Shown: piece after piece, positions 1-51,290 of the stretch
How positions within the stretch are numbered: position 1 is the stretch's first letter
How the letters are laid out: each line of letters starts with the position of its first letter
From: a virus
Virus record (IMG/VR): IMGVR_UViG_3300009826_000027
Length of the DNA stretch: 51,290 nt
Strand: one strand, 5' to 3'
Notes under the pieces: model-generated
Databases searched by the model: none
What the model was told of the DNA's origin: nothing
What the model saw: only the letters and a program-made list of their open reading frames with translations
Translations under genes and position numbers: made by a program

Positions 1-123
1 CCCTTCTGAAAATCGACGAGGTATCCGCTTGTCTACATATATCGGAGAACTTGCTCTGGATATGATAGTCGATGCGCCGCCGCGAGCACTACCTTGATAT
101 TTAGCATGTAATGCCGCGATACC
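1..123. repeat. Terminal direct repeat, left copy (identical to 51168..51290). Indicates a circular or circularly permuted genome closed by assembly overlap.
   Basis: Bases 1-123 (cccttctgaaaatcgacgag...atgccgcgatacc) recur verbatim as the last 123 bases of the window. The repeat lies inside an ORF and keeps its frame. Confidence 0.95.
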
Positions 124-1941
124 ATTGTCTCTTGCTGATTGTCTATAGTCCAAATTATGTTTTTCGGCATCAATTACAACCATAGAATGTCTAACCGCTC
201 TTGCTATTTCGTCTAAGTCAGCACCCTTAATAGTCATGTCTGTAATCAGATTGGATACGACGCCCATTTGTTTTTGTTTATTTGAGGGCGTTATTGGGCG
301 TATATTCGATCCTTCGGAAATTTTATACGATTCTATTGGATCGAATTGTGCCAACGATCGTAGTGCAGCCGAGGTCCGTACTTTACCGCTATTGTTAGGG
401 ATGACCAAAACCGTATCCCCATCAAAGTCTGCTCCCGACAATTGTCGGGCTACGATTGGATTTATACCAATCGCATCCGCCGGATCTGAACCCATAATAG
501 ATCGACCTTCTCTTGACTTATTATTTACTACCACTTGTGGTATTTCAAAGGTTCCTGCATGTGGATAGCGAATTAAAACCACCCTTTCGCCATCATTAAA
601 GCTGGGTGCATAAACTTCATTATTTTTTAGCGACGGGACTGGTAACAATACTTTTGTGGCTTGTCGAGGTAGTCCAGCGGCAGCTAGATGGCCGGCAGCC
701 GAATCCGCACTATCGGCAAATGCCATCAAAAGCTGTTTACGAACCACGGGATTTGTCAAAGCTTGAATTTCTTCAAATTCGGCCCGTTTACGACCGACGG
801 TTATATCTATCTGCTGTTGTACTAATGCGGCCGGTTGTTTTGATAAGAATTGGGAGGACAACACGTTTGACCATTCTTGCCAAGCTCCCTCTTCGCTGGG
901 CATGCTAGAAGATCCGATAATATTTATAGCGCCACTTTGTCGACCGATGGATGCGCCAAAAGGATTGTCTTGATCAATCGCTCCCGTTGCGGTACGTTGT
1001 AAAGGCTTCATGGCATCCAATTTATTACCAGTGTCTATTCTGGCACTATTATAAATCACATCTACTCCGCTTGGTAAATTATCACTATAAATGGCCATGC
1101 CCTTCATATAATGCGTGCCATCAACGCCGATACGGACTTGTGCATATCGAGATTTACCCATATCAAGATCTGACACGCCTCTACGTATTTCAATGACGCC
1201 GTCTTTAGACTTTCCGGCTTCTCCATAGCGTACTTGAATCCGGGCGGAATCCAACATCTCAATCGGCCTAATACCAAGATCGGAGAAATTGCGACCAAAG
1301 TCTTCGGATATAGCTGTTATTGGTTTGACAAGACTGACATCATTGATTAATTCTCGCCATTCCGTATCCGGCGCACCTAAAGCTTTAACAATCGTAAATT
1401 GTCCAGGTATTCCAACTTGAGGTACTTTTATCGAATGTAATTTATAGCCATGACTCTCTGTTAAAAGAGATACGGCAGTATCCAATCGAGTTGGCGACAT
1501 ATTTAATTGATTAGCGACACCTTTACCGACGTCGATGAATCGTTTTTGATCTACTTGGTCTTTTAGCATGGTCATAGTCGCATTTGTTATCTTTGCCCGC
1601 TCAGCGTTAACAGGATTTAGACGAAGTCGCACCGTTGATTCTGGAATCCCCATTCTATCTGCTATCGCTCGGCTAGACATACCACGAGCTTGAAGACGAA
1701 CGGCCTCTGCCGTTTCGCCAAGAATGATTTCATCTTTAGAGATAGAATTTCTAGCTCGATATTGATTTATCGATATCCCTTCGGCCCTAGCTATATCTCT
1801 TTCGGACATACCAGAAACTCGTAATAGTTCTACATGCCCGCGCCACCCTATCGAACGTTGAAAAGGGTTTTTACCAGACCCCCAGGGATAGCGACCAGAA
1901 CGTCTAGGTTGACCGATATGCGCTAATACATTTTCGCTCAT
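1..1941 (-). CDS. Two-barrel (YonO / RdRP-like) single-polypeptide RNA polymerase, N-terminal 647 codons. The ORF has no stop before base 1 and continues in frame at 51167 (887 aa in total).
   Basis: My own translation from ATG 1941..1939 (MSENVLAHIGQPRRSGRYPWGSG...) is open to base 1. The segment 415-582 encodes VVLIRYPHAGTFEIPQVVV..AIGINPIVARQLSGADFDGDTVLVIP, matching beta-prime [45 protein letters not shown] at 1096-1113 resembles beta HGNKGV. Tandem HTH-like segments lie at 1753-1812 and 1621-1683. This ORF is absent from the supplied track because it lacks an in-window stop. Confidence 0.75.
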   Translation of the reverse strand, partial: MSENVLAHIGQPRRSGRYPWGSGKNPFQRSIGWRGHVELLRVSGMSERDIARAEGISINQYRARNSISKDEIILGETAEAVRLQARGMSSRAIADRMGIPESTVRLRLNPVNAERAKITNATMTMLKDQVDQKRFIDVGKGVANQLNMSPTRLDTAVSLLTESHGYKLHSIKVPQVGIPGQFTIVKALGAPDTEWRELINDVSLVKPITAISEDFGRNFSDLGIRPIEMLDSARIQVRYGEAGKSKDGVIEIRRGVSDLDMGKSRYAQVRIGVDGTHYMKGMAIYSDNLPSGVDVIYNSARIDTGNKLDAMKPLQRTATGAIDQDNPFGASIGRQSGAINIIGSSSMPSEEGAWQEWSNVLSSQFLSKQPAALVQQQIDITVGRKRAEFEEIQALTNPVVRKQLLMAFADSADSAAGHLAAAGLPRQATKVLLPVPSLKNNEVYAPSFNDGERVVLIRYPHAGTFEIPQVVVNNKSREGRSIMGSDPADAIGINPIVARQLSGADFDGDTVLVIPNNSGKVRTSAALRSLAQFDPIESYKISEGSNIRPITPSNKQKQMGVVSNLITDMTIKGADLDEIARAVRHSMVVIDAEKHNLDYRQSARDNGIAALHAKYQGSARGGASTIISRASSPIYVDKRIPRRFSEG

Positions 1942-2498
1942 GTTACGCCCTCCGCCTTTAATCTTTCAATATGCTTGTCAGATTCTACTATTTTGTTCAT
2001 TATAGAAAAGATTTCTTCCGGCAAAGGATTATGTATTATTATTTCATCAGATTGGTAAATACGTAGTTCAGCTTCGATTTCATCAGGCTGATAATCATAT
2101 TCCAAACAGAATATTGCCATGTACACCATCAATTGTCTCATCGACGCCGGAGTTTCTCCAGATTTATAATCATGTATCCGAAGAAAATTCTTTTTAAAAG
2201 AAATGGCATCTGCAGTACCAAAACAATTATCGGAATAATATAACGGTTGTTCTGTTATCATGCGATAGCCGATAGCATCGTTCACGTACATATTTAATGT
2301 ACGCTTTGTCCGAGGGAGTCGCTCCTTCAACTCAATTAATTCGTGCGCCAATTCATGAAGTCGCGTACCTCGAAAACTGGCTCGATGTTTAACGTATCGG
2401 TCAGTTAGTTTTTCCGGAGTGTAATTAACCCAATGCGATCCGCTAGGGGCAAGAAATGCGTGCTCGCCTCGAAGGTGAGAATGCGAGTTGAAGTTCAT
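1938..2498 (-). CDS. PD-(D/E)xK (Cas4/RecB/DUF2800-like) nuclease
   Basis: Motif GTADAISF...LRIHDYKSGE fits the D...(D/E)xK pattern. I placed the start at an internal ATG (MNFNSHSHLRGEHAFLAPSGSHW) preceded by AAGGAGG 7 nt upstream. Its TGA overlaps the RNAP ATG (ATGA at 1938-1941). Confidence 0.6.
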   Translation of the reverse strand: MNFNSHSHLRGEHAFLAPSGSHWVNYTPEKLTDRYVKHRASFRGTRLHELAHELIELKERLPRTKRTLNMYVNDAIGYRMITEQPLYYSDNCFGTADAISFKKNFLRIHDYKSGETPASMRQLMVYMAIFCLEYDYQPDEIEAELRIYQSDEIIIHNPLPEEIFSIMNKIVESDKHIERLKAEGVT

Positions 2499-2760
2499 CC
2501 AAAATGTCCTCCTTGTTTTCAGGACAAACAAATGATGCAAACGACATATTATCTAACGTGTCGACATAATACTTCTGATTAGGTTGTCGACGTGCAGTAA
2601 TATTTCGTTTTACTTCAAGTGCCGCCCATGTGTTTTTGTACAAAATTAATAAATCCGGTATTCCCTGTAAATAGCCCTCATCATTTTTTAATACGATGCA
2701 ACTTGGAAATAAAGCTTTAATCTCTTTTATTAATTTCGCCTGAAATACTCTTTCAGTCAC
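2443..2760 (-). CDS. VRR-NUC-type PD-(D/E)xK nuclease (Holliday-junction-resolvase-like)
   Basis: GIPDLLILYKNTWAALEVKR fits the PD...ExK motif. The GTG start at 2760 is preceded by AAAGGAGG with a 5-nt spacer. The longer track ORF would read through a terminator hairpin. Confidence 0.6.
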   Translation of the reverse strand: MTERVFQAKLIKEIKALFPSCIVLKNDEGYLQGIPDLLILYKNTWAALEVKRNITARRQPNQKYYVDTLDNMSFASFVCPENKEDILDELQLAFSPSRRARISCP

Positions 2761-2773
2761 GACGGCCTCCTTT

Positions 2774-2805
2774 AAAAAAAAAAAGAGAAGAGCCATTCTC
2801 TTCTC
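2774..2805 (-). terminator. Rho-independent terminator-like hairpin followed by T11
   Basis: Minus strand reads gagaagag-aatgg-ctcttctc followed by ttttttttttt. It lies between the helicase stop and the VRR-NUC ribosome-binding site. Confidence 0.6.
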
Positions 2806-2806
2806 C

Positions 2807-2832
2807 TCTATTAGAGGCCGTGTTTTTATTGC
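2807..2832 (-). promoter_or_regulatory. Conserved 26-nt motif, copy A (minus strand GCAATAAAAACACGGCCTCTAATAGA)
   Basis: 25/26 identical to the copies at 14604-14629 and 18663-18688. All three are intergenic or overlap a stop codon, and all are in the same orientation as the genes. Confidence 0.5.
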
Positions 2833-2842
2833 AGACTGATTT

Positions 2843-4003
2843 TTAGGAAAATGTATAAATATTTTCATTAAAGCTTTGCTTATTATCGAATGCTTTTCTA
2901 ATATCGCGATCGATCGATGAGCTTGATATTAGATGATAATAATACAAATCGTTAAATGGAGTATTAAGTCGATCGATTCGCCCAGCCGCTTGAGTGCGAA
3001 TTTTATAAGAATAATGTTGGGAATAAAAAATCATCGCATCAGTTGTAATGCATTCCCAGCCTTCCGCGCCAGCCATATATTGTACGATATATAACCACTT
3101 TTCGGTGTCTGGTATTTCTTGATGTTTATGACCGTTCCATTCGCCAAGTGGTGTTCGAGTTCTTTCTGCTAGCTCTATTAACATATCTCTCTCGTAATTA
3201 AAATTATAAAAAATTATTAACCGAGGATGTTTTCGCATAAGGCATTCTATTGTATAGGTTCGTCTCGGATCACTATTAACTATACGCCGTAGTACATGAC
3301 ATAATTCGCCAACATCTTTGATAGGTTCTTGTTTATATACATGCCATCGCTCTATGGCGGCCATACGATATAAGTCCATATCATATGATACGGGCACATA
3401 CTTTATATGATGTTTTGTACGGATCCGATACTTCATCATAACAGTAACCTCTTGTCTACACTTCATAAGTCGACCAACCTCAATATATCGATCTATCTTA
3501 GGATATTTAGTGAAGGTGTTCCATACCACATGTCGACGAATAAACTCGGTCCGGTTCTTATAGAGTTTATTTGCGATGAAGACCGGGATATAATCCATCC
3601 ATGTATCACCAGGTGTTGCGCTGAGAAGTAACCAAGTATTAGTCTTAACGATCTCATGAAACGATTTCACCCAAGCGCCGCTACCAACTAATCGTTGCTC
3701 GTCAAAAATGAAAAATGCATCTTTAATCCTTATATATTTACCGATATTATTCCACGAGTCCACTACGATATCCGTATTCAGTAAATCGAATATCGCGCAT
3801 TCTTTTAACCACTCTTTATCATCTCGCTTTTTAGCTGTAGTGATAATATAAAGTTTTTTTAATCTATTGTCGATACGCTCATTATAATAATAGTAATAAA
3901 GGGCGGTTCTAGACTTACCAGAACCAACCCCACCTACCAAGATCTTACCTGACGACAGTTTATCTATGACCTCTTGTTGATGTTGTAACAAACTACGTGT
4001 CAT
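2843..4003 (-). CDS. SF2 (DEAD/SNF2-like) DNA helicase
   Basis: Walker A GGVGSGKS, motif II FDEQR, motif III SATP, motif VI QAAGRIDR. The start is probably ATG 4003 (MTRSLLQHQQEV); the track starts at an upstream GTG at 4027. Confidence 0.8.
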   Translation of the reverse strand: MTRSLLQHQQEVIDKLSSGKILVGGVGSGKSRTALYYYYYNERIDNRLKKLYIITTAKKRDDKEWLKECAIFDLLNTDIVVDSWNNIGKYIRIKDAFFIFDEQRLVGSGAWVKSFHEIVKTNTWLLLSATPGDTWMDYIPVFIANKLYKNRTEFIRRHVVWNTFTKYPKIDRYIEVGRLMKCRQEVTVMMKYRIRTKHHIKYVPVSYDMDLYRMAAIERWHVYKQEPIKDVGELCHVLRRIVNSDPRRTYTIECLMRKHPRLIIFYNFNYERDMLIELAERTRTPLGEWNGHKHQEIPDTEKWLYIVQYMAGAEGWECITTDAMIFYSQHYSYKIRTQAAGRIDRLNTPFNDLYYYHLISSSSIDRDIRKAFDNKQSFNENIYTFS

Positions 4004-4532
4004 GACGACATGCGCCTTTTGATCCACAGTTCATCCCGCAATTTGCACATAAATCTTCACCAATGGAAACTACATCATTCTCTGGTGCATCCATGTATTT
4101 TTGTTCAAACTCATCCTCAGTAATTGTGACGTACATCGACTTAAGGTATGCTTTTACTCCTTTACCGCCATTGGTTTCCCAATTATACGGTCTGATAATC
4201 AAATCGAGATTATCTATATCTGCCCAATCAAGCATTTTTATAGTGTCGTCATCAAGAGCAGTTTTACCTCTACTTGTAACCATTATTACTTTTGGGGGAA
4301 AACGGGAATCGAAGGATACCGCTACTGGCAAATAAGCCTGGGAATCATCCTGTTCATCCCGCGGCTTGAGTTCTCTTATATTCCATCCGTCCGACTTTAA
4401 ACTTGATGCCGTCTCGTGATCAAGTACTACACAAAAGTTCTTTGTATCTTTCGGGTTATATTTACCTTCTTTGCCCGAAAAATTCCTAAATATGATACGT
4501 GCATTTTCTATTATAATATTATTTGTAACCAT
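3993..4532 (-). CDS. Putative ssDNA-binding protein (T7 gp2.5 / DUF2815-like OB fold) with a Cys-rich C-terminal tail
   Basis: The pattern ENARIIFRNFSG...NFCVVLD...GWNI...DLIIRPYNWETNGGKGVKAYLKSMYV resembles gp2.5-like SSBs, and the gene sits in a DUF2800/DUF2815/helicase/VRR-NUC type module. The tail is CANCGMNCGSKGAC. Confidence 0.45.
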   Translation of the reverse strand: MVTNNIIIENARIIFRNFSGKEGKYNPKDTKNFCVVLDHETASSLKSDGWNIRELKPRDEQDDSQAYLPVAVSFDSRFPPKVIMVTSRGKTALDDDTIKMLDWADIDNLDLIIRPYNWETNGGKGVKAYLKSMYVTITEDEFEQKYMDAPENDVVSIGEDLCANCGMNCGSKGACRHDT

Positions 4533-4543
4533 GATGATTCTCC

Positions 4544-7500
4544 TTAAACTGTCAAAGTGAGGCCCTCACCGGACCCTATTAATTTACAATTTCCACAATC
4601 TTTAATACATCCAGGAGGACAACCATGCGCACACCATGGTGGCACATTATCGTCTTCCATTGCTAAAAACCATTCAACATCGCCGAACTTTTTCAATGCT
4701 GCTATGGCGTCGTCGACTAAAGCATTAAAATACCCAAAATCAATCGAGTTTTCCTTCTCTAAAGTTTTTACCATCGCTTCTTCTAACCATCGGTAACCTT
4801 TACTACCGGTAGCGGCATTATATTTACCGTCTTTCTCTCTAAGTAGTATGCCGCCGCCATGATTAGGATAAATTGGACAGAATGAACCAACTTTTCCAAT
4901 TAAACGATATGAATGTTCGCCCTCGGGCAAATCCTCGTTCATATCTAAATACAGAGCAGTAGTGACCGTCTTTGTCTCACATAGATCTTTGAAATTTATT
5001 GGTCCAAAGCATGGGATTCCACGACCAGTCACATATCCATCCTTAAATAATGTCTTAAATACATAAGGATGTATCATTTGCGTTCCTATGGCATACCATT
5101 TGTTCTTTTCTTTACCGACATATACCGCGTCGTTCAACAAACAAAACTTACTATACGTTTTTTCATGCTCAAACGTATAGCCGTACTTTTTACCAAACTC
5201 AAAAATAAATTGCTTAAGTTCTTCGGTCGGATTAACAATTTTAATTGAATCGGTTTTAATGTGTATTACTTTACCTCCTCTCTCTGTTACTTGATGCATT
5301 AGTTCGATCATAAATAGCGCGCCGCGTTTAGCAACTATATTGTCTTTATTGCCCGGCACTGTGAACTTGCTATCAAAATTTTGTTTTGTATAGCCATACA
5401 CAGAATTAAGAACTATCTTTAACGCATATGCTAACTTTTTCATGCCAGTATCATCACTAATATATTTAGCAAAAACGCCGTCTAAAATTGTCGCTACAAG
5501 TTCTAGATCGTCATGTTTGATTCCTATACGTCCGTCAAGAACCTTCTTAAACTTTTCGGTATATGGACCGAATAAATTCAATTCTACTAAACTTGTCGGA
5601 TGCTGTGAGGCGATGTCATATTCATATACATGAGTATACATGCCGGGCATCGCATGCACAAAGCCTCCCTCGCCGACCTCTATGTCGCGATATATACTTT
5701 TACCACGGTCATGAGTGTACCCGGGAAAGAGCGTGCTTAAATCCGTATACACAAATTTTTCTTGTGGTCGTGGATCGGTTCCAAACAAAAATCGCGCAAT
5801 ATGATTCTGAGTTGTATCGTTTACTGACAACCCACTTAAATCCGATAAAATTTGTCTAGCTGTGAAATCCGCTTCTCTGGCATAGAAAACCGCTTCCGTA
5901 GCCACCACATCATTTATACAATAGTCAGCAACAAGTTGCCACTTTTCTTCGGGCACAGGTTCGTCCCACGGCAACCCAAGTTCTTGATGATGGATGCCAA
6001 GTTCTATTTCCCATTTCTTTAATCCTTGCTTGACGGAAGAAAAGTCATAGATATCCGTATATGATAAATTATATGCTTCACCAAAGAAGCAATTCTTACT
6101 ACCATTAACTATCTTCTGACTAAGATCGTAAATTTGAGCGAGATCGTAACCAATGTATCGGGCATATAAAATATGATTATCATATCTTCTACAGTTAAAT
6201 CCAACCAATTTAAACTGTAACAGTCGCCCAATATCTTCTGACGAAGGATTAATCATTGTAACGGCTGGTTTATCTGTAGTCTTCCACACAACTACTAATA
6301 GATTAGGAAAAACCTCGACGTCATAGAATAACAATTCATCAAACTCCGATTCCATCGGTTCACTAATTACTTCCGATGCAAAATGCATCTTATTGACAAT
6401 CTTTATTGCTGTTTCCGATTGATTTGAAGAATTATTTGCAAAGGCGAGGATTTTTGGTCGTAAATCTGTCACATCATATCGTACGCCGGTATTATATGCA
6501 TCGTCTAATATTTTTTGCATAAAGTCAACGTTAGATTTGGTGCCTGGATGAATCTCTTTTTTTAAAGCTTTGGTTATTAATGCTCGAAGATGTTTTTCAT
6601 CATTAACCACATCAACATTAATCATCTTTTCTCCTTTCAATGGCAGTCCACTATTGATCGTGAGTATTGGGGCATTGTTACACATAGTGAGTTTTCGTCG
6701 AAGCGATGCTTTACCAGTAAAGACTTTTATTTCTATACCTTCCGAATACACTCGACTAAGTCTGTTTGTATCTCCATCATATACATAATGAAGATGTATA
6801 CCGGTGCCACTTTTACTATACTCTGCATAAGTGACAGGCCATTTACTCGCCGCTTCTAAATTCAACATTAACGATTTATTACCATCACCATCTGTTAAAT
6901 CAAAATCTATGACTATATGATCCTCTGGCGGCTTAACGTAATGAAGCCTTCGAGGATTAATATTTGCCAGATTTGTTTTCACCTCGTCCCAACGCGCTAT
7001 CGGCGTACCTTCATCATTAGCATACTGTGCTGGACAATCAGCAAATAACTTGTCAAAATTTGATTCTTCTTGTTCTATCACCAAAGATAATGGCTTTTCT
7101 TCTATCATTTCTTCGGCAACAAACTTTACCATTTTAAACCCAATATAATAACTTCTTACCTCCCGACCGTCCACACGGCTTCGTTCTTTAAAATCTTCAA
7201 AATATGATTTTAACTCGTCACGAAATTTATGCCGTGGCAGTCGATATTCAATTAGTGCTTCCTCACAATATGTTTTATACATTGCGTAAGCTTGTACAAG
7301 TGCAACGCCGTCTTGTTCTTTAAACGTATGATAATTAGCTTCAACAAAGTTAAAGAATGTATCCGTTTGATACATCATCGTCAAAGGACGATATCCACTA
7401 TAATAATTTTTACCCAATCGTAAATATGCCTGTAAACATCGCCATGCGATTGCGCCGAGCTCGAAGTTTATTTGATTTATTAAAATATGATACTTTTTAA

Positions 7501-8446
7501 CTGGTACTAATCTCCCGCTCGGTGTTACGTCAATTAATCGCCGAATGACTCCCGATTTTGAATCGGTAATCCGAACAGGTTTATTTGTGCCCATAAAAAG
7601 AAAACAATTAGTACGGGCTGTATAAGCTGCCTTATACTTTTCATTCATTGTCATAAGTTCGTGGGCCACGATCGAATTTAACTTAGAGTTATCCTCAATC
7701 CTGGATAAGTCGCCATCATGCTGAATAGCGACCAAAGGATTATTACGAAATACTTCGGTTGAAAACGCATTTGACGAGCTTGTTAGCGCTTTCGCCTCAA
7801 ACATCGTATAATATCCTTCAAACAATTTCTCTAAAATATTAAGAAATGTCGATTTACCACTGCCCGCTTCACCGTATAATACCACAAATTTTTGAATGTT
7901 TTTTGCTTCGCCGGCTACGATTGCGCCCACGGCCCATTCTAACTTATTTAATTCGTCTGGTTCGTATAAAGTAGTCATTAATTCTTCATACGCCGGACAT
8001 GATCCTTCTTCTAGTGGATACGGTAATCGTCTACTCACATAATCGGTCTTTTTTACTTCCGTATTCACAAAGGTTAGATTATCATCTAGTGGTTGAAAAC
8101 TATCTGGCATCTGTCTAAGAAACGCCCGATAATCTATCCATGACCTCGAAGCAAAATCTTCCATCGCATCGATCAATACCGCCTCAGTATACGATTTTCG
8201 TCTTCTGTTCATATCGGCATCTATTAATCGCGCGACATCGAATTCATCGGTGGACCATAATCCGCGCTCTTCGTCCCATATGGCATAAAACGAATTACCG
8301 CGCACCATTATGTCTTTACTATACTTCACTTTAAAACTCGGACGTAATCTTACGGACGCTATCTCATCGAAGCCCTCATTATCCTTCTTTGTCTTGGTCT
8401 TTTCGATTATTTGATAAAAATCCACAAAATACCTCCTTTCTACCAT
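4544..8446 (-). CDS. Replicase fusion of 1300 aa: D5/P4-like SF3 helicase + archaeo-eukaryotic primase (AEP) + family-B DNA polymerase with 3'-5' exonuclease
   Basis: SF3 helicase: Walker A GEAGSGKS (about 7850-7873) and motif C FMGTN. AEP: IVIDFDL and SKSGTGIHLHY (about 6800-6910). Exonuclease motifs: Exo I FYDVEVF (about 6320), Exo II NCRRYDN, Exo III YCINDV. PolB: motif A DIASQHPTS (about 5600), motif B KIVLNSVYG, motif C IKTDS. C-terminal cluster: CAHGCPPGCIKDCGNC. Confidence 0.85.
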   Translation of the reverse strand: MVERRYFVDFYQIIEKTKTKKDNEGFDEIASVRLRPSFKVKYSKDIMVRGNSFYAIWDEERGLWSTDEFDVARLIDADMNRRRKSYTEAVLIDAMEDFASRSWIDYRAFLRQMPDSFQPLDDNLTFVNTEVKKTDYVSRRLPYPLEEGSCPAYEELMTTLYEPDELNKLEWAVGAIVAGEAKNIQKFVVLYGEAGSGKSTFLNILEKLFEGYYTMFEAKALTSSSNAFSTEVFRNNPLVAIQHDGDLSRIEDNSKLNSIVAHELMTMNEKYKAAYTARTNCFLFMGTNKPVRITDSKSGVIRRLIDVTPSGRLVPVKKYHILINQINFELGAIAWRCLQAYLRLGKNYYSGYRPLTMMYQTDTFFNFVEANYHTFKEQDGVALVQAYAMYKTYCEEALIEYRLPRHKFRDELKSYFEDFKERSRVDGREVRSYYIGFKMVKFVAEEMIEEKPLSLVIEQEESNFDKLFADCPAQYANDEGTPIARWDEVKTNLANINPRRLHYVKPPEDHIVIDFDLTDGDGNKSLMLNLEAASKWPVTYAEYSKSGTGIHLHYVYDGDTNRLSRVYSEGIEIKVFTGKASLRRKLTMCNNAPILTINSGLPLKGEKMINVDVVNDEKHLRALITKALKKEIHPGTKSNVDFMQKILDDAYNTGVRYDVTDLRPKILAFANNSSNQSETAIKIVNKMHFASEVISEPMESEFDELLFYDVEVFPNLLVVVWKTTDKPAVTMINPSSEDIGRLLQFKLVGFNCRRYDNHILYARYIGYDLAQIYDLSQKIVNGSKNCFFGEAYNLSYTDIYDFSSVKQGLKKWEIELGIHHQELGLPWDEPVPEEKWQLVADYCINDVVATEAVFYAREADFTARQILSDLSGLSVNDTTQNHIARFLFGTDPRPQEKFVYTDLSTLFPGYTHDRGKSIYRDIEVGEGGFVHAMPGMYTHVYEYDIASQHPTSLVELNLFGPYTEKFKKVLDGRIGIKHDDLELVATILDGVFAKYISDDTGMKKLAYALKIVLNSVYGYTKQNFDSKFTVPGNKDNIVAKRGALFMIELMHQVTERGGKVIHIKTDSIKIVNPTEELKQFIFEFGKKYGYTFEHEKTYSKFCLLNDAVYVGKEKNKWYAIGTQMIHPYVFKTLFKDGYVTGRGIPCFGPINFKDLCETKTVTTALYLDMNEDLPEGEHSYRLIGKVGSFCPIYPNHGGGILLREKDGKYNAATGSKGYRWLEEAMVKTLEKENSIDFGYFNALVDDAIAALKKFGDVEWFLAMEDDNVPPWCAHGCPPGCIKDCGNCKLIGSGEGLTLTV

Positions 8447-8454
8447 AGTTTCCT

Positions 8455-8740
8455 AAAATGCGTCAAAAAAGTGACGCAATGTCCCTGATGCGTCAAAAAT
8501 GTCAAATGCGTCAAAAGTCACTACGTTTTCAAAAGTTTTTACAAAGAAATTTCACAGAAGAAAACTTCTCTATATATTATATATTTTTACTTTTACTATA
8601 CTATAAAGAAAATAATGACATAATGACACAAATATCTCAAATACACTGGTAAATAGGGCTTTTTGCACGTCATTCACCCCAAATTATTTGACGTTTGCGT
8701 CAAAACCACTTGACACACTGCGTCATTTATTTGACGCGTC
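8455..8740. promoter_or_regulatory. Iteron cluster flanking an AT-rich core; candidate replication origin and/or operator-promoter of the replicase gene
   Basis: TGCGTCA occurs at 8459, 8489, 8507, 8696 and 8719. Inverted TGACGCA or variants occur at 8472, 8688 and 8731. There is a perfect inverted repeat tgcgtca-aaaaag-tgacgca at 8459-8478. The stretch of about 8521-8640 between the two clusters is AT-rich. Confidence 0.55.
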
Positions 8741-9290
8741 TGTCCAAACTAAAATTCTCCATAATCCAAGAATTCATCTGGTACCAGATTTCTACTCGTT
8801 TTTGGTCCCCGGCACCCTCTCCGTGAGGCACTTTGCGTCGTAATGGGAATAATCCACCGCCGCCATTTGCCTTATATTCTCTCGAAACAAGTTGATTTAT
8901 GGCGAAATCTATTAGATTATATCCGTCATATTCGATACTTTCGTTGTCACACCACTCTAATTCTAGGTTTTTAACCAATTCCCAGAACCATTCACCAATC
9001 GGTCTATCAAATGGACCGCCGTAAACCTCAAATTCAAGTCTTCTAGCGACTCCAATCATCATTTCTAGCACCGTACATGGAAAATCCGGCAAATGAGAAG
9101 CCCCATGTAGGGACCTCTCATTCATTAAATATTCGTCACGTAGGACTCGACCGTCCATAAGACGGTTATTATCCATTGGAAGAACTGAATAGAACTCTAT
9201 TTCATATAAACGATCGATCAAGAGACCATATTGTTCTTCTCTCCCGACGATCTTTTTTAGAAAGTCGAGATATCTATTCTTCTTTTTCAT
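8727..9290 (-). CDS. Hypothetical protein (187 aa)
   Basis: ORF with ATG preceded by AAAGGA. Its 3' end overlaps the iteron cluster. I recognise no motif. Confidence 0.6.
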   Translation of the reverse strand: MKKKNRYLDFLKKIVGREEQYGLLIDRLYEIEFYSVLPMDNNRLMDGRVLRDEYLMNERSLHGASHLPDFPCTVLEMMIGVARRLEFEVYGGPFDRPIGEWFWELVKNLELEWCDNESIEYDGYNLIDFAINQLVSREYKANGGGGLFPLRRKVPHGEGAGDQKRVEIWYQMNSWIMENFSLDRRVK

Positions 9291-10020
9291 TTAATGTCCT
9301 TTCTTTATAAGCTTCACTAGGTGACATCGAGGGTCGTACAATTGCATCGATATATGAACCCGTCAATCCGGCGATTTCATAATCTTTTTCCAAGCCATCA
9401 TCCCTCACCCATATATAACTCATGCCCTCGGTGAGTAACCGGATAGCATCCTCACCGATAATCTTTAAGCTATTATCGGTGATATTTTCGTCTCCTTCGG
9501 TGGCTAATATACCATCAGTTTGATAGTAATATAGCGACACCTTTTCATATTCACCGGAGTCGTCTTGCCAGTCATCGATGTCGATTAAATATGGTACGTG
9601 AGCCGATCCGTCCGTACCAGCGCTTAGTTTACAATCACAATCGAATCCCCCACAAAATGCACAGGCGATATCGCCCGCGACCATCTCTTGTCGTGTATGG
9701 ACGGTCTGTAAATTTTGTATTTTAGCCGACTGCAACAAAGCATCTTTAGCCGCGTTAGCATACTGCGTATAATCTACGATATGCTTTTTTCCCTCATCGG
9801 GCGAAACCGGAACAATGGAACTCTTTGATGTTTTCCGCTCAGTAAACTTCTCGTTTACCGCATCTACATCTTCCGCTGTATCGTGTATAAAATCATTTAT
9901 CTCTTCAAATGCCTGCTCAAGTTCCTCCTCGAGCACCCTGATGGCGTTGTTATATACATGTCTGGCTATTAGATATCCGATGCCAGCTCCGCCACCGACT
10001 AATAATATTTCTTTTAACAT
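9274..10020 (-). CDS. Hypothetical protein with N-terminal hydrophobic/Gly-rich segment (248 aa)
   Basis: ORF with GGAG ribosome-binding site. N-terminus is ILLVGGGAGIGYLIA; an internal CAFCGGFDCDC cluster is present. Confidence 0.6.
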   Translation of the reverse strand: MLKEILLVGGGAGIGYLIARHVYNNAIRVLEEELEQAFEEINDFIHDTAEDVDAVNEKFTERKTSKSSIVPVSPDEGKKHIVDYTQYANAAKDALLQSAKIQNLQTVHTRQEMVAGDIACAFCGGFDCDCKLSAGTDGSAHVPYLIDIDDWQDDSGEYEKVSLYYYQTDGILATEGDENITDNSLKIIGEDAIRLLTEGMSYIWVRDDGLEKDYEIAGLTGSYIDAIVRPSMSPSEAYKERTLNEKEE

Positions 10021-10037
10021 TGGTGAGATCTCCTTGT

Positions 10038-10130
10038 TTAATTAAAATGTCCGCATTTTGGACAGATAAAACTCATAGTATCTGTGAGTTCAGCATCGCA
10101 TTTTACACATGTTATTAAAAAAAACTTCAT
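10038..10130 (-). CDS. 30-aa zinc-ribbon mini-protein (not in the supplied ORF track)
   Basis: My translation gives MKFFLITCVKCDAELTDTMSFICPKCGHFN*, with a CxxC...CxxC pattern. The ATG follows a G-run. Confidence 0.4.
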   Translation of the reverse strand: MKFFLITCVKCDAELTDTMSFICPKCGHFN

Positions 10131-10133
10131 TTG

Positions 10134-10143
10134 CCCCCCCCCC
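10134..10143. repeat. Homopolymer C10 (G10 on the coding strand)
   Basis: Ten consecutive C bases between the stop of 10144..10506 and the start of the 30-aa ORF. Confidence 0.9.
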
Positions 10144-10506
10144 TTAATCCTCCGTTAATATCTCTATCAGTACACCATGCTCTGTGATATGAGGAAACAT
10201 ACAATGACCGGGATCTATTTTAAATAGATATAAGTCAATTGGTCGAATCATCTTAAATAATTCGACAATTTTTTGCCCGTCTATTGTATAAAAAATATTA
10301 TCGGATTCTTTATAAAAGATTTGAGACAAAGAGTTATAATGTCCCTTCATAATCATTTCACGATCCAATAATATCACCTCGGTTCCCAGATCACCACAAA
10401 GCGGACATGCCTTATGGTGAGTGTTTTGCCTCTTCATGTGACGATAACTTCTGCCGTTGTCTGTACGAGCGAAGCAATCATCACACAACTTAGCAAATCC
10501 CATCAT
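10144..10506 (-). CDS. Cys-rich (zinc-finger-like) small protein
   Basis: Contains MMGFAKLCDDCF...CPLCGD. ATG 10506 is preferred over the TTG at 10518 used by the track. Confidence 0.55.
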   Translation of the reverse strand: MMGFAKLCDDCFARTDNGRSYRHMKRQNTHHKACPLCGDLGTEVILLDREMIMKGHYNSLSQIFYKESDNIFYTIDGQKIVELFKMIRPIDLYLFKIDPGHCMFPHITEHGVLIEILTED

Positions 10507-10669
10507 CGTTATTTCCAAAAGAAGCCTCCATAATAGAGCATCTTTCGGTCGCCATCTCGACGATTTCTTCCTTTTTGAGGCCGTGACGATATTGATAGTC
10601 GTGTTCTTCGCCGTGCTCCTCGACTACGCGTTGGCGATATTCTGACAGTCTTGACACCGCAGTTTCCAT
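10490..10669 (-). CDS. 59-aa protein that duplicates an internal 29-aa segment of the 299-aa membrane protein (not in the track, which cuts off at 60 aa)
   Basis: Sequence is METAVSRLSEYRQRVVEEHGEEHDYQYRHGLKKEEIVEMATERCSIMEASFGNNDDGIC*. GGAGA lies 6 nt upstream of the ATG. The ORF reads the 89-bp repeat in the same frame as 10758..11657. Confidence 0.45.
   Translation of the reverse strand: METAVSRLSEYRQRVVEEHGEEHDYQYRHGLKKEEIVEMATERCSIMEASFGNNDDGIC
10552..10640. repeat. 89-bp perfect direct repeat, copy 1
   Basis: ccatctcgacgatttcttcctttttgaggccgtgacg...cgcgttggcgatat is identical to 11171..11259. Confidence 0.95.
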
Positions 10670-10757
10670 GAAAGTTCTCCATTATCAATAGTATAGGTCC
10701 GGATAATCGTAGATGTCGCGGCACTTGAGACCGGACCCCATAAACTCAAGTCCGCTA

Positions 10758-11657
10758 TCATATCTGATCGTAAATCAAGCCGTCCACATTGAAATCGAGA
10801 AGCAATCTATTAATATGACCATTTACAAACTCTCGGTTTTTGATCGCTAATCCGTTAAAAATTCCGAAGTCAATATGGCCATCGCCTTCTCCATCGTGTG
10901 TCCACCCAACAACGGAGGCTTCCGATGAACGCGGAATCCCCAGTAAATCGTATACATCGTTTAGGAATACATGCCCTCGGGCAATGAGAAGATTATTCGC
11001 ATACTTCTGCTGTGCCAAAAGAAACATGTGATTATATTCCTGGTTCGACGACCATTGAGAACAAGTCTCGTCGAACCATCGAGCATAGATCGATGGTTGA
11101 TCGAAGTCGTCGGTAACTGGCGTATAAACTTCTTTTTTAACCGCCTTTTCTTTACCTTTTTCGTCGGCTACCATCTCGACGATTTCTTCCTTTTTGAGGC
11201 CGTGACGATATTGATAGTCGTGTTCTTCGCCGTGCTCCTCGACTACGCGTTGGCGATATGCAGTAAACCCCCGTTCAAGGGCCTTGTATGCCGCCGCCAT
11301 AGCAACATTGCGACCATGCATTATCTTGTATCCATTTCCTATGAGGAAAATGGATAATGCGGCCAAACTCACAGACGGACCATAGAGCTTGGCTAATTCT
11401 ATGCCAAAAGTAAAATACTGCTTTGTGAGTGCTTTTTGGCGCTCTTTCTCGTCATGGAATTTGGTATCTGAGACGGCCAACAATCGATCTTGATGTTCGT
11501 CAACTACGTCATCAAGTTTTCTTGTGGCGATAGCCGCGGTTACTCCGGCGCCAAGTAATCCAGCCGTGCCCGCCACGACTGCTATCGTAGGGGCATGTTT
11601 TTGCAGGACGAGTCCTGTGCGACCTAGGGTTGATAAAATATTAGTAATTACTTGCAT
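10758..11657 (-). CDS. Membrane protein (2 predicted TM segments); paralogue of 16665..17387 (DUF6353-like by recollection)
   Basis: Hydrophobic segments are PTIAVVAGTAGLLGAGVTAAIA and GPSVSLAALSIFLIGNG. The C-terminal module is LNDVYDLLGIPRSSEASVVGW...IDF. Confidence 0.6.
   Translation of the reverse strand: MQVITNILSTLGRTGLVLQKHAPTIAVVAGTAGLLGAGVTAAIATRKLDDVVDEHQDRLLAVSDTKFHDEKERQKALTKQYFTFGIELAKLYGPSVSLAALSIFLIGNGYKIMHGRNVAMAAAYKALERGFTAYRQRVVEEHGEEHDYQYRHGLKKEEIVEMVADEKGKEKAVKKEVYTPVTDDFDQPSIYARWFDETCSQWSSNQEYNHMFLLAQQKYANNLLIARGHVFLNDVYDLLGIPRSSEASVVGWTHDGEGDGHIDFGIFNGLAIKNREFVNGHINRLLLDFNVDGLIYDQI
11171..11259. repeat. 89-bp perfect direct repeat, copy 2 (inside CDS 10758..11657)
   Basis: Identical to 10552..10640. 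Encodes YRQRVVEEHGEEHDYQYRHGLKKEEIVEM. Confidence 0.95.
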
Positions 11658-11866
11658 TCTAATCTCTCCTTATGTATCTGATTTATATGTCTTGTCAGCT
11701 CGGGTAAAAGTTGTCTTTCTGTACACACTAGACATAGCTCTAGGCGCGATACTACACATGGGAACTCGCCATATGTAATTGGTATTAAATTATGCACTCG
11801 CGACCCGCATGCCGCACATGTCCGAGGATGTAAGTATGTACTCGGATAACCGACTTCAATTCCCAT
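11648..11866 (-). CDS. Cys-rich small protein (72 aa)
   Basis: ORF containing CAACGS...CLVC. Confidence 0.5.
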   Translation of the reverse strand: MGIEVGYPSTYLHPRTCAACGSRVHNLIPITYGEFPCVVSRLELCLVCTERQLLPELTRHINQIHKERLECK

Positions 11867-12020
11867 CTTCTTTTTTAATCCTACCTTCCTTTACAATGTT
11901 ATGGCGCGCATCATGATGTATAATATCTTTTTCGGCGCAATCGCATGATTCGTCGAAATCGAGATTCGATCCGCAGAACGCGCATGTACGATATGGTTTT
12001 CTTGACGGATAAATATACAT
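11856..12020 (-). CDS. Cys-rich small protein (54 aa from ATG 12020; the track ORF extends to 12077)
   Basis: Contains MYIYPSRKPYRTCAFCGSNLDFDESCDC. The internal ATG avoids a 52-nt overlap with the upstream gene. Confidence 0.45.
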   Translation of the reverse strand: MYIYPSRKPYRTCAFCGSNLDFDESCDCAEKDIIHHDARHNIVKEGRIKKEDGN

Positions 12021-12025
12021 AATAA

Positions 12026-12223
12026 CTATTCCCCGTTCTTGTCCATGATCGCCAGCGTCATAATACCGGTAAAACATGACGAGCAGAAAACTATACCTGA
12101 CGATTTGTCATTGACATGACCGACGATACAATTACTGGTATCAGATTCGCAGAGACTACACCTATATCGTTTTGTATCGTTTTTTAGAAACTCTAACCAT
12201 ATAGCATTTTGTTTATTACTCAT
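12026..12223 (-). CDS. Cys-rich small protein (65 aa)
   Basis: Contains MSNKQNAIW...CSLCESD...CSSC. GGAGGAG lies 6 nt upstream of ATG 12223. Confidence 0.5.
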   Translation of the reverse strand: MSNKQNAIWLEFLKNDTKRYRCSLCESDTSNCIVGHVNDKSSGIVFCSSCFTGIMTLAIMDKNGE

Positions 12224-12890
12224 TGCTTTCTCCTCCATTTCGTTGAGAAAAATCTCGCTTTATTTTTTCCAGACGGACGGATCGGCTTAGGAAGCAATCT
12301 GCACATAGATGAGCGCCTCTTTGTGATATAACCCATCCATCCCACGAGATACACCTCATATAATCGTCTAGATTTATTCTTTTACTGCATTTTACGCACG
12401 TCGCTCTAAAATCCCAGGATATCTTTTTGATGCGGTCACCGCGATCGTGTAACATACAAGAAAAAACCGCTTGCTGCTCCGCGTTCATCTTATCCCATGC
12501 AGCACGTGCACAAATACTATACTTACAAATACCATCTAAATCGCATTGAGCACACGGACAAATTGTCTCCGGCCAGTCGACAAGCTCGATATCGTCAAGT
12601 AGATCATCTACCAGGCGACTAATTTTTATAGGTATGTTAAAGCTATCGACCAACGCAGCTATGTCAAAGCTGTCGACTAACACATTATCGTCTTTAGTCG
12701 CATATATCACTTCGATAAGGGCCTCTAAGTTTTTATTATCCGATAGGATATCCGGACTCAATACTGATGTATGGATGTTATGGGTAATCCATTCGGCACA
12801 ATGGTGAAGCGTCGCCGCCATCGAACGTCGATTTCGCTCTCTCTCAAAATCGTTTTTTGGCGGATCGTATAGTTTGTATATTTGTATCAT
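12216..12890 (-). CDS. Cys-rich hypothetical protein (224 aa)
   Basis: ORF with several CxxC-type pairs (CPCAQCDLDGICKYSIC, CVKCSK, CADC). Confidence 0.6.
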   Translation of the reverse strand: MIQIYKLYDPPKNDFERERNRRSMAATLHHCAEWITHNIHTSVLSPDILSDNKNLEALIEVIYATKDDNVLVDSFDIAALVDSFNIPIKISRLVDDLLDDIELVDWPETICPCAQCDLDGICKYSICARAAWDKMNAEQQAVFSCMLHDRGDRIKKISWDFRATCVKCSKRINLDDYMRCISWDGWVISQRGAHLCADCFLSRSVRLEKIKRDFSQRNGGESNE

Positions 12891-12903
12891 GGTTTATTTC
12901 CTT

Positions 12904-13569
12904 TTAATCTATTATTATAGGTTTCGGGAGGGATACTATATATCCCCCACGAACTCTTGATACGCTTGCTGAGCGTAGATCATCCCATCCATATTTATAG
13001 TCCGACGAAGTCCCAGAGATGCCGAGTAAATCATAAAAGTCGGCGATCGTGACTTGGTCGTATTCTCTAATGAGATCTGTGAGATGGGATAAGACGTCCT
13101 CAGCTTCTCTCCGGGATTCAAGGACAATCTCGTCAAATCGATGTCGCGATCGTCCCTCTCGGGAGATATCACGACTTCTGTTAGAATCCCGTTTATCATC
13201 ACGGGAACGATGCATGGAGTCATAACTTACATATCCTCCTCCAGAATTACGCGAACGACTTCGCGGCGCGCGACCGCCAAATAGAAACATTTCTGCTCCT
13301 CCGCCGATAATCGCGAATAATAAATTTTTTATCTCGGGAATGATGACCTCTGTGAGAATATAGCTCCCCACCGTTTCGCCATCACTCTCGAGAAATGCAT
13401 CCGCCGCCTTCTGTCCAAAGCCAACTTTTCGTCTACTGACTTTACCCTGGACGATTTTTTGTACGGCTCTTGGTTCGACGGATACTTCATCCGTCTCTCG
13501 CTTAGACTTTTTACTATTAGACGGATACTGCGCTGCCAAAGGGTTGTTATTCGTTCGGTTTTTACTCAC
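12904..13569 (-). CDS. Hypothetical protein with an Arg/Ser-rich disordered centre and a C-terminal YDLLG..GW module
   Basis: GTG start preceded by GGAGG 7 nt upstream. The C-terminus reads IADFYDLLGISGTSSDYKYGW, similar to the modules in 10758..11657 and 16665..17387. Confidence 0.6.
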   Translation of the reverse strand: MSKNRTNNNPLAAQYPSNSKKSKRETDEVSVEPRAVQKIVQGKVSRRKVGFGQKAADAFLESDGETVGSYILTEVIIPEIKNLLFAIIGGGAEMFLFGGRAPRSRSRNSGGGYVSYDSMHRSRDDKRDSNRSRDISREGRSRHRFDEIVLESRREAEDVLSHLTDLIREYDQVTIADFYDLLGISGTSSDYKYGWDDLRSASVSRVRGGYIVSLPKPIIID

Positions 13570-13575
13570 ACGTTT

Positions 13576-13665
13576 TTACCTCCGTGTCACATGTCTAATA
13601 AATAAATATATAAGCCATAACCCACCGGTGATTATGGTCATGAATATATGTCCTAACATCTTCAC
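13576..13665 (-). CDS. Possible 29-aa single-TM peptide
   Basis: My translation gives (V)KMLGHIFMTIITGGLWLIYLFIRHVTRR*. AAAGGAGGG lies upstream. It is very short, so the call is tentative. Confidence 0.25.
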   Translation of the reverse strand: MKMLGHIFMTIITGGLWLIYLFIRHVTRR

Positions 13666-13772
13666 TATGGAGCCCTCCTTTCTCGCTCTCGATGATGGGC
13701 AAGTTCGGTTCGCAAATATCCAATATAGGCGCCTATAACTAGCGCCATTATGATCCCTAAATGTTTATTCAT
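13665..13772 (-). CDS. Possible 35-aa single-TM peptide
   Basis: My translation gives MNKHLGIIMALVIGAYIGYLRTELAHHRERERRAP*. AAGGAAGG lies upstream. Tentative. Confidence 0.25.
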   Translation of the reverse strand: MNKHLGIIMALVIGAYIGYLRTELAHHRERERRAP

Positions 13773-13788
13773 TAGATGACCTTCCTTT

Positions 13789-13974
13789 CTAGTACCGACG
13801 AGCGATTCCTTTATCCTCATCGATTTTTATCACGACATTTTCAGCTGTGATATCCATGCGAATTAGATGGTCCGCTCCGGGTATACTAACGTCGAAATTT
13901 AATTTCGGCACTACCACCTCTGCCTTTTTGTTTACTAGCAGAGACAAAAATATTTCTGATATGATCTTTTTCAT
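13789..13974 (-). CDS. Hypothetical small protein (61 aa)
   Basis: ORF with a TAATG overlap to the upstream gene. Confidence 0.45.
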   Translation of the reverse strand: MKKIISEIFLSLLVNKKAEVVVPKLNFDVSIPGADHLIRMDITAENVVIKIDEDKGIARRY

Positions 13975-14180
13975 TATACCTCCTCGTTTAACCAGAGTTC
14001 TATCGCCAACTCACAACTACGCGTAGGGAATCGCTCTTTGTCTTGACAACTGAATCTACCCTTTTTGTTGGACGCTAGCACCTTAAGGTCCGTTTGTATG
14101 TGTCTAAAACGAAATCGATTTCCAGTGTATAATGGGCATGCGTAACACGTCTTAGCATGTTGAAAAATATATCGCGCCAT
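13974..14180 (-). CDS. Hypothetical small Cys-containing protein (68 aa)
   Basis: ORF containing CYACPLY...C...C. Confidence 0.45.
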   Translation of the reverse strand: MARYIFQHAKTCYACPLYTGNRFRFRHIQTDLKVLASNKKGRFSCQDKERFPTRSCELAIELWLNEEV

Positions 14181-14200
14181 ATTTTTTAGATATACCCCCT

Positions 14201-14230
14201 CAAAAAAGGGAAGTGGACGATCCCACTTCC
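14201..14230 (-). terminator. Rho-independent terminator
   Basis: Minus strand reads ggaagtgg-gatcgt-ccacttcc followed by cttttttg, directly after the stop of 14244..14576. Confidence 0.65.
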
Positions 14231-14243
14231 AACTATATTAGAT

Positions 14244-14576
14244 TTAATAATGTACTGTTGCGTCATCATTGTTTTCAAATACTTCTATAAATCCTTTATC
14301 GATCTCCTCTTCATTAATAAGACTTTCAAATGTGCCTAGCATACTCGAGAGCTTTTCCAGCAGTTCAAAGTTCTTGCTCATTCGATCTGCGGCTATTCCG
14401 GAAGCGACGCCAGCAAGACCCCACTTCCCGACCTCACATGCCACCTTACCAAAAGTGGTTGTTAGCTCAGGAAGATTGTGTTTCACCAACTGCTTCACTA
14501 CATAACCAACCCCGACCGACGTCGCAATCATCGCCGTTATTTTAGCTCCGAATATAACCTTATCTCGAATTTTCAT
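14244..14576 (-). CDS. Hypothetical membrane-associated protein (110 aa)
   Basis: ORF with hydrophobic segments AKITAMIATSVGVGYVV and GKWGLAGVASGIAA. Confidence 0.55.
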   Translation of the reverse strand: MKIRDKVIFGAKITAMIATSVGVGYVVKQLVKHNLPELTTTFGKVACEVGKWGLAGVASGIAADRMSKNFELLEKLSSMLGTFESLINEEEIDKGFIEVFENNDDATVHY

Positions 14577-14603
14577 AATGCCTCCAATAAATTTTTATAG
14601 TAT

Positions 14604-14629
14604 TCTATAAGAGGCCATGTTTTTATTGC
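14604..14629 (-). promoter_or_regulatory. Conserved 26-nt motif, copy B (minus strand GCAATAAAAACATGGCCTCTTATAGA)
   Basis: Overlaps the TAA of 14623..14958 and lies about 28 nt upstream of ATG 14576. Confidence 0.5.
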
Positions 14630-14958
14630 GCCGACGGCCATTCAATCGCATTTGTATCTTCTATTAACGCTCTTAATAGATATAAATAATTGAGATGGTC
14701 TGTAATCTTTTCTTCCCACATCGCGAGGGGATATTGTTTATTTTCAGCCGTACCCCGACACATGTCGAATAAGCTAACTGTGTGTTTAGCGAGCATACCT
14801 CCGAGTGCGTTGACTGGTGTTGTACCCTCTAGCGCGGCTGCGACTTTAAAGTTGTGTAGCCTATCTTCGGTTGCGTATTCAGAGGCCTTATTAATCAGAA
14901 CCTCTTTGCATCGTTTATGTTGATGGTTGAATATTTTTTCAAAATTTTTACTATTCAT
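14623..14958 (-). CDS. Hypothetical all-alpha protein, possibly a DUF1599/MazG-like nucleotide-binding fold
   Basis: Only a weak pattern resemblance (KASEYATEDRLHNF...AKHTVSLFDM...DHLNYLYLL). The functional call is speculative. Confidence 0.3.
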   Translation of the reverse strand: MNSKNFEKIFNHQHKRCKEVLINKASEYATEDRLHNFKVAAALEGTTPVNALGGMLAKHTVSLFDMCRGTAENKQYPLAMWEEKITDHLNYLYLLRALIEDTNAIEWPSAQ

Positions 14959-15212
14959 TAGATAATATCTCCTTTCAGATTACGTATCCGGAGTAAAAGT
15001 TGTACGATATCCCGCTTTGTACAATCGCCTACGACGTCGGTTGTAATCGGGACATCGTAACATAATGAGTATTCGCCCTCTTTATCAAACGCTAATACCG
15101 CTAGTTCCATAAGACGGTTTCTGCTCCCATATCCATGCGATATTACACTAGCGCCATATCCATTTGCGAACCGCAGCACATGCAAAATAAGCCCATCGAT
15201 TATCCCTCCCAC
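14958..15212 (-). CDS. Hypothetical small protein (84 aa, GTG start)
   Basis: ORF with a TAATG overlap downstream. No recognisable motif. Confidence 0.45.
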   Translation of the reverse strand: MGGIIDGLILHVLRFANGYGASVISHGYGSRNRLMELAVLAFDKEGEYSLCYDVPITTDVVGDCTKRDIVQLLLRIRNLKGDII

Positions 15213-15952
15213 ATTACTCGCTTCTGTACATACAACATGTCAGTCATCGCCACTATTCTGCGTGAGAAGCTGCTAGTTGTCGAACCACGACTAAATGAAC
15301 GACTAGCGGAACCACCGCCTTGATTATAGACCATCAAGGCGCGATGCCAGTCGCCGTTTTGGCTATCTAATGCTCCGCGTAACCAAAACAAACCAGCCGT
15401 GATGTTGTCATACGGACAACGGAAATCGAGCGGTCGGCCTCGCTCTGCTGTATATGTACTAAAAGCCGAGCGAATAGTTCCGAAATTGCTATTGTTGATC
15501 TGCATCAAACCATAGCTTCTTGTGCCGTTAGACTCTCTAGCTATGGCGCTTGGTCTAAATCCGCTTTCTTGCCATATTAAGGCGTATGCCAGTCGTATAG
15601 GCACCTCATTGATCCTCGCCTGCTCGACGAGATGCCGCTGTAAACTTGACGTAAACGTTTGTTCGAATCGATCAATATATCCCACTCTAGCATTTCCATT
15701 AATACGACATCGTGGTTCACCCGTACCGGTACAGGTGAACCACCTTGGATGCTCGGCATTTATACCGACGTATACATGATATTCCGGTACAAAACGCGAA
15801 TTTGGTCTCCCTACTAAATGGGGGTGTATGATTGTATGGCTGGCCTCGGCCGGAGGGGACAAAATGAGTACTAATAATAGACCGACCGCTATGCCTATAA
15901 GTATCAACATGATACCATAAGCTCTTTCTGCTTCATGATCATTTTTATTCAT
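15200..15952 (-). CDS. Membrane-anchored lytic transglycosylase (SLT domain)
   Basis: N-terminal TM segment IMLILIGIAVGLLLVLIL. SLT motifs are LIWQESGF (catalytic Glu), YGLMQIN and MVYNQGG. Confidence 0.75.
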   Translation of the reverse strand: MNKNDHEAERAYGIMLILIGIAVGLLLVLILSPPAEASHTIIHPHLVGRPNSRFVPEYHVYVGINAEHPRWFTCTGTGEPRCRINGNARVGYIDRFEQTFTSSLQRHLVEQARINEVPIRLAYALIWQESGFRPSAIARESNGTRSYGLMQINNSNFGTIRSAFSTYTAERGRPLDFRCPYDNITAGLFWLRGALDSQNGDWHRALMVYNQGGGSASRSFSRGSTTSSFSRRIVAMTDMLYVQKRVMWEG

Positions 15953-16089
15953 TTCGTCCCTCCATCATGACACCCTTCACAAATCGAATAACGACACGAA
16001 GCGCGTCTTATCCCTTCTTGTGATTGCACTAACATAGAATATTTTGTGCCATCGTACTCGATTTTATCGCCGCAATATCCACGGTTCAT
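15949..16089 (-). CDS. 46-aa zinc-ribbon mini-protein (not in the track)
   Basis: My translation gives MNRGYCGDKIEYDGTKYSMLVQSQEGIRRASCRYSICEGCHDGGTK*. GGAGGG lies 7 nt upstream. Its TGA overlaps the ATG of the SLT gene (ATGA). Confidence 0.45.
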   Translation of the reverse strand: MNRGYCGDKIEYDGTKYSMLVQSQEGIRRASCRYSICEGCHDGGTK

Positions 16090-16120
16090 CGGACATCCCT
16101 CCATAACTCGATTGTAAATT

Positions 16121-16153
16121 TGAAAATGAAAAGACCTATGTTTCCATAGGTCT
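16121..16153 (-). terminator. Rho-independent terminator
   Basis: Minus strand reads agacctatg-gaaa-cataggtct followed by tttcattttc, directly after the stop of 16168..16398. Confidence 0.65.
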
Positions 16154-16167
16154 TCTCTGCAGACTAA

Positions 16168-16398
16168 TTAAGTTGTTAAAGTCGCTATTACTTCTCCGGT
16201 TTTCGATAACGCCTCTAGGGTATCGTTGCCGCCTTCGGTTATAACTTCTAAAATTGGCTCTCCGTCCACGCCATATTTGGTTACCGCATATGCGATGCCT
16301 CCTATGACTAGAACCGATCCTATTACTAGAATTTTAACTTTATGGCGCTTTACGAACCCCTTTACCGTTCCGAATAAGCTCGTTTTAGTTTCATTCAT
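16168..16398 (-). CDS. Small single-TM protein (76 aa)
   Basis: ATG 16398 (MNETKTSLFG) is preceded by GGAGG 7 nt upstream. TM segment is KILVIGSVLVIGGIAYAV. Confidence 0.55.
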   Translation of the reverse strand: MNETKTSLFGTVKGFVKRHKVKILVIGSVLVIGGIAYAVTKYGVDGEPILEVITEGGNDTLEALSKTGEVIATLTT

Positions 16399-16437
16399 TT
16401 TAATGCCTCCTATAATTTTTTTAGTCTTCATTAGAGT

Positions 16438-16650
16438 CTATGTAATTTTTGCATCACTGACTACAATTCGAACCTCAGGTCCTTTATATTTGGTGCATTC
16501 TAGAAATATTTTTATATTGAAGATTGGATTTCGTCCCTCCCTGCCAGTGAGATATAATATATTACGGTATCCTTCTTCGTGTTGACAGCGGCCTATATTT
16601 TCACACATATTACATATAGCGGTGGATATCGAGTCTTTGTTCATAATCAT
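16438..16650 (-). CDS. Cys-containing small protein (70 aa)
   Basis: ORF with AGGAG ribosome-binding site. Contains CNMCENIGRC...C. Confidence 0.5.
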   Translation of the reverse strand: MIMNKDSISTAICNMCENIGRCQHEEGYRNILYLTGREGRNPIFNIKIFLECTKYKGPEVRIVVSDAKIT

Positions 16651-16664
16651 ATACTACTCCTATC

Positions 16665-17387
16665 CTACAAATGTCGCGGTGTAACCGCGTAATCCAATAC
16701 AATACACGCCTCTCCACTATCCGTAAGACATGTACCAAAGGACAATTCGATCAGACCAGTATCTAGATTCCAACCGACGTCATTACTTATTTTAGTCGGT
16801 TTTAAACCAATCTCATAATATAATTCATCCAGGGCGACAAAGGATTGATTTATTATTTGCGTATTTAGCGTATTTACCGTTCGCCGAATATGTTCGATAT
16901 TCGACTTAAAGTATCGGCCGCTAATGCTATCATAAAAGAGCGCCTCTCCTTTACCGGTTAGTATTATTTCAGACGAGCCCACGGGGCGAGAGTTAATGCG
17001 TTTGCCAAGCGCTTCTTCATACACCCCTTTTTCCTTTCTTTGGCCGATCGTTTCGACGTTTTTTTGTCTATACTCTTTAAATGCTAAATCAGTTAAAGAA
17101 TATAGCGACGCTATGGCTAATTGGCGCTTAGTCCCTATGTGATTTGCCCCCACGATACAAGTAATCGTGAGACCGGCAATCACGTACGTTCTTATATAGA
17201 ACTTCCAAGTCAGTTTTGCCATTTGAAGACGATTCTCTGGAACATCGCCTTCGAATTCATAATCATACCAGTTTCTAGCGTTTTTATGATCGCAAATCGC
17301 ACTATAGGCCGTAGCGATTACTCCCATAGTCCCTAGACCGGTGAGGATTAAGGGTAGATGTTGTAATATTGTAGATTTAATACTCAT
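16665..17387 (-). CDS. Membrane protein, paralogue of 10758..11657
   Basis: Same layout: N-terminal TM (LPLILTGLGTMGVIATAY), second TM (YVIAGLTITCIVGA), then AFKEYRQKNVE, then a C-terminal LDELYYEIGLKPTKISNDVGW module. Confidence 0.6.
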   Translation of the reverse strand: MSIKSTILQHLPLILTGLGTMGVIATAYSAICDHKNARNWYDYEFEGDVPENRLQMAKLTWKFYIRTYVIAGLTITCIVGANHIGTKRQLAIASLYSLTDLAFKEYRQKNVETIGQRKEKGVYEEALGKRINSRPVGSSEIILTGKGEALFYDSISGRYFKSNIEHIRRTVNTLNTQIINQSFVALDELYYEIGLKPTKISNDVGWNLDTGLIELSFGTCLTDSGEACIVLDYAVTPRHL

Positions 17388-18571
17388 ATATCTAGCGATT
17401 CACCGGTCGACAAGTGGACCAACACCTTACGATCCGTGTCAAAAATGACACCTTCTATTGTATTTCTGCCAGGGCGTATAGAATTAATATCGAGGCTATA
17501 TGCTTTTGACATTATTTTGCCAGAGGTATCAATAAGCCAATCGCGATCTTTAAAATCACGCACCCATGCACGACCGTCGATAAATTCTGTACCTAATTTC
17601 CAAACGACGTCGAAGGCAACTTCGCCCTCCGTGGTCATATACGTTATTGCGCGTCGCCGTTCTAGAAATTCGTTATACACCTCGATTTTCGCTAATCCGT
17701 CCTTTGAGAACGGCCACGCTTCGTATATTTTCGTGTCGCCCAGAAATATCAGTTCTCCTTTCTGCGAAATATAATTGTAGTCACCCTCGGACAACTTTAC
17801 AACGGCAAAGCCGTTTACAAATTCTTCGGCGTAGACAAATCGCTTATTGAACATCAATTGTTGATGTTCATCGACGAATCCCATATACCCATCGTATAAT
17901 GCTACAGGGATCGGTATATGGCCCGGTTTAAGCTTTCTAGCTTTTTTGCAACATTCGTGATGCGACCGCCTTTTTATAGGTTCATCGTCATGGAATTGCC
18001 AGTCTATGATTGTGCCGCATTCGCATGCCGGTTTCGGTTTTGCGCGTTCGACAATGACCCCATACTCGTCGACTTTCACCCGACATTCATCGCCTCCAAC
18101 GGTCGTAGAGATTCTATTTGACCGTGGCACATAAGCGAACAGTTCGTTGCCGATCCGTTCACCATTAGTTGTGATCGGATACCATCCCTTCTCGTCTGCG
18201 TGGTGCTTTACCCACGCAACTCCATGTTCGTTGTATGAGCAAACATCAAGCCAGGCGGCGTCGAAGATGTAATCTCCATATTTACTTACGAACGTCCATA
18301 GTTCGCGGCCTCTCCTATGAATTTTAACCGCTGCTAGACCGTTCTCTGAGAATGGCAACGCTTTGCGTACAGATTGGTGTAACAGAATCGAACCATCTGT
18401 GCGTATGAAATTAAAGTTACCCGCCTCCGTTTCGACTATTGCATAGCCGTTTGTGAACTTACTGATTGATGAATACGCAGTTGCAGTTAATGATATCCTT
18501 TTGTGATCGTGAGTATTCACAAGCCCCATTTCACCGGTCGTCAAATATGACGAAATAACGTTCTTGTTCAC
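17384..18571 (-). CDS. WG/KWG-type beta-repeat protein (395 aa)
   Basis: Repeated units occur of the form G(Y/L/V/F)A.V......(W/Y).(F/I)......G..I(F/M), for example GLAAVKIHRRGRELWTFVSKYGDYIF, GVAWVKHHADEKGWYPITTNGERI and GFAVVKLSEGDYNYISQKGELIF. GTG start with GGAG ribosome-binding site. Confidence 0.5.
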   Translation of the reverse strand: MNKNVISSYLTTGEMGLVNTHDHKRISLTATAYSSISKFTNGYAIVETEAGNFNFIRTDGSILLHQSVRKALPFSENGLAAVKIHRRGRELWTFVSKYGDYIFDAAWLDVCSYNEHGVAWVKHHADEKGWYPITTNGERIGNELFAYVPRSNRISTTVGGDECRVKVDEYGVIVERAKPKPACECGTIIDWQFHDDEPIKRRSHHECCKKARKLKPGHIPIPVALYDGYMGFVDEHQQLMFNKRFVYAEEFVNGFAVVKLSEGDYNYISQKGELIFLGDTKIYEAWPFSKDGLAKIEVYNEFLERRRAITYMTTEGEVAFDVVWKLGTEFIDGRAWVRDFKDRDWLIDTSGKIMSKAYSLDINSIRPGRNTIEGVIFDTDRKVLVHLSTGESLDI

Positions 18572-18600
18572 TTTTCGAATCTCCTTTATTTTTTTTATTT

Positions 18601-18632
18601 ATAAAAAAATGTGAGAAGTATATACTTCTCAC
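18601..18632 (-). terminator. Terminator-like hairpin plus T-run in the 5' leader of 17384..18571 (possible attenuator)
   Basis: Minus strand reads gtgagaagt-atat-acttctcac followed by attttttta. It lies between motif copy C and the ribosome-binding site. Confidence 0.5.
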
Positions 18633-18662
18633 ATCAATTCATCAAGATATTCCATATTAATT

Positions 18663-18688
18663 TCTATTAGAGGCCATGTTTTTATTGC
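18663..18688 (-). promoter_or_regulatory. Conserved 26-nt motif, copy C (minus strand GCAATAAAAACATGGCCTCTAATAGA)
   Basis: Sits between two terminator-like hairpins. It differs at one position from each of copies A and B. Confidence 0.5.
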
Positions 18689-18690
18689 GC

Positions 18691-18720
18691 AAAAAAGGAA
18701 AAGGCACGTTTGAACGTGCC
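18691..18720 (-). terminator. Rho-independent terminator
   Basis: Minus strand reads ggcacg-ttcaaa-cgtgcc followed by ttttcctttttt, directly after the stop of 18727..19011. Confidence 0.6.
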
Positions 18721-18726
18721 CCGCTC

Positions 18727-19011
18727 CTAAAATCTTTTTCCAATAAACGTAAATGCTTTTGATGTTATGACGCCGATTTTCTCGTAATTGAGAATTAGCA
18801 AGGTCAATCCAACTTGACCAAGGATCGTCGCCATGACGTTCGGATCGAGCTTCTTTTTATCCTTATCAAGAAGTTCTTTCTTCATCATTAACGCGATCGC
18901 CTGTTCAACGTCTTCCGTCGACGTTGCTTTCTGTAACATCTGAGTTAATAGCTCATCCATCAAGTTTTCCGCTTGTCGTTTGTTTTTCCATTTAATGAGC
19001 AAGTTTTTCAT
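18727..19011 (-). CDS. Small protein with C-terminal TM segment (94 aa)
   Basis: ATG 19011 (MKNLLIKWKN) is preceded by GGGGGA 7 nt upstream. TM segment is VMATILGQVGLTLLILNY. Confidence 0.5.
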   Translation of the reverse strand: MKNLLIKWKNKRQAENLMDELLTQMLQKATSTEDVEQAIALMMKKELLDKDKKKLDPNVMATILGQVGLTLLILNYEKIGVITSKAFTFIGKRF

Positions 19012-19067
19012 TTGCCCTTCCCCCTTTCCTTTAAATATAGTATTCATTAGAATGCATGTAATTATTA

Positions 19068-19110
19068 CACAAAAAAATAGTAACCCTTGTAAAAGTTACT
19101 ATTTTTTGTG
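19068..19110 (-). terminator. Long AT-rich hairpin at the end of the late operon
   Basis: cacaaaaaaatagtaac / gttactattttttgtg forms a stem of about 16 bp with a 10-nt loop, between the 19114 stop and the next gene. The T-run is part of the stem. Confidence 0.45.
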
Positions 19111-19113
19111 TAT

Positions 19114-19836
19114 TTATATCTCGTGAACCAGTATGTTATTCTCGTCAATACCGATATCTGATATATAAGGTAATGCAATCGTCGGTATAGCTGCGGCATT
19201 CGTGCCGAGGGCATGACTCGGCCCTATCCCTCCAGTAGCTTGTACACCAACCAACGCATTGCCGGTGATATTGGGCGTCCGTACATGCTGCACAATTCCA
19301 GTTCCGAGTTGTCGCGGTTGTGTCGAATTACCAACTATCCGATCTGCATTACTAGCGAAAAATCCGAAATTCGCGCCGATTTCAAACGTATTTGCTGCGG
19401 ACGAAACTCCGAGTTCGTGTATAGTCATAGCAAACGCTTTTCGCAGCAAGCCGTTCTCGGTATGTTGACGAGTAAGCACACTAAGTCCCGTAGCAAAAGG
19501 CACTCTGCCTTCCACCAGACGATCATTCAACCATTCTGGCAATGCTTGTAAAAATGGACCTTGAAACAAAATATCTATCGGACTGTCCATATACAATGCG
19601 GTATTTTGTACGATTAAATCGAACGCTAAAAATTGTCGTAGAAATACGCTATTTTCCCAACCTACATATTGGGCGGTAGGGGCACCATGGCGTATAACTA
19701 TGAACGGTCTATACGCTTGTCGTACAGTGTCATAAATATGTACGATTTGGCCTAGCGGTAATTCTTCAGGTCGCATTATTATTTTTGACGTGGCGGTTGA
19801 ACTTTTATGAGTAGAATTCGTAGTTGCGATAGCCAT
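19114..19836 (-). CDS. Hypothetical protein downstream of the collagen-like fibre (about 240 aa; start uncertain, 19836 or 19848)
   Basis: ORF. ATG 19836 lies 1 nt after the collagen gene's TAG. No recognisable motif. Confidence 0.55.
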   Translation of the reverse strand: MAIATTNSTHKSSTATSKIIMRPEELPLGQIVHIYDTVRQAYRPFIVIRHGAPTAQYVGWENSVFLRQFLAFDLIVQNTALYMDSPIDILFQGPFLQALPEWLNDRLVEGRVPFATGLSVLTRQHTENGLLRKAFAMTIHELGVSSAANTFEIGANFGFFASNADRIVGNSTQPRQLGTGIVQHVRTPNITGNALVGVQATGGIGPSHALGTNAAAIPTIALPYISDIGIDENNILVHEI

Positions 19837-19837
19837 A

Positions 19838-21448
19838 CTATGCACCATCCCTTAGTATAGTATATACGCCAGTTAGAGCTGAAGTAGGTCTTGTATTAGC
19901 GTATAGAACTACTGCATCGCCGTCGATTATACAAGCAGCCGGAATTCCAGCCGACGTTGCAATTAGTAACGATTGCAGTGTAAAATTAAAATTAATGACA
20001 TCGTTATGCTCAATATTTTCTATCTGAACCCGTAATTCCCAATCGAACGTGTCGTGGGAACTGGTTGTCCAAGCATTAACTAATAAATTAAATGGTCGTA
20101 TTATAGCGCGACCATCTATGCCCTGAGGACCTGGAGGACCGGTTTCGCCTTGAATGCCCTGAGGACCTGGAGGACCGGTTTCGCCTTGAATGCCCTGAGG
20201 ACCTGGAGGACCGGTTTCGCCTTGAATGCCCTGAGGACCGGTTTCGCCTTGTACGCCCTGTAGTCCTTGTGTCCCATCTTGACCGTCCGTACCAGCTACA
20301 CCTTGTGGTCCTTGTGGTCCTTGTTCGCCTATATCGCCCTTAGAACCTTGTACACCCTGGACGCCTTGCGGTCCTTCTGGACCGATGTCGCCTTGAGGAC
20401 CTATTGGGCCTTGTATACCCTGTTCTCCCTGTGGTCCTACCGGACCGATGTCGCCTTGTATACCCTGAATACCTTGTGCCCCTTCAAGACCCTGCGGTCC
20501 CATTTCGCCTTGTATACCCTGAATGCCTTGTGGTCCTTCAAGACCCTGCGGTCCCATTTCGCCTTGTATACCCTGAATGCCTTGTGGTCCTTCAGGACCG
20601 ATGTCGCCTTGAGGACCACGGAACTCGGTTCCTTCGCCAGAGGCAGGGAATACCGAACCTGACCAAATATAGAGAAGACCGTCGGCCCTATTCATCCATG
20701 CACGACCGGCGTCTCCCGCTCCAAGAGTTGATGCGATAGCTGCTAGCTCTGCGTATGTTAATACATCACCGGCAATTTCTATACCAGCGCCGTCCGCACC
20801 AGCTACCCCTTGTGGTCCTTGCGGACCGATTGGTCCTTGTATGCCTTGAGATCCATCATGACCTTGCTCGCCTTGGATTCCTTGTATGCCTTGAATGCCC
20901 TGAGGACCGGTTTCGCCTTGAATGCCCTGAATGCCTTGTGGTCCTTCAGGACCCTGAGGACCGATGTCGCCTTGTATGCCCTGAATACCTTGTGGTCCTA
21001 TGTCACCTTGTGTGCCGGTAAGACCCGGCTCTCCTTGTGGTCCTTGATAGCCTTGTACTCCTTGAGGACCTGGAGGACCGGTTTCGCCTTGAATGCCCTG
21101 AGGACCTGGAGGACCGGTTTCGCCTTGAATGCCCTGAGGACCGGTTTCGCCTTGAATGCCCTGAGGACCATTCGCGCCAGCTGGACCTTGCGGTCCGATT
21201 GGTCCTGGAGGTCCTTGTGGGCCGCTACCACCTGGTCCGCCAGAACCGCCTATATGATCAAGAATATTAAATTCATTACCATCTTTATCGATAAATATGG
21301 CGTTTATTGCCGTCATATTAGGTTTAATTTGGGATTTATTTATAAACGAACCGCTGGCTATATCGAAGTATTTATTATCTGGAGTTACGAATACTCCTAG
21401 TCCAGCTGCTCTATTTTGTTCTCTCACTTCGCTGTCATCTCCGATCAT
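19838..21448 (-). CDS. Collagen-like (Gly-X-Y) fibre protein (536 aa)
   Basis: Two long GXY tracts ([16 protein letters not shown]...) are separated by a non-collagenous insert ([16 protein letters not shown]...[17 protein letters not shown]). A globular C-terminal domain follows. Confidence 0.85.
20105..21245. repeat. In-frame DNA cassette repeats encoding GXY units
   Basis: A 36-nt unit gccctgaggacctggaggaccggtttcgccttgaat occurs x3 at 20120-20227 and again at about 21057-21156. A 54-nt unit occurs x2 at about 20484-20595. Confidence 0.85.
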
Positions 21449-21500
21449 GTAAAAATTTAGAGGCGATGTAAAACTATCGCCTCTTTAAAACGTATAATAT

Positions 21501-22040
21501 TTATAACTCGAAGCCTTGCGCCTCTTCTTTATCCTCATATTCGTCATGTATATTGTAATATCCTACTTGATATCTTGAAATATGGTGATATTCGAACTCG
21601 GCACGTTCGTACTCCTTTACGGCCCTTTGTAACTCGGCAATAATATCGAATAATCTGCCTGCATAAGTATAAATTGGCTGCGCCAAATTTCGATACTTCA
21701 GATTTACTAATTCGTTCGCTACTTGATGACTTGCCTCATAAATAGTCCACAATTTTTTAATAATAGTATCCATGGAAGATTTAACGCACTGCATTACACT
21801 TGTGTCAGCGGTACCCTGCTGCGCAATAAGATCCAACTCGAATACGTCATAAATTTTATGTTCAAGCCAATCGGTAATATAGCTAGCTTCACGATATAAG
21901 TATCGCAAACGACGTTTTTCTCCTTGTAACCCTACTATATGTGCTCGTTTAGCCGCACCACGTTGCCAACTTGATGCGGTTGCTAGTAAATTAAGTGCGC
22001 GTTGTAATACGGGCTGAAGAGTTGTAATATCGTTTCGCAT
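21501..22040 (-). CDS. Hypothetical helical protein (179 aa)
   Basis: ORF followed by the hairpin agaggcgat/atcgcctct at 21459-21484. No recognisable motif. Confidence 0.55.
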   Translation of the reverse strand: MRNDITTLQPVLQRALNLLATASSWQRGAAKRAHIVGLQGEKRRLRYLYREASYITDWLEHKIYDVFELDLIAQQGTADTSVMQCVKSSMDTIIKKLWTIYEASHQVANELVNLKYRNLAQPIYTYAGRLFDIIAELQRAVKEYERAEFEYHHISRYQVGYYNIHDEYEDKEEAQGFEL

Positions 22041-22056
22041 AGATATAACGCCCTTC

Positions 22057-22296
22057 CTATAAATTCATATCATGTGTCGAAGACATTCCGTTGTGATTAT
22101 GCATCTCCGATGGTATTTGAGAATGTGTATCATAAGCGTTTTTACCCGCTAAAACAGCTAAAGTTTTTAGTTCTAGACTCATACATTCCGAAATATAGTC
22201 TTTTTCTTTAGCCGTCATTTGTGCTATCGGCTTTTCACTAACTTTACATTCGATATATTCTGTGAGATCGCATAAAAATTGTGCTATTTTGTGCAT
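22057..22296 (-). CDS. Hypothetical small protein (79 aa)
   Basis: ATG 22296 (MHKIAQFLCDL) is preceded by AAGGAGG 8 nt upstream. The longer track ORF overlaps the upstream gene by 131 nt. Confidence 0.5.
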   Translation of the reverse strand: MHKIAQFLCDLTEYIECKVSEKPIAQMTAKEKDYISECMSLELKTLAVLAGKNAYDTHSQIPSEMHNHNGMSSTHDMNL

Positions 22297-22372
22297 ATGA
22301 TATGGCCTCCTTCTTAGAAAAATATTACTTAAAGGCGGGGCAGGTACTATTGCACCCACCCCTTTATTATGA

Positions 22373-23125
22373 CTAATAGTCTGTGCGACGTCTCCAACTA
22401 CGGCACAATGAAAATGTTGCGCGATTCGTGTAGAACAGCGTAAGCGTTTTCGGATGTGGGCCGATGCCTTTGACGAAATTGTCTCCGAATGCCGTGTTGC
22501 CATGAAGATCGAGCTCGACCGGGATCAATCGAGTCTCTTCATTTCTCTTAAATTTGCGGTTACTGGGCAACACAAGCGGTCCCTGGGCATGTTCGATTTC
22601 TTCTTCGTCTATACCAACTGGAATAATGTTTTGATCTGGAAACGCTGGGTCGGCCGGCACACCTTTCGGAAAACCATCAAACATTGTCATCGGGAAGATC
22701 GTTTCCGTCCGTACAAGTTTCACAGGATCCTGAAACAGACCGCACTTCTCGACCTGAATAAAGGTCGGATCCACGAAGATCTCATCCGGTAGCGGATGAT
22801 TAATATCTAGTGTGTAGTACGTGTCTGGTTCTAAACAGTCAGTGGCGCATTTTAGTATAAATGATTGTATACTTTCACTCACTCCAACTGGTACCGGTTC
22901 GCAGCATGGTCCGCGATCAAAGTGACTTTCGCCGATAAATTTGTCGGTATGGATCACGATTTGCGTCGTGTCAAGTCGACGCATTTTTTTTGGTTCGGGT
23001 CTAGGAAATCTGTAAAAATTAGTATTACAAATACAATGACCATGACCGCCACATCCACAGCGAGGTCTTTCTACTATTCTCGGATAATATCCGTACCCAG
23101 GGTTTCGAAGTGCTAAATGATGCAT
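22373..23125 (-). CDS. Hypothetical protein with a Cys/His-rich N-terminus (250 aa)
   Basis: ORF with GGAG ribosome-binding site. N-terminus contains RCGCGGHGHCICN. Confidence 0.55.
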   Translation of the reverse strand: MHHLALRNPGYGYYPRIVERPRCGCGGHGHCICNTNFYRFPRPEPKKMRRLDTTQIVIHTDKFIGESHFDRGPCCEPVPVGVSESIQSFILKCATDCLEPDTYYTLDINHPLPDEIFVDPTFIQVEKCGLFQDPVKLVRTETIFPMTMFDGFPKGVPADPAFPDQNIIPVGIDEEEIEHAQGPLVLPSNRKFKRNEETRLIPVELDLHGNTAFGDNFVKGIGPHPKTLTLFYTNRATFSLCRSWRRRTDY

Positions 23126-23281
23126 AATAAGTCTCCTTTTGAGTAAATTAAATAATATATACCCATCTGGAGAGGCCGAACATTCGGCTGCATGCTAATA
23201 TCCCGGGACCTTGTATTCGGCGCTACCCCTGATGGGGTGGTTAATTTACGCCCCGGACGCGTAAACTAACGCCAAAATAAA
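23126..23281 (-). other. Structured, comparatively GC-rich intergenic element (possible 5' leader or ncRNA)
   Basis: On the minus strand, nested helices can form: UUGGCG/CGCCGA enclosing UUUACGC-GUCCGGG-GCGUAAA and ACCCC-AUCA-GGGGU. These are followed by the palindrome UCCCGGGA and the helix GCCGAA/UUCGGC. The region contains no ORF. Confidence 0.35.
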
Positions 23282-23818
23282 TTAGGCCGGAACCCCAATA
23301 GAATGATCCCATGGGCGCCAATGATAACGTAGGTTAGACGCCTCTAGCCTTGCTGCATCGCGTTCATCTTTAACACGATCATAGCGATCTTGTTCGATCT
23401 TCTCGATGACTCGACGTTCCGATGCAGCAACTTCTGCCTTTACGGCAGACATCTGATCCATTGTGCGGAATTGATTTTGATCCATTTCTCGCGTAAGGAC
23501 CCATTTATTTTCGACAATCTCCGATTTGAGTGTTCCGTAATCGCGAAGTTGATCGCGTGAAATATCCCAATGTTCTTGATGATTATAGTCGTACGAGTAT
23601 GGTTTATGGCCCGTATCCATCATTTTGGCCGCCGCGAGTGGCATAAACGCATCCATAGCATTTGTATGTTGTGTTTGATGTCGATCGTTACGACCCCAAA
23701 GAAATACAAGCGCTAAGAATATAATAACTAGGGCAAAAATCCAACCCCAACCAAATGATTTATCATGACCTTCTGATTTGGTTATAACGGCTGGTACGCC
23801 GCCAATATCTGCAAACAT
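23282..23818 (-). CDS. Membrane protein with one TM segment and a coiled-coil C-terminus (178 aa)
   Basis: TM segment is GWGWIFALVIIFLALVFLWG. Confidence 0.55.
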   Translation of the reverse strand: MFADIGGVPAVITKSEGHDKSFGWGWIFALVIIFLALVFLWGRNDRHQTQHTNAMDAFMPLAAAKMMDTGHKPYSYDYNHQEHWDISRDQLRDYGTLKSEIVENKWVLTREMDQNQFRTMDQMSAVKAEVAASERRVIEKIEQDRYDRVKDERDAARLEASNLRYHWRPWDHSIGVPA

Positions 23819-23837
23819 AATATAATCTCCTTTCAGA

Positions 23838-24089
23838 TTACGTTGTCTTATTGAGTCCGAGGGAATTCACAAGATTTTTAGCATACTGCTCTATCTCGGT
23901 TGATGATTTCCCTTTTAGTTCGTTCCATATCGCGTGTTCTTTAACGTCTGGACGCTGCTGTTCGAGAAACCCCATGATTGCATCTGGACCACTACCCGAG
24001 GCACCCATTTCTAAAAGTTTATCTAGAAGGCCGGTGCCGCCCATAAACTTATTAAGTAGTAGCTTCACTATGGTTTGCAAATTTATCAT
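23838..24089 (-). CDS. Hypothetical small protein (83 aa)
   Basis: ORF. AAAGGAGGA lies 10 nt upstream of ATG 24089. Confidence 0.5.
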   Translation of the reverse strand: MINLQTIVKLLLNKFMGGTGLLDKLLEMGASGSGPDAIMGFLEQQRPDVKEHAIWNELKGKSSTEIEQYAKNLVNSLGLNKTT

Positions 24090-24693
24090 CTTTAGGCTTT
24101 CCTCCTTTAGCAGTATTTTTCAGGATCGAATCTGCTAGCCCTTTGATTCCGCCATCAATATTATCAAGCTTGTTGTTAAGATTGGTGATGGTGTCTAAAA
24201 GGAGCGACATAATTCCGTCCGGTAACCCTGAAGATTCCGCTTGTTGGTTGCTCGGAACCGATGTTTCATTGCTTTTCAATTCGAGCGGCATAGCGATACC
24301 AACGCTTGGATCATCGACTTCTGTTACTAATTTATATGTCTGAAAATTCGTAATGGCGGTTTTTAAATTAAGCTGTCTACAGTGTAAATATAATACCTCG
24401 CCATTCGTTTCCTTTTGTACAAAGATTTGGGTTTTACCAGAGGTGTCGGGCATATGATTGAGATCGATCTCATTTTTTGAACCGACGACAAAGACGGGAA
24501 CTGATGAAGCTTTTTTTTCTGTCTCAATCTTTTCTGGTAAGAAGCCTTCCGATTTATTCTCATCCGAAGACTGTATAAATGGATCGGGAATCGCAATCCA
24601 CCCAAATTCTCTATCGTATACATATCGAGCATTAGGTGCTGCCTGCATCGGGGAACGTCCGTACCCACCATAAGGTGATTGCAATTTCGTCAC
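24052..24693 (-). CDS. Hypothetical protein (213 aa, GTG start)
   Basis: ORF preceded by AAGGAAGGA. No recognisable motif. Confidence 0.55.
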   Translation of the reverse strand: MTKLQSPYGGYGRSPMQAAPNARYVYDREFGWIAIPDPFIQSSDENKSEGFLPEKIETEKKASSVPVFVVGSKNEIDLNHMPDTSGKTQIFVQKETNGEVLYLHCRQLNLKTAITNFQTYKLVTEVDDPSVGIAMPLELKSNETSVPSNQQAESSGLPDGIMSLLLDTITNLNNKLDNIDGGIKGLADSILKNTAKGGKPKDDKFANHSEATT

Positions 24694-24855
24694 TCCTTCC
24701 TTAAGTTAGATTTTGATCCTGAGCGGGGATTATCTTTTGTCTCTACTCACCATCCTTTACTACTATGTAGTCTCGACAGAACTCACTAGAAGTGGAACTA
24801 TCACTGACTTTAAAGTATTATGTCGACGCATCACCCTCTCCAATTAATATATTAA

Positions 24856-25911
24856 CTAAACTAGATCGTCATTATAATAATCATAAAGTCGATCTAGTTT
24901 TTGTTCGATAATACGAAGGCGTTCGATGTCCTCTAAAAGTTTACGTTCTACCACCTGTTCAAAATATAATGAAACCCTATACATGGTATAAACCAGCATT
25001 AGGCCTATCAGAACTGGGAAAAATTGAGAAATATAGAAAGGTATTGTAAAGCGAGCAGCAACATAAAACATGGCAGCCGCTGTTAATGTGCATAATATAA
25101 TCGGTTTTAGATGTTTGCGTTGAGAGATGATCATTCCATGGCAGATGAATGAAGTCGTTATAATAAGTGCGTCAAAAAATAAATTATCTAGGTTCGCGAC
25201 CCACAGGATAAACATCCACTGTAAGATTTGTACGACTAAAATAACAGACTTCATTATCCACTTTTCGAATCTATTTATACCGAGAAAAGATTCTGAAGTT
25301 TGCGCTTTAACTTTACAGCTTTCATCGCGAGTCCGTTCATTTCGGATTCGTCGGGGAAAAACCACATACTCCAACCTGTGCCCATGCGCATATACACCTC
25401 CGATCAAATATAAAAGTAAAAATAGAAGGGCGTTATCTATTGATAATCGAATCGCTTGATAAAACGATGCGTATACACATAAATCGACGCCTCTAGTGAT
25501 CGAGCATAATAATTGAAACATTAATACTACGGTAATATGTATACCGAGTCTGAAATAGGCCCATTTTCCTAATTTTTTAACAGCAATATAGCCGACCATT
25601 ACTACGGCTGGCAATGGTCCAGTAAATAAAAATGCCGGTAACCATATAGACCCGATCGCACTCATCAACACCAATGGTATGGCGCCATATAACACTTTCC
25701 AGTTGTAAATATTCAATACAAACCCGATAAAAAGACAAATATTTAACAAAAGTAATATATAGGCGATGCTATAGGAGATCCAGTCGGGAGTGGATATATA
25801 TCCGATAATAATAAAACCTTCAAAACCAAGATGCCATGCGATAAAACTGAATAGTGTAATCATACCAAACAAAAGACTAGTGATTTGTAATACTCTTTTT
25901 ATATTTAACAC
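24856..25911 (-). CDS. Polytopic integral membrane protein (about 9-10 TM segments; start uncertain)
   Basis: Hydrophobic segments occur throughout, and the C-terminus is a charged helix. The function cannot be recognised. Confidence 0.6.
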   Translation of the reverse strand: MLNIKRVLQITSLLFGMITLFSFIAWHLGFEGFIIIGYISTPDWISYSIAYILLLLNICLFIGFVLNIYNWKVLYGAIPLVLMSAIGSIWLPAFLFTGPLPAVVMVGYIAVKKLGKWAYFRLGIHITVVLMFQLLCSITRGVDLCVYASFYQAIRLSIDNALLFLLLYLIGGVYAHGHRLEYVVFPRRIRNERTRDESCKVKAQTSESFLGINRFEKWIMKSVILVVQILQWMFILWVANLDNLFFDALIITTSFICHGMIISQRKHLKPIILCTLTAAAMFYVAARFTIPFYISQFFPVLIGLMLVYTMYRVSLYFEQVVERKLLEDIERLRIIEQKLDRLYDYYNDDLV

Positions 25912-26188
25912 TTTTCAATTTTTCCTTTCGTATTGGTTTATTGACCGCATGTTTGGTTGATATATACCCCAATGCCTTGTCAACCCTTATAATAAGGTGT
26001 GACAATGAATCATCGGCTAAAATTCGACCGCTAACGCGCTCGAAATCATTAGCCGCCACTTCTTTATCGTATACAAATAAGTCAAATAACTTTTCAAAAT
26101 CGTGTTGTTGTTTTTCTCGCCAACGAATTAAAAACGACGCGATAATAATAACCGCGATCGCCAATATGATCGATAATGCGTAGATCAT
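25877..26188 (-). CDS. Single-TM small protein (103 aa)
   Basis: N-terminal TM segment is IYALSIILAIAVIIIASFLI. Confidence 0.5.
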   Translation of the reverse strand: MIYALSIILAIAVIIIASFLIRWREKQQHDFEKLFDLFVYDKEVAANDFERVSGRILADDSLSHLIIRVDKALGYISTKHAVNKPIRKEKLKSVKYKKSITNH

Positions 26189-26457
26189 GATAGATTCTTT
26201 TTGATATACATTAATGCTGTTTTATAGCAAGTTTTGGCAGTTTGATGGCATCCATTAGCAGTTAATGCTAATACAACAGCTAACCAGCCGACATCACTTA
26301 CCGTCATTGACGAATCCGAAAGTATCGTCATGGAAATGCTATATATTAATGATAGTATACTGCATAATATTTGCGGAGATACGTCATATTTATATAGTAG
26401 TTTTTTGATTAGTTGTGTAATACCACTGATTATACATGCCGCCGTGACTAATTCCAT
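26185..26457 (-). CDS. Putative holin (90 aa, 2-3 TM segments)
   Basis: The call rests on small size, multiple TM segments, a charged C-terminus (KKNLS) and a position after the fibre genes. No adjacent endolysin is present. Confidence 0.4.
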   Translation of the reverse strand: MELVTAACIISGITQLIKKLLYKYDVSPQILCSILSLIYSISMTILSDSSMTVSDVGWLAVVLALTANGCHQTAKTCYKTALMYIKKNLS

Positions 26458-26813
26458 TATGATTCCTCCTTCGTATATAACAAATGGTCACGTACCGGTA
26501 ATTGCATCACTATAGTCACCAAAGCTTTCACACCGCCATTACCGCCCAATTTTTTATATGGAACGATAAGGTTATTTTGTAAATTAACCAATTCGTCTTT
26601 TGTTATGTATCCCTTTTTTATATAGGATTCGCAAAGATAGGAAATGCGATCGTGCGCACTTCCTATGAGAAGTTTGGTCTTCCAATCCCATCGTTCCATG
26701 ATTTTGTGCAACAACATCCAAAATCCGCCCGAACCCATGATCACGCCAAACACGATTAACACTAGTGTCTGTGTGCTGAGTTCGGAAGTTGTATATATTA
26801 TTTCACTAGGCAT
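26457..26813 (-). CDS. Single-TM protein (118 aa), possible holin partner
   Basis: TM segment is TLVLIVFGVIMGSGGFWMLL. Overlaps the next gene by 1 nt. Confidence 0.4.
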   Translation of the reverse strand: MPSEIIYTTSELSTQTLVLIVFGVIMGSGGFWMLLHKIMERWDWKTKLLIGSAHDRISYLCESYIKKGYITKDELVNLQNNLIVPYKKLGGNGGVKALVTIVMQLPVRDHLLYTKEES

Positions 26814-26851
26814 AAAATTACACTTCTTCCTGCTCTGTATTAAATATCTAC

Positions 26852-27157
26852 TTACCTGGATATAAAAGCATTTACTTGTTCGGATATATATAACTTTATT
26901 TGCTCGCTAATATCCGGAGGCGGATCGTCCACTAAAATTTTTGGAGGGGTTGGGTTTTTTTGGACGGCGATTAATGTATCATTTTTAATAGTTATCTCTA
27001 TCCAAGGTAAATATAAAAGCGCCACGTCTTCTAGTTCTTTTGGAACTTCTATCCATCCTACTGGGAGTTCATAATCTTTTAACCATGATACTCCTTCATA
27101 TGCGCCATTTTGGGCGCGTGCAATATTAATGATTAGTATTTCATTAGTATCTAACAT
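26852..27157 (-). CDS. Hypothetical protein (101 aa)
   Basis: ORF. AAGGAG lies 8 nt upstream. Confidence 0.5.
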   Translation of the reverse strand: MLDTNEILIINIARAQNGAYEGVSWLKDYELPVGWIEVPKELEDVALLYLPWIEITIKNDTLIAVQKNPTPPKILVDDPPPDISEQIKLYISEQVNAFISR

Positions 27158-27169
27158 ATTTTTTTCTCC

Positions 27170-28639
27170 TTAGGTGCCTGTAAAATTGAATGCTATAGCA
27201 CAATAAGCTTGTCCTGCTGTATTATATACATTCCTATCAGGTAAACTCGGACCCCCAATTACGGGCAATACCGTTCGCGGAGTAAATCGCATTGAGTTTG
27301 GCGGTAAATCTGGAAATGCAGTGGACCAATCTATGCTACCGACAGTATCGAATCCGCGCTCTGCTATTAAGTAACGCGAGGCAGGTCTGGTAGCGATTAA
27401 TGTATCCCGACTCAGCCATGTACCTATGTGGGATAATGGTTCTTGTACGGGACGAATGATTATTACTGACGGATAGAAAGCGAATGTTAATGTGCGACTC
27501 ATTTCGTCCGTACCGATATATGTTAGTGATTGAATGCGTATACTATGTGCCGCGCGCTCAATATTTAATCGATGAGTAACCAATTCGTGAAGTCTAGCCG
27601 GACTCCAATCCCTAGGCGTCAAGCCATTGTTCGAAAGTATTGTGGGCGGAAATGTTGTCGCTTCTATGTTTGTGGCAGACCACCGATTAGTTCCCATTAT
27701 TATAAAAGCGTCGACTCCAGCGTTAAATTCCAACCAATATACACCACCAGCCGCGAATTCACCGACTTCGGGTCTTGGATCCATCCCACTACCCCCAGAT
27801 CCCCAATGACTCCTAATGGGCACTGGGCGTACGCCATTAATATTTATAGTGATGTCCCGAACCGTATTACTTGTACCCGCTCGCACAGGAAATCGCAGTC
27901 CATCGACATACGCGGATAACGGAAATGTTGTGCTGCCGGTATACACGTTGGCCGATCCACCAAGGAGTATAGGCGTTTGTCGCCCTTCTAATGTTTGTAT
28001 TCTATTTAGCAGCATAGTTGCCACATCGTCGCCCATGATAGCCATAACTTCGGCGAACCATACATTAAACGCGAACTGCGATTCTTCGAACCATACGTCA
28101 AAATGTGCCTGCCACTGGTCCCATAAACTCTCTATTGTGTGAGTCTGTATAATGCCGGTAACAAATGGCATTCTTGGGGTACCGACTAAAATGTTAATAT
28201 CTAGCGCTGTAAATGCCGAGGCATTTGGTCGTACGGTGATGTCAGCCAATGGCCACTGGTTAACTAATTCAGATCGGACAAGAGTCGGCGGCTGAGGCGT
28301 AGATGCAGGGATGCCTTGTATTACTCGTATTCTGTTCCCCCGAACATTTTCTTCGTGATTTACCTCAATACATACCGTATCGATACGTGGTAACGTGACA
28401 TCGGGCGGAGTAATATTAATTGGAAATGGAGCACTATTATGGTTCCAGGTTTTACTTAACCACGCGCGACCAGTATCCACAACTACTTGTAGTCCATCGC
28501 CCGGGCGCGTAGCAAAAATATTCTCAACCGCCGCATATACGCCATCTCGTATCAAACCGTCAAAAACATTTTGGAAATGCTCCGCATTATAACGTCTATC
28601 GCCCCCAACAGAATTATAAAAACCAAATGTAAATGCCAT
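27170..28639 (-). CDS. Tail fibre / receptor-binding protein (489 aa)
   Basis: The call rests on position after Dit and the Gp37-like gene. By recollection, the N-terminus MAFTFGFYNSVGGDRRYNAEHF..DGVY is typical of Firmicutes phage fibre proteins. Confidence 0.5.
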   Translation of the reverse strand: MAFTFGFYNSVGGDRRYNAEHFQNVFDGLIRDGVYAAVENIFATRPGDGLQVVVDTGRAWLSKTWNHNSAPFPINITPPDVTLPRIDTVCIEVNHEENVRGNRIRVIQGIPASTPQPPTLVRSELVNQWPLADITVRPNASAFTALDINILVGTPRMPFVTGIIQTHTIESLWDQWQAHFDVWFEESQFAFNVWFAEVMAIMGDDVATMLLNRIQTLEGRQTPILLGGSANVYTGSTTFPLSAYVDGLRFPVRAGTSNTVRDITININGVRPVPIRSHWGSGGSGMDPRPEVGEFAAGGVYWLEFNAGVDAFIIMGTNRWSATNIEATTFPPTILSNNGLTPRDWSPARLHELVTHRLNIERAAHSIRIQSLTYIGTDEMSRTLTFAFYPSVIIIRPVQEPLSHIGTWLSRDTLIATRPASRYLIAERGFDTVGSIDWSTAFPDLPPNSMRFTPRTVLPVIGGPSLPDRNVYNTAGQAYCAIAFNFTGT

Positions 28640-28685
28640 GATTAATTCTCCTTTGTTTTCAGGAAATACTCCCCTGGGGTATTTT

Positions 28686-29813
28686 TTAGATATCGAATTC
28701 CATTTCTTCAGCGAAGGTGAAAGTTGGAATCGTATGAAAACCTGTGCCGTCCATCGATCTTATAAGTTCAGTGACTCTAGCAGCCTCACTAATGCCGAAT
28801 TCGTTCATTACTTGGACGCGATCCCCCATACGAAAATCTCTCCCAAAAATGAATTGGCGTGTCGCATCGACGTCGCCTTCAAACGCTTTAGTAATTCGAG
28901 TTGTAGACAAATGTTGCTTGCCGCGATAGACGATATGGTCTATATATTCTTCCATAGGAATCTCTATACGATTACCTTCGTCGTCTGTTATATTGCGCGA
29001 CACATCGGTCGCATTAACGAAAGTTTCTCTACGATTTAATCCCGTGGCCGTGCCGACAGAAGCTAAAACTCTATCTGCATATTGGCCTTCGCCGCCGACT
29101 CGTGCGACATTCTTAAATGTCTTTTTAGACTCAATGTAATTGCTCGTTAAAAGATTGTCATATTCAGGACTAAAGATAATAAAATTATTATCATACTGAT
29201 CATAATGTCGATCGACGCCTTTATATAATTCAAAAATATATCCGGTTGCGCCATCTGGTAAAATTCGCCAACCGACTTCTTCTACCGCACAGAGACTATT
29301 TATTACTGTATATAAGTCTTCGCCTAAGAATTGAGCGTCGATTTCAAGAGATGTAATTGCTGGGTCGATACTCTCCCGGAAAATAAAGTTAGGTATTATT
29401 CGTGAATCGTCTTCGGGAGCTATAATGTTTTCTAATAGTAATTTATGTATCCCATTTTGAAAGTTTCCAGTCAAAATCGTATGATTCCAAATGACGCGTC
29501 TATCTAATATAGATTCGAGAGATCTTCCTCTGACTATAAGTTTTGCAGACTCATCATCTTCTATCATTACGTCAGTCTTCACCTCGATCGCCTCGAGGAT
29601 CATCATTCGTTCTGACCAGTCGATTGCCAAATAATTATTCGCCTGTAAATATGTTAACAGTGCAGGGTTTACAGGCATATATAGTTCAAAATCGCCAGCA
29701 CCTCTATATCGTTCTGTCCAGATAAAGGATTCGAAAATATCCATTATCGATAGATTATTTCTATGCTCATCTAGGATCCAACCATACATGACTTCTTGAT
29801 GTTCATATCGCAT
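28686..29813 (-). CDS. Siphovirus Gp37-like tail (baseplate/Tal-position) protein
   Basis: Lies directly downstream of Dit. The N-terminal pattern ...DIFESFIWTERYRGAGDFELYMP... resembles the Sipho_Gp37 family. Confidence 0.5.
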   Translation of the reverse strand: MRYEHQEVMYGWILDEHRNNLSIMDIFESFIWTERYRGAGDFELYMPVNPALLTYLQANNYLAIDWSERMMILEAIEVKTDVMIEDDESAKLIVRGRSLESILDRRVIWNHTILTGNFQNGIHKLLLENIIAPEDDSRIIPNFIFRESIDPAITSLEIDAQFLGEDLYTVINSLCAVEEVGWRILPDGATGYIFELYKGVDRHYDQYDNNFIIFSPEYDNLLTSNYIESKKTFKNVARVGGEGQYADRVLASVGTATGLNRRETFVNATDVSRNITDDEGNRIEIPMEEYIDHIVYRGKQHLSTTRITKAFEGDVDATRQFIFGRDFRMGDRVQVMNEFGISEAARVTELIRSMDGTGFHTIPTFTFAEEMEFDI

Positions 29814-29815
29814 AG

Positions 29816-30748
29816 TTAAATCCCTCTAAATGCGATCTGATAGTCGAATCGCATAATTAAGGCGTCCGCCTCGTTGCTTGTGTCGAACGTGAAAACATTA
29901 TCTCCTGGAGTAAGTTGAAACCAATTAGCACCTCTATCGAGCGCGCCTATAATATTATAAAATATTCCTTGACGTAAAAGTTGAACTCCACGTCGCCCTC
30001 GAGTTGTAGTGATGATTATTTGATCATTGAGGGCTAGTTGCTGTCCTGTAATAGCTGTGACGCGTGACGCATTAATCGTCATTGTCTCTTGTGTCAGGAC
30101 ATTGAATATTTGTATAGTTCCTCCTAAAAGGGGACCTAGCATTGTCACTGTAATTGTAATGCCTGTATCGGCGTCACCTTCATATAAAACATCCGCTCTA
30201 TTATCGAACACTATATCGCCCATGATGAGTAAGTCTTCTGTGAGACTTTCATTCGAAAAGGGGAATTCGAACATAGGCTGAACGCCGGTAAATACGCTAT
30301 GTCCCATTCCCAATGCATAAAAGAATGGATCGGGGCATACTACTGAGATTTGAATCGTTTGTTGCTTAGAAAAAATCTCAGGTGTATTAGTTTCGACAAA
30401 TCCATATGTCTCGACGAGTCGATTCCGCGTTTGAAACTCTAACTTTATTCGTCTACCGGTTGGAAAAAAACGATAAACTAAAAGTCTTGCGTCTTCTACT
30501 GTCGGAGCAAACATAGGCTTAATCGTCAATGTGATATTTCGTTTTTGTATTCTAGCCGAATTAAAGAAGGCTCCATCGCCCACTGCTAAATCGGTGGTAT
30601 TGATGGTGGCATTCGCTGGACCGAGGCCTTCTATTCTAAATATAGCAAGGCCTCCGGATCGCTCGGGGTTGGTCAGAATCATCTTATGAGACTGACCGTC
30701 TGGATTAGTAATTCGCACCCAGTTTATCTTTTGATATGGAAACGCCAT
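29816..30748 (-). CDS. Distal tail protein (Dit)
   Basis: Immediately follows the tape measure. ATG 30748 (MAFPYQKINWVRITNPDG...) is preceded by AGAGGGGG. The longer track ORF overlaps the tape-measure gene. Confidence 0.6.
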   Translation of the reverse strand: MAFPYQKINWVRITNPDGQSHKMILTNPERSGGLAIFRIEGLGPANATINTTDLAVGDGAFFNSARIQKRNITLTIKPMFAPTVEDARLLVYRFFPTGRRIKLEFQTRNRLVETYGFVETNTPEIFSKQQTIQISVVCPDPFFYALGMGHSVFTGVQPMFEFPFSNESLTEDLLIMGDIVFDNRADVLYEGDADTGITITVTMLGPLLGGTIQIFNVLTQETMTINASRVTAITGQQLALNDQIIITTTRGRRGVQLLRQGIFYNIIGALDRGANWFQLTPGDNVFTFDTSNEADALIMRFDYQIAFRGI

Positions 30749-30764
30749 CCAGATACCCCCTCTT

Positions 30765-33700
30765 TTAGATGTCGCGCAGTTGCGCCATTTGATTCTCCGT
30801 TTGTCTATAGATCTCTGTTCTCGACAACGCTTTTGGCGAGACGTTTGTTTGGTTAAACGTATTATAAGTATTGCCATGCTCACGCGCCATTTCAACGAAG
30901 GCGCGCTCGGCGGATTCTTGTCGAGCTATGGCGTCCACTATGCGTTCCCCGAATGGCGTGTATTCTCTACCGGCGACAAGCATATCGGCAAGCGATGCAT
31001 AGCCACCGACACCTTCTCCGGCTACGATGACTGGTGTTGGGCCTAGTGGACCTACGCCAATAAGAGATGCGGCATCTATGACTCGCGCAATATTTTTCAT
31101 AATACTGGCGACCGCATTCTCTACTTGTTGTGCTAATACAACTAGCGCTTCGATAATGCGATGCGAAGCATATTCAGTTTCATAATAGAAACCATCACCT
31201 ATCTTTATAGCGCTATCTCCGCCAAACAAATACAACATATCTTTAAATTCTGTAAAGATTTTACTATGTTGTATACGATCAATTAATGAATCAACGCTCG
31301 CTACGATTTGATAGTATATACTATCTACATTACTAACAAAACCATCACCAATAGCATCTGCGTAGGTGGCGCCAGTATTAAAGAATGTTAATGTGACGCC
31401 CTCATTTATCGCATCTGTGGCATGCCGAAACTCTTCTACTACTTGCGTAGCCGTTTCGCTCTGCACAGTCTCAATAAATCCGGTACCTATTGCTTGCGCA
31501 TAGGACTCACCAACAGCTTCAAAAGTTGGTTTAAGTTGGATCATAGATTCCTCAGTAGTACGTTGGAATCCCGATACCATGGCTCTACCAGTTTCAACCA
31601 ACCCAGCAATCGTAGCCGCATTTATGGGCTCGATCATAGATTCGACCACAAAATCGGGATCGAATCCTGCCCGTTCCATCGCCCAATCGCGTACGTCTTC
31701 GTCGGAATATCCCATACGAGAACGTAGAATATCTGCTTGTTCCGAACTTACAAATTGAATAAATCGCGATCGTGCCGCAGACTGTTCCTGTCTAGCCTGC
31801 TCAAGTCGCTCTGTGTGCGACTCTGTATGATCTAGAATTGTTTGATCCAATTCATTTAAAGTTCTAATGTGTGTGAGTTGCTCGCGACGCACATCGTTAT
31901 AAGCTTCTCTTGCTTCGGTGGACGATGCCCCAAGAGTCGCTACCATTTCGTTATAGCGTTGAATCGCCAATAAAATACGCTCTTGCTGCGCATGCGCCGT
32001 AGCCATAAGATGTTCTTGCTGGCGTATAACGCGTTCGTCTTCCGTGGCCGTATCACCGTAAAGAGCTTCCCATAGATCTCTATGAAGATCGTACATTGTG
32101 GTTCGAATGTCAATCGAACCTAATTTTTCACGAAAGGCCTCCATGATACGCTGGGCCAGATTACGTGCCGCATCTTCGGCAGATTTGTTTTCATCTAAGC
32201 CATCAGCAATACCGTCGACGATGGGATAACCCACTTCATATTTTGGCACTCTAGCCGGAGAATGTATCTCTAGATTAGTTTGAAACTCTCTAACGATATT
32301 ATTAGATAAATTGCGTATCGCATTATTTAGAAAGGATTCTCGATCTCCGAAGCCATATACTAATCCTTCTATAATATTGCGCCCAACTACACGCATCTCA
32401 TTACGAAGAAGCGTATTGCTATTGCGAATTCTATCGCGAATAACATTTATAAGATTGAACGTCTCTTTTCGAAGCTCGTTATGTGCGGACGGGAGCACAC
32501 GAATTATGTCATCGATGATTGTGCTCATTGTCCCTGGGATATAACTCCCATTTTGATTGAGTGTATGGGAAATCACATACAGCCATGCATCAATGCTGCG
32601 CATTACTGTGGTGTGAGAATCATCGAATGCTGCCGTGAATTTTATTATACCATCGTTTGCTAAACGGGTAAGATTGGTGGAGAAATTTCCTACAGCAGTC
32701 ATGTTTATTCCTGCTATGCCTTTGGCGACCTCGACAAGTGCGCCGATACTATCTACAGCCCTATTAAGCGTGGAAATAGTAATCCCTCTAATACTCTCGT
32801 AATATTCTTGTAAACCAGCACCAAATTGAGCTGCTTGTCTACCAAAAGAGCCTAGATCCTGATTACCTCTGAAGAATTGTGCGACTCCTCCCTCTCTAGA
32901 GAGATTCGACGCTAAGGCGGAAAGAGCCATAGCAGCATTTGCTGAATTTTCAACTATCGAATAGTCTATGCCTTCGACGGAATTTGCATAGGCTTTAAGA
33001 TATGGGCCCAATTCCGCTGCTTCTTTACCAAAGTCAGAAAGACTTTTACGCCCAGCAAAGACTTGTGCGACACCCTCTTGTCGAGGAAGATTATGTGCGA
33101 GACGCGCAAGACATTTTGCCGCCGCTGCTGACGCCGATACGTAACTCATATCTAAGCCTGCTACAGATGTAGCAAAGGTAGTAATATGTGGGCCCAAGAG
33201 TGCGATCTCTTCAGCGAATCCTGCTATACTTCTACTACCAGCGAACACTTGCGCTATTCCATCTTGTCTTGGTAGATTATGAGCTAAGCGCGCCAAACAC
33301 TTTGCTGCCGTGGCGGCGTTGCTTATATCCTCTCCTGACAAGCCTTGTACCGATTCAGCGAACGCCTTTAAATAAGGCCCCAAAATCGAAATCTCTTCAG
33401 CGAATCCTGCTATACTCCTACTACCGGCAAATACCTGCGCTATTCCATCTTGTCTTGGTAGATTATGAGCGAGTTCGGCTAAGGTTTTAGCAGCAATTGC
33501 AGCCGCTTGTACGGAAGAAGAATTAAGTCCGGCTACTTTTTCAGAGAAAGCAACTAAGGCCGGAGCAAGTTCGAGTATTTCTTCTGTAAAGCTAGAAAGA
33601 TCTCTCGTGCCGGCAATGTTTTGCCATAACCCGCCTTCGGCAGGTAGATTCTGTGCAAATTGCGCCAAGGTATTGGCGGCATCGGCAGCAGCTTGTACCG

Positions 33701-36700
33701 CGCTACCATCTATTCCTTTAACCTCTTCATAAAAGGCTTTAATATACGGAGCAAGATTTGCGATTTCTTTTCCGAATCGCGCCATAGCCGATCCATCGCC
33801 CGTAAACCATGAAGTAAGACTATCAAGAATATCGGCCGCGGTTAATGCGATCATAATCGCGGCTAATGCGGCAACGCCTGCTACTGCGCGAGCATCTACC
33901 TTCCCGATATTATCGAAGAAGGGAGTGGCGCTCTCCATAAACGAGCCGAGAGCTTCTCCCATGCGGGGAAGAGCATCGGATATACCGCCCATTATACCAC
34001 CAACGATTGCGCCTAAGAAGTTTCCTAAACCTTCGCCGAGTTTAATGAGTAAATCTATACCTTCATTGATGATCCAATTAAACCCTGGTATTTGTGCCAG
34101 ACTACCAAGTAAAGTCAGTAACGCAGCTAGTCCACCGACAAATATCGCTAAGGCGGCCACAGCGCTTAACGCGCCTTTGGGATTGACTAGTCCTAATATT
34201 ATCATTGCTCCGGAGAGAGATAATATAAGTACCGATATAGATGCGGCTATGCCGATGACTGCTTCAACGCCCATTGTATTGAGTAGTATCAACATCGCCG
34301 ATACTACCGCCAGCATAAGTGCCATTCCGCCTAAAGTGATAAGCGCTTTACCAGCATATTTTTTAACTGCGGCTAGCGCGACAAAAGATGCTATTAATGC
34401 TCCAATTGCGGCGGTAAAGCCCCAGACATTGCCGCTACCGGTAACATCGAATACCGAATTAAGTATTCCGCGAACTACCGCAGCCCCGGCATCAACTATT
34501 TCTGGTATTCTTTCGCCAAGTGCATATAATGCGGCGATGATGACGTACATTAATATCGCAACCAATTGATATACTATTGGTCTGATATTTGTCTGTACGG
34601 CCTCAAGTATAGATGCTAGTCCTTCTAAAATTACCGGTACTAGCAATACTAAAGCATCGACCACTGCAACTACCAACACTACAACCGTATTGATCAGATA
34701 CGGTATAATATCACGGAACATATCAAGGATGCCTTTGAGTAAGTCGTGCGCGATACGAACTATATAAGGAACGAGGGCTAAAATAGCCGTTATAATAACG
34801 ACTAATGCGCCGGCAAAAACACTCGCTCCTGCTGCTAATGCAGTGAGTCCTGCCGCGAACGCTAATAAGCCCGTACCTATTAATACTAATCCGACACCTA
34901 GTAGTGTTATACTTAAGGCAAGACCAAGTATTGCCGGCACTAAAGGACCAAGTAACTTACCGGCCAATCCAACTACCGCGAATGCCCCAGCTAAAGCTAT
35001 CAGACCTTTAGCTATTTCTTCCCATGACATTCCACCAAGTAGTCGCAGCATAGGAATAAATATGGCTAATGCGGTCGACATTAGCAGCATGGCTGCTGCG
35101 GCACCAGTGGTGCCTCGCATCACATTCATCGCCACTGCAAGTATCAGCATGGATCCGGCTAATGCAACTAGGCCCCTAGCTATTTCTTGCCAAGTCATAC
35201 CCGCAAAGTTAGCGAGAGCACGTGCAAAAATGTGTAATGCTGCGCCAACCAATGCTAAGCCTGTCGCTTTATTTATCATGCCCTTCGGCATAAGATTTAA
35301 GGCCAGTGTAATGATGGTCAATGCGCCGCCCATACCAGCTAAACCACGAACCAGTGTGCCCCAATCCATGGCAGCGAAATGCATTAATGCTCGTGCAAAA
35401 ATGTGCATGGCTGCACCAAGAACAACTAAGCCGGTCGCCTTATTTATCATACCCTTAGGTAAAAAATTTAAAGCGATCACAACTAAAAGTAAGGCCCCGC
35501 CCATTCCCGTAAGACCTCTCGCTAATGTCGACCAGTCCATAGCTGCGAATGCTGCCACCGCCATAGCAAAGATATTCATGGCACCAGCCAAGGCTATCAT
35601 ACCTAAACCGGTAGATATTATTCGCTTAGGACTACCGAGTAAATATGTAAATCCGACAATCATACCAAGCATAATACCTATGCCAGTAAGACCACGGAAC
35701 ATCGCCTCCCATTCCATATCACCGAGACGACGTACTGCGCTAGTCAACATCATCAATGCGCCAGCAAAAGCTATCATACCTATGCCGCCGCGCACCATTT
35801 TAGGTGCTCCTGACGATAATGCTTTAGCAATGGCCACCAACATACCGGATAATAAGTATAATCCTAGTATCCCCCGCATCATCTGATCCATTTCTAATGA
35901 TGCGATCGCACGTAATGCAACGGCTAAAACTAATATAGCACCGGCAAGAATATAAAGTTGTACAACTTTACCAATGCCGCCACCTTTACTTTTACCCATT
36001 AACTCCATAGAACCTATGAGCGATGCGAATAGACCAGCAATCGCCACTAAAGATATAGTTAACTGATCCGCCGGTATTCGCGATAATACCCATAGAGCTG
36101 CAGCCAATATACCGATGGCGATGGCGATATTCATCAACGTCTTCGACTGTAAATATCTTTGATATTCGCCAAGAGAACGGCGAACCCCATCCAATACGCC
36201 TGTAATATTTGTACCGATACCGGAGAATGCGCCCATGGTATTACGAAGTCTTGTCATTATCTGATGGATGGTAACAAATATTGCTGCTATCGCGGCAGAA
36301 CTTATCAAATCGAAAATATCACTAAATTGTAAATTAGCCATCGATCGACGGATAATGTCGCCAATATCACGAATGGCGTTACCGAATACTTGTATTAATG
36401 GTGCCAGTATTGGCAAAAGAAATTGAACTGCTCTTACTATCCCATTAATTACTGTTTGGAATCCACGCGCAACCGCGGTTAGCGGTCTAAATCGTCCCTC
36501 TACCGCATCGGTAAACGCGTTAAACGGTCTTAAGTTTATATTTTCAAAGGCATTAAATGCCATAGAAATTCTTTGCACCGCCCAAGTGGCGCCATCCGCA
36601 ATATCTTGTAAAAGATTGCGGATGAAATTTAGAACTCTCTCAAAGTTCTCAGTGGACAACGTTCCTTCATTTAGAGCTACTAGGAAATCACCAATAGTTG

Positions 36701-38072
36701 CAGTAACTGATAAAAAACCATTGGCTACTGGGAATAGATGTCCCACTAACATTCCGAAAACTCTAAATATAGAACTCAAAGATCGTCCGAGTATGTTGAA
36801 TAAGGCGAACACGCCGGCAAAAGTTCGTTGTAATCTATCTAATGTATGTTCGGATATAGATATCGACTCCGCCCATTGGCGAAATCTGGCGGATAAATCG
36901 GCTAATATTTCGCCAGTCATGGGAGGAAATATTAGTCTAAATGCATCGGTGACTGTGCGTATAACTTGACCTAATTGACTTAGGACCGCTCGCATACCTT
37001 CGATTATGTCTTCACGGCCACCAAGCTCGGACCATGTAGCGAGCATGGCATTTCTACCATCTTGCATTGGTCCTATTATACTAGTCCACCAATCAGATAT
37101 TTGCGTAAATAGCCGAGCGGACTGTTCTACGTCGCCAATAACTAGACGCCATGATTCAATCCAGCCTTTAGCAACCACATTAGTCATTTGCTCTCTCAAA
37201 CGAGAAAGGGTCTGTACTCTAGTCGCGGCCTCGGCCATTTGTTCATTGGCGTACAGCATCTGTGCGGCTAATCGCATGGCGTCGCCAGAAATTCGTTTGC
37301 CAAATTCCTGAGACTGATCGATCATATCCCTAAAAGCGACTTCACCATTAAGGACCATGTCACGATGCGCGGCATCAAGATCGCCAACCGCATAAGCCGC
37401 TTCGACAATGGTATCTACCAATGCGACGCCACCGATGCGAGAATAAATCATATCCCATTGTACAAGGCTACCTATTCCTCGATACATTGTTCGAGAATAG
37501 TATAACATAGCACGCTCGACATCGCTCGTGCTGGCGCCCAAATAGGCCCCTGCATTAGCAAGGCCCATTATTGCCTGTGTTGATTCTTCCAGTGGAATTC
37601 TAGCTTGAGTCATAGTCTTTAATGCGTCGACTAGACCAGTTACCGTCGAAACAGAAACTGCCGCATATTCCTCTAGAACTTTGATTGACGCATTGACGTC
37701 TTGCATGGTACTACCATGCATTGCGCCGGCATTTGCATATATTACTCTGGTTCGCTCCATAATATGTTCATAGCCGCGAAATCCTTCAATAATATTACCA
37801 AAGATCATTTGATGGGCGGTCGATAGTCCCCAATCCATCAATCGATTCGTGATGTTGCCGATAGCCGCTATGGCGACCCGTTCGAGGTTACTAAAACCTA
37901 CTTTTATTTGGGCCACATTGCTATCTACTTTTTGTAGACCCTTCTCGGCGCCTGCCATAGCGAGTGCCTGATTAAGATTGGCTAATGATTTTTTTGATTG
38001 CGATATGCCACTCTCAAACTGCTTATTGTTGAATTGCATATGCACGACACGATTATCGACTGTTCTACTCAT
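30765..38072 (-). CDS. Tape measure protein (2435 aa)
   Basis: It is the largest ORF and lies between the chaperones and Dit. It is mostly alpha-helical and Ala/Gly/Leu-rich, with a long hydrophobic central region and internal tandem repeats. Confidence 0.9.
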   Translation of the reverse strand: MSRTVDNRVVHMQFNNKQFESGISQSKKSLANLNQALAMAGAEKGLQKVDSNVAQIKVGFSNLERVAIAAIGNITNRLMDWGLSTAHQMIFGNIIEGFRGYEHIMERTRVIYANAGAMHGSTMQDVNASIKVLEEYAAVSVSTVTGLVDALKTMTQARIPLEESTQAIMGLANAGAYLGASTSDVERAMLYYSRTMYRGIGSLVQWDMIYSRIGGVALVDTIVEAAYAVGDLDAAHRDMVLNGEVAFRDMIDQSQEFGKRISGDAMRLAAQMLYANEQMAEAATRVQTLSRLREQMTNVVAKGWIESWRLVIGDVEQSARLFTQISDWWTSIIGPMQDGRNAMLATWSELGGREDIIEGMRAVLSQLGQVIRTVTDAFRLIFPPMTGEILADLSARFRQWAESISISEHTLDRLQRTFAGVFALFNILGRSLSSIFRVFGMLVGHLFPVANGFLSVTATIGDFLVALNEGTLSTENFERVLNFIRNLLQDIADGATWAVQRISMAFNAFENINLRPFNAFTDAVEGRFRPLTAVARGFQTVINGIVRAVQFLLPILAPLIQVFGNAIRDIGDIIRRSMANLQFSDIFDLISSAAIAAIFVTIHQIMTRLRNTMGAFSGIGTNITGVLDGVRRSLGEYQRYLQSKTLMNIAIAIGILAAALWVLSRIPADQLTISLVAIAGLFASLIGSMELMGKSKGGGIGKVVQLYILAGAILVLAVALRAIASLEMDQMMRGILGLYLLSGMLVAIAKALSSGAPKMVRGGIGMIAFAGALMMLTSAVRRLGDMEWEAMFRGLTGIGIMLGMIVGFTYLLGSPKRIISTGLGMIALAGAMNIFAMAVAAFAAMDWSTLARGLTGMGGALLLVVIALNFLPKGMINKATGLVVLGAAMHIFARALMHFAAMDWGTLVRGLAGMGGALTIITLALNLMPKGMINKATGLALVGAALHIFARALANFAGMTWQEIARGLVALAGSMLILAVAMNVMRGTTGAAAAMLLMSTALAIFIPMLRLLGGMSWEEIAKGLIALAGAFAVVGLAGKLLGPLVPAILGLALSITLLGVGLVLIGTGLLAFAAGLTALAAGASVFAGALVVIITAILALVPYIVRIAHDLLKGILDMFRDIIPYLINTVVVLVVAVVDALVLLVPVILEGLASILEAVQTNIRPIVYQLVAILMYVIIAALYALGERIPEIVDAGAAVVRGILNSVFDVTGSGNVWGFTAAIGALIASFVALAAVKKYAGKALITLGGMALMLAVVSAMLILLNTMGVEAVIGIAASISVLILSLSGAMIILGLVNPKGALSAVAALAIFVGGLAALLTLLGSLAQIPGFNWIINEGIDLLIKLGEGLGNFLGAIVGGIMGGISDALPRMGEALGSFMESATPFFDNIGKVDARAVAGVAALAAIMIALTAADILDSLTSWFTGDGSAMARFGKEIANLAPYIKAFYEEVKGIDGSAVQAAADAANTLAQFAQNLPAEGGLWQNIAGTRDLSSFTEEILELAPALVAFSEKVAGLNSSSVQAAAIAAKTLAELAHNLPRQDGIAQVFAGSRSIAGFAEEISILGPYLKAFAESVQGLSGEDISNAATAAKCLARLAHNLPRQDGIAQVFAGSRSIAGFAEEIALLGPHITTFATSVAGLDMSYVSASAAAAKCLARLAHNLPRQEGVAQVFAGRKSLSDFGKEAAELGPYLKAYANSVEGIDYSIVENSANAAMALSALASNLSREGGVAQFFRGNQDLGSFGRQAAQFGAGLQEYYESIRGITISTLNRAVDSIGALVEVAKGIAGINMTAVGNFSTNLTRLANDGIIKFTAAFDDSHTTVMRSIDAWLYVISHTLNQNGSYIPGTMSTIIDDIIRVLPSAHNELRKETFNLINVIRDRIRNSNTLLRNEMRVVGRNIIEGLVYGFGDRESFLNNAIRNLSNNIVREFQTNLEIHSPARVPKYEVGYPIVDGIADGLDENKSAEDAARNLAQRIMEAFREKLGSIDIRTTMYDLHRDLWEALYGDTATEDERVIRQQEHLMATAHAQQERILLAIQRYNEMVATLGASSTEAREAYNDVRREQLTHIRTLNELDQTILDHTESHTERLEQARQEQSAARSRFIQFVSSEQADILRSRMGYSDEDVRDWAMERAGFDPDFVVESMIEPINAATIAGLVETGRAMVSGFQRTTEESMIQLKPTFEAVGESYAQAIGTGFIETVQSETATQVVEEFRHATDAINEGVTLTFFNTGATYADAIGDGFVSNVDSIYYQIVASVDSLIDRIQHSKIFTEFKDMLYLFGGDSAIKIGDGFYYETEYASHRIIEALVVLAQQVENAVASIMKNIARVIDAASLIGVGPLGPTPVIVAGEGVGGYASLADMLVAGREYTPFGERIVDAIARQESAERAFVEMAREHGNTYNTFNQTNVSPKALSRTEIYRQTENQMAQLRDI
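32780..33800. repeat. About 180-nt (60-aa) tandem repeats inside the tape measure (5-6 units; approximate bounds)
   Basis: Repeated peptide is ...AAKCLARLAHNLPRQDGIAQVFAGSRSIAGFAEEI..LGP.... Near-identical DNA occurs at about 33211-33290 and 33391-33470. Confidence 0.8.
34880..35900. repeat. About 174-nt (58-aa) hydrophobic tandem repeats inside the tape measure (approximate bounds)
   Basis: Repeated peptide is MDW.TL.RGL.GMGGAL....ALN.(L/M)PKGMINKATGL...GAA(M/L)HIFARAL. Confidence 0.8.
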
Positions 38073-38446
38073 TTAGTGAGCTCCCTCCACATACTTTCAA
38101 CGATTTCGTCAAGTACTGGCTCAATAGCAGGATTGATATAATCCTGTGCGGGAACCCAGCCGCCAGTACCAGTGACATGGCCGTGTTGAATACCCATTGC
38201 TATATGAAATCCGTGATTTGTTGATTCGTTTGTAAAGGTGAGTGTTATCGAGCCTTGCTCGCTAGTGACTGTATAATCCCAAGCGTCAGCGGTTATGCCA
38301 GAGCGCTGAGGAGTAGCGTCACGTAATTTTTCGACGCCCTTTCGTCCATGCTCATGGAGAATTTGCTCGGGACTTAATTTTATCGCACGCTCAAAAAATG
38401 CTTTTGTTATGTCAAAGTCCCCTGTAGATGAAAACTTTACTCCCAT
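38069..38446 (-). CDS. HK97 gp10-like tail-component protein, in an atypical position directly upstream of the tape measure
   Basis: ATPQRSGITADAWDY and IAMGIQHGH resemble the gp10-family aP..TG.L and YA..vE.G patterns. ATGA overlap with the tape-measure start. Confidence 0.4.
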   Translation of the reverse strand: MGVKFSSTGDFDITKAFFERAIKLSPEQILHEHGRKGVEKLRDATPQRSGITADAWDYTVTSEQGSITLTFTNESTNHGFHIAMGIQHGHVTGTGGWVPAQDYINPAIEPVLDEIVESMWRELTK

Positions 38447-38475
38447 TTTGAATGTATTTTTTGGGTATTATAAAG

Positions 38476-39384
38476 TTAGACTCGTTGTGTATGATCTAGC
38501 GCGATCCAACCGACCTTGGATTTCAATCTACCCCAACGATTTGCGCCTGGACCATTGGTTTCTTGTACTATCGTCACAGCAATTCCTGGAGGAGTTCGCA
38601 ACACTTGCAAAATTGAGGTGTTAGTTCCTGGTCCTGAGCGCACATTAAGCGCAGCGACAGTTGGTCGTACTATGTACGAATCAAAAGGCACAGGAACACC
38701 AGGAGAAGGAATCGTAGGAACTATAGGTCTGAGCACAGACGTCCCTAACGCAATATCTTTTGAGAATCGTATTGGTTTTTTACCACTTAAACGACTATTA
38801 ATCTCTTCTGTCAACCAAGGTAGATTGCGCACAAAGAATGGTCCAGGACATGCTGTAGCAGCATACCATTGATGTAACGTGATCAACATCGCTGTTTTTG
38901 GCGCGTTCCAAGAAGCTATCCAAGCTTCGGTCGCTGTCCCATTCGCTATTCCCGCTGGACGAGGCTTATACATGACACTTGTATAGCCATAAAACTTACA
39001 GATCTCGACTGCTAGATCTAACCATGCGTTAAGTGCCGCATCACTCATAGGCCAATCAGGAGCTCCGCCATGATTAGCGATCTCAAATGTGATCGCTTCA
39101 TTATCGTTGATTTCCGAGGAACTGGTCCATGGTCTATTGGTTTCTTCCAAGCCCAAACCAATATTTCCATTAGACCCAATTGCATATGTCGCGCTGACTC
39201 GGTTTGGAACATCGCTTCTAATGAAATTTTGCAGTCCGAGCGTGCGCTCGGCAGTAAGATTTCCTGCCACATGATGTGGCGTTAATCTTCTAACCGGGCG
39301 ATTTCTTGGAACATGTCTATTTGGAGATATTTTCTCGAACGATGCCATGGGACTTCCACGTCTAGTCGGATTATTCTTCGCCAT
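38476..39384 (-). CDS. N-acetylmuramoyl-L-alanine amidase (Amidase_2/PGRP type) with a C-terminal SH3b domain; endolysin or virion-associated lysin
   Basis: LTPHHVAG...ATYAIGSNG...NDNEAITFEIANHGG matches the T7-lysozyme-like amidase pattern. The C-terminal VAALNVRSGPGTNTSILQVL...RWGRLKSKVGWIAL is SH3b-like. ATG 39384 is preceded by GGAGGA. Confidence 0.8.
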   Translation of the reverse strand: MAKNNPTRRGSPMASFEKISPNRHVPRNRPVRRLTPHHVAGNLTAERTLGLQNFIRSDVPNRVSATYAIGSNGNIGLGLEETNRPWTSSSEINDNEAITFEIANHGGAPDWPMSDAALNAWLDLAVEICKFYGYTSVMYKPRPAGIANGTATEAWIASWNAPKTAMLITLHQWYAATACPGPFFVRNLPWLTEEINSRLSGKKPIRFSKDIALGTSVLRPIVPTIPSPGVPVPFDSYIVRPTVAALNVRSGPGTNTSILQVLRTPPGIAVTIVQETNGPGANRWGRLKSKVGWIALDHTQRV

Positions 39385-39508
39385 CTTCAAGTCCTCCGCA
39401 AGTTTCTATAAAATGATCATATACCGATTGAGGGATCTCGCCTTCTTCGCCGATTAACGAAAGTTCGTCGACTTCATAGATCATTTCTTCTATCTTATAA
39501 GAATCCAT
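39371..39508 (-). CDS. Possible 45-aa acidic peptide (not in the track)
   Basis: My translation gives MDSYKIEEMIYEVDELSLIGEEGEIPQSVYDHFIETCGGLEDGEE*. It fills the gap between the chaperone and the amidase. Confidence 0.3.
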   Translation of the reverse strand: MDSYKIEEMIYEVDELSLIGEEGEIPQSVYDHFIETCGGLEDGEE

Positions 39509-39513
39509 TATAC

Positions 39514-40065
39514 TCATCCTTTCGATTTATGTCGTTTACGACGAGCAGCATTCAAAGTTGCTCGTTTACTTATGGCATCAGAAGTCATTCCTTTTTTCTT
39601 TTTATCAGGAGGAGCATTCTTGATGCCACATACTCTGATCAAAGTAAGTAATCGATTAATGTGCCATCGTTGGCATTCGATTGGTATTTGATTTGCTGTC
39701 ATCATCCAATAAAGTAGCTCCGAAGTTACGACATCTTTATCGCCTTTTTTAGATTCTTCTTCGGCAAACCAAGTAGCGGTCATAGAATCCTTCATATAGG
39801 CGGTTATTTCATCTACATTCTCAGCCGTCAAACTCATGTATGCCTCGCTCCTTATGTTTGGGGTGAGTGACATACACTCAATGTAATCTCGGAACTGCTC
39901 GGGAGTTTTGTCTTCTTTTGAAAAAAATGGTTTTTTCCATTTAGACTCCCATTTTGAAATGGAAACGAGAGAATGGTTTAATCGAAGACGTTGTCTCGGA
40001 ATAGTTATAAACTCCCCAGTATCATCATTAAACCATTCTCTCGCTGTCAGTGTTATCTCCAACAT
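39514..40065 (-). CDS. Tail assembly chaperone (Listeria A118 Gp15-like)
   Basis: LNHSLVSISKWESKWKKPFFSKEDKTPEQFRDYIECM matches, by recollection, the Phage_Gp15 pattern. The C-terminus is basic. Confidence 0.55.
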   Translation of the reverse strand: MLEITLTAREWFNDDTGEFITIPRQRLRLNHSLVSISKWESKWKKPFFSKEDKTPEQFRDYIECMSLTPNIRSEAYMSLTAENVDEITAYMKDSMTATWFAEEESKKGDKDVVTSELLYWMMTANQIPIECQRWHINRLLTLIRVCGIKNAPPDKKKKGMTSDAISKRATLNAARRKRHKSKG

Positions 40066-40073
40066 TTATCTGT

Positions 40074-40466
40074 TTACGCAGGTGCTGGTATGCGCGACTT
40101 ATTATCGGGCATTTGTGGGATTATCGAATTTATAAATTCTGTCGCCACTTCTGCGTCCATGGCCAGTAACATATAGAAATCTGAATATGCATTTGTTTCC
40201 GAAAATTCTTTTGATAATTCTGGCGACTTAATAAATCGTCGCCCATCTGGCGATTTCTCGCCATATGACAACATTATTAGTTCTTTGAACATGGCGATGA
40301 TGGCGGGGGAATCTTTCGAATCGACAATAGTCTGTAACTTTCGCGACATGCCCCCTGCTTCTTTTAGCTCCATTTCCATCATTTCCGCCTTCGAGAGATT
40401 AAAATAGAAATCTTCTTTGATTTCTTGTCCCTCGAAATTTTCATAGGTTATTGTGCGTTTATACAT
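40074..40466 (-). CDS. Tail assembly chaperone
   Basis: Small acidic protein directly after the major tail protein gene. Confidence 0.5.
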   Translation of the reverse strand: MYKRTITYENFEGQEIKEDFYFNLSKAEMMEMELKEAGGMSRKLQTIVDSKDSPAIIAMFKELIMLSYGEKSPDGRRFIKSPELSKEFSETNAYSDFYMLLAMDAEVATEFINSIIPQMPDNKSRIPAPA

Positions 40467-40511
40467 AGTGACATTCTCCTTCCAAGATGAATTTAAAATA
40501 TTGTGGCCTGC

Positions 40512-41198
40512 TTAACCTGCCGCAGGTGCCGACGAACCAAGCAATGTAAGAACTTCTTCTGGTAACGGCAAGTATGCCTCTGTTGACGCCGTGCCGTACA
40601 GGATATCCTCTAACTCCCGCATCAACGCCGGGTCGACTTTGGTTGAGTCAAATGTTAATAGCGACGTCGGTCGAATTTCTGGGAAGGCGGGATGAATGAT
40701 GTCCACTGGGGTGGTTGTCAACTCCCATGAGAATTCGATAGCTTCTGGGCTATCGTTTATGGTACTATACGCCTTCTCCGATGGAGATGCGACCGCCCCA
40801 TAAATGAGATGAAGCTTATATCCGTAGTTATCTAACTCTATATCGTTGCCGAGTACTGTACGGTACGATAATCCAAAAGTTTTACGTGCTTGTTGTCCGG
40901 CATATACGCCCGGTGCAATTTCTATTGTACCGTCGCATTCCTTGAATTCGTCCGGATATGTATACGCCGTTACCGTTGCCCCAAACTCCTCAAGGCTAAG
41001 TAGCACGAGGTACTTGATGTCATCCGCGTAAATCGGAGATGGGTCGGCGCCAGAAGGACTTTGCGTCACTCCTGTTAAACCGTTCCAACTCACACCACGA
41101 GCATATGCACCGTCTGCGTCGCGAAGATATAGGACGCCATTTCTAGTACCAGTCTCATAATGTCGAGAGCCGGCTTCGTTCCATGTAAGTCTACTCAT
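40512..41198 (-). CDS. Major tail protein
   Basis: The call rests on position and the pattern SRHYETGTRNGVLYL...VSWNGLTGVTQSPSGA...IYADDIKY...EEFGATVTAYTYPDEF. Confidence 0.65.
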   Translation of the reverse strand: MSRLTWNEAGSRHYETGTRNGVLYLRDADGAYARGVSWNGLTGVTQSPSGADPSPIYADDIKYLVLLSLEEFGATVTAYTYPDEFKECDGTIEIAPGVYAGQQARKTFGLSYRTVLGNDIELDNYGYKLHLIYGAVASPSEKAYSTINDSPEAIEFSWELTTTPVDIIHPAFPEIRPTSLLTFDSTKVDPALMRELEDILYGTASTEAYLPLPEEVLTLLGSSAPAAG

Positions 41199-41201
41199 AA
41201 T

Positions 41202-41435
41202 TTAGTCCTCCACTTCTGATATAGCCGCCGAAGCAGCTGACGTCGTAGGATGATATACTCGACGAGACGTTGGTCCAACAAGGTTAAAACTTATTAGGAC
41301 ATCAACATCGTCATATTTTGGGATCGGGCGAATTGCTTCGCCCACAAGCATGCCAAGTTCTGCAGGAGTATCGGCCTTGAAAACCTGACCTTCCTTCATC
41401 GACTTTGGATCTTGCACTATTAATTGATATGGCAT
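41202..41435 (-). CDS. Small head-tail joining / tail terminator candidate (77 aa)
   Basis: ATG 41435 is preceded by AAGGAGG 5 nt upstream. The call rests on position between the connector genes and the major tail protein. Confidence 0.4.
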   Translation of the reverse strand: MPYQLIVQDPKSMKEGQVFKADTPAELGMLVGEAIRPIPKYDDVDVLISFNLVGPTSRRVYHPTTSAASAAISEVED

Positions 41436-41445
41436 AGAGGCCTCC

Positions 41446-41766
41446 TTAATAATATAAATCATATACGTCGTGATTTAAATTATTCACGACGTAGTGCCTG
41501 GAATATCTACAAAGTGGAAGTGATAATATTTTGTCGCGTAAAGTGCTATCGGGATCTGGATCTATGACTATCACCGTATATCGTTGTCTAAAACGATATA
41601 ATTCATCGTCGGCGTGATCCGTAGAAGCACTTGCGCGACTATATACTATACAGCGCGGGGGCATTCTGGCATCGATAGGTGGCTGAAAATATACGAAGGA
41701 TTTTTCTCCAGACGGAGATTCCACCGCTTCCTCAAGAAGTTGCTGTAGTAGAAATCTTCTGTTCAT
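41446..41766 (-). CDS. Head-tail connector candidate (106 aa)
   Basis: ATG 41766 is preceded by GGCGGAG 6 nt upstream. The call is positional. Confidence 0.4.
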   Translation of the reverse strand: MNRRFLLQQLLEEAVESPSGEKSFVYFQPPIDARMPPRCIVYSRASASTDHADDELYRFRQRYTVIVIDPDPDSTLRDKILSLPLCRYSRHYVVNNLNHDVYDLYY

Positions 41767-42076
41767 TATATACTCCGCCAATCGTCAAAATTAGTCGAGG
41801 TCGATTAACATCGACCCCGGTGACTTCCCACGTTCCGCCTGCCCATTTAATATACCGAATATTATGAAAATTATCATTGGCGAATGGATCGGCCAGAATA
41901 CTTAATCGATTTTGCAGGGATAAATTCGGATTTACTTGCTCCGCATTATCGCGCCATCGACTCATTGTTTGTAGTAAATCGCCTGTATATGGACGATCCT
42001 CTATGGATTCTGACCAAACTCCAGGCGCGGTTAAAGTCATTGAAGCATATCCAACAATGACATGTGTTTTAGCCAT
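41732..42076 (-). CDS. Head-closure / head-tail adaptor candidate (114 aa)
   Basis: ATG 42076 (MAKTHVIVGYA...) lies 2 nt after the capsid gene's stop. The call is positional. Confidence 0.4.
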   Translation of the reverse strand: MAKTHVIVGYASMTLTAPGVWSESIEDRPYTGDLLQTMSRWRDNAEQVNPNLSLQNRLSILADPFANDNFHNIRYIKWAGGTWEVTGVDVNRPRLILTIGGVYNEQKISTTATS

Positions 42077-42078
42077 AA

Positions 42079-43896
42079 TTATCCTACGGCCAGCTCGTCT
42101 GGAAGCTGCTCGACAACTATTGCCGATTTTGGACGGGTCAGCGCACCAGAACACCGGGTTTCGATTAAATATTTGTACTGGTTAAAGTCGATATCGAAAT
42201 CATCGAACATTGCGATCTCACCGCCACGATCCGCACCAATCGTGTAGTCCGAGAGATTAACTACTATACCAAGGAGAGTTCTAGTGCTTCCATCCACTTC
42301 ACGTTGTATGTCGTTCATTACTTCGACCTCAACAATACTACTGACTCGAAGTGTGGCTGCTAAATCGGCCTCATTCATATAAATTTTACGCCCGAGACCA
42401 TCTTTAAGCAAGAGCATTTCGGTTAGTAGTGCTGTGGATGTGTAAAGCGTCGGTTTGCCTGACCCTCTATATGCAATCCTGGCCCGTACAAACTCATCTA
42501 TTATAGTACTATGATTAGCATCACCAGAAACGAGATGTTCCACCACAAATATATCCGAATTATCAGTATAAATCGGGCGGATGTTTTGATCATTTATTTT
42601 ATCAGGATCGGATACATCGCGTCCGTCACCGATAAGAATTGCCCTGGCTAGTTCTTCATCGAGCATTTCTCGCATTTCACGTCGTAGCCATGCTACGACA
42701 TTGAAATCTGTAATATCGATTATATCGTCGCGATCTAACTTTTGTTTTTTATAAATGGTGGTCGGCGTTGTCACCCTTTTCATTAGAGGAATTATTTCCT
42801 CTTTTTTCCTATTGCCGGTAATATAACCACGCGCACGTGCGTCGTCATGATGCAAATCGGCAATTACGGTTTTTATTCTTGAAAACGGTGTTTTTTTTAT
42901 ATCGCGCAACACTCCAGCTACCCAGTCGTCAGGCCGTTTCCATGTCTGCGGTCCAGCACCATCAACGTTACGAGCTTCGGGAAATAAAATATCGATCGGC
43001 TCGAGCCCGTATTCATTTGTGGCATGTTCCACGAACGTGTCGCGCAGGGAAGTAGTTTTGTTGTCGCGAGCTGCGGACAAAATCGCACCGAACTCTTTAT
43101 GGGTTAATTGTTTAGTGTGTGACGATGATCCGCCAAACGCTTCAGATTCATTCGTATCGAATACGTTGTGTTTCATTATATATCCTCCATCTTCAAGATG
43201 TTTTGCCTCGCCTACTCCAGTGGATTGGCCTATCATATAGTATACTACTTGTTTCTGCTCCTCTGTGAGATCGTCAAAGACGTCTTTTATTGTACGTTCT
43301 TTTTGCGCGTGTGACATACTTGAAGACTGTGACATGTCATTCAAGCGTGCCATTATCGCGATCAATGCCGAATCGTTTAATGACGAGGAAGGGGGCAGAG
43401 GATCGGATAAAAAAGCATCATCGCTGTGTACTAATGGCTGACCGGAGTAAATGATACCGGTATCTGGAACTATTTCTACCATACCATCGGCATGCATAAT
43501 TGTTACCGCATCAATTAATGCGCCTGGATTAGCGCCAGCCAGTACTAGACTGACCTCATGAATTTTACCATGAATCACATTTTTTGTTTTCTCAACGAGA
43601 CTTCCTGCTTTAATCGAAAGTGACGTAATATCGCCATGCTTGACTAAAGCCTTACTTCTTTGGCCATAATCTGAATTGTTAAATTTTCCATGACAATACG
43701 TCCCATCAGGACGATCTTCTAGTAGTACTTGACCGATCACGGTCTCTGGTGTAGAGCTAGAATGCTGCCATACTAATGGTACGGTGTCGCCATTCTGATG
43801 GGCAAACGCACCCTTTACAATGGTGCGACCATCTGAACATCGCAGTCCATTTCTGGTAGCGTAACCGCTAAAATCAAAACCTGGTTTTGTGCTCAT
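42079..43896 (-). CDS. Fusion of an HK97-family prohead protease (S78) with the major capsid protein
   Basis: The N-terminal part, PLVWQHSSSTPETVIGQV...GDITSLSIKAG...IHEVSLVLAGANPGA, fits the S78 protease pattern. The C-terminal part of about 330 aa has an HK97-like MCP end (...LLGIVVNLSDYTIGADRGGE...LIETRCSGALTRPKSAIVVE). ATG 43896 is preceded by AAAGGAG. Confidence 0.7.
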   Translation of the reverse strand: MSTKPGFDFSGYATRNGLRCSDGRTIVKGAFAHQNGDTVPLVWQHSSSTPETVIGQVLLEDRPDGTYCHGKFNNSDYGQRSKALVKHGDITSLSIKAGSLVEKTKNVIHGKIHEVSLVLAGANPGALIDAVTIMHADGMVEIVPDTGIIYSGQPLVHSDDAFLSDPLPPSSSLNDSALIAIMARLNDMSQSSSMSHAQKERTIKDVFDDLTEEQKQVVYYMIGQSTGVGEAKHLEDGGYIMKHNVFDTNESEAFGGSSSHTKQLTHKEFGAILSAARDNKTTSLRDTFVEHATNEYGLEPIDILFPEARNVDGAGPQTWKRPDDWVAGVLRDIKKTPFSRIKTVIADLHHDDARARGYITGNRKKEEIIPLMKRVTTPTTIYKKQKLDRDDIIDITDFNVVAWLRREMREMLDEELARAILIGDGRDVSDPDKINDQNIRPIYTDNSDIFVVEHLVSGDANHSTIIDEFVRARIAYRGSGKPTLYTSTALLTEMLLLKDGLGRKIYMNEADLAATLRVSSIVEVEVMNDIQREVDGSTRTLLGIVVNLSDYTIGADRGGEIAMFDDFDIDFNQYKYLIETRCSGALTRPKSAIVVEQLPDELAVG

Positions 43897-43915
43897 AAAA
43901 TAAAGAGCTCCTTTC

Positions 43916-45160
43916 TTATTCATCTTCTTCGGAAGGGCGTTTTTCGGCCGATTCTTGATTCGCTTGATTAAGATTTCTATTGCGTAATTCGTCGGCCGCT
44001 GGATCTTCAGATGGTATAAATCCGATGAGTCCACGTATTTCATTGGGCGATAGGATCTCATTTCTGGTAAAGCGATCTGCGATAGTCGCGATCTCATTTA
44101 CCGGCGCAAGACCAAACACATCTCTGAAATACATAATTGATTGTTTCTGCGTTCTGGCAGTCTTTGTCAAGAACTTGCGATAGAACTCTTCCGTTATCGC
44201 ATTGAGTAACGGTTTGATAGTTCTACTCATATAATTCAACATGACTTTTTCGTCCGCCGTACCATTAAAGACCTCTTCGGTCAGTCCTAACTGGCGATAA
44301 AGCGTGCTCGTTAGGTACTGTACCTGGGCCATGAGGTTGTTTTCGGCCGGGCGATTTAATTGTGTAATTCGCTCGGTCCCATCGATATATGCGATGCCAT
44401 ACTGTGAGTCTCGCATTTGATCCTCGATATCTTGTCGACGGCGATCGGCTAGTTCGCGTTTCGCAGCGGACTTTAAGATATATGGCAGTTGGATGATTAT
44501 GTCGAGTTTACCAGCACCGGATTGTTCATCTATCGCATCAAGGATGGATAGTTTGCGAAGTAATCGCTTTAGAGTGCTATTCGGCTCATTCATTACCGCA
44601 TATAGCGGATTTTCGATGATCGCCACATTCTTTTTAGCAAGAAGGAGTTCTTTATGCGTACCGGTTTCGTCATCATAACAGTTAACTCTTACTTGCTGCG
44701 GATACCATCCAACTATCTTTGCGACCCGCAATTCTACAATGGTATACGAGTCGGTATCGCGTATATCGATATCCGTTTTAACGGGCACTACTGCCACCAC
44801 GCCTTCATCGAACATCGACATAGCCATGTCTTGTACAAGAGCACGGCCGGTTTGATCGATGTTGGCGCTGACCGATAAACATTCATTTAAACCCGATTTT
44901 CGGATATACTTGAACTTATCATTTTCATCCAGCTGCACATGACGAATATCGATAGCCGCCACGTCCATTGCCACTCTATTATAGAGCGATATAACTACTG
45001 ATCGCTCATTGGTTACACGGACGGGGCGACGATCATGACGAATATACGACTCATATCCTCCCGGATTATATTGTCGTAAATGTGGATATAGGATTGTGGG
45101 GTCCCTAGTCTTGAAAATATTCCACGCATGCTTAAGCGTGCCGAGTATTCGATTTGGCAT
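43916..45160 (-). CDS. Portal protein
   Basis: The call rests on position between the terminase and the protease/capsid gene, a size of 414 aa, and the pattern SLYNRVAMDVAAI... Confidence 0.65.
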   Translation of the reverse strand: MPNRILGTLKHAWNIFKTRDPTILYPHLRQYNPGGYESYIRHDRRPVRVTNERSVVISLYNRVAMDVAAIDIRHVQLDENDKFKYIRKSGLNECLSVSANIDQTGRALVQDMAMSMFDEGVVAVVPVKTDIDIRDTDSYTIVELRVAKIVGWYPQQVRVNCYDDETGTHKELLLAKKNVAIIENPLYAVMNEPNSTLKRLLRKLSILDAIDEQSGAGKLDIIIQLPYILKSAAKRELADRRRQDIEDQMRDSQYGIAYIDGTERITQLNRPAENNLMAQVQYLTSTLYRQLGLTEEVFNGTADEKVMLNYMSRTIKPLLNAITEEFYRKFLTKTARTQKQSIMYFRDVFGLAPVNEIATIADRFTRNEILSPNEIRGLIGFIPSEDPAADELRNRNLNQANQESAEKRPSEEDE

Positions 45161-45269
45161 AAATAACTCCTATAACTTAGATCGTAACTCTGATGGTCGA
45201 AGCTAGTCGAGGCGATGGATTCGAAGCTAATAGCGTATCGACCGGTTATCGTGTTGCAACATATCCATA

Positions 45270-47015
45270 CTATTCGAATGCGTCTTTATTTAATTTAAAC
45301 GCGATCCACGCGTCCATTAATGCGGCAACTGCATCAATCTTATGTTCGTGCCGCTTCTTTAATAATTTACGATTGCCATTCGTGTCTTGTAGCACGATCG
45401 CATTCCCCATGGCAAAAGTCATAAGACGTTCGTCAAATCTGAGAAGACGCTCTTCTGCCATAATCTTAAGCTCCCCTAAAGGTACCGACTCGGTCTTGAC
45501 TCCCTGTATGACTTTGATCAAGCCAAACGGACCATTTTCTGTTTCCCAACGGGAAATAAATTCTTTAGCGTTATAAGGATCGAAGCCAAAACAGCGAACG
45601 TCATACCCGATCTCTTCGATATATTTATCGAGATCCTCATAAACGTCCATCATATCGAGTACCGTGCCCTCTAGCACAATAAGCGATCCTTCTCTAATAA
45701 ATTCGTCATATTTAATACGCATAGCATTATGCAGCTTGCTCAACGTTAAAGAAGAAATATAACATCTGGTTTTTACACCAAATTCCCCCCTTGAAAGTGG
45801 AAATAGAAAAGTAAAGGCGCAGAAATCGTCACCCTGAGATAGATCGCCACCAAGAGCACATGGTAATGACCAGAAATCCTGTCGCTTATGAGGAAGGGTC
45901 TCCTCGTAGGTGAAAAAGTAAGTATATCCTTCCATGGGAATTCCAAATCTTTTAGCGAGGATGTCGTTTCTGGTAGCGGGAGCATTTTCGAGTCGCTCAA
46001 CATCAAGCTGATAGGCGTCATATTGTACCGTCTTACCTAAATTCGGATTCGCCTTTATCCACATCGCCGGGTCATCTACTTCTTTAGTCTCGTCGAGTCG
46101 ATAATACCAGATAGAAACATGAGGATTAATATACTCCCCTTTAAGAATCTTCATCAGTTCCATTTTAATTGTATCGCCTGATGTGTTTCGAACCGTACCT
46201 TCGGACGAGATAGCTAAAATAAAATAATCGTCTAACTTAGAGGCTCCCTGTTCGATTGCTCCTATGACGTCGTCTCTAACGTCGCCCGATAACCATTCGT
46301 CAACTGTGGAAATCTTTGGTCTAAGTCCTTGGAGTTTATCGATCGACATTGGTCGGACCTGAAGAATTGATCCAGTTAAAAAATTCTCAATGCCGTTTTT
46401 AGTGGATGCCAGTTTTAACCGATTTGCTCTGGAACCAGTCGTATTCTGTAGCGATCCCTCAGTGAGGAATCTGAAGAGGGGGCCTCTTGCACGCGTTATA
46501 GACGTGCGAAGCGGCGACATTATTTCCTCCGCTTGTTTCATCGTCGGCGCGGTAGTTATTTGATGGGTCGTATCGGTATCCACATTAAGGAAGAAACTTT
46601 GAATACAGGATCCATACATCGACTTAGCCGCGCCGCGACCAACGATTAAATACTGTTTGTGTATTAGTCGTTTTTTTATCATTTTCTGGACAAACTGTCC
46701 AGGATGATCATTGGTCGACGGTTCATAAACGGACCGCTCGATGAAATAATACCAACCAAATACTTGCTCTGCCCAGAGTTTAAATGAATCCAGAAGGACG
46801 AGATCTGATCCATCGGTGAGGGTTAATTCGGCTTCGCAATAGAGTATAAAGCCTTCGACTGCATCTTCGTCGTAATAGATTCCCTCATTTTCTATGAGGG
46901 AATCTATTCGATTCATCTCCATCGAAATCTCCCTACATACCGGAATATTTCCACGGATTACTTCATCACGAAACTGTCCATAATATTTTGGCGTGGCGGT
47001 GTTTGATAGTCCCAT
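45270..47015 (-). CDS. terL: Terminase large subunit
   Basis: N-terminal ATPase with a Walker A-like motif (VGRGAAKS), and a C-terminal nuclease-like domain. ATG 47015 lies 1 nt after the upstream stop. Confidence 0.75.
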   Translation of the reverse strand: MGLSNTATPKYYGQFRDEVIRGNIPVCREISMEMNRIDSLIENEGIYYDEDAVEGFILYCEAELTLTDGSDLVLLDSFKLWAEQVFGWYYFIERSVYEPSTNDHPGQFVQKMIKKRLIHKQYLIVGRGAAKSMYGSCIQSFFLNVDTDTTHQITTAPTMKQAEEIMSPLRTSITRARGPLFRFLTEGSLQNTTGSRANRLKLASTKNGIENFLTGSILQVRPMSIDKLQGLRPKISTVDEWLSGDVRDDVIGAIEQGASKLDDYFILAISSEGTVRNTSGDTIKMELMKILKGEYINPHVSIWYYRLDETKEVDDPAMWIKANPNLGKTVQYDAYQLDVERLENAPATRNDILAKRFGIPMEGYTYFFTYEETLPHKRQDFWSLPCALGGDLSQGDDFCAFTFLFPLSRGEFGVKTRCYISSLTLSKLHNAMRIKYDEFIREGSLIVLEGTVLDMMDVYEDLDKYIEEIGYDVRCFGFDPYNAKEFISRWETENGPFGLIKVIQGVKTESVPLGELKIMAEERLLRFDERLMTFAMGNAIVLQDTNGNRKLLKKRHEHKIDAVAALMDAWIAFKLNKDAFE

Positions 47016-47016
47016 A

Positions 47017-47751
47017 TTAGAATAATTCGATAGTGGAAGGTGTGATTGCTTTCGCCACAACATCAGCAATCTGCTGTCCCGTCTTTGATTGGGCGAAAGT
47101 AATCACTGCGCCAATAGTAGTGCCTACTCCCAGTGCCGTTTTTACAATAGTCTCTCCTCGTTTAATAGCGGAATTATTTCGCCGAGCACTTCTTGTACTC
47201 GACTCTAAGTTAAGCCTATTATTTAGCGTAGTCAACTCAGTATTACTTAACGTTCGCATAGGGAGTCTCGCTAACTGTCGGGATTCTCTATGTTCTGAAG
47301 AACTCAGTCGCTGACCGCCACTCGAACCCGGAGAAGCGAATCTACCTAGAAGGTCTCTGTGCCATTGATCGTGTTGGAGTTCTGTTAGATCCTCGTACGA
47401 AACTTCGATGTTTGAAGCCTCAAGTAAGGACAATTCTCGATAGTGCTTTAGTATGTGTCTACGAACTTCACCACCAAAGATTCCTTGCTGGCGTGCTCGT
47501 GAATATGCAGCTTGTAAGCCTCGTTTATGTACGACTAATTTATTACCACGTATCACATGATGAGGATAACCCACTCCACTGCCTGTATAAGTAGAATCGG
47601 GGGCTATTCTATTAGGATAAACTAGATAGGCTTCTTTAATCAGTGCCGCATAATTTGGAGCGGCCAATAATTTATTAAACATTTGTGATCCGGGATTGGA
47701 CCACGATCCAGTGATGACTGATTCGAAGCTATTATCGATTCGTACGTCCAT
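47017..47751 (-). CDS. Hypothetical protein occupying the usual small-terminase position (244 aa)
   Basis: ORF. Contains GYPHHVIRGNKLVVHKRGLQAAYSRA and a C-terminal hydrophobic stretch VKTALGVGTTIGAVITFA. I see no terS signature. Confidence 0.5.
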   Translation of the reverse strand: MDVRIDNSFESVITGSWSNPGSQMFNKLLAAPNYAALIKEAYLVYPNRIAPDSTYTGSGVGYPHHVIRGNKLVVHKRGLQAAYSRARQQGIFGGEVRRHILKHYRELSLLEASNIEVSYEDLTELQHDQWHRDLLGRFASPGSSGGQRLSSSEHRESRQLARLPMRTLSNTELTTLNNRLNLESSTRSARRNNSAIKRGETIVKTALGVGTTIGAVITFAQSKTGQQIADVVAKAITPSTIELF

Positions 47752-47766
47752 TTATTCTATCACCTC

Positions 47767-48111
47767 TTATTCTCCTTGTACTTCTAGTCGCCACTCAAGT
47801 TGATCCAATTGCGACTGTAGTGAATTTAGTAGATATGATGTATGAGGAGGATCCCATAGTAGCCGAACTCGAAGATAGGTGTATGATTTCACCATCTCGA
47901 GATCTTTTCTATCGCCTAAGAACTGTCCCCAAGTCGACAATCTATCTTTAATCATAAATCCTTCCGAGGGTCCAATCCCCAGTTGATTCAGCGTGGAAAA
48001 CGTAGAATTAATATGAGTAATTAGTACCATATCAAAATGCTCATATTCTTCTTCGATGCCCAAAGTATTTTTAGTCGACCCTAATATACTATCCATTAAC
48101 CCTATCGCCAT
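47767..48111 (-). CDS. Possible gp6-like head-tail connector / packaging accessory protein (114 aa)
   Basis: Only a weak pattern resemblance (VKSYTYLRVRLLWDPP...LEWRL). Located between the HNH gene and the terminase region. Confidence 0.3.
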   Translation of the reverse strand: MAIGLMDSILGSTKNTLGIEEEYEHFDMVLITHINSTFSTLNQLGIGPSEGFMIKDRLSTWGQFLGDRKDLEMVKSYTYLRVRLLWDPPHTSYLLNSLQSQLDQLEWRLEVQGE

Positions 48112-48524
48112 GGCAACATATCTCCTCTCGATCGTTCTGCTGGCAAATCCAATAGTGGCAATTGGACGCCGTAATGGATTGCGTTATGGGTATCGAAGGC
48201 GACGCATATCAAATTATCCATGTCAAACACAGCTTCTGCGCCATGTTTAATATCGTTAATCGAAATTGGATTGATGTGATGAATTGATAGTCGCCCGTAA
48301 ATCGGCCTATCTAACATTCCTAAATCGCAACCTTCATCTCTGGTTATTACCGCATGTCGAATATCTCTCCATTCGCGGGACCGATATAATGACTGATTGA
48401 GGTGTCGATCGAAACCGAATGTCGATCGACCAACAGCGCCACTAAGGCGAAGATATTCAAATCGCTCGTCGAATGTATTGAGCAACATTATCCCCTTGTA
48501 CGAGCGCTCATTCGGAATCATCAT
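48102..48524 (-). CDS. HNH endonuclease (terminase-associated type)
   Basis: Contains SIHHINPISINDI...NLICVAFDTHNAIH. ATG 48524 is preceded by GGAGG 5 nt upstream. Confidence 0.8.
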   Translation of the reverse strand: MMIPNERSYKGIMLLNTFDERFEYLRLSGAVGRSTFGFDRHLNQSLYRSREWRDIRHAVITRDEGCDLGMLDRPIYGRLSIHHINPISINDIKHGAEAVFDMDNLICVAFDTHNAIHYGVQLPLLDLPAERSRGDMLPWR

Positions 48525-48849
48525 TACTGCCTCCAGAATATTTACGCATCGCACTAATGGCATCAGCATATAATTTGTCTATGTGTTTTGTCGATTCTAG
48601 ACTCTCGGTTTTCGCGCGGACTAACTTCTTTTGCTCGATCATGATTTCACGCTCCAAACGTGCCTGTTCTGTGCCGTACTTCAACAATTGCGTAATTACC
48701 TGTGAACTTGCGGTGCCATTTCGTAATTGGTCTTCTGCTGTATCTAGCGCCAAGGCCACAAGTTGATTATATCGAGCTTCAGGAGTGGTTCCAGGAGGCG
48801 ACCTACTCTTAGATAGCGACTTATCCGAGACTTTTGTCTTGGTCGCCAT
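48508..48849 (-). CDS. First gene of the late operon; hypothetical helical protein (possible packaging accessory or small terminase)
   Basis: ORF with AAAGGAGG ribosome-binding site. Contains GTASSQVITQLLKYGTEQARLEREIMIEQKKL. The function is not recognisable. Confidence 0.5.
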   Translation of the reverse strand: MATKTKVSDKSLSKSRSPPGTTPEARYNQLVALALDTAEDQLRNGTASSQVITQLLKYGTEQARLEREIMIEQKKLVRAKTESLESTKHIDKLYADAISAMRKYSGGSNDDSE

Positions 48850-48902
48850 AAGTTAAGGCCTCCTTTCACATAAATCTTTAATGACAGATTCTCCGTCAGT
48901 CT

Positions 48903-49007
48903 GAAAACATTTAGTTTTTGACTAGGGGTCCTTGAAAGGAGCTCCGGGCTCACCAATCCCGAAGATAAAGTGTCGGCTTTACCCCTAGTCAAAAACTAAA
49001 TGTTTTC
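48903..49007. repeat. Perfect 26-bp inverted repeat with a 53-nt spacer
   Basis: gaaaacatttagtttttgactagggg (48903-48928) pairs with cccctagtcaaaaactaaatgttttc (48982-49007). Confidence 0.95.
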
Positions 49008-49183
49008 TAAATTTTATCCCCCGGAGAAAAATTTAAAAGAGAGGCGATGCAAGGGGGGGTGGGTTTTTACGGACCCTGCCCCCATATACATAGGTGTGAT
49101 AGCCCCTAGTACGTCTAGAGGAAGCAACTGCGCGCATAATGAAATAGTTTTTCATTATGTTTTGTATACTTTTTTACAAGGGA

Positions 49184-49277
49184 CAAATACAGAAATAAAA
49201 AGAAATACAGAAATAAAAAACAAATACAGAAATAAAAAACAAATACAGAAATAAAAAACAAATACAGAAATAAAAAG
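49184..49277. repeat. Tandem repeat, 5 x 18-19 nt (CAAATACAGAAATAAAAAA)
   Basis: Copies start at 49184, 49202, 49221, 49240 and 49259. Confidence 0.95.
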
Positions 49278-49360
49278 TTTATAATTTCAAATAATGATAT
49301 TGTATGAAATTGAATATTTATCAATTAACGAGTGATTGGATGTGGTAATACGAGCTAAAA

Positions 49361-49498
49361 ATCTATATCATTGTATAATGATATAGATTCTTTTTAAATT
49401 GTAACGAAAAATCATTAAATTGAAATTATAGCATTATACAATGATATAGATTCTTTTTAAATTGTAACGAAAAATCATTAAATTGAAATTATAGCATT
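49361..49498. repeat. 12-bp inverted repeat (49361-49388) leading into a 59-bp perfect repeat present twice with a 63-nt period
   Basis: The inverted repeat is atctatatcatt-gtat-aatgatatagat. The repeat aatgatatagattctttttaaattgtaacgaaaaatcattaaattgaaattatagcatt occurs at 49377-49435 and 49440-49498. Confidence 0.95.
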
Positions 49499-49530
49499 TA
49501 AACTAAAATTTACTTATTTTAGAAATTACA

Positions 49531-49660
49531 AATTCTAACAAAAAAAGATTTGTAATTAATTATCTATAGAATCGTTGAAACGAAGGCATCTATAAATTGT
49601 AATGTATGTGTGGGAGAGAATAAGATACATCAGGCATTACAAATCTTTTTTGTTAGAATT
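49531..49660. repeat. About 25-bp inverted repeat with a 79-nt spacer
   Basis: aattctaacaaaaaaagatttgtaat (49531-49556) pairs with attacaaatcttttttgttagaatt (49636-49660), with a one-base bulge. Confidence 0.9.
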
Positions 49661-50059
49661 TATGACTCTACTCGAAACTCAAAGGCGTTAAAATAAAACA
49701 CATATAGGCGTGAGTAAACAATCAATCATGTGTTCGATGACTGACAATATAAATATATAATTAATATGTAAGGTATATATGCCATTATATAGATATGAAT
49801 GTTACAAAGGAATAAATATCATGAGTAGACAGGATAACCTCAAACATAAACGTAGACGTAGACGCCGACACTTTACTTTCCAGAACTAGCGAGTCTAAAA
49901 ACGCTTTCAAACAATGATTTATTCAATAAAATACGCCATATTTAAAAGGGGTATGTAATATAAGGTGCATCATAAAGATCGAGTCCATATACGCATTCAC
50001 TACGATAGACAAGCTATTAACATCATTCAATAAAGGCAGGATCTAAAGGATATAAAGAT

Positions 50060-50146
50060 TTAAAATAGGGCCCTATTTTAAAGACTGTCCTATTAACACA
50101 AGACACATTAAAAGTAGGACTTGTATAGTAAGGACCCTGTTTTAAA
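50060..50146. promoter_or_regulatory. 22-bp perfect palindrome plus a third copy of its half-site (AGGNCCCTNTTTTAAA); candidate protein-binding sites
   Basis: The palindrome ttaaaatagggccctattttaa lies at 50060-50081. The half-site aggaccctgttttaaa lies at 50131-50146. Confidence 0.5.
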
Positions 50147-50201
50147 TCGATGGGGGGGTTATAGGGGGGCTCAAGGTAGAATCAAAGACTAGTGTGTCTT
50201 T

Positions 50202-50441
50202 TTATGATGGGGAAATTACTTTCTGATAAAGGCCTAGTATATCATACTCGACTATCTCGTCTATTGCCGATTCTATCGCTAACATTTGATCTGCTTCGCT
50301 TAGTTCATCGGAAGACATCACTATTCGTCCTAGATAAGCACACGTATTATATCCTTTATTTTCATCATAAGCTTGCCATTGCTCAAAATGAGTAAAAGGA
50401 TTGAAGGGATTATCTTTTGTGGTGAGCATAACGTCTTTCAT
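50202..50441 (-). CDS. Hypothetical small protein (79 aa)
   Basis: ORF starting 3 nt after the RNAP stop. The sequence MLTTKDNPFNPFTHFEQWQAYDENKGYNTCAYLGR... recalls a phage family of unknown function. Confidence 0.55.
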   Translation of the reverse strand: MKDVMLTTKDNPFNPFTHFEQWQAYDENKGYNTCAYLGRIVMSSDELSEADQMLAIESAIDEIVEYDILGLYQKVISPS

Positions 50442-50444
50442 CTC

Positions 50445-51290
50445 TTATTTCAAAGCCTCCATTAAAGTCGAAACAGAGATTCCTAATTGAGCTGCGACCT
50501 CTGCTTGAGTGAATCCTCCTGCTAACATCGCCCTTGCTCTTCCTGTATTAACTTGTGCGAGGGGGGTCTGTCTAGGTGTGGCAAGCTGCTTAACTTGATC
50601 TAGATTAGTATTCGTTAAGATGTCGGCCAATCGAGTAGGACTTATTGCCCCTGCTTGAATGGCCTCCCATTCTCTTTCTGAAATAACAATTCTATCCTTA
50701 CCCGCTCCGGTTCTAGCACGAGCTTCGGCTAATGCCTGATTACGTACTTTAGTAAGAGCATCACGATCGGTATCCAAGGAAGGATTTTCTTGTCGTTTAC
50801 GATTTACAATACTTGTCGCTATCATTTGCGCTTGTCGCTCTAAAGGAGCATTCTTATTGGCGGCATTTAAAGCAGCAGTTAATCTGGCCACTTCAGCGGA
50901 ATAAGTTTGTCTTGCCGTAGGACTATAAGAAGTAGGTACTATTCCTAATGACTCTCGACGCGCACTATTAGCTAAAGCCTTTAAGTTATTGGCAAATCCG
51001 GCATAAATCTCTTCTACATGTTGACCAGAGGATAATATGCGCGCATCTGAGGTCTCTGCCATGCGGGTTGTGCGAGTTTGGGTTTTAACCGTTTCCCCTT
51101 TGGCGTTGACAAAAGATTCCGCAACCACCGTAAACTCTCGTTCGCCTGTATGAGGGTTTATAGGCCCCCCTTCTGAAAATCGACGAGGTATCCGCTTGTC
51201 TACATATATCGGAGAACTTGCTCTGGATATGATAGTCGATGCGCCGCCGCGAGCACTACCTTGATATTTAGCATGTAATGCCGCGATACC
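50445..51290 (-). CDS. C-terminal part of the two-barrel RNA polymerase ORF (240 unique codons, 50445-51167; 51168-51290 duplicates 1-123)
   Basis: Codon phase at 51167 equals that of the track ORF 50445..51128 (both positions are 2 mod 3). My translation gives ...RRFSEGGPINPHTGEREFTVVAESFVNAKG.... A C-terminal HTH-like segment GGFTQAEVAAQLGISVSTLMEALK lies at 50448-50519. Confidence 0.75.
   Translation of the reverse strand, partial: GIAALHAKYQGSARGGASTIISRASSPIYVDKRIPRRFSEGGPINPHTGEREFTVVAESFVNAKGETVKTQTRTTRMAETSDARILSSGQHVEEIYAGFANNLKALANSARRESLGIVPTSYSPTARQTYSAEVARLTAALNAANKNAPLERQAQMIATSIVNRKRQENPSLDTDRDALTKVRNQALAEARARTGAGKDRIVISEREWEAIQAGAISPTRLADILTNTNLDQVKQLATPRQTPLAQVNTGRARAMLAGGFTQAEVAAQLGISVSTLMEALK
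51168..51290. repeat. Terminal direct repeat, right copy
   Basis: Identical to bases 1-123. Confidence 0.95.

Follow-up and report, generated by a model that had tools for sequence, protein, structure and literature searches.

Does a reading frame that is interrupted by the ends of a viral contig encode a single-chain two-barrel RNA polymerase (RNAP) and, if so, which template and which genes would such an enzyme serve? Polymerases of this kind are related to the cellular transcription enzyme but minimal in form, and, to our knowledge, the only ones studied so far are YonO, crAss gp66 and the P23-45 enzymes. A sequence-only reading of the stretch of DNA analyzed here (the window, 51,290 nt) had assigned the product of the interrupted frame to the YonO/QDE-1 branch of these enzymes.

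A gene across the circular junction and its family

Direct comparison within the window showed that bases 51168-51290 are an exact copy of bases 1-123. This terminal duplicate (51168..51290, unstranded) is the assembly overlap of a circular contig, with no additional coding sequence, and implies a unique circle of 51,167 bp. Both this 123-base repeat and the minus-strand frame from ATG 1941 to TAA 50445 had been read correctly from the sequence: when complement(1..1941) is joined with complement(50445..51167), a single ORF results that has 887 codons, a terminal stop and 0 internal stops. The 5' part (1..1941, minus strand; aa 1-647) begins at ATG 1939-1941 and is open throughout, with homologs aligning from residue 1-6, and the 3' part (50445..51167, minus strand) encodes aa 648-887 and TAA 50445-50447. 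The ATG is preceded at a distance of 7 nt by a Shine-Dalgarno sequence, GGAGGG, and overlaps the stop codon of the upstream neighbor, an exonuclease ORF (ATGA). As had been pointed out, the gene is missing from the ORF list, where only a 227-aa fragment (50445-51128) appears, because the lister skips ORFs running off the window ends. The same 887-aa protein is encoded, identical and uninterrupted, in the interior of the ENA contig ERZ27257300 k141_3732119 (51,144 bp) and on the Logan contig SRR10512955. Since the ORF is continuous across the junction on these two independent public contigs, a frameshift or assembly artifact at the junction is ruled out.

Megablast of window positions 1-8000 against GenBank phages recovered no match. 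At the protein level, the product matches PHROG 4291 ("RNA-dependent RNA polymerase") over practically its whole length (E = 0, 1105.7 bits, aa 3-887 against profile positions 9-906 of 909), and is 37% identical over the full length to ORF75 of Lactococcus phage 1706 (ABV91282.1, E 1e-180), of which it is, judged by sequence, an ortholog. The best identities are 51% to proteins of isolates and 60-61% to metagenomic proteins. The sequence-only reading had regarded such polymerases as rare and poorly sampled in phages, a view that does not survive these searches: the family has its own PHROG, is present in 250 GenBank phages, forms about 1,150 clusters at 50% identity and had been pointed out in publications of 2010 and 2021. 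It is thus far commoner than had been assumed, with hundreds of cultured members, many of them from student phage collections, and the present gene is an ordinary, well-conserved member of an already catalogued, widespread phage family. In a large supercluster of siphoviruses whose hosts are Actinobacteria and Firmicutes, the family occupies the right genome end. The name 'helix-turn-helix DNA-binding domain protein' is all that the majority of the 250 phage records give, and the RefSeq phage members are annotated 'RNA-dependent RNA polymerase'. A search of the literature found no biochemical or transcriptomic study of any member of the family.

The polymerase core and its flanking helix-turn-helix modules

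The protein consists of a core, approximately aa 235-620, with helix-turn-helix (HTH) modules on both sides. At the extreme N-terminus is a conserved peptide, HIGQPRRSGRYPWGSG (aa 8-23; 1873..1920, minus strand), which is also found in 1706 ORF75 and in the homolog from phage P092; it is predicted to be disordered (AlphaFold pLDDT <50 over aa 1-30), and its residues G10, S15, G16, R17, G21 and G23 show a conservation of at least 97% among 150 cluster representatives with only 42-56% identity to the query. The peptide is followed by an HTH pair resembling sigma-70 region 4 (aa 33-110; 1612..1845, minus strand), detected by Pfam (Sigma70_r4_2, E 3.9e-11, aa 79-108; HTH_23, E 1.2e-10) and seen as helices 33-107 in the model. 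The C-terminal HTH region (aa 811-887; 50448..50678, minus strand) is likewise recovered by Pfam (HTH_Tnp_ISL3, E 6e-7; HTH_28, HTH_24 and HTH_3 at aa 857-887) and as model helices 811-886. NCBIfam searches yielded only matches to sigma-factor HTHs, all of them sub-threshold.

Sequence-based searches were far less informative for the core. The Pfam RdRP model PF05183 aligns only with aa 497-551 (12.2 bits against a cut-off of 23.8, E 0.074), thus staying below its gathering threshold, and PDB sequence and HMM searches with the protein or with a 72-sequence profile gave HTH or chance matches only and did not reach the solved polymerases. A published alignment of the family to eukaryotic-type RdRPs has an HHpred probability of 95.7%. 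Two of the checks that had been proposed along with the original call, a profile search and a structure prediction followed by Foldseek, both pointed to a polymerase: the former gave a local match to the YonO family, PHROG 8308 (aa 433-568, E 4.7e-6), and in the latter an AlphaFold (AF2) model of the 887-aa protein (pLDDT 80.4, pTM 0.63) retrieved 14 QDE-1 chains ahead of all other structures (E 1e-10 to 2e-8, best 1.3e-10), then P74-26 gp62 (E 5.5e-7) and RDR2 (E 5e-6 to 5e-4), and thereafter beta-prime/Rpb1 chains. The TM-scores are about 0.3 although the E-values are strong. A structure search of BFVD matched viral RdRP-like proteins and RNAP subunits. Judged from the Foldseek matches, the model supports an overall fold of two double-psi beta-barrel (DPBB) domains around one active-site cleft.

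All eight residues defined as invariant across the superfamily of two-barrel RNA polymerases (PMC2919709) are present, namely D247, R270, K280, R458, P460 and D505/D507/D509. The first three map to the beta-subunit-like barrel (DPBB-B, aa ~235-345; 907..1239, minus strand), which is beta-rich in the model, with their codons at 1201-1203, 1132-1134 and 1102-1104, respectively; their superfamily counterparts are Rpb2 D837/K979/K987, and the R-x-P motif, which in the superfamily precedes the DxDGD loop by about 45 residues, corresponds to Rpb1 R446/P448 (PMC2919709). D247, R270 and K280 are invariant and colinear with YonO D249, R266 and K271, a register taken from a low-confidence profile alignment and from conservation in both families. 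K280 belongs to the KG of GTHYMKGMAIY, which had been picked out by eye as a beta-like signature, and its alignment with YonO K271 in the beta-like barrel bears this out; the coordinates given for the peptide, 1096-1113, are those of HYMKGM, and the full peptide spans 1087-1119. The beta-prime-like barrel (DPBB-A, aa ~428-517; 391..660, minus strand) harbors R458 (568-570) and P460 (562-564), both invariant and placed 47 residues N-terminal to D505, as well as the Mg-binding DFDGD, correctly located at 415-429 by the earlier reading. The barrel peptide quoted there, which begins with VVLIRYPH at 582, ends at 391 and not at 415. D505-F-D-G-D509 is invariant in 72 close homologs and aligns with DNDGD of YonO. 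Next comes a helical segment (aa 552-616; 94..288, minus strand; model helices 552-616) with the conserved MGxxSNLITDM and IDxEKH motifs; the element that had been noticed after DFDGD, QMGVVSNLITD (aa 558-568), is part of it, and its MGxxSNLIT aligns with IGEISNNIT of YonO.

Conservation of these positions bears on whether the protein might be a DNA-binding regulator with a catalytically dead central domain. Such a reading could appeal to the HTH domains, which alone pass Pfam thresholds, and to the HTH name on most of the phage records. However, the eight catalytic residues are at least 97% conserved across the 150 diverged representatives, as are the further core positions H461, G281, G560, N564, M559, L565, I566, D568, D591, K594 and H595, and this would not be expected of a dead enzyme; hence, we consider a purely regulatory role scarcely credible. 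The agreement of the Foldseek matches, PHROG 8308 and the eight catalytic residues instead supports the main call of the sequence-only reading, namely a two-barrel RNA polymerase formed by a single polypeptide and belonging to the YonO/QDE-1 branch. In this polymerase the beta-like barrel would supply D247, R270 and K280, and the beta-prime-like barrel R458-x-P460 and the metal-binding aspartates.

Which template it copies is a separate question. An RNA-templated polymerase, or a primer-synthesizing replication enzyme, would agree with the closest structures, QDE-1 and RDR2, being RNA-dependent RNA polymerases, with the PHROG/RefSeq name, with the helicase, SSAP, nuclease and DNA polymerase genes among which the gene sits, and with the ability of QDE-1 to take DNA and RNA templates alike, as described in PMC9508822. 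But the only source of the database name is Pfam PF05183, DNA is the template of YonO and of the P23-45 enzymes, a primase-polymerase fusion is already encoded in the genome, and the HTH domains suggest recognition of double-stranded DNA. These alternatives to a transcriptase thus appear quite improbable to us, and we infer a DNA template, as we do catalysis itself. The HTH modules may provide promoter or DNA recognition in cis, as a substitute for a sigma factor. Among the ORFs of the genome that were scanned, none other is RNAP-like or sigma-like, in line with the prior statement that it encodes no further RNAP subunit.

A promoter-like element and the genomic neighborhood

About 20 colinear genes are common to this genome and 1706, and the order helicase, endonuclease, exonuclease, polymerase, small ORF and right genome end is shared by the relatives. 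The small ORF directly downstream of the polymerase gene (50202..50441, minus strand) encodes a conserved 79-aa protein of PHROG 4303 (E 1e-35) that is homologous to 1706 orf76. Its position is the same in Duffington, P092, 1706 and ReqiPoco6; in relatives whose genome ends are defined, no gene follows it before the physical right end, and the sequences of contigs L007 and L008 stop about 35 bp past it. Both in the window and in the relatives, the polymerase gene is not followed by any other large gene in the replication arm, and in the circular or concatemeric form a 1.35-kb non-coding region and then the late genes come after it.

A whole-genome repeat search uncovered a family-specific element of approximately 30 nt, TCGC-N4-AAAACAYGGYCTMTAATAGAR followed by purines, which stands ahead of three operons of non-structural genes, one of them the endonuclease-exonuclease-polymerase operon itself. 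Three copies were observed against 0.00 expected, all of them intergenic, on the minus strand and in the non-structural region. The first, CTGCAATAAAAACACGGCCTCTAATAGAG (2806..2834), lies between the helicase gene and the polymerase operon, and is succeeded by a hairpin, a U-run and a ribosome-binding site. The second (14603..14631) is 29 nt upstream of the ATG of the ORF at 14244-14576 and has an equivalent copy in another IMG/VR locus (L014), and the third (18662..18690) is found where the structural block meets the non-structural genes, with a terminator-like hairpin and a T-run ahead of it. Across 2.9 M IMG/VR contigs there are 12 exact matches to the element, every one of them in phages of the same group and 10 in the helicase-endonuclease gap upstream of the polymerase operon. 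It is kept at the same position in relatives up to Rhodococcus phage ReqiPoco6, whose early region has at least seven related copies. Gordonia phage Duffington and Lactococcus phages P092 and 1706 either lack it or have other repeats in its stead. The hairpin after the element is suggestive only: single-locus folds show a hairpin and U-run in most loci with weak z-scores, and RNAalifold found no consensus structure for the element and its downstream sequence at 12 loci. A k-mer screen of the intergenic gaps (11-mers with at most one mismatch in at least four gaps) returned nothing, as did Rfam at gathering thresholds over the whole window.

We propose that the protein is probably a catalytically competent member of the QDE-1/YonO clade of single-chain two-barrel RNA polymerases and acts as a DNA-dependent transcriptase, independent of the host polymerase, that would initiate at the TCGC-N4-AAAACAYGGYCTMTAATAGAR element ahead of the three non-structural operons. 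The analysis establishes the reading frame, its family and fold, the eight catalytic residues, the HTH modules, the gene order and the element's conservation, while catalysis, a DNA template, use of the element by the polymerase, rather than by host RNAP or another factor, and the time of its action are inferences. The element includes a -10-like hexamer, TMTAAT, and its user could therefore be host RNAP, alone or with a phage factor.

The distribution of the element also bears on when the polymerase might act. In the manner of YonO, which serves the late operon of SPbeta, it might be made with the replication genes and transcribe the block of packaging, structural and lysis genes that follows directly beyond the cos junction, a role suited to the last large gene of the early/middle arm with the non-coding region and late genes next to it. 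However, the only family-specific conserved element is upstream of non-structural operons and is absent before the structural block, which is instead preceded by sigma-70-like sequences, making such late transcription unlikely. Of these sequences, we note only one TGTATAAT extended -10 in the non-coding region ahead of the structural block, because a scan for sigma-70 promoters and terminators around the junction found 14 sites against 14.1 expected from shuffles.

If the polymerase alone reads the element, its own gene would need an initial supply of enzyme. This would be met by a virion RNA polymerase that is packaged, injected together with the DNA and uses the element to transcribe the early non-structural operons, leaving the structural block with its extended -10 to host RNAP, a logic akin to that of N4. 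GenBank labels 1706 ORF75 a 'structural protein', the ReqiPoco6 record repeats this ('similar to 1706_gp75 structural protein'), and in 1706 such labels are scattered regardless of module, as would be given by virion mass spectrometry and not by homology. Furthermore, the conserved disordered N-terminal peptide could be a packaging or ejection signal, and there are precedents in P23-45 gp96 and in N4 and crAss gp66, which we take to be virion RNAPs as well. Against this, the 'structural protein' label is also attached to 1706 orf62 and orf71, small proteins of the replication module, so that DNA-bound contaminants are possible; the polymerase gene is translationally coupled to the exonuclease in the replication module and not to morphogenesis genes; and the virion RNAPs known so far are either of much greater size or fusions with ejected proteins, while no ejection domain was detected in the window protein. 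Packaging is thus possible but doubtful. Still bolder, and somewhat less likely again, would be a self-contained promoter-specific machine, in which the two-barrel polymerase with sigma-4-like HTHs at both ends is carried in the siphovirus particle, injected and starts early transcription at a ~30-nt TCGC-N4-AAAACAYGGYCTMTAATAGAR promoter that is more conserved than the proteins across host phyla, so that an N4-like strategy would have been reinvented with a cellular-type fold.

If the HTH modules do read the 30-nt element, this would constitute a very compact promoter-specific transcription system, of interest for how RNA polymerases and sigma factors have evolved, for the annotation of phages and as an orthogonal means of expression.

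Comparison with known polymerases

The nearest relatives are full-length homologs, namely 1706 ORF75, Duffington gp91 and ReqiPoco6 YP_009012687.1, with the actinophage proteins being 44-51% identical to the window protein. The 1706 ORF75 family shares the N-terminal SGRYPWGSG peptide, the HTH modules at both ends and DFDGD; ORF75 itself is 142 aa longer by way of insertions, and 1706 and Duffington have other repeats upstream of the polymerase gene.

Multisubunit beta/beta-prime and gp66 of the crAss-like phage phi14:2 have in common with the window protein the two-barrel catalytic principle and the DxDGD loop, but are far larger or multisubunit. Matches to beta-prime/Rpb1 are weak (Foldseek E 4e-3 or weaker, TM <0.1), and the affinity to crAss gp66 suggested by the sequence-only reading is slight at best, given that gp66 is outside the best 50 PDB matches and that uncharacterized phage proteins in BFVD, some from uncultured crAss-type phages, match only at E ~6e-4 or weaker. 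Closer in kind are P23-45 gp64 and P74-26 gp62, non-virion, promoter-specific phage RNAPs that recognize their own promoter motif. P74-26 gp62 (PDB 8F5M) is, similarly, a single-chain two-barrel RNAP of a siphovirus, with a TM-score of 0.40 normalized to the target; these enzymes differ in being ~590 aa long, in their unrelated genome context, in showing 13-14% identity and in that HTH modules are not described in the paper on them.

QDE-1 (PDB 2J7N, 7Y7T; Pfam PF05183) is the best structural match, with a Foldseek probability of 1.0 for the top hit. Its D709/R738/K743, R962/P964 and D1007-1011 correspond with similar spacing to D247/R270/K280, R458/P460 and D505-509 of the window protein. Yet QDE-1 and the plant RDR2 are eukaryotic RNAi enzymes devoid of HTH modules, with 11-13% identity to the window protein.

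YonO, from the 134-kb temperate Bacillus prophage SPbeta, is a DNA-dependent RNAP by experiment. It resembles the window protein in being a single chain of ~840-890 aa in which the beta-like barrel comes first and the beta-prime-like barrel second, and in six colinear motifs (DG, VR..KG, RxPH, DxDGD, GxxSNxIT and ID..K), with G593, S596, N597, D625 and K628 of YonO aligning with the helical segment. The best hhalign alignment to YonO 469-547 is in register (E 0.026-0.038), YonO having been used as a single sequence or a 48-sequence profile and the query profile also with 150 more diverse sequences; given this weak E-value, the local extent of the profile match and the lack of a cysteine cluster in the window protein, we do not claim membership in the YonO family (PHROG 8308). 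YonO homologs have the invariant C799, C802, C816 and C819 near the C-terminus, where the window protein has an HTH; YonO has no recorded Pfam domain and, in PHROG and NCBIfam, matches its own families only, in contrast to the HTH modules at both ends of the window protein, and it separates the R and K of the beta-like barrel by 5 residues versus 10. As in the QDE-1/YonO clade, the window protein has an arginine at the first basic position and lacks an equivalent of Rpb2 E836.

The polymerase gene and its genomic setting

Positions 1-123 of the window are identical to 51168-51290, pointing to a 51,167-bp circle with an assembly overlap. Joined across this overlap, complement(50445..51167) and complement(1..1941) give a single open reading frame of 887 codons, which runs from an ATG at 1939-1941, with a GGAGGG ribosome-binding site 7 nt upstream, to a TAA at 50445-50447. 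Its start codon shares the sequence ATGA with the stop codon of the exonuclease ORF upstream. The identical protein is encoded, unbroken, inside a 51,144-bp ENA contig and on a Logan contig of another run, which rules out that the junction hides a frameshift or stop codon. Thus, the 887-aa frame proposed in the sequence-only reading stands, both by the joined translation and by two independent contigs, and the positions assigned there to its motifs are correct to within a few codons, DFDGD lying at 415-429, VVLIRYPH beginning at 582 and HYMKGM occupying 1096-1113.

Every gene of the window lies on the minus strand. Read along that strand, a 1.35-kb AT-rich non-coding region (48850-50200) is followed by small ORFs and an HNH endonuclease; the large terminase, portal and a 672-aa protease-major capsid fusion (42079-44097); the major tail protein, an amidase and a 2,435-aa tape measure, whose gene holds three repeats at 186-nt spacing (32968-33470); and Dit, minor tail proteins and a collagen-like tail fibre with a 9-nt periodic Gly-X-Y pattern (19838-21448). 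Thereafter come about 25 small ORFs, a 1,300-aa primase-DNA polymerase fusion (4544-8446), the SSAP, helicase, endonuclease and exonuclease, the polymerase and, finally, a conserved 79-aa ORF. Among the window ORFs scanned, none resembles another RNA polymerase subunit, as the earlier reading had claimed, nor a sigma factor. A 96-nt direct repeat (10545-10640 and 11164-11259, 97% identical), in or beside the ORFs 10509-10724 and 10758-11657, is a partial gene duplication; the latter ORF and ORF 16665-17387 are the two PHROG 2152 paralogues. ORF 17384-18571 (395 aa), the first past a promoter-like element at 18662, encodes a WG-containing beta repeat (Pfam PF14903, E 5e-13), and no PHROG match was found for it.

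The block from helicase through endonuclease, exonuclease, polymerase and small ORF to the genome end is kept in Gordonia phage Duffington, Lactococcus phages P092 and 1706, and Rhodococcus phage ReqiPoco6; in the ReqiPoco6 record a 3' cos end is annotated at that genome end. Two metagenomic contigs also end about 35 bp past the small conserved ORF. Together, the conserved block and the two contigs stopping there suggest that the physical genome end of the window phage probably lies just below 50200. The non-coding region, situated between the small post-polymerase ORF and the first ORF of the packaging arm, probably includes the cos or genome end, as judged by synteny. Host-type promoters or an origin may lie there as well. 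It contains five 19-bp tandem repeats of ACAAATACAGAAATAAAAA (49183-49277), a 63-bp tandem duplication (49364-49489) with a palindrome in each copy, one copy of which carries the extended -10 TGTATAAT on the coding strand, and C-rich tracts near 50150-50170. Just upstream of the ribosome-binding site of ORF 48508-48849 lies an inverted repeat with two perfect 27-nt arms 51 nt apart (48903-49007). As RNA, it has a folding energy of -53.7 kcal/mol (z = -8.8 relative to shuffled sequences), and it has no match in Rfam. In the relative L006, a similar 30-nt inverted repeat occupies the equivalent place (8363-8471).

Catalytic residues and predicted fold

Eight residues are invariant in all two-barrel polymerases, as defined by Ruprich-Robert and Thuriaux (PMC2919709), being D709, R738, K743, R962, P964, D1007, D1009 and D1011 in QDE-1, a eukaryotic RNA-dependent RNA polymerase. 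Their counterparts in the window protein are D247, R270, K280, R458, P460, D505, D507 and D509, all of which are invariant in an alignment of 72 close homologues and reach 97% conservation or more among 150 cluster representatives with only 42-56% identity to the query. Profile-profile alignment with 48 homologues of YonO, the RNA polymerase of the SPbeta prophage, was statistically weak (E 0.026), yet it brought six motifs into register, each invariant in both families: KDG, VRI..YxKGM, LIRxPH, ADFDGD, MGxxSNLIT and VIDAEKH of the window family pair respectively with TDG, VRLP.WxKGL, LRSPH, FDNDGD, IGEISNNIT and xIDYAKT of the YonO family. The three motifs picked out earlier by eye, around DFDGD, HYMKGM and the downstream SNLIT, are therefore correct.

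In Pfam, only helix-turn-helix domains exceeded the threshold: Sigma70_r4_2 (E 4e-11) covers aa 79-108, and several HTH families match within aa 857-887. A sub-threshold match to PF05183 (RdRP; E 0.074) falls exactly over the DFDGD region. Searches of PHROGs matched phrog_4291, "RNA-dependent RNA polymerase", end to end (E = 0, 1105.7 bits) and phrog_8308 locally over aa 433-568 (E 4.7e-6); a PHROG scan of YonO itself identified the latter as the YonO family. In a structural model predicted from the 72-sequence alignment (mean pLDDT 80.4, pTM 0.63), aa 235-345 and 428-515 are beta-rich, with helices between and after them, and aa 33-133 and 811-887 form helical HTH regions. Foldseek searches of the PDB with this model recovered RNA polymerase-like folds: 14 QDE-1 chains at the top (E 1.3e-10 to 1.6e-8, probability 1.0), then the two-barrel polymerase gp62 of Thermus phage P74-26 (E 5.5e-7), maize and Arabidopsis RDR2 (E 5e-6 to 5e-4) and beta-prime/Rpb1 chains (E 4e-3 and weaker), with TM-scores of only about 0.3, so that the likeness is confined to the conserved core rather than extending to the whole architecture. 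A viral structure library yielded phage proteins, some entered as "RNA dependent RNA polymerase" and others uncharacterised, followed more weakly by giant-virus RNA polymerase subunits, LEF-9 and proteins of uncultured crAss-type phages. The conserved residues and the predicted fold thus support the interpretation of the window protein as a two-barrel RNA polymerase.

A promoter-like element and possible virion association

A whole-genome repeat search recovered three coding-strand copies of GCAATAAAAACAYGGCCTCTWATAGAR, all intergenic and all in the non-structural half; a 19-mer search yielded 3 matches against 0.00 expected. The copy at 18662-18690 follows a terminator-like hairpin that closes the structural block, that at 14603-14631 lies 29 nt ahead of a start codon, and that at 2806-2834 separates the helicase from the endonuclease-exonuclease-polymerase operon. 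The same helicase/endonuclease gap holds the element in three metagenomic relatives and in ReqiPoco6. A scan of 2.9 M IMG/VR contigs for AAAACAYGGYCTMTAATAGA returned 12 loci, 10 of which have it in this gap, beside homologues of the helicase, endonuclease, exonuclease and polymerase (41-58% identity for the polymerase); the other two belong to the same phage group and carry it at spots equivalent to the remaining window copies. The extended consensus reads TCGC-N4-AAAACAYGGYCTMTAATAGAR, then purines. In ReqiPoco6, at least seven related intergenic copies, TCGCAGAAAAAACACnnnCTATAAT(A/G)AGA, populate the early small-gene cluster (12662-20300), one of them immediately upstream of an annotated tRNA, and one more (43852) precedes the endonuclease-exonuclease-polymerase operon. 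The window-type element is absent from Duffington, P092 and 1706, where different repeats stand upstream of the polymerase gene. In 1706, CTATCACGAAAAAACTTCGGGAAAACTTCGGGATTG occurs two to four times upstream of the polymerase operon (3630-4080), and in Duffington GGTCAAATCT occurs three times and CCTAGAATG twice (2160-2540); each lineage may here have its own version of such a signal.

Within the element, a TMTAAT hexamer resembles a -10 box and CCTCTA-A-TAGAGG forms an imperfect palindrome, but the conserved upstream part sits too near the hexamer for sigma-70 geometry. The syntenic copy is usually trailed by a hairpin, U-run and ribosome-binding site, an arrangement that is suggestive only. 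The element has kept its sequence better than the proteins on either side have, across phages whose hosts are as unlike as Rhodococcus and the 42%-GC host of the window phage. That a non-coding element outlasts its flanking proteins across such hosts argues for its recognition by a conserved phage-encoded factor, for which the HTH-bearing polymerase would be the obvious candidate.

The polymerase may also follow an N4-like scheme and be injected into the host. The GenBank record of 1706 labels the homologous ORF75 "structural protein", and the ReqiPoco6 record repeats the label. In 1706 it is applied irrespective of module, to orf6, 7, 11-13, 17, 20, 21, 62, 71 and 75, a scatter expected of particle mass spectrometry. 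Against the scheme, two small replication-module proteins of 1706 bear the label too, and the polymerase gene is translationally coupled to replication genes. The label, and with it the scheme, fits the position of the element, which precedes the operons of non-structural genes (the polymerase operon among them), and that of the extended -10 TGTATAAT in the region upstream of the structural block. It also fits the N-terminal peptide HxGxxRRSGRYPWGSG (aa 8-23, window 1873-1920), which is predicted to be disordered and almost invariant across the family, including 1706 and P092, and which could be a packaging signal, an ejection signal or a partner-binding motif. The conserved promoter-like element, specific to this family, is new here and, together with the possible virion association, offers the most useful new leads.

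Distribution and relationship to known polymerases

Searches with tblastn recovered full-length homologues (44-51% identity) in 250 GenBank phage genomes, including phages of Arthrobacter (95), Gordonia (55), Streptomyces (54) and Lactococcus (13), with further matches in Curtobacterium, Microbacterium, Rhodococcus and Faecalibacterium phages and human oral siphoviruses. In these phages the homologue is nearly always the final large gene, 300-500 bp off the right end. The records most commonly name it "helix-turn-helix DNA-binding domain protein", and several RefSeq records "RNA-dependent RNA polymerase". When 1.84 billion cluster representatives were searched with a profile, 1,158 clusters (50% identity) matched at E <= 1e-30. 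Given these numbers, the description of such polymerases as rare and poorly sampled in phages was mistaken; that this family is uncharacterised is right, as our literature search found no biochemistry or transcriptomics on any family member. Koert et al. (bioRxiv 10.1101/842583) had taken the protein, flanked by HTH modules and carrying a DxDGD loop, for a putative RNA polymerase and called it a signature gene of an actinophage, Lactococcus and Faecalibacterium supercluster. The window polymerase adds a member to a known, common and experimentally untouched family.

Its relative in Lactococcus phage 1706, ORF75, is 37% identical over the full length (E 1e-180) and was among five YonO-like families listed in 2010; the two genomes have about 20 colinear genes in common, with terminases 59% identical. 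Like QDE-1 and YonO, the window protein has an arginine at the first basic position and no acidic residue beside the beta-barrel aspartate, K246 occupying the site of Rpb2 E836. In the strict sense, it lies outside both the YonO family and Pfam RdRP, and falls, within the same clade, in the 1706-ORF75/PHROG 4291 family.

Follow-up and report, generated by a model that had tools for sequence, protein, structure and literature searches.

A conserved motif as candidate promoter of an HTH-bearing two-barrel RNA polymerase in phages of Actinobacteria and Firmicutes

Phage-specific promoters for phage RNA polymerases (RNAPs) are already known. Among the closest described systems are those of phage P23-45 (gp96 and gp64) and of the crAss-like phage phi14:2 (gp66), in which a tailed phage encodes a single-chain two-barrel RNAP and carries a phage-specific motif upstream of early genes. 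In P23-45, the virion RNAP gp96 is associated with an AT-rich motif and the non-virion RNAP gp64 with a GC-rich motif, both mapped by Cappable-seq and ChIP. Another RNAP of the single-chain two-barrel kind is YonO, encoded by the Bacillus prophage SPbeta, a siphophage of Firmicutes; the operon that it transcribes is long, its transcription begins upstream of a small non-coding RNA, and the paper that describes it leaves the sequence of its promoter, P_YONO, undefined. The promoters of T7, T3 and SP6 each form one contiguous element of ~23-30 bp, in which a TATA-like stretch precedes a purine-rich start. They are present in many copies in gene orientation, their lineage variants match their own enzyme, and some of the transcripts open with a hairpin. 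The middle promoters of T4 combine an excellent TATAAT-like hexamer with a phage-specific upstream box (the MotA box, at -30) that replaces the -35 element, and they are served by the host core enzyme with sigma-70 at the usual distance between the -10 element and the start. An intergenic repeat of ~32 bp, found throughout actinophage cluster AU around small genes after the tail module, was read as a recombination boundary, was given no link to an RNAP-like gene and was not followed beyond that cluster (Giantsbane preprint, 10.1101/2020.01.10.891226). Literature searches found no published promoter for the family of two-barrel RNAPs that bear HTH domains.

The DNA analysed here, hereafter the window, is the whole 51,290-nt stretch of the IMG/VR virus record IMGVR_UViG_3300009826_000027. 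Its last 123 nt (51168-51290) duplicate the first 123 (1-123), which marks the assembly as circular and complete, at 51,167 bp. Nearly all genes lie on the minus strand. PHROG and Pfam searches describe a siphophage with terminase, portal, a protease-capsid fusion, a tape measure protein of 2435 aa and a fibre with collagen repeats; further genes encode a DNA primase/polymerase of 1300 aa, a single-strand annealing protein, a helicase, an endonuclease and an exonuclease. Megablast of 20 kb of the window against INPHARED returned no close relative among deposited phages. By its gene order, its DNA polymerase and the 887-aa protein discussed below, the phage is a member of the supercluster of Lactococcus 1706, Arthrobacter AM-AU and Gordonia DJ, which comprises Lactococcus 1706, Faecalibacterium FP_oengus and the actinophage clusters AM/AU/AW, DJ, BI, CC and EL (Koert et al.). 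Rfam and ARAGORN detected no known RNA families and no tRNAs in the window, and sigma-70-like sites were not enriched anywhere in the genome.

A two-barrel RNAP had been named in the preliminary description of this DNA, and it proved to be a real gene of 887 aa lying across the junction of the window ends, where the program that lists open reading frames (ORFs) missed it because the gene crosses those ends. The exonuclease gene ends in a stop codon that overlaps the start codon of the RNAP gene. PHROGs labels the C-terminal part 'RNA-dependent RNA polymerase', and the loop sequence GADFDGD is invariant across 34 homologues, with DFDGD present in the window protein. An AlphaFold2 model (mean pLDDT 73.5) was made for a homologue that shares 53% identity with the window protein in the N-terminal two-thirds and 55% in the C-terminal third. 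A Foldseek search of the PDB with this model retrieved QDE-1 (E 7e-8), the phage gp64 RNAP (8f72_A, E 5e-5) and plant RDR2, followed by weak matches to bacterial beta-prime subunits; a PDB sequence search with the RNAP of phage 1706 matched no solved structure, so that only the fold search succeeded. Pfam places Sigma70_r4_2 at residues 79-108 (42.8 bits, above the curated cut-off) and a second HTH at residues 857-887, a layout also seen in orf75 of phage 1706. The same reading was obtained by HHpred, as a predicted activity, and the protein was grouped with YonO-like and RdRP-like enzymes (Koert et al.). On the modelled fold, the 887-aa protein is a credible single-chain two-barrel RNAP with built-in HTH domains at both ends. 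Homologues of the RNAP were found in 250 phage records; for the DNA polymerase, 252 gave full-length matches, and the two sets are led by the same genera of hosts. The 1300-aa ORF was also considered as the RNAP and rejected, being the DNA primase/polymerase. As previously stated, the genome encodes no T7-like RNAP: the four ORFs of more than 600 aa are the tape measure protein, the DNA primase/polymerase, the two-barrel RNAP and the protease-capsid fusion.

Within the window, the 26-mer GCAATAAAAACATGGCCTCTAATAGA has exactly three matches at up to three mismatches, all on the minus strand, and none was found in 100 dinucleotide-preserving shuffles. These are the three near-identical minus-strand copies reported earlier, and their surroundings are also as reported: copy A begins 11 nt beyond the helicase ORF (2843..4027), the stop codon of the ORF at 14623..14958 lies within copy B, copy C follows a terminator hairpin, and the flanks of the three are not conserved. 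The search of this genome and its relatives with a weight matrix that had been proposed at the same time revealed the motif to be conserved in the relatives. Two weaker copies, D and E, emerged on the same strand when 7-8 mismatches were allowed, and the family matrix scores both. The earlier count of three therefore holds for the strong copies and becomes five in all (Table 1). At a threshold of 6 bits the family weight matrix had no plus-strand match in the window and none on the minus strand beyond these five, which all lie on the gene strand. The exact window motif had no match in IMG/VR; its 8 matches in 596 Gb of genomes are scattered singly over unrelated taxa and are read as chance.

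The weight matrix was built by iteration, seeded by the window 26-mer, in a scan of 80 IMG/VR loci encoding a related DNA polymerase. It yielded 314 matches in the relatives' loci and the window together, every one on the gene strand, and 872 (~794 distinct) over all loci fetched. Numbering from the G that opens the window 26-mer as position 1, the family pattern consists of a T-rich upstream stretch, TCGC at -1..2, AAwwACA at 6..12, five variable bases, TATAAT at 18..23 and RRAA at 24..27, giving a consensus of ~30 bp, TCGC-N7-ACA-N5-TATAAT-RRAA. In relatives the conserved element runs 2-3 nt further upstream than the 26 nt first delimited, through the TCGC box. Copies in the window keep just the GC of this box, read AAAAACA at the second box and have TCTAAT or TCTTAT as hexamer; they depart from the consensus at the best-conserved upstream bases, T-25 and C-24 (counted from the start proposed below), and may for this reason be weak promoters.

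The motif was found in every relative examined. A scan of IMG/VR with the exact consensus gave at least 120 stretches, and 83 of the 120 that were fetched have homologues of the window phage's proteins in their short flanks. Among phages of Firmicutes, Lactococcus 1706 has 10 matches of at least 8 bits, with the form TTyCACAtGTTTTACAtanaCTATAGTAGAAAG, and Faecalibacterium FP_oengus has 11 variant copies of the form aCGCGAAAAAwwCA-N5-CTTTATGGAR. Among those of Actinobacteria, Arthrobacter Heisenberger has 8 copies (28-42 bits) and Gordonia Rickmore 8 matches (7 of them above 30 bits), all following the family consensus. The actinophages that bear the motif are far A/T-richer than their hosts, Heisenberger having 45% GC and its host 63%. 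Two further phages of Firmicutes hosts, Dp-1 and FP_Epona, were at first taken as relatives, turned out to be unrelated and were used as negative controls; neither has a copy. Motif and RNAP occur together in 1706, Heisenberger, Rickmore, FP_oengus and the IMG/VR relatives, and the motif is absent from the only two controls examined. Exact TATAAT makes up 71% of the hexamers in the family, and the hexamer varies by lineage, as TCTAAT in the window and CTTTAT in FP_oengus. Its variants cluster by genome (0.771 vs 0.697 +/- 0.007 in shuffles, with none of 2000 shuffles reaching the observed value). A division of the instances into two subclasses (AAAAACA...AGAA vs AAwTTACA...GAAA) showed no more than a modest association (odds ratio 2).

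What lies on either side of the motif suggests where transcription would begin. The T-runs of upstream terminators adjoin its 5' side, and downstream units are of three types, namely a Shine-Dalgarno sequence with a start codon (602 of 781 distinct instances), a tRNA-like gene, or a short hairpin RNA with a terminal T-run. In relatives, 14 of 26 tRNA-like genes detected by ARAGORN start 1-5 nt past the final T of the hexamer, with RRAA paired to the 3' end in the acceptor stem, as in TATAAT followed directly by GAAAAGT. Where a hairpin closes directly on a T-run, its 5' arm starts at motif position 24 or 25 in ~100 cases, against 0-13 for positions up to 22; this count is in part skewed by base composition. 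Of the 602 units with a Shine-Dalgarno sequence, 67 have its core starting at positions 24-30. Since tRNA-like genes, hairpin RNAs and Shine-Dalgarno sites all appear 1-7 nt past the hexamer, we infer that transcription starts right after it, at or next to motif position 24, on the purine that follows. Counted from this putative start, TCGC occupies -25..-22, AAwwACA -18..-12, the hexamer -6..-1 and RRAA +1..+4, and the three elements are spaced by about one helical turn.

In the window, copy A is followed by a hairpin with a run of 11 U and then by the genes for the endonuclease, the exonuclease, the RNAP and a 79-aa ORF. A syntenic copy is present past the helicase gene in most relatives, and the order promoter, hairpin, T-run and Shine-Dalgarno sequence recurs there in the relatives inspected. 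Heisenberger likewise has a copy just upstream of the endonuclease-exonuclease-RNAP genes; Rickmore keeps the gene order, and no copy was found upstream of these genes. Copies B, D and E are each followed by a Shine-Dalgarno sequence and an ATG (at 14576, 16398 and 19011, respectively), copy B heading a one-gene unit, and copy C lies between two terminator-like hairpins. As no strong minus-strand terminator was found between copy A and ~21484, transcription from copy A could in principle continue across the junction and reach the structural genes.

Table 1. Features of the window that bear on the motif and the RNAP gene (scores in bits are from the family weight matrix; mismatches are to the 26-mer).
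Feature	Position	Strand	Predicted start	Remarks
Copy A, promoter candidate	2832..2807	-	2809	1 mismatch; 21.6 bits
Copy B, promoter candidate	14629..14604	-	14606	1 mismatch; 21.8 bits
Copy C, promoter candidate	18688..18663	-	18665	0 mismatches; 25.4 bits
Copy D, weaker, GCAAAAATTACATAGACTCTAATGAA	16452..16427	-	16429	7-8 mismatches; 19.2 bits
Copy E, weak uncertain candidate, GTAATAATTACATGCATTCTAATGAA	19068..19043	-	19045	7-8 mismatches; 7.6 bits
Hairpin and run of 11 T, from putative +2 of copy A	2781..2809	-		dG -14.2 kcal/mol; leader/terminator conserved here in relatives
Hairpin and T-run ~30 nt downstream of copy C	18608..18635	-		dG -18.8 kcal/mol, z -4.0
Intrinsic-terminator-like hairpin ending the unit before copy C	18701..18722	-		just upstream of copy C
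Terminator-like hairpin closing the one-gene unit of copy B	14209..14230	-		
Endonuclease	2760..2443	-		between copy A and RNAP gene
Exonuclease	2540..1938	-		between copy A and RNAP gene
RNAP gene, 5' two-thirds	1..1941	-		ATG at 1941; N-terminal sigma-70 region-4-like HTH and DFDGD loop
RNAP gene, 3' third	50445..51290	-		continues 51167..50445; C-terminal HTH; phrog_4291

The motif is probably the core of a promoter of ~30 bp that serves the single-chain two-barrel RNAP encoded by the phage itself. This was the first role offered in the preliminary description, and the comparative evidence supports it: the element is family-wide, has a single orientation and is common to phages of Actinobacteria and Firmicutes, each of which carries the gene for the same HTH-bearing two-barrel RNAP. 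In the mechanism that we propose, the HTH domains fused to the enzyme, that is the sigma-70 region-4-like HTH near the N-terminus and the C-terminal HTH, would recognise the two upstream boxes in double-stranded form, and the hexamer would be the region that melts. Directly seen are the motif with its orientation and conservation, its occurrence together with the polymerase, and the fold of that polymerase; the enzyme that reads the motif, the start site and the match between domains and boxes are all inferred. The five copies would drive accessory and early-region genes. Copy A would head the endonuclease-exonuclease-RNAP operon, placing the RNAP gene behind its own promoter type, in which case the first enzyme molecules need another source. 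Copies A and C lead directly into intrinsic terminators of canonical form, which is odd for a productive promoter.

The resemblance to SP6/T7-type promoters that had been remarked on extends to a TATA-like stretch followed by a purine-rich start (CTATA then GAAG in SP6, TCTAAT then AGAA in the window); the analogy is functional only, the RNAP here being of the two-barrel, msRNAP/QDE-1-like kind and unrelated to the Pol I-like single-subunit enzyme. Set against the T7 block, which covers ~-17 to +6, the 3' half of the motif is similar (T.TAAT then RRAA), whereas its upstream part reaches -25 as separate boxes with variable spacers; T7-type enzymes use a specificity loop, and here recognition would probably be by the fused HTH domains. 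The RNAPs of P23-45 have other motif sequences, and terminal HTH domains are not reported for them in the paper; moreover, the present family spans phages of Actinobacteria and Firmicutes, and its promoters are predicted from sequence comparison. YonO, too, is not described with HTH domains. T4 middle promoters share the good hexamer and the phage-specific box, but they keep the usual spacing to the start, which here would adjoin the hexamer.

A broader proposal can be made more tentatively, and we hold it to be open to real doubt. The RNAP family may be self-sufficient and sigma-fused, its own region-4-like HTHs reading TCGC and AAwwACA one turn apart and the enzyme starting right after an A/T hexamer without a host factor, by one grammar that is unchanged in Actinobacteria and Firmicutes. 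The 5' ends of tRNA-like RNAs in relatives would then perhaps be made by initiation, and site A, with its conserved leader terminator, could act as an autoregulatory switch for the RNAP operon and possibly for the late genes beyond.

An ordinary host promoter of the sigma-A (sigma-70) type, in which the hexamer would be the -10 element and the boxes before it a phage-conserved UP-like or extended element, is unlikely. Recognition of the -10 element by sigma-A is common to Firmicutes and Actinobacteria. The prevalence of the exact TATAAT sequence and the TG found 1-2 nt upstream of the hexamer in many relatives agree with this explanation, and so perfect a hexamer in most relatives means that the host sigma-A holoenzyme could also use the motif, or use it early. 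Sigma-70 starts transcription ~6-8 nt downstream of the -10 hexamer and the A at -11 is essential. However, the second base of the hexamer, in the place of this A, is C in all five window copies, and FP_oengus has CTTTAT. The tRNA-like stems, hairpin arms and Shine-Dalgarno cores begin so close to the hexamer (1-7 nt past it) that a sigma-70 start would cut into them, and with a start directly after the hexamer sigma-70 geometry does not fit. Furthermore, no TTGACA-like -35 element is present 16-18 nt upstream, where the sequence is merely T-rich, and the conserved boxes lie instead 5 and 15 nt upstream of the hexamer. When all -35/-10 registers, and also a sigma-54-like -24/-12 arrangement, were set against these boxes, none fitted. 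Conservation of the TCGC and ACA boxes across host phyla and the clustering of hexamer variants by genome beyond shuffles also speak against host recognition.

It is quite improbable that the HTH protein, or another phage factor, is instead a sigma-like or MotA-like specificity factor that steers the host core RNAP to the motif. Such a role would suit the sigma-70 region-4-like HTH domains of the protein and has a parallel in T4 middle promoters, where an activator box near -30 accompanies a good -10; in addition, RNAP activity in this protein family is a prediction (Koert et al.). Yet a start that abuts the hexamer misfits any open complex of a sigma-70-family factor on the host core, and the invariant GADFDGD loop and the two-barrel fold are hard to explain for a mere DNA-binding factor.

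The other roles first suggested, an operator for a phage repressor or regulator and an RNA-level processing site, are now disfavoured and rate as very improbable. The motif is longer than a simple pair of promoter hexamers, and copy A contains a short palindrome, CCTCTAATAGAGG; this palindrome, however, is missing from copies B and C and from the relatives, and the motif as a whole is asymmetric. Upstream units terminate just before the motif, and tRNA-like genes, small RNAs and ORFs start just after it, so that it lies between transcripts and not inside one. Scarcely credible, finally, are recombination 'boundary sequences' that promote module shuffling, as the cluster AU repeat was understood: such repeats do flank a rearrangement-prone cassette (Giantsbane preprint, 10.1101/2020.01.10.891226) and the motif does border small, variable accessory genes, but its strictly one-way orientation, its constant spacing from Shine-Dalgarno sites, start codons and the 5' ends of tRNAs, its internal conservation as three discrete boxes and its retention across phyla at ~50% protein identity mark a transcription signal, of which recombination could be a side effect.

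With the motif read as the promoter of the phage RNAP, these sequence comparisons give a putative promoter grammar for the HTH-bearing two-barrel RNAP family, conserved across two bacterial phyla. The repeat of cluster AU, matched here by its description since the preprint text gives no sequence, is probably the same element, and an intergenic repeat formerly taken as a recombination signal would thereby receive a new interpretation. Hundreds of natural variants provide a sequence-level promoter model with a predicted start, paired with an HTH-bearing enzyme, and cultivable systems exist among Lactococcus 1706 and the phages of Arthrobacter, Gordonia and Streptomyces. The pair of RNAP and promoter could give a host-independent expression system for Gram-positive bacteria. 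Single-chain RNAPs of the YonO-like kind are seen as models of the ancestral polymerase, and the promoter proposed here bears on how such enzymes find their promoters, the question that the YonO paper left.

The first 123 nt of the window (1-123) are identical to its last 123 nt (51168-51290); because this terminal sequence is shared by both ends, the window represents a circular genome assembled in full, with a length of 51,167 bp. Genes that cross the junction escape a linear ORF listing, an example being the gene of the phage's predicted two-barrel RNA polymerase (RNAP). The three plus-strand ORFs listed inside the RNAP gene gave no family matches and are most likely not genes. In two metagenomic relatives (L093 and L094), the RNAP reading frame is split into two or three neighbouring ORFs, which may reflect either sequencing frameshifts in contigs of low coverage or a truly split enzyme.

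An AT-rich non-coding block of 1.2 kb (48,900-50,200) is flanked by the RNAP operon on one side and the packaging genes on the other. Besides the repeats listed in the table, among them a perfect inverted pair, this block contains several further inverted repeats, and each copy of the 63-nt repeat includes a sigma-70-like site, TTTAAA-17-TATAAT/TACAAT, on the minus strand. The block may correspond to a cos/pac site, an origin or a host-promoter region. Elsewhere, the non-structural region encodes two paralogous DUF6353 proteins.

Coordinates of features in the window and in loci of related phages (L numbers, own coordinates)
Feature	Sequence	Position	Strand	Remark
Canonical intrinsic-terminator hairpin	Window	2781-2809	-	Early in predicted copy A transcript
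Canonical intrinsic-terminator hairpin	Window	18608-18635	-	Early in predicted copy C transcript
DUF6353 paralogue	Window	10758-11657		E about 1e-58
DUF6353 paralogue	Window	16665-17387		E about 1e-58
19-nt tandem repeat, x5	Window	49183-49291		In AT-rich block
63-nt direct repeat, x2	Window	49364-49489		In AT-rich block
Perfect 27-nt inverted repeat	Window	48903-48929 / 48981-49007		In AT-rich block
ORFs of 110, 100 and 81 aa	Window	236-1196	+	Antisense inside RNAP gene
Broken RNAP frame	L093	8687-11365
Broken RNAP frame	L094	8290-11008
tRNA-like gene	L126	10901-10976
tRNA-like gene	L139	3413-3487
tRNA-like gene	L140	13450-13527
tRNA-like gene	L158	13312-13384
tRNA-like gene	L146	10339-10435
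tRNA-like gene	L196	6272-6342
tRNA-like gene	L162	2836-2913
tRNA-like gene	L001	5357-5429
tRNA-like gene	L012	3362-3434
tRNA-like gene	L038	2603-2676
tRNA-like gene	L079	4009-4082

At the weaker copy D and the weak candidate copy E of the putative promoter, the first in-frame ATG of ORFs 16168..16431 and 18727..19047 falls within the promoter motif itself, inside TAATGA; better ATGs with strong Shine-Dalgarno sites are present at 16398 and 19011, respectively. In relatives there are tRNA-like genes that fold into good cloverleaves but have unusual anticodons, namely UUA (ochre-suppressor type), anticodons of 2 or 4 nt, and ANN; the window has no tRNA-like gene. Each of those listed follows a promoter copy without a gap between the two, and a T-run closes it.

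Behind promoter copies A, which heads the RNAP operon, and C, intrinsic-terminator hairpins lie within the initial 30-60 nt of the predicted transcripts, and the arrangement of copy A with its hairpin is kept in all relatives inspected. This arrangement could act as an attenuator, give rise to a small RNA, or serve as an insulator obeyed by the host RNAP alone.

Follow-up and report, generated by a model that had tools for sequence, protein, structure and literature searches.

The window analyzed here, a stretch of 51,290 nucleotides held as a virus record in IMG/VR (IMGVR_UViG_3300009826_000027), represents a complete 51.2-kb siphovirus genome in which no tRNA genes were found. Positions 4544..8446, on the minus strand like the other genes given below with coordinates, carry one ORF of 1300 aa from ATG with no internal stop codon. 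This ORF encodes a predicted replicase resembling GP55 of Lactococcus phage 1706 (orf55, YP_001828703), the "four-in-one replicase" characterized biochemically by Zhang et al. (NAR 2025, PMC12205980). The single uninterrupted frame reported by the first-pass annotation was confirmed, but its length of 1300 aa probably needs a small correction. A GTG at position 8425 is preceded, at a distance of 6 nt, by a perfect AGGAGG, an identical database protein (P0001) was called at 1293 aa, and GP55 begins with MDFYK where the replicase read from this GTG begins with MDFYQ. The GTG is therefore most likely the true start, giving a CDS of 1293 aa (4544-8425).

The gene located immediately downstream encodes an ssDNA-binding protein (3993..4532; PF24083 Phage_ssDNA_bind, phrog_4787), which has a Cys-rich C-terminal tail, as does the replicase. 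It is followed by a second DNA helicase (2843..4027; phrog_62) at the position of orf67 in phage 1706, and by an endonuclease (2443-2868; phrog_93) and an exonuclease (1938-2540; phrog_3953) at the positions of orf68 and orf69. This downstream replication module matches the gene order of phage 1706 orf55 and orf66-69, although in phage 1706 orf55 and the ssDNA-binding/annealing gene have about ten small ORFs between them.

The first 130 residues of the replicase (8057..8446) form a beta-rich domain located before the ATPase, 30% identical to its GP55 counterpart. Pfam returned nothing meaningful for the N-terminal 140 aa, and residues 1-130 fall inside the part of the model that Foldseek aligned to D5-type primase-helicases. 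The next segment (aa 131-447, 7106..8056) was identified as a D5/P4-type SF3 helicase. It carries Walker A (GEAGSGKS, aa 192-199, 7850-7873), Walker B (IQHDGD, aa 241-246, 7709-7726), sensor 1 (FMGTN, aa 284-288, 7583-7597) and an Arg-finger region (RRLID, 7529-7543), and combines a D5-type fold with these features of a P-loop ATPase. Residues K198, D244, D246, N288, R302 and R303 are invariant in 50 family members, while overall identity to the GP55 helicase is 33%. The helicase assignment made by the first-pass annotation is corroborated by Pfam (PF19263 DUF5906, E=1e-13 over aa 190-303), by the C-terminal halves of PHROG primase-helicase families (1e-15 to 1e-26) and by Foldseek searches with the model of the N-terminal half. 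The PDB matches of this model included 7ola (3.6e-9), 6k9c, 8iqi, 9im1 and 8hwg, among them the SaPI5 primase-helicase, the C-terminal region of NrS-1, ASFV PrimPol, MPXV E5 and vaccinia D5; matches in BFVD were viral D5-like proteins. Furthermore, a weak Pox_D5-like match was obtained for aa 365-424, and D5-family helicases have a winged-helix DNA-binding domain at the corresponding place.

A PriS-like archaeo-eukaryotic primase (AEP) catalytic domain follows at aa 455-612 (6611..7084), as indicated by its motifs and by orthology to GP55. Motif I (IVIDFDL, aa 511-517, 6896-6916) contains D516, the equivalent of GP55 D509; motif II is SKSGTGIHLHY (aa 544-554, 6785-6817), and IEIKV (6722-6736) is a candidate motif III. 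In the AF2 model, D514/D516, H551/H553 and E572 are located on predicted strands 510-515, 550-556 and 571-575, respectively. The model of the N-terminal half was of mediocre quality (pLDDT 69.6, pTM 0.39), and its Foldseek searches against PDB and BFVD were dominated by the helicase. PHROG primase families matched this region by their N-terminal parts (phrog_695, 5e-5; phrog_1829, 1.2e-3; phrog_3022, 2.4e-3). An hhalign comparison of the central family profile (Neff 1.8) with NrS-1 gp28, a single-sequence target, aligned motif II only (E=0.0047, probability 7.5%). No Pfam AEP family was found in the central region even at E<=10, and the family profile gave no PDB match for the AEP region. Independent evidence for an AEP is weak, and orthology to GP55 argues strongly for one; together with the PHROG primase N-termini and the motif II alignment to NrS-1, the correspondence with the mutation-validated D509 of GP55 upholds the primase core proposed in the first-pass annotation.

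Between the AEP and the polymerase, residues 613-690 (6377..6610) constitute an accessory domain (aHD), 46% identical to that of GP55, for which AF2 predicted four helices (617-628, 637-653, 660-671 and 677-685). This module was absent from the domain list of the first-pass annotation. The aHD of GP55, located between AEP and PolB, is made of two pairs of alpha-helices and is required for priming (PMC12205980); Y657 and F669 of the replicase correspond to GP55 Y655 and F667.

The lack of a Pfam AEP family and the weak hhalign match to NrS-1 could mean that the AEP in the central domain has degenerated into a remnant or is purely structural. In that case, priming would depend on another route, such as phi29-like protein priming, the host primase or RNA polymerase, or a DFDGD-motif polymerase-like protein of the phage itself. 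The absence of a zinc finger, PriL or HBD beside the AEP would also fit such a remnant, as would a putative RNA polymerase of the YonO-like type encoded by the phage. However, the DxD motif, the SxH motif and the next acidic strand (D514/D516, S544..H551/H553 and E572) show no variation among 50 relatives, and the AEP is the best-conserved part of the protein relative to GP55 (53% identity). In addition, GP55 D509A loses RNA primer synthesis, and Y655 and F667 of the GP55 aHD, both conserved here, are essential for priming (PMC12205980). Finally, the structures most similar to the PolB part are those of RNA/DNA-primed PolBs. A mere remnant is thus highly improbable, and we favor a functional primase.

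The C-terminal half contains a family-B polymerase made of a 3'-5' exonuclease subdomain (aa 700-880, 5807..6349) and a polymerase subdomain (aa 881-1260, 4667..5806). The former carries Exo I (FYDVEVF, aa 707, 6308-6328), with D709 and E711 equivalent to GP55 D712 and E714, Exo II (NCRRYDN, aa 751, 6176-6196) and Exo III (YCINDV, aa 842, 5906-5923). The latter carries motif A (DIASQHPTS, aa 944, 5591-5617), with D944 equivalent to GP55 D949, motif B (KIVLNSVYG, aa 1010, 5393-5419) and motif C (IKTDS, aa 1063, 5246-5260). All exonuclease and polymerase motifs are invariant among family members (n=50). Pfam did not detect the PolB domain, and phmmer with the whole replicase found no match among PDB sequences. 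The family-B assignment of the first-pass annotation was substantiated by a match of the family profile to E. coli Pol II (1.8e-5) with motifs A to C aligned, and by Foldseek with a model of pTM 0.70: the best 50 matches were all PolBs, down to 5.8e-15 (5h12), among them archaeal PolB, Pol II and Pol alpha (1e-12 to 6e-15). Rechecking motif positions in the translation located each motif of the first-pass annotation once, exactly at the residues given.

Given that the window derives from a metagenome assembly (its contig has a MEGAHIT-style name), and that Seurat/9g-like Escherichia phages and Enterococcus phages encode a related PolB in a gene of its own, the long ORF might be an assembly or frameshift artefact fusing separate helicase, primase and polymerase genes. 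Against this, the replicase is colinear and gap-free at the domain junctions with proteins of cultured Arthrobacter, Gordonia and Streptomyces phages and of Lactococcus phage 1706, and GP55 was expressed as one polypeptide (PMC12205980). It is also colinear with at least 120 independent listed database clusters of 1238-1384 aa, each covering at least 95% of the replicase; mis-assembly or a hidden frameshift is therefore effectively excluded at the sequence level, and the chance that the fusion is artefactual is negligible.

Comparison with GP55 places the replicase in a known family. tblastn aligned aa 7-1256 colinearly with GP55 in one piece (37.5% identity), and a global alignment gave 39.7%. 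Both proteins are of similar length (1317 aa for GP55) and share an N-terminal domain, SF3 helicase, PriS-like AEP, aHD, PolB exonuclease and PolB polymerase in that order, with the lowest identity in the helicase (33%) and C-terminus (28%). Mutations of K189, D509, Y655, F667, D712, E714 and D949 inactivated GP55 (PMC12205980); all seven residues are kept in the replicase (K198, D516, Y657, F669, D709, E711 and D944, respectively), where they are invariant in 50 family members. The PHROG profile phrog_4210 aligned with aa 8-1265 over profile positions 1-1289 of 1304 (1840 bits). Searching for full-length homologues, as the first-pass annotation had proposed, turned up 252 phage genome records that contain one, covering at least 80% of the replicase in one colinear piece and mostly annotated "DNA primase/polymerase". 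Chance could not account for matches of this extent.

The closest cultured relatives are actinophage "DNA primase/polymerase" proteins of phrog_4210 (e.g. Arthrobacter Zeina gp61, Gordonia Tanis gp62 and Streptomyces Scap1 gp42), which are full-length and 45-54% identical over aa 4-1291. These actinophages have two conserved genes upstream of the replicase in common with the phage studied here but differ in host and GC content, and most of their tblastn alignments end before the Cys-rich tail. A megablast of window positions 1-25000 against phages gave no match, and hence no close cultured relative was found at the DNA level.

The domain order that the first-pass annotation found unusual is indeed the minority arrangement. 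Like the canonical AEP-SF3 primase-helicases (NrS-1 gp28, vaccinia D5/MPXV E5, ASFV PrimPol and the SaPI5 primase-helicase), the replicase is built from a D5-type SF3 helicase (Foldseek, 1e-6 to 4e-9) and a predicted AEP of PrimPol type in which the DxD and SxH motifs are present. In those proteins, however, the AEP comes first, whereas here the helicase (aa 131-447) precedes the AEP (aa 455-612); moreover, the aHD is found in place of an HBD, PriCT or zinc finger, and PolB is covalently attached. Consistent with this swap, the C-terminus of phrog_1829 aligned to aa 146-439 and its N-terminus to aa ~502-552, and NrS-1 gp28 likewise aligned in swapped order. According to Kazlauskas et al. (NAR 2016, PMC4889955), 94% of fusions have the primase on the N-terminal side of the helicase. 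The same survey already listed the helicase-AEP-PolB fusion of phage 1706 gp55 in the same order, and with the biochemistry published in 2025 (PMC12205980) the novelty tentatively suggested by the first-pass annotation does not hold. By sequence, the replicase is a further member of the known GP55-type family (phrog_4210), and its architecture is not new.

Two other systems were compared by description (PMC4889955). Pas55, from Actinoplanes phage phiAsp2, is the one other triple fusion of helicase, primase and polymerase that is known, but it combines a DnaG primase and PolA instead, and phage N4 dns has an AEP C-terminal to the helicase but with an SF6 (DUF3987) helicase and no polymerase. 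The stand-alone PolBs of Seurat/9g-like Escherichia phages and Enterococcus siphoviruses are related to aa ~695-1095 only (22-25% identity) and come from genes of their own that lack helicase and AEP domains.

Colinearity, the three folds or families, conservation of the residues tested in GP55 and synteny together support, with a probability of roughly 90%, the view that this ORF encodes the enzyme that replicates the phage DNA and that it is orthologous to the four-in-one replicase of the GP55 type. GP55 is a dimer with UTP/dTTP-dependent helicase, RNA primase, DNA polymerase and 3'-5' exonuclease activities (PMC12205980). By homology, the N-terminal SF3 helicase would unwind duplex DNA by NTP hydrolysis, and on the single strand exposed in this way the PriS-like AEP and four-helix aHD would synthesize short RNA primers de novo. 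The C-terminal PolB would extend these primers with dNTPs and proofread through its 3'-5' exonuclease, with the helicase conferring strand displacement on its synthesis. The replicase probably acts within the conserved replication/recombination module directly downstream, comprising the ssDNA-binding protein, second helicase, endonuclease and exonuclease. At ~40% identity, the replicase may have retained the activities of GP55, its preference for UTP/dTTP in unwinding and for GTP in initiation, and its dimeric state.

Satellites and plasmids often carry AEP-helicase proteins, and piPolBs are PolBs that synthesize without a primer (PMC5695915), so the protein could instead be a repair or translesion PrimPol-like enzyme, or the replicase of a mobile element (pipolin/piPolB-like), rather than the main replicase. 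This is very improbable, as no other DNA polymerase was found in the complete 51.2-kb genome, its gene sits in the replication module at the same position as in relatives, and it has separate primase and polymerase active sites. The GP55-type replicase thus remains the preferred identification.

Two features distinguish this replicase and its locus from GP55. The first is the Cys-rich C-terminal tail WCAHGCPPGCIKDCGNCK (aa 1271-1288, 4583..4636), which is absent from GP55 and for which the structure model has low confidence; a tail with at least four Cys was found in 42 of 49 aligned close relatives. Because GP55 lacks this tail, regulation or partner binding may differ between the two enzymes. 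Pfam returned nothing meaningful for the C-terminal 168 aa. A C-terminal ...LPF/IPF tip, resembling the bacterial SSB C-terminal tip, occurs in 29/49 relatives; a 3'-terminal frameshift hiding an ...LPF end was considered for the replicase and rejected, since no other frame encodes ...LPF.

The second is the non-coding spacer upstream of the gene (8447..8738), a candidate origin or operator array with iteron-like repeats. Of the 11 copies of TGACGCA in the whole genome, 6 lie in this spacer, in both orientations and on either side of an AT-rich core. Four relatives have equivalent arrays built on motifs specific to their lineage; in this clade, the arrays consist of a lineage-specific 7-8-mer in both orientations and flank a conserved AT-rich core (AATATATAATATATA.A.AAGTTTT). 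A 64-aa gene annotated inside the spacer (ENA) is spurious, its translation being the repeat read as MRQK...MRQK. A sigma-70 promoter scan of positions 4300-9000 gave 25 matches versus 17.5 +/- 4.9 in shuffles; as this count is not above shuffles, the scan does not separate a promoter from an origin. The array is not a family-wide feature: the corresponding gaps in phage 1706, Zeina and Scap1 are only ~15-40 bp (actinophages, ~15-25 bp), phage 1706 has no repeat-bearing spacer upstream of orf55, and the actinophages have no iteron-like array. In the metagenomic clade, unlike in phage 1706 and the actinophages, a conserved origin-like module thus appears to precede the replicase gene. Tentatively, the spacer might be an origin read by the post-ATPase DNA-binding domain of the replicase, with the Cys4/5 tail serving as a metal-binding or partner-docking module, a proposal that we hold to be possible yet doubtful.

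The finding carries little weight as a discovery, since the architecture is published, has its own PHROG family and is routinely annotated in actinophages. Pfam-based annotation nevertheless detects only DUF5906 in GP55-type proteins, which in some sources carry the name "EcfA2 ABC transporter ATP-binding protein". A divergent GP55 orthologue (~40%) from a complete metagenomic siphovirus provides material for comparing the enzymology of single-chain replisomes, and these may prove useful in amplification, as phi29 polymerase is. Two testable features, the origin-like array and the Cys-rich tail, fall outside the GP55 study (PMC12205980). If the proposed link between them and the replicase is true, GP55-type enzymes would be self-contained initiator-plus-replisome proteins.

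The first-pass annotation had described the replicase as a single uninterrupted ORF, and we confirmed one open frame of 1300 aa counted from the ATG (4544..8446, minus strand), in which each motif that it had named occurs once and at exactly the residue position given. The sequence upstream of the replicase (...ATGgtagaaAGGAGGtattttGTGgatttt...) gives the GTG at 8425 a perfect Shine-Dalgarno (AGGAGG) at a distance of 6 nt, whereas the ATG (8446) has none, and the annotated ATG (window 8425-8446) is probably the wrong start. P0001, a database protein identical to the replicase, is called at 1293 aa. Read from the GTG, the N-terminus is MDFYQ, versus MDFYK in GP55, the orf55 product of Lactococcus phage 1706 described as a 'four-in-one replicase'. 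The true CDS is likely 4544-8425 (1293 aa), a revision that leaves the other results unaffected.

The only family recognised by Pfam is DUF5906 (D5-type SF3 ATPase; aa 190-303, E=1e-13). The whole-protein PHROG family phrog_4210, which groups GP55-type proteins, aligns aa 8-1265 on profile positions 1-1289 of 1304 (1840 bits). A tblastn search against 50,697 phage records matched 411 of them, including 252 that span at least 80% of the replicase in one piece. Full-length homologues occur in phages of Arthrobacter, Gordonia and Streptomyces (45-54% identity), in siphovirus contigs from the human gut (47%) and in the Lactococcus phages 1706 and P162 (36-38%), and nearly all of them are annotated "DNA primase/polymerase". 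For Enterococcus siphoviruses and Seurat/9g-like Escherichia phages, the similarity is confined to the polymerase part (aa ~695-1095). A large protein database returned at least 8000 matches, of which the 120 that were listed measure 1238-1384 aa, cover at least 95% of the replicase and, the identical P0001 aside, share 59-64% identity with it. Several JGI entries of full-length family members bear the name 'energy-coupling factor transporter ATP-binding protein EcfA2', a P-loop-driven mis-annotation.

Purified GP55 acts as a DNA polymerase, a 3'-5' exonuclease, a UTP/dTTP-dependent helicase and an RNA primase, activities that are lost in the D949A (polymerase), D712A/E714A (exonuclease), K189A (helicase) and D509A (primase) mutants (Zhang et al., NAR 2025, PMC12205980). 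The same study showed that GP55 is mainly a dimer, that it primes strongly at 5'-CCAAC-3' and prefers GTP at initiation, and that a newly defined domain of four helices (aHD), which sits between the archaeo-eukaryotic primase (AEP) and the family-B polymerase (PolB), is indispensable for priming via Y655 and F667. Global alignment of the replicase with GP55 gave 39.7% identity, distributed as 30% in the N-terminal domain, 33% in SF3, 53% in AEP, 46% in aHD, 49% in the exonuclease, 41.5% in the polymerase and 28% at the C-terminus. All seven residues mutated in GP55 are conserved as K198, D516, Y657, F669, D709, E711 and D944, and are invariant across the family alignment (n=50 members). The helicase-primase-PolB fusion had tentatively been suggested to be novel; since the family is already known, named and biochemically characterised, the replicase is another member of the GP55 type rather than a new architecture, and the reading of its sequence was accurate.

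The order of its domains is nonetheless genuinely atypical, as had been proposed. Kazlauskas et al. (2016, PMC4889955), who had already listed this fusion for gp55 of phage 1706, found the primase on the N-terminal side of the helicase in 94% of fusions. Alignment with phrog_1829 confirmed a true swap relative to canonical primase-helicases, as the C-terminus of the profile falls on aa 146-439 and its N-terminus on aa ~502-552. A profile built from the replicase family matches E. coli Pol II (1.8e-5), and motifs A, B and C line up. When aa 681-1300 were modelled with AF2 (pLDDT 77, pTM 0.70), the first 50 PDB structure matches were family-B polymerases only, including Deep Vent (5.8e-15), 9°N, KOD, Pol II, Pol alpha and ASFV pol. 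These matches are RNA/DNA-primed enzymes, which would fit extension of RNA primers by the replicase. The model of aa 1-700 (pLDDT 69.6) matched the SaPI5 primase-helicase (3.6e-9), the C-terminal helicase region of NrS-1, ASFV PrimPol, MPXV E5 and vaccinia D5, as well as D5-like proteins of a viral structure library.

Of the independent domain checks, the case for AEP is the weakest. The region matched neither Pfam nor PDB sequences. It matches four PHROG primase families through their N-terminal parts (5e-5 to 0.03), and a weak hhalign alignment places replicase TYAEYSKSGTGIHLHY on NrS-1 SYTEISPSGDGLHVVV. In the model, the invariant D514/D516, H551/H553 and E572 occupy successive predicted strands; behind these come four predicted helices that match the description of aHD. 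We accept the assignment of the central domain as a predicted AEP because of the PHROG and NrS-1 matches, the position of these residues on predicted strands and the 53% identity with GP55, whose primase domain is validated.

An exact 123-bp direct terminal repeat (1-123 = 51168-51290) shows that the window is a complete genome of 51,167 bp, either closed into a circle or redundant at its ends. Relative to ENA contig k141_3732119 (51,144 bp, ERZ27257300), the window is a rotated copy. The virus is a siphovirus encoding a large terminase, a portal, a protease-capsid fusion (42079-44097(-), a 672-aa head-maturation protease whose C-terminal part resembles a major capsid protein; phrog_3270 + phrog_10), an unusually long 2435-aa tape measure (30765-38072(-), which contains repeats of 186 nt at 32968-33470), a collagen-like fibre and an endolysin. 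The collagen-like (Gly-X-Y) tail-fibre gene (19838-21448(-)) contains extensive 9-nt-periodic repeats and accounts for a local GC peak of 0.485. An 887-aa gene that the window ends divide (50445-51167 plus 1-~1941(-), spanning the terminal repeat) matches phrog_4291 ('RNA-dependent RNA polymerase') along its full length. Its product has a GADFDGDTV motif, HTH-like segments at both ends and no sequence relative in PDB, and is possibly a single-subunit RNA polymerase of the YonO type. A 96-nt direct repeat (97% identity; 10545-10640 and 11164-11259, 619 bp apart) has one copy within a 299-aa gene (DUF6353 / phrog_2152), while the second lies shortly downstream of that gene.

On its downstream side the replicase is followed by genes for an ssDNA-binding protein (PF24083), another helicase, an endonuclease and an exonuclease, an order shared with orf66-69 of phage 1706 and with four metagenomic relatives. 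The replicase is tied to its family by homology, folds, residue conservation and synteny. Upstream, a 280-bp spacer (window 8447-8738) holds six of the 11 genome copies of TGACGCA (counted over 301 bp), in both orientations with an AT-rich core between them. Equivalent spacers of 143-433 bp occur in the four relatives (L004 2181-2500, L005 2358-2500, L006 2068-2500, L007 2210-2500). Their repeat motifs differ (GTGTAACA/GTGTCACA, or TGAAGCG) and an AT-rich core element is conserved (AATATATAATATATA.A.AAGTTTT). Phages 1706, Zeina and Scap1 have neither such a spacer nor an array upstream of the replicase gene. The spacer is a candidate iteron origin or operator array, two readings between which a promoter scan did not discriminate. 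Two tandem 63-bp units (49364-49489), which are 95% identical and both contain a palindrome (TATATCATTGTATAATGATATA), sit in an AT-rich 1.6-kb stretch (~48850-50445; 36% GC, no ORF of at least 90 aa), possibly another regulatory or origin region.

The replicase ends in a Cys-rich C-terminal tail, WCAHGCPPGCIKDCGNCK... (window 4583-4636, aa 1271-1288), that is absent from GP55; the GP55 study discusses neither an origin nor a zinc/cysteine motif (PMC12205980). Tails with at least four Cys, variable in sequence, are present in 42 of 49 aligned close relatives, and 29 of the 49 end in PF, mostly as LPF or IPF, which resembles the SSB C-terminal tip. The replicase itself lacks a PF end, and a hidden one was rejected, as no frameshift accounts for it. 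Two other replication-region proteins carry Cys-rich clusters, namely the ssDNA-binding protein (3993-4532(-), Cys-rich end CANCGMNCGSKGACRHDT) and a 248-aa protein (9274-10020(-), internal CAFCGGFDCDC).

By homology, the enzyme would act as a self-contained replisome: the helicase would unwind the duplex and confer strand displacement, the AEP domain with aHD would lay down short RNA primers, and PolB would extend and proofread them. The activities and nucleotide preferences of GP55 would presumably carry over to the replicase. In this otherwise known family, the Cys-rich tail and the origin-like array offer a modest remaining upside.

Follow-up and report, generated by a model that had tools for sequence, protein, structure and literature searches.

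The window, that is, the whole 51,290-nucleotide stretch of DNA that was analyzed, holds a phage genome of approximately 51.2 kb, obtained as a circular assembly with a 123-bp terminal overlap, in which all genes lie on the minus strand. The phage is a siphovirus and a member of the 1706-like/Arthrobacter AU/Streptomyces BI supergroup, whose members encode an RNA polymerase of the RdRP-like type. As a result of the circular metagenome assembly, the gene for this putative RNA polymerase (RNAP) wraps around the window ends, and the two genome ends are seen joined. The best match of the RNAP C-terminus in bacterial genomes was at 45% identity, in Collinsella and Clostridia MAGs.

The region under study, 48850-50201, extends from the start of a 113-aa gene (gene 1, phrog_4259; 48508..48849, minus strand) to the stop of a conserved 79-aa gene (phrog_4303; 50202..50441, minus strand), whose counterpart in relatives lies last, next to the right genome end. 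The initial annotation had described this region as dividing the RNAP gene from the late operon. Its site was confirmed, but the 79-aa gene intervenes on the polymerase side. On the other side, the gene order is gene 1, HNH endonuclease (phrog_4321; 48102..48569, minus strand), connector, 244-aa protein, and large terminase (45270..47069, minus strand). Gene 1 is preceded by a Shine-Dalgarno region, GTGAAAGGAGG, at 48859..48869 (minus strand). Its product was modeled by AlphaFold as two long helices (pLDDT 83), for which Foldseek returned no match at E ≤ 0.001. Gene 1 was considered as a putative small terminase but gave no Pfam or PDB sequence match.

Repeat elements of the non-coding region

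The view that 48850-50201 holds no credible gene held up, as its internal open reading frames do not exceed 84 aa and cross the repeats or the cos site described below. Furthermore, gene callers found no gene in the equivalent interval of contig L003, which matches the window exactly but for the absence of one 63-bp unit and two 19-mers. Nowhere else in the window is the AT content as high (GC 0.27-0.29 in the region, compared to approximately 0.42). A tRNA search of the region found none, an Rfam search gave nothing at the gathering score or, beyond microRNA noise, at E ≤ 1, and megablast and blastn against phage records gave nothing or chance matches.

Every repeat element listed previously exists, although several sizes had to be corrected. 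The first is a perfect inverted repeat of 27 nt rather than 26 (48903-48929/48981-49007), the arm of which had no exact match among viral contigs. On the plus strand, an AT-rich hairpin leads into a T-run (49134-49175; -14.2 kcal/mol, z -3.4) and resembles a terminator, but only in the plus-strand (antisense) direction of transcription. Five abutting 19-mers, ACAAATACAGAAATAAAAA, occupy 49183-49276, where L003 has three copies; their A-tracts, with a period of approximately 9.5 bp, suggest intrinsic curvature. There is also an inverted repeat of 16 nt, given earlier as 12 bp (49357-49372/49377-49392), and a tandem unit of 63 bp rather than 59 (49359-49498, minus strand), with 2.2 copies here and 1.2 in L003. 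Both the 19-mer and the 63-bp unit were found nowhere else within the window. Pairing between the 63-bp copies forms hairpin H63 (49357-49455). A long-range inverted repeat (49530-49567/49625-49661) lies within hairpin H2 (49528..49663, minus strand), which has a stem of approximately 28 bp, a loop of approximately 79 nt, and CUCUCCC in an inner loop; it folds at -38.0 kcal/mol (z -9.0) on the sense strand and at -34.3 on the antisense strand. Directly after the last gene is hairpin H3 (50057..50148, minus strand; -29.3 kcal/mol, z -4.1), with a 24-bp perfect palindrome, given earlier as 22 bp (50059-50082), and a third half-site at 50131-50148. Three exact matches to this half-site occur in the region, whereas 0.77 would be expected in the whole window. 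The palindrome of H3 and a weak U-rich tail on the sense strand may constitute a weak terminator; a scan of the region for intrinsic (rho-independent) terminators found none, the candidates being AT-rich stems. Finally, runs of G or C are located at 49018-49022, 49053-49059, 49079-49083, 50153-50159, and 50165-50170. The last two form a G7-TTATA-G6 tract (50153..50170) whose likeness to the cos box is not significant. A degenerate second cos beside the 79-aa gene was rejected, as its local alignment score of 21 does not stand out from shuffles (16.2 ± 2.2).

The predicted cos site

Comparison with isolated phages located the genome ends. In tblastn searches of 230-250 isolated phages, the RNAP C-terminus and the 79-aa protein were found at the extreme right end and gene 1 at the left; the 79-aa homologue is the last gene in these relatives, and the 113-aa homologue is the first or an early gene. 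The physical ends of these relatives therefore lie between the homologues of the two genes, in the interval equivalent to 48850-50201. The relatives have a conserved cos core, which consists of a G-run/C-run box and an invariant ATCGC, followed after 17-18 nt by YCCGGGGG. The records of DrGrey, Circum, Rickmore, and P092 share the ends ...G-run..C-run..TGCATCGCCnnnCT and CCnnAAAAAnnCCCCGGGGG, and alignment showed that the core in the window is identical to them in layout, including the 17-nt spacing. It has a single match in the window, at 49018-49057, where none would be expected by chance.

These comparisons strongly support the prediction that 49017-49090 is the cos site of the 1706-like/AU/BI/DJ supergroup. 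Read on the minus strand, it would comprise a right-side box, GGGGGCAGGGTCCGTAAAAACCCACCCCCCC (49053..49083), which is an imperfect G-run/C-run inverted repeat kept in all relatives; a predicted 9-nt 3′ cohesive overhang, CGCCTCTCT (49038..49046); and the predicted left genome end, TTTAAATTTTTCTCCGGGGGA (49017..49037), with the conserved YCCGGGGG box. The predicted nicks are between 49038 and 49037 on the top strand and after ...TTGCAT on the bottom strand. Their exact positions are transferred from relatives by alignment. The ends published for relatives agree with this placement: cluster AU ends have a 9-base 3′ extension, CGCCGGCCT (PMC5679793); the 3′ overhang of P092 is CGCCCCAGTC by Sanger sequencing, and the sequence given for 1706 is GCCCTGTCT (PMC4110766). 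The overhang here could be 10 nt, as in P092, instead of 9.

Metagenome contigs break at the same place. The predicted left-end base is the exact start of 11 independent contigs. Contig L096 stops exactly at ...TGCAT, immediately before the overhang; L099 stops at the equivalent ...AT position, and L095 stops 3 nt into the overhang. The cos position explains why many metagenome contigs of the group break at one position. The earlier proposal of a cos or pac site in the region is therefore strongly supported in its cos form and placed to the base by synteny with relatives and by the conserved core. Headful (pac) packaging or direct terminal repeats, with the conserved motif serving another purpose, would be very improbable and has nothing specific in its favor: cohesive ends have been defined experimentally at the same motif in relatives, contig ends pile up there, and cos phages typically have such an arrangement of HNH and large terminase genes.

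The HNH, large terminase, and portal genes adjoin the cos site, and the large terminase is 75-82% identical to those of relatives with the same cos core (75-78% for the BI phages). In cutting cos, the large terminase likely works with the HNH endonuclease. Together, the two enzymes would cut two nicks 9 nt apart, leaving ...CCCCCCCTTGCAT as the right end, extended 3′ by CGCCTCTCT, and TTTAAATTTTTCTCCGGGGG... as the left end, and these ends would anneal and be ligated after injection. The whole region is probably best explained as the joined ends of a cos-type siphovirus genome with a leader hairpin and a lineage-specific spacer.

Compared to the cos sites of P092, 1706, and actinophage clusters AU, BI, and DJ, the site has the same flanking genes, the same core, the same HNH/large terminase/portal neighbors, and likewise a predicted 9-nt 3′ overhang starting with CGCC. 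It differs in the overhang sequence itself (CGCCTCTCT, from predicted ends) and in its distance from the last gene, approximately 1155 nt from the last stop codon as opposed to 44-361 nt in relatives. With the cos of lambda and HK97 (cosQ-cosN-cosB), it would share staggered nicking by the large terminase at a fixed site and, as in HNH-dependent HK97-like cos cutting, it has an HNH gene adjoining the packaging genes. However, lambda has a 12-nt 5′ overhang and HK97 a 10-nt 3′ overhang, in contrast to the predicted 9-nt 3′ overhang here, and the gene order in this phage includes no identified small terminase.

The leader hairpin between cos and gene 1

The 27-bp inverted repeat represents, in this phage, a long hairpin conserved between cos and gene 1. 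In the window, this hairpin (H1; 48903..49007, minus strand; z -6.2) pairs perfectly over 27 bp and encloses a 51-nt loop, in which an inner hairpin lies at 48942-48964. It fits the definition of the family, a stem of at least 19 bp that begins 25-60 nt past the left end, upstream of gene 1. Every loop of the family contains the motif CTCCTTTC, which is the 16S anti-Shine-Dalgarno sequence. In the window, it appears as CTCCTTTCA at 48933-48941, the sole sense-strand copy, and the Shine-Dalgarno region of gene 1 has nine bases perfectly complementary to the loop motif (CUCCUUUCA). The cos core and CTCCTTTC occur at a set spacing in at least 120 viral contigs.

Several observations indicate that the hairpin folds as RNA, because related stems covary and favor sense-strand G·U pairs. 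First, in 20 arm families from metagenome relatives, with stems of 27-48 bp, arms paired with their own partner at 93.6% of positions compared to 39.9% with the arms of other families; folding z scores lay between -1.6 and -9.7, with the sense strand the stabler one in 18 of the 20. Second, 66 arm families contained 235 G·T mismatches versus 56 A·C (p = 3e-27). In principle, the G·T excess could come from sense-strand single-stranded DNA instead of RNA. Third, RNAalifold on a sequence-only alignment predicted 31 pairs, 24 of which changed on both sides; 97.6% of cells paired in this alignment, compared to 79.1% in shuffles (none of 500 reached 97.6%) and 35-46% when the partners were slid. A MAFFT alignment of trimmed arms was out of register and was left out of pair counting. 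The window's own stem is perfect and therefore carries no strand information. A covariance model of one sub-family (R1) gave the window hairpin 25.0 bits on the sense strand and 23.6 on the antisense strand, with the loop skipped, compared to 26-91 bits, on the sense strand only, in relatives. As this score is low and nearly equal on both strands, homology rests on the position, the loop motif, and the loop itself, which is approximately 80% identical to that of contig L014, whose large terminase is the most similar among the relatives.

Several relatives have a sense-strand tRNA-Leu between the hairpin and gene 1, and sense transcription of the hairpin is inferred from this arrangement. The transcript just downstream of cos would fold into the long hairpin at 48903-49007, and its double-stranded stem has the length of at least approximately 20 bp expected of an RNase III site in such a presumably transcribed region. 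The hairpin may thus be an RNase III-type substrate that serves in processing or stability, and its loop would show an anti-Shine-Dalgarno copy capable of pairing with the gene 1 ribosome-binding site. Two other readings of the loop motif were rejected. For an antisense small open reading frame with GAAAGGAG as its ribosome-binding site, a start codon was properly spaced in only 29 of 85 contexts, and lengths and sequences showed no conservation; such a start codon is missing from the window and from L014, L094, and L097. A boxA (NusB/NusE) reading was considered but appears less fitting, as the invariant CC of the motif fits the anti-Shine-Dalgarno sequence exactly, whereas boxA consensus sequences have no such CC.

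Like the RNase III hairpins of T7, lambda, and SP82, the family has a long near-perfect stem (27-60 bp) between gene blocks of one direction; related stems covary with conserved G·U pairs. Unlike T7 RNase III sites, it has a loop of 20-180 nt with a polypyrimidine tract. The loop also carries the 16S 3′-end sequence CUCCUUUC, often as CUCCUUUCAAGGA, which recalls the leader-trailer helix of pre-16S rRNA (rrn sequence, CCUCCUUUCUAAGGA); this likeness is confined to 8-13 nt. The hairpin appears to be undescribed and has no Rfam family. A broader and more speculative proposal, to which only a low probability is attached, is that it is a widespread phage RNA element made only after end joining, with a polypyrimidine loop that finishes in an exact anti-Shine-Dalgarno copy, and regulatory in cis or in trans. 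If so, in cis it would gate translation of the first packaging gene, dependent on genome circularization; in trans, after RNase III excision, it would act as a Shine-Dalgarno sponge or as a decoy for factors or toxins that recognize the 16S 3′ end.

The AT-rich spacer

The interval between the flanking genes is 1352 bp here, compared to 330-700 bp in most relatives. The additional DNA is a spacer of approximately 1.1 kb (49091-50201), which consists of tandem repeats and the three further long hairpins H2, H3, and H63. On sequence comparison, this spacer is lineage-specific, variable in copy number, and outside the conserved packaging apparatus. Conservation among related phages, which the initial annotation had proposed to compare, was found for the cos core, whereas the repeats of 49091-50201 are absent from all relatives. 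The spacer would supply at most an extra promoter, a terminator, or DNA curvature.

A late promoter, also proposed in the initial annotation, is possible in the region. In one version, which is rather doubtful, the spacer holds one or more promoters for the packaging/structural operon that are read by host sigma-A RNAP or by the phage RdRP-like polymerase, with the tandem 63-bp units as a duplicated promoter and the A-tract 19-mers as downstream curved DNA. Every 63-bp unit has a sigma-A-like TTTAAA-17-TATAAT site on the sense strand, as well as the extended -10 sequence TGCTATAAT at its start, and in some relatives an intrinsic terminator follows the last gene, so that a new start would be needed before gene 1. 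Nevertheless, the region contains 11 sigma-70-like sites compared to 8.2 ± 2.9 in shuffles, which is not above chance; the sequence is not conserved; and a search for a promoter motif common to the intergenic gaps found only AT-rich 9-mers. In some relatives, the cos box starts 10-35 nt past the last stop codon. This leaves no room for a promoter, as upstream of cos in L094 and L039, and a promoter here is therefore not conserved in the group. Transcripts of the packaging and structural operon would cross the joined cos by read-through, because the genes are co-directional and cos lies so close to the last stop in several relatives. In lambda, the late transcript likewise must cross the joined cos.

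The suggestion of a second origin or a partition-like site fared poorly, as the repeats are absent from all relatives and their copy number differs between otherwise identical assemblies. An origin at 49091-50201 would have the five 19-mers as initiator-bound iterons and the 27-29% GC DNA as an unwinding element. An iteron origin would have at least three direct repeats of 17-22 bp beside an AT-rich unwinding region, and the five direct 19-mers next to the genome's most AT-rich stretch indeed resemble lambda ori and P1 oriR, with their approximately 19-bp direct repeats beside AT-rich DNA, and there are several long inverted repeats as well. Such an origin is improbable, however, given its absence from every relative despite common replication genes and the unstable number of 19-mers (five here, three in the otherwise identical L003). 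Unlike the repeats of lambda ori and P1 oriR, the 19-mers directly adjoin one another, and their 19-bp period puts them off the helical phase; no initiator gene is adjacent, the neighbors being the 79-aa gene and gene 1. A better candidate is the gap at 8447-8726, upstream of the primase-helicase gene, which has at least six TTGACGCA repeats around an AT-rich core. For a plasmid-like partition (centromere) site, the tandem direct repeats are the sole point in favor. It is extremely improbable: the vicinity of the region showed no partition genes, the repeats lack conservation, and the related phages are virulent and have linear genomes of the cos type.

Alternatively, the spacer may be functionless or nearly so, either AT-rich DNA prone to slippage or what remains of an inserted element, tolerated in the sole large non-coding gap. 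This deserves consideration, although it is not the favored view. The difference in repeat copy number between the window and L003 would be expected of such DNA, as would a sequence unique to this phage, and the L099 lineage has an unrelated spacer of approximately 840 nt at the same place with no open reading frame above 69 aa. On the other hand, phage genomes are compact, and the three long hairpins of the spacer are much more strongly folded than shuffled sequences (z -4 to -9.7), H2 and H63 being stabler on the sense strand. The spacer has also been kept in at least two samples and might have an undetected function.

The cos site itself is ordinary for its kind. With its position placed to the base, this uncultured phage could be mapped correctly in linear form, as could hundreds of gut and soil relatives known from circular assemblies or broken contigs. 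The conspicuous repeats lie outside the conserved packaging apparatus, which tempers the ideas of an origin and of partition. The leader hairpin sits where late-gene expression meets genome circularization, and as the group has cultured relatives (Lactococcus P092 and 1706, Faecalibacterium FP_oengus), it is directly testable.

Gene order around the non-coding region

Nearly all long ORFs of the window lie on the minus strand, which is the sense strand. Since its first and last 123 bases (1-123 and 51168-51290) are identical, the window represents a circular metagenome assembly of ~51,167 bp. Gene products were assigned by protein-family scans. On the minus strand, the C-terminus of a phrog_4291 "RNA-dependent RNA polymerase"-like protein (51290..50445), whose gene wraps around the window ends, is followed by a 79-aa protein (phrog_4303; 50441..50202), the non-coding region (48850-50201), gene 1 encoding a 113-aa protein (phrog_4259; 48849..48508), an HNH endonuclease (48569..48102), a connector protein (48111..47767), a 244-aa protein with no function assigned (47751..47017) and the large terminase (47069..45270), with the portal, protease/capsid and 2435-aa tape measure protein downstream. 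The polymerase is an RdRP-like, YonO/crAss-like putative RNA polymerase. A preprint presents such an enzyme as a signature of the supergroup comprising Streptomyces BI, Arthrobacter AM/AU/AW, Gordonia DJ, Rhodococcus CC, Microbacterium EL, Lactococcus 1706-like and Faecalibacterium phages (bioRxiv 10.1101/842583).

Several ORFs elsewhere deserve comment. Plus-strand ORFs at 236-1196, antisense to the polymerase gene, are probably spurious. A 672-aa ORF (42079-44097) matched both prohead protease and major capsid protein; in its listed form it shares ~180 nt with the portal ORF (43916-45160), so a start site further downstream is probable (605 aa in L003, a near-identical metagenome contig). 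A 536-aa minus-strand ORF (19838-21448) carries many 9-, 27-, 36-, 54- and 63-bp tandem repeats at 20118-21178, with GC up to 0.54, and resembles collagen-like proteins built of Gly-X-Y repeats; it is probably a tail fibre. Ten consecutive G residues on the sense strand (10134-10143), at the opening of the intergenic gap 10021-10143, could reflect a sequencing artefact or be prone to slippage.

The AT content of the non-coding region is the highest in the genome. All repeats listed there by the initial annotation exist, with corrected coordinates. The region yielded no tRNA or Rfam matches, and its ORFs are short and cross cos or run through repeats. A 36-aa plus-strand ORF (49779-49889), whose end is KHKRRRRRRHFTFQN from ACGTAG hexamer repeats, is probably not a gene; gene callers placed none in the same interval of L003.

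The cos site

The initial annotation regarded the region as the prime candidate for the packaging site. In tblastn searches, the polymerase C-terminus and the 79-aa protein mapped to the extreme right end of 250 phage records, and gene 1 to the left end or close to it in 231; the annotated ends of the isolated phages DrGrey, Circum, Rickmore and P092 agree with this placement. The record ends of relatives and the window minus strand have in common the motif GGGGGCAGGGTCCGTAAAAACCCACCCCCCCTTGCATCGCCTCTCT | TTTAAATTTTTCTCCGGGGGATAAAATTT, in which the bar marks the end junction, and the ATCGCC-to-YCCGGGGG distance is 17 nt in both. The window contains a single copy of the composite motif (49018-49057), and none of 100 shuffles contained it. 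Among published termini, those of cluster AU phages are 9-base 3′ extensions with the right end CGCCGGCCT (PMC5679793), P092 has the Sanger-determined 3′ overhang CGCCCCAGTC, and 1706 has GCCCTGTCT (PMC4110766). By alignment, the window overhang would be CGCCTCTCT (49038-49046), with the left end starting at 49037.

Assemblies gave independent support: contig ends were compared in 80 metagenome relatives with large terminases 75-82% identical. The homologous left-end base is the exact first base of 11 contigs; those starting at the cos nick (locus position 1) are L014, L041, L052, L054, L066, L070, L079, L084, L086, L090 and L093. Three others (L095, L096 and L099) stop at, or ≤3 nt from, the duplex end preceding the overhang. 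This is the pattern that blunted 3′ overhangs should produce. Collectively, flanking-gene synteny, the shared end motif, the published termini of relatives and contig ends locate cos in the region and allow its predicted nicks to be placed to the base. In this phage group, contig starts and stops at cos nicks offer a way of calling termini and overhang length that needs no virion DNA.

The AT-rich spacer and the origin question

The spacer (49091-50201) is 1.1 kb long, compared to 44-361 nt for the equivalent stretch in relatives, and the flanking-gene interval is 1352 bp, compared to 330-700 bp in most relatives. In a second lineage, L099 (5244-6131) has an unrelated spacer of ~840 nt between the last gene and cos, with 40% GC and no ORF >69 aa. 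L003, from another sample, lacks one 63-bp unit and two 19-mers and is otherwise identical to the window, and a Logan contig breaks within the 19-mer array. The spacer contains three further long sense-strand hairpins, H63 (49357-49455; z -9.7), H2 (49528-49663; z -9.0) and H3 (50057-50148; z -4.1). Sigma-A-like sites lie within the 63-bp units in numbers not above chance, and no motif shared between the spacer and other intergenic gaps was found. We conclude that the spacer is lineage-specific and unstable, and that its role, if any, is accessory.

A promoter in the region is possible. The origin or partition-like site also proposed for it is unlikely, as the spacer is lineage-specific and the copy numbers of its repeats vary. 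A better candidate for an origin or early control is the 280-bp gap at 8447-8726 that precedes the gene for the 1300-aa primase-helicase (DUF5906); in this gap at least six copies of TTGACGCA, some inverted, surround the AT-rich core TATATAATATATAG.

The cos-proximal hairpin and proposed transcription across cos

The inverted repeat annotated initially as 26 bp is real, has arms of 27 bp (hairpin 48903-49007), and appears to be a conserved RNA hairpin. Every low-GC relative has a long hairpin in the interval from cos to gene 1. Stem length is 27-48 bp in 20 arm families whose arm sequences are unrelated (26% identity), and the 5′ arm pairs at 93.6% with its own 3′ arm versus 39.9% with arms of other families. 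Folding-energy z-scores range from -1.6 to -9.7, with the sense strand more stable in 18 of the 20. An IMG/VR pattern scan for cos and the loop motif CTCCTTTC at the observed spacing found both in at least 120 contigs. Among the matches listed there are 66 arm families, with a median stem of 34 bp (range 19-60), a median loop of ~60 nt, and 235 G·T versus 56 A·C mismatches (binomial p = 3e-27). Because the sense strand of the genome is rich in G and A alike, composition would not be expected to yield more G·T than A·C; the bias is indicative of sense-strand pairing, RNA being the simplest case.

For 11 members of one sub-family, aligned with MAFFT by sequence only, RNAalifold predicted 31 pairs; 24 of these are maintained despite changes in both partners, and three are conserved G·U pairs. 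Cells were paired at 97.6%, versus 79.1% in shuffles (0/500 reaching the observed value) and 35-46% with slid partners. Within the otherwise covarying stem (alignment A5), the block GAGC/GUUC (columns 25-28 paired with 125-128) is nearly invariant; it includes one G·U pair, seen in 9 of 11 sequences, and may be recognised by a protein or RNase. A covariance model of the sub-family scored relatives at 26-91 bits on the sense strand, while antisense matches at the same sites, where present at all, scored much lower. Against this model the window hairpin reached only 25 bits, with similar scores for the two strands and the loop skipped; its probable homology to these hairpins therefore rests on position, the loop motif (48933-48941) and ~80% loop identity to L014, the relative whose large terminase is most similar.

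In relatives, CTCCTTTC always lies in the hairpin loop on the sense strand, preceded by a T/C-rich tract of ~18 nt, and the window loop holds the only sense-strand copy in the window. The motif matches the anti-Shine-Dalgarno end of 16S rRNA; in the window it has 9-nt complementarity to the gene 1 ribosome-binding site. An antisense ORF reading of the motif was rejected. The conserved hairpin with its anti-Shine-Dalgarno loop is the most interesting item in the region; its function is inferred.

Several gut relatives carry a sense-strand tRNA-Leu (anticodon CAG or TAA) between the hairpin and gene 1 (L021 6064-6150; L022 6021-6107; L027 5685-5772; L031 6042-6129; L036 6021-6107; L045 6051-6137; L046 5940-6026), which argues that this interval is transcribed; the window has no tRNA. 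The cos box starts 10-35 nt past the last stop codon in L094 and L039, other relatives have an intrinsic terminator after the last gene, and only 25-60 nt separate the hairpin from the left end. On these grounds, transcripts crossing the joined cos would be the simplest source of both the hairpin RNA and the expression of the structural operon.
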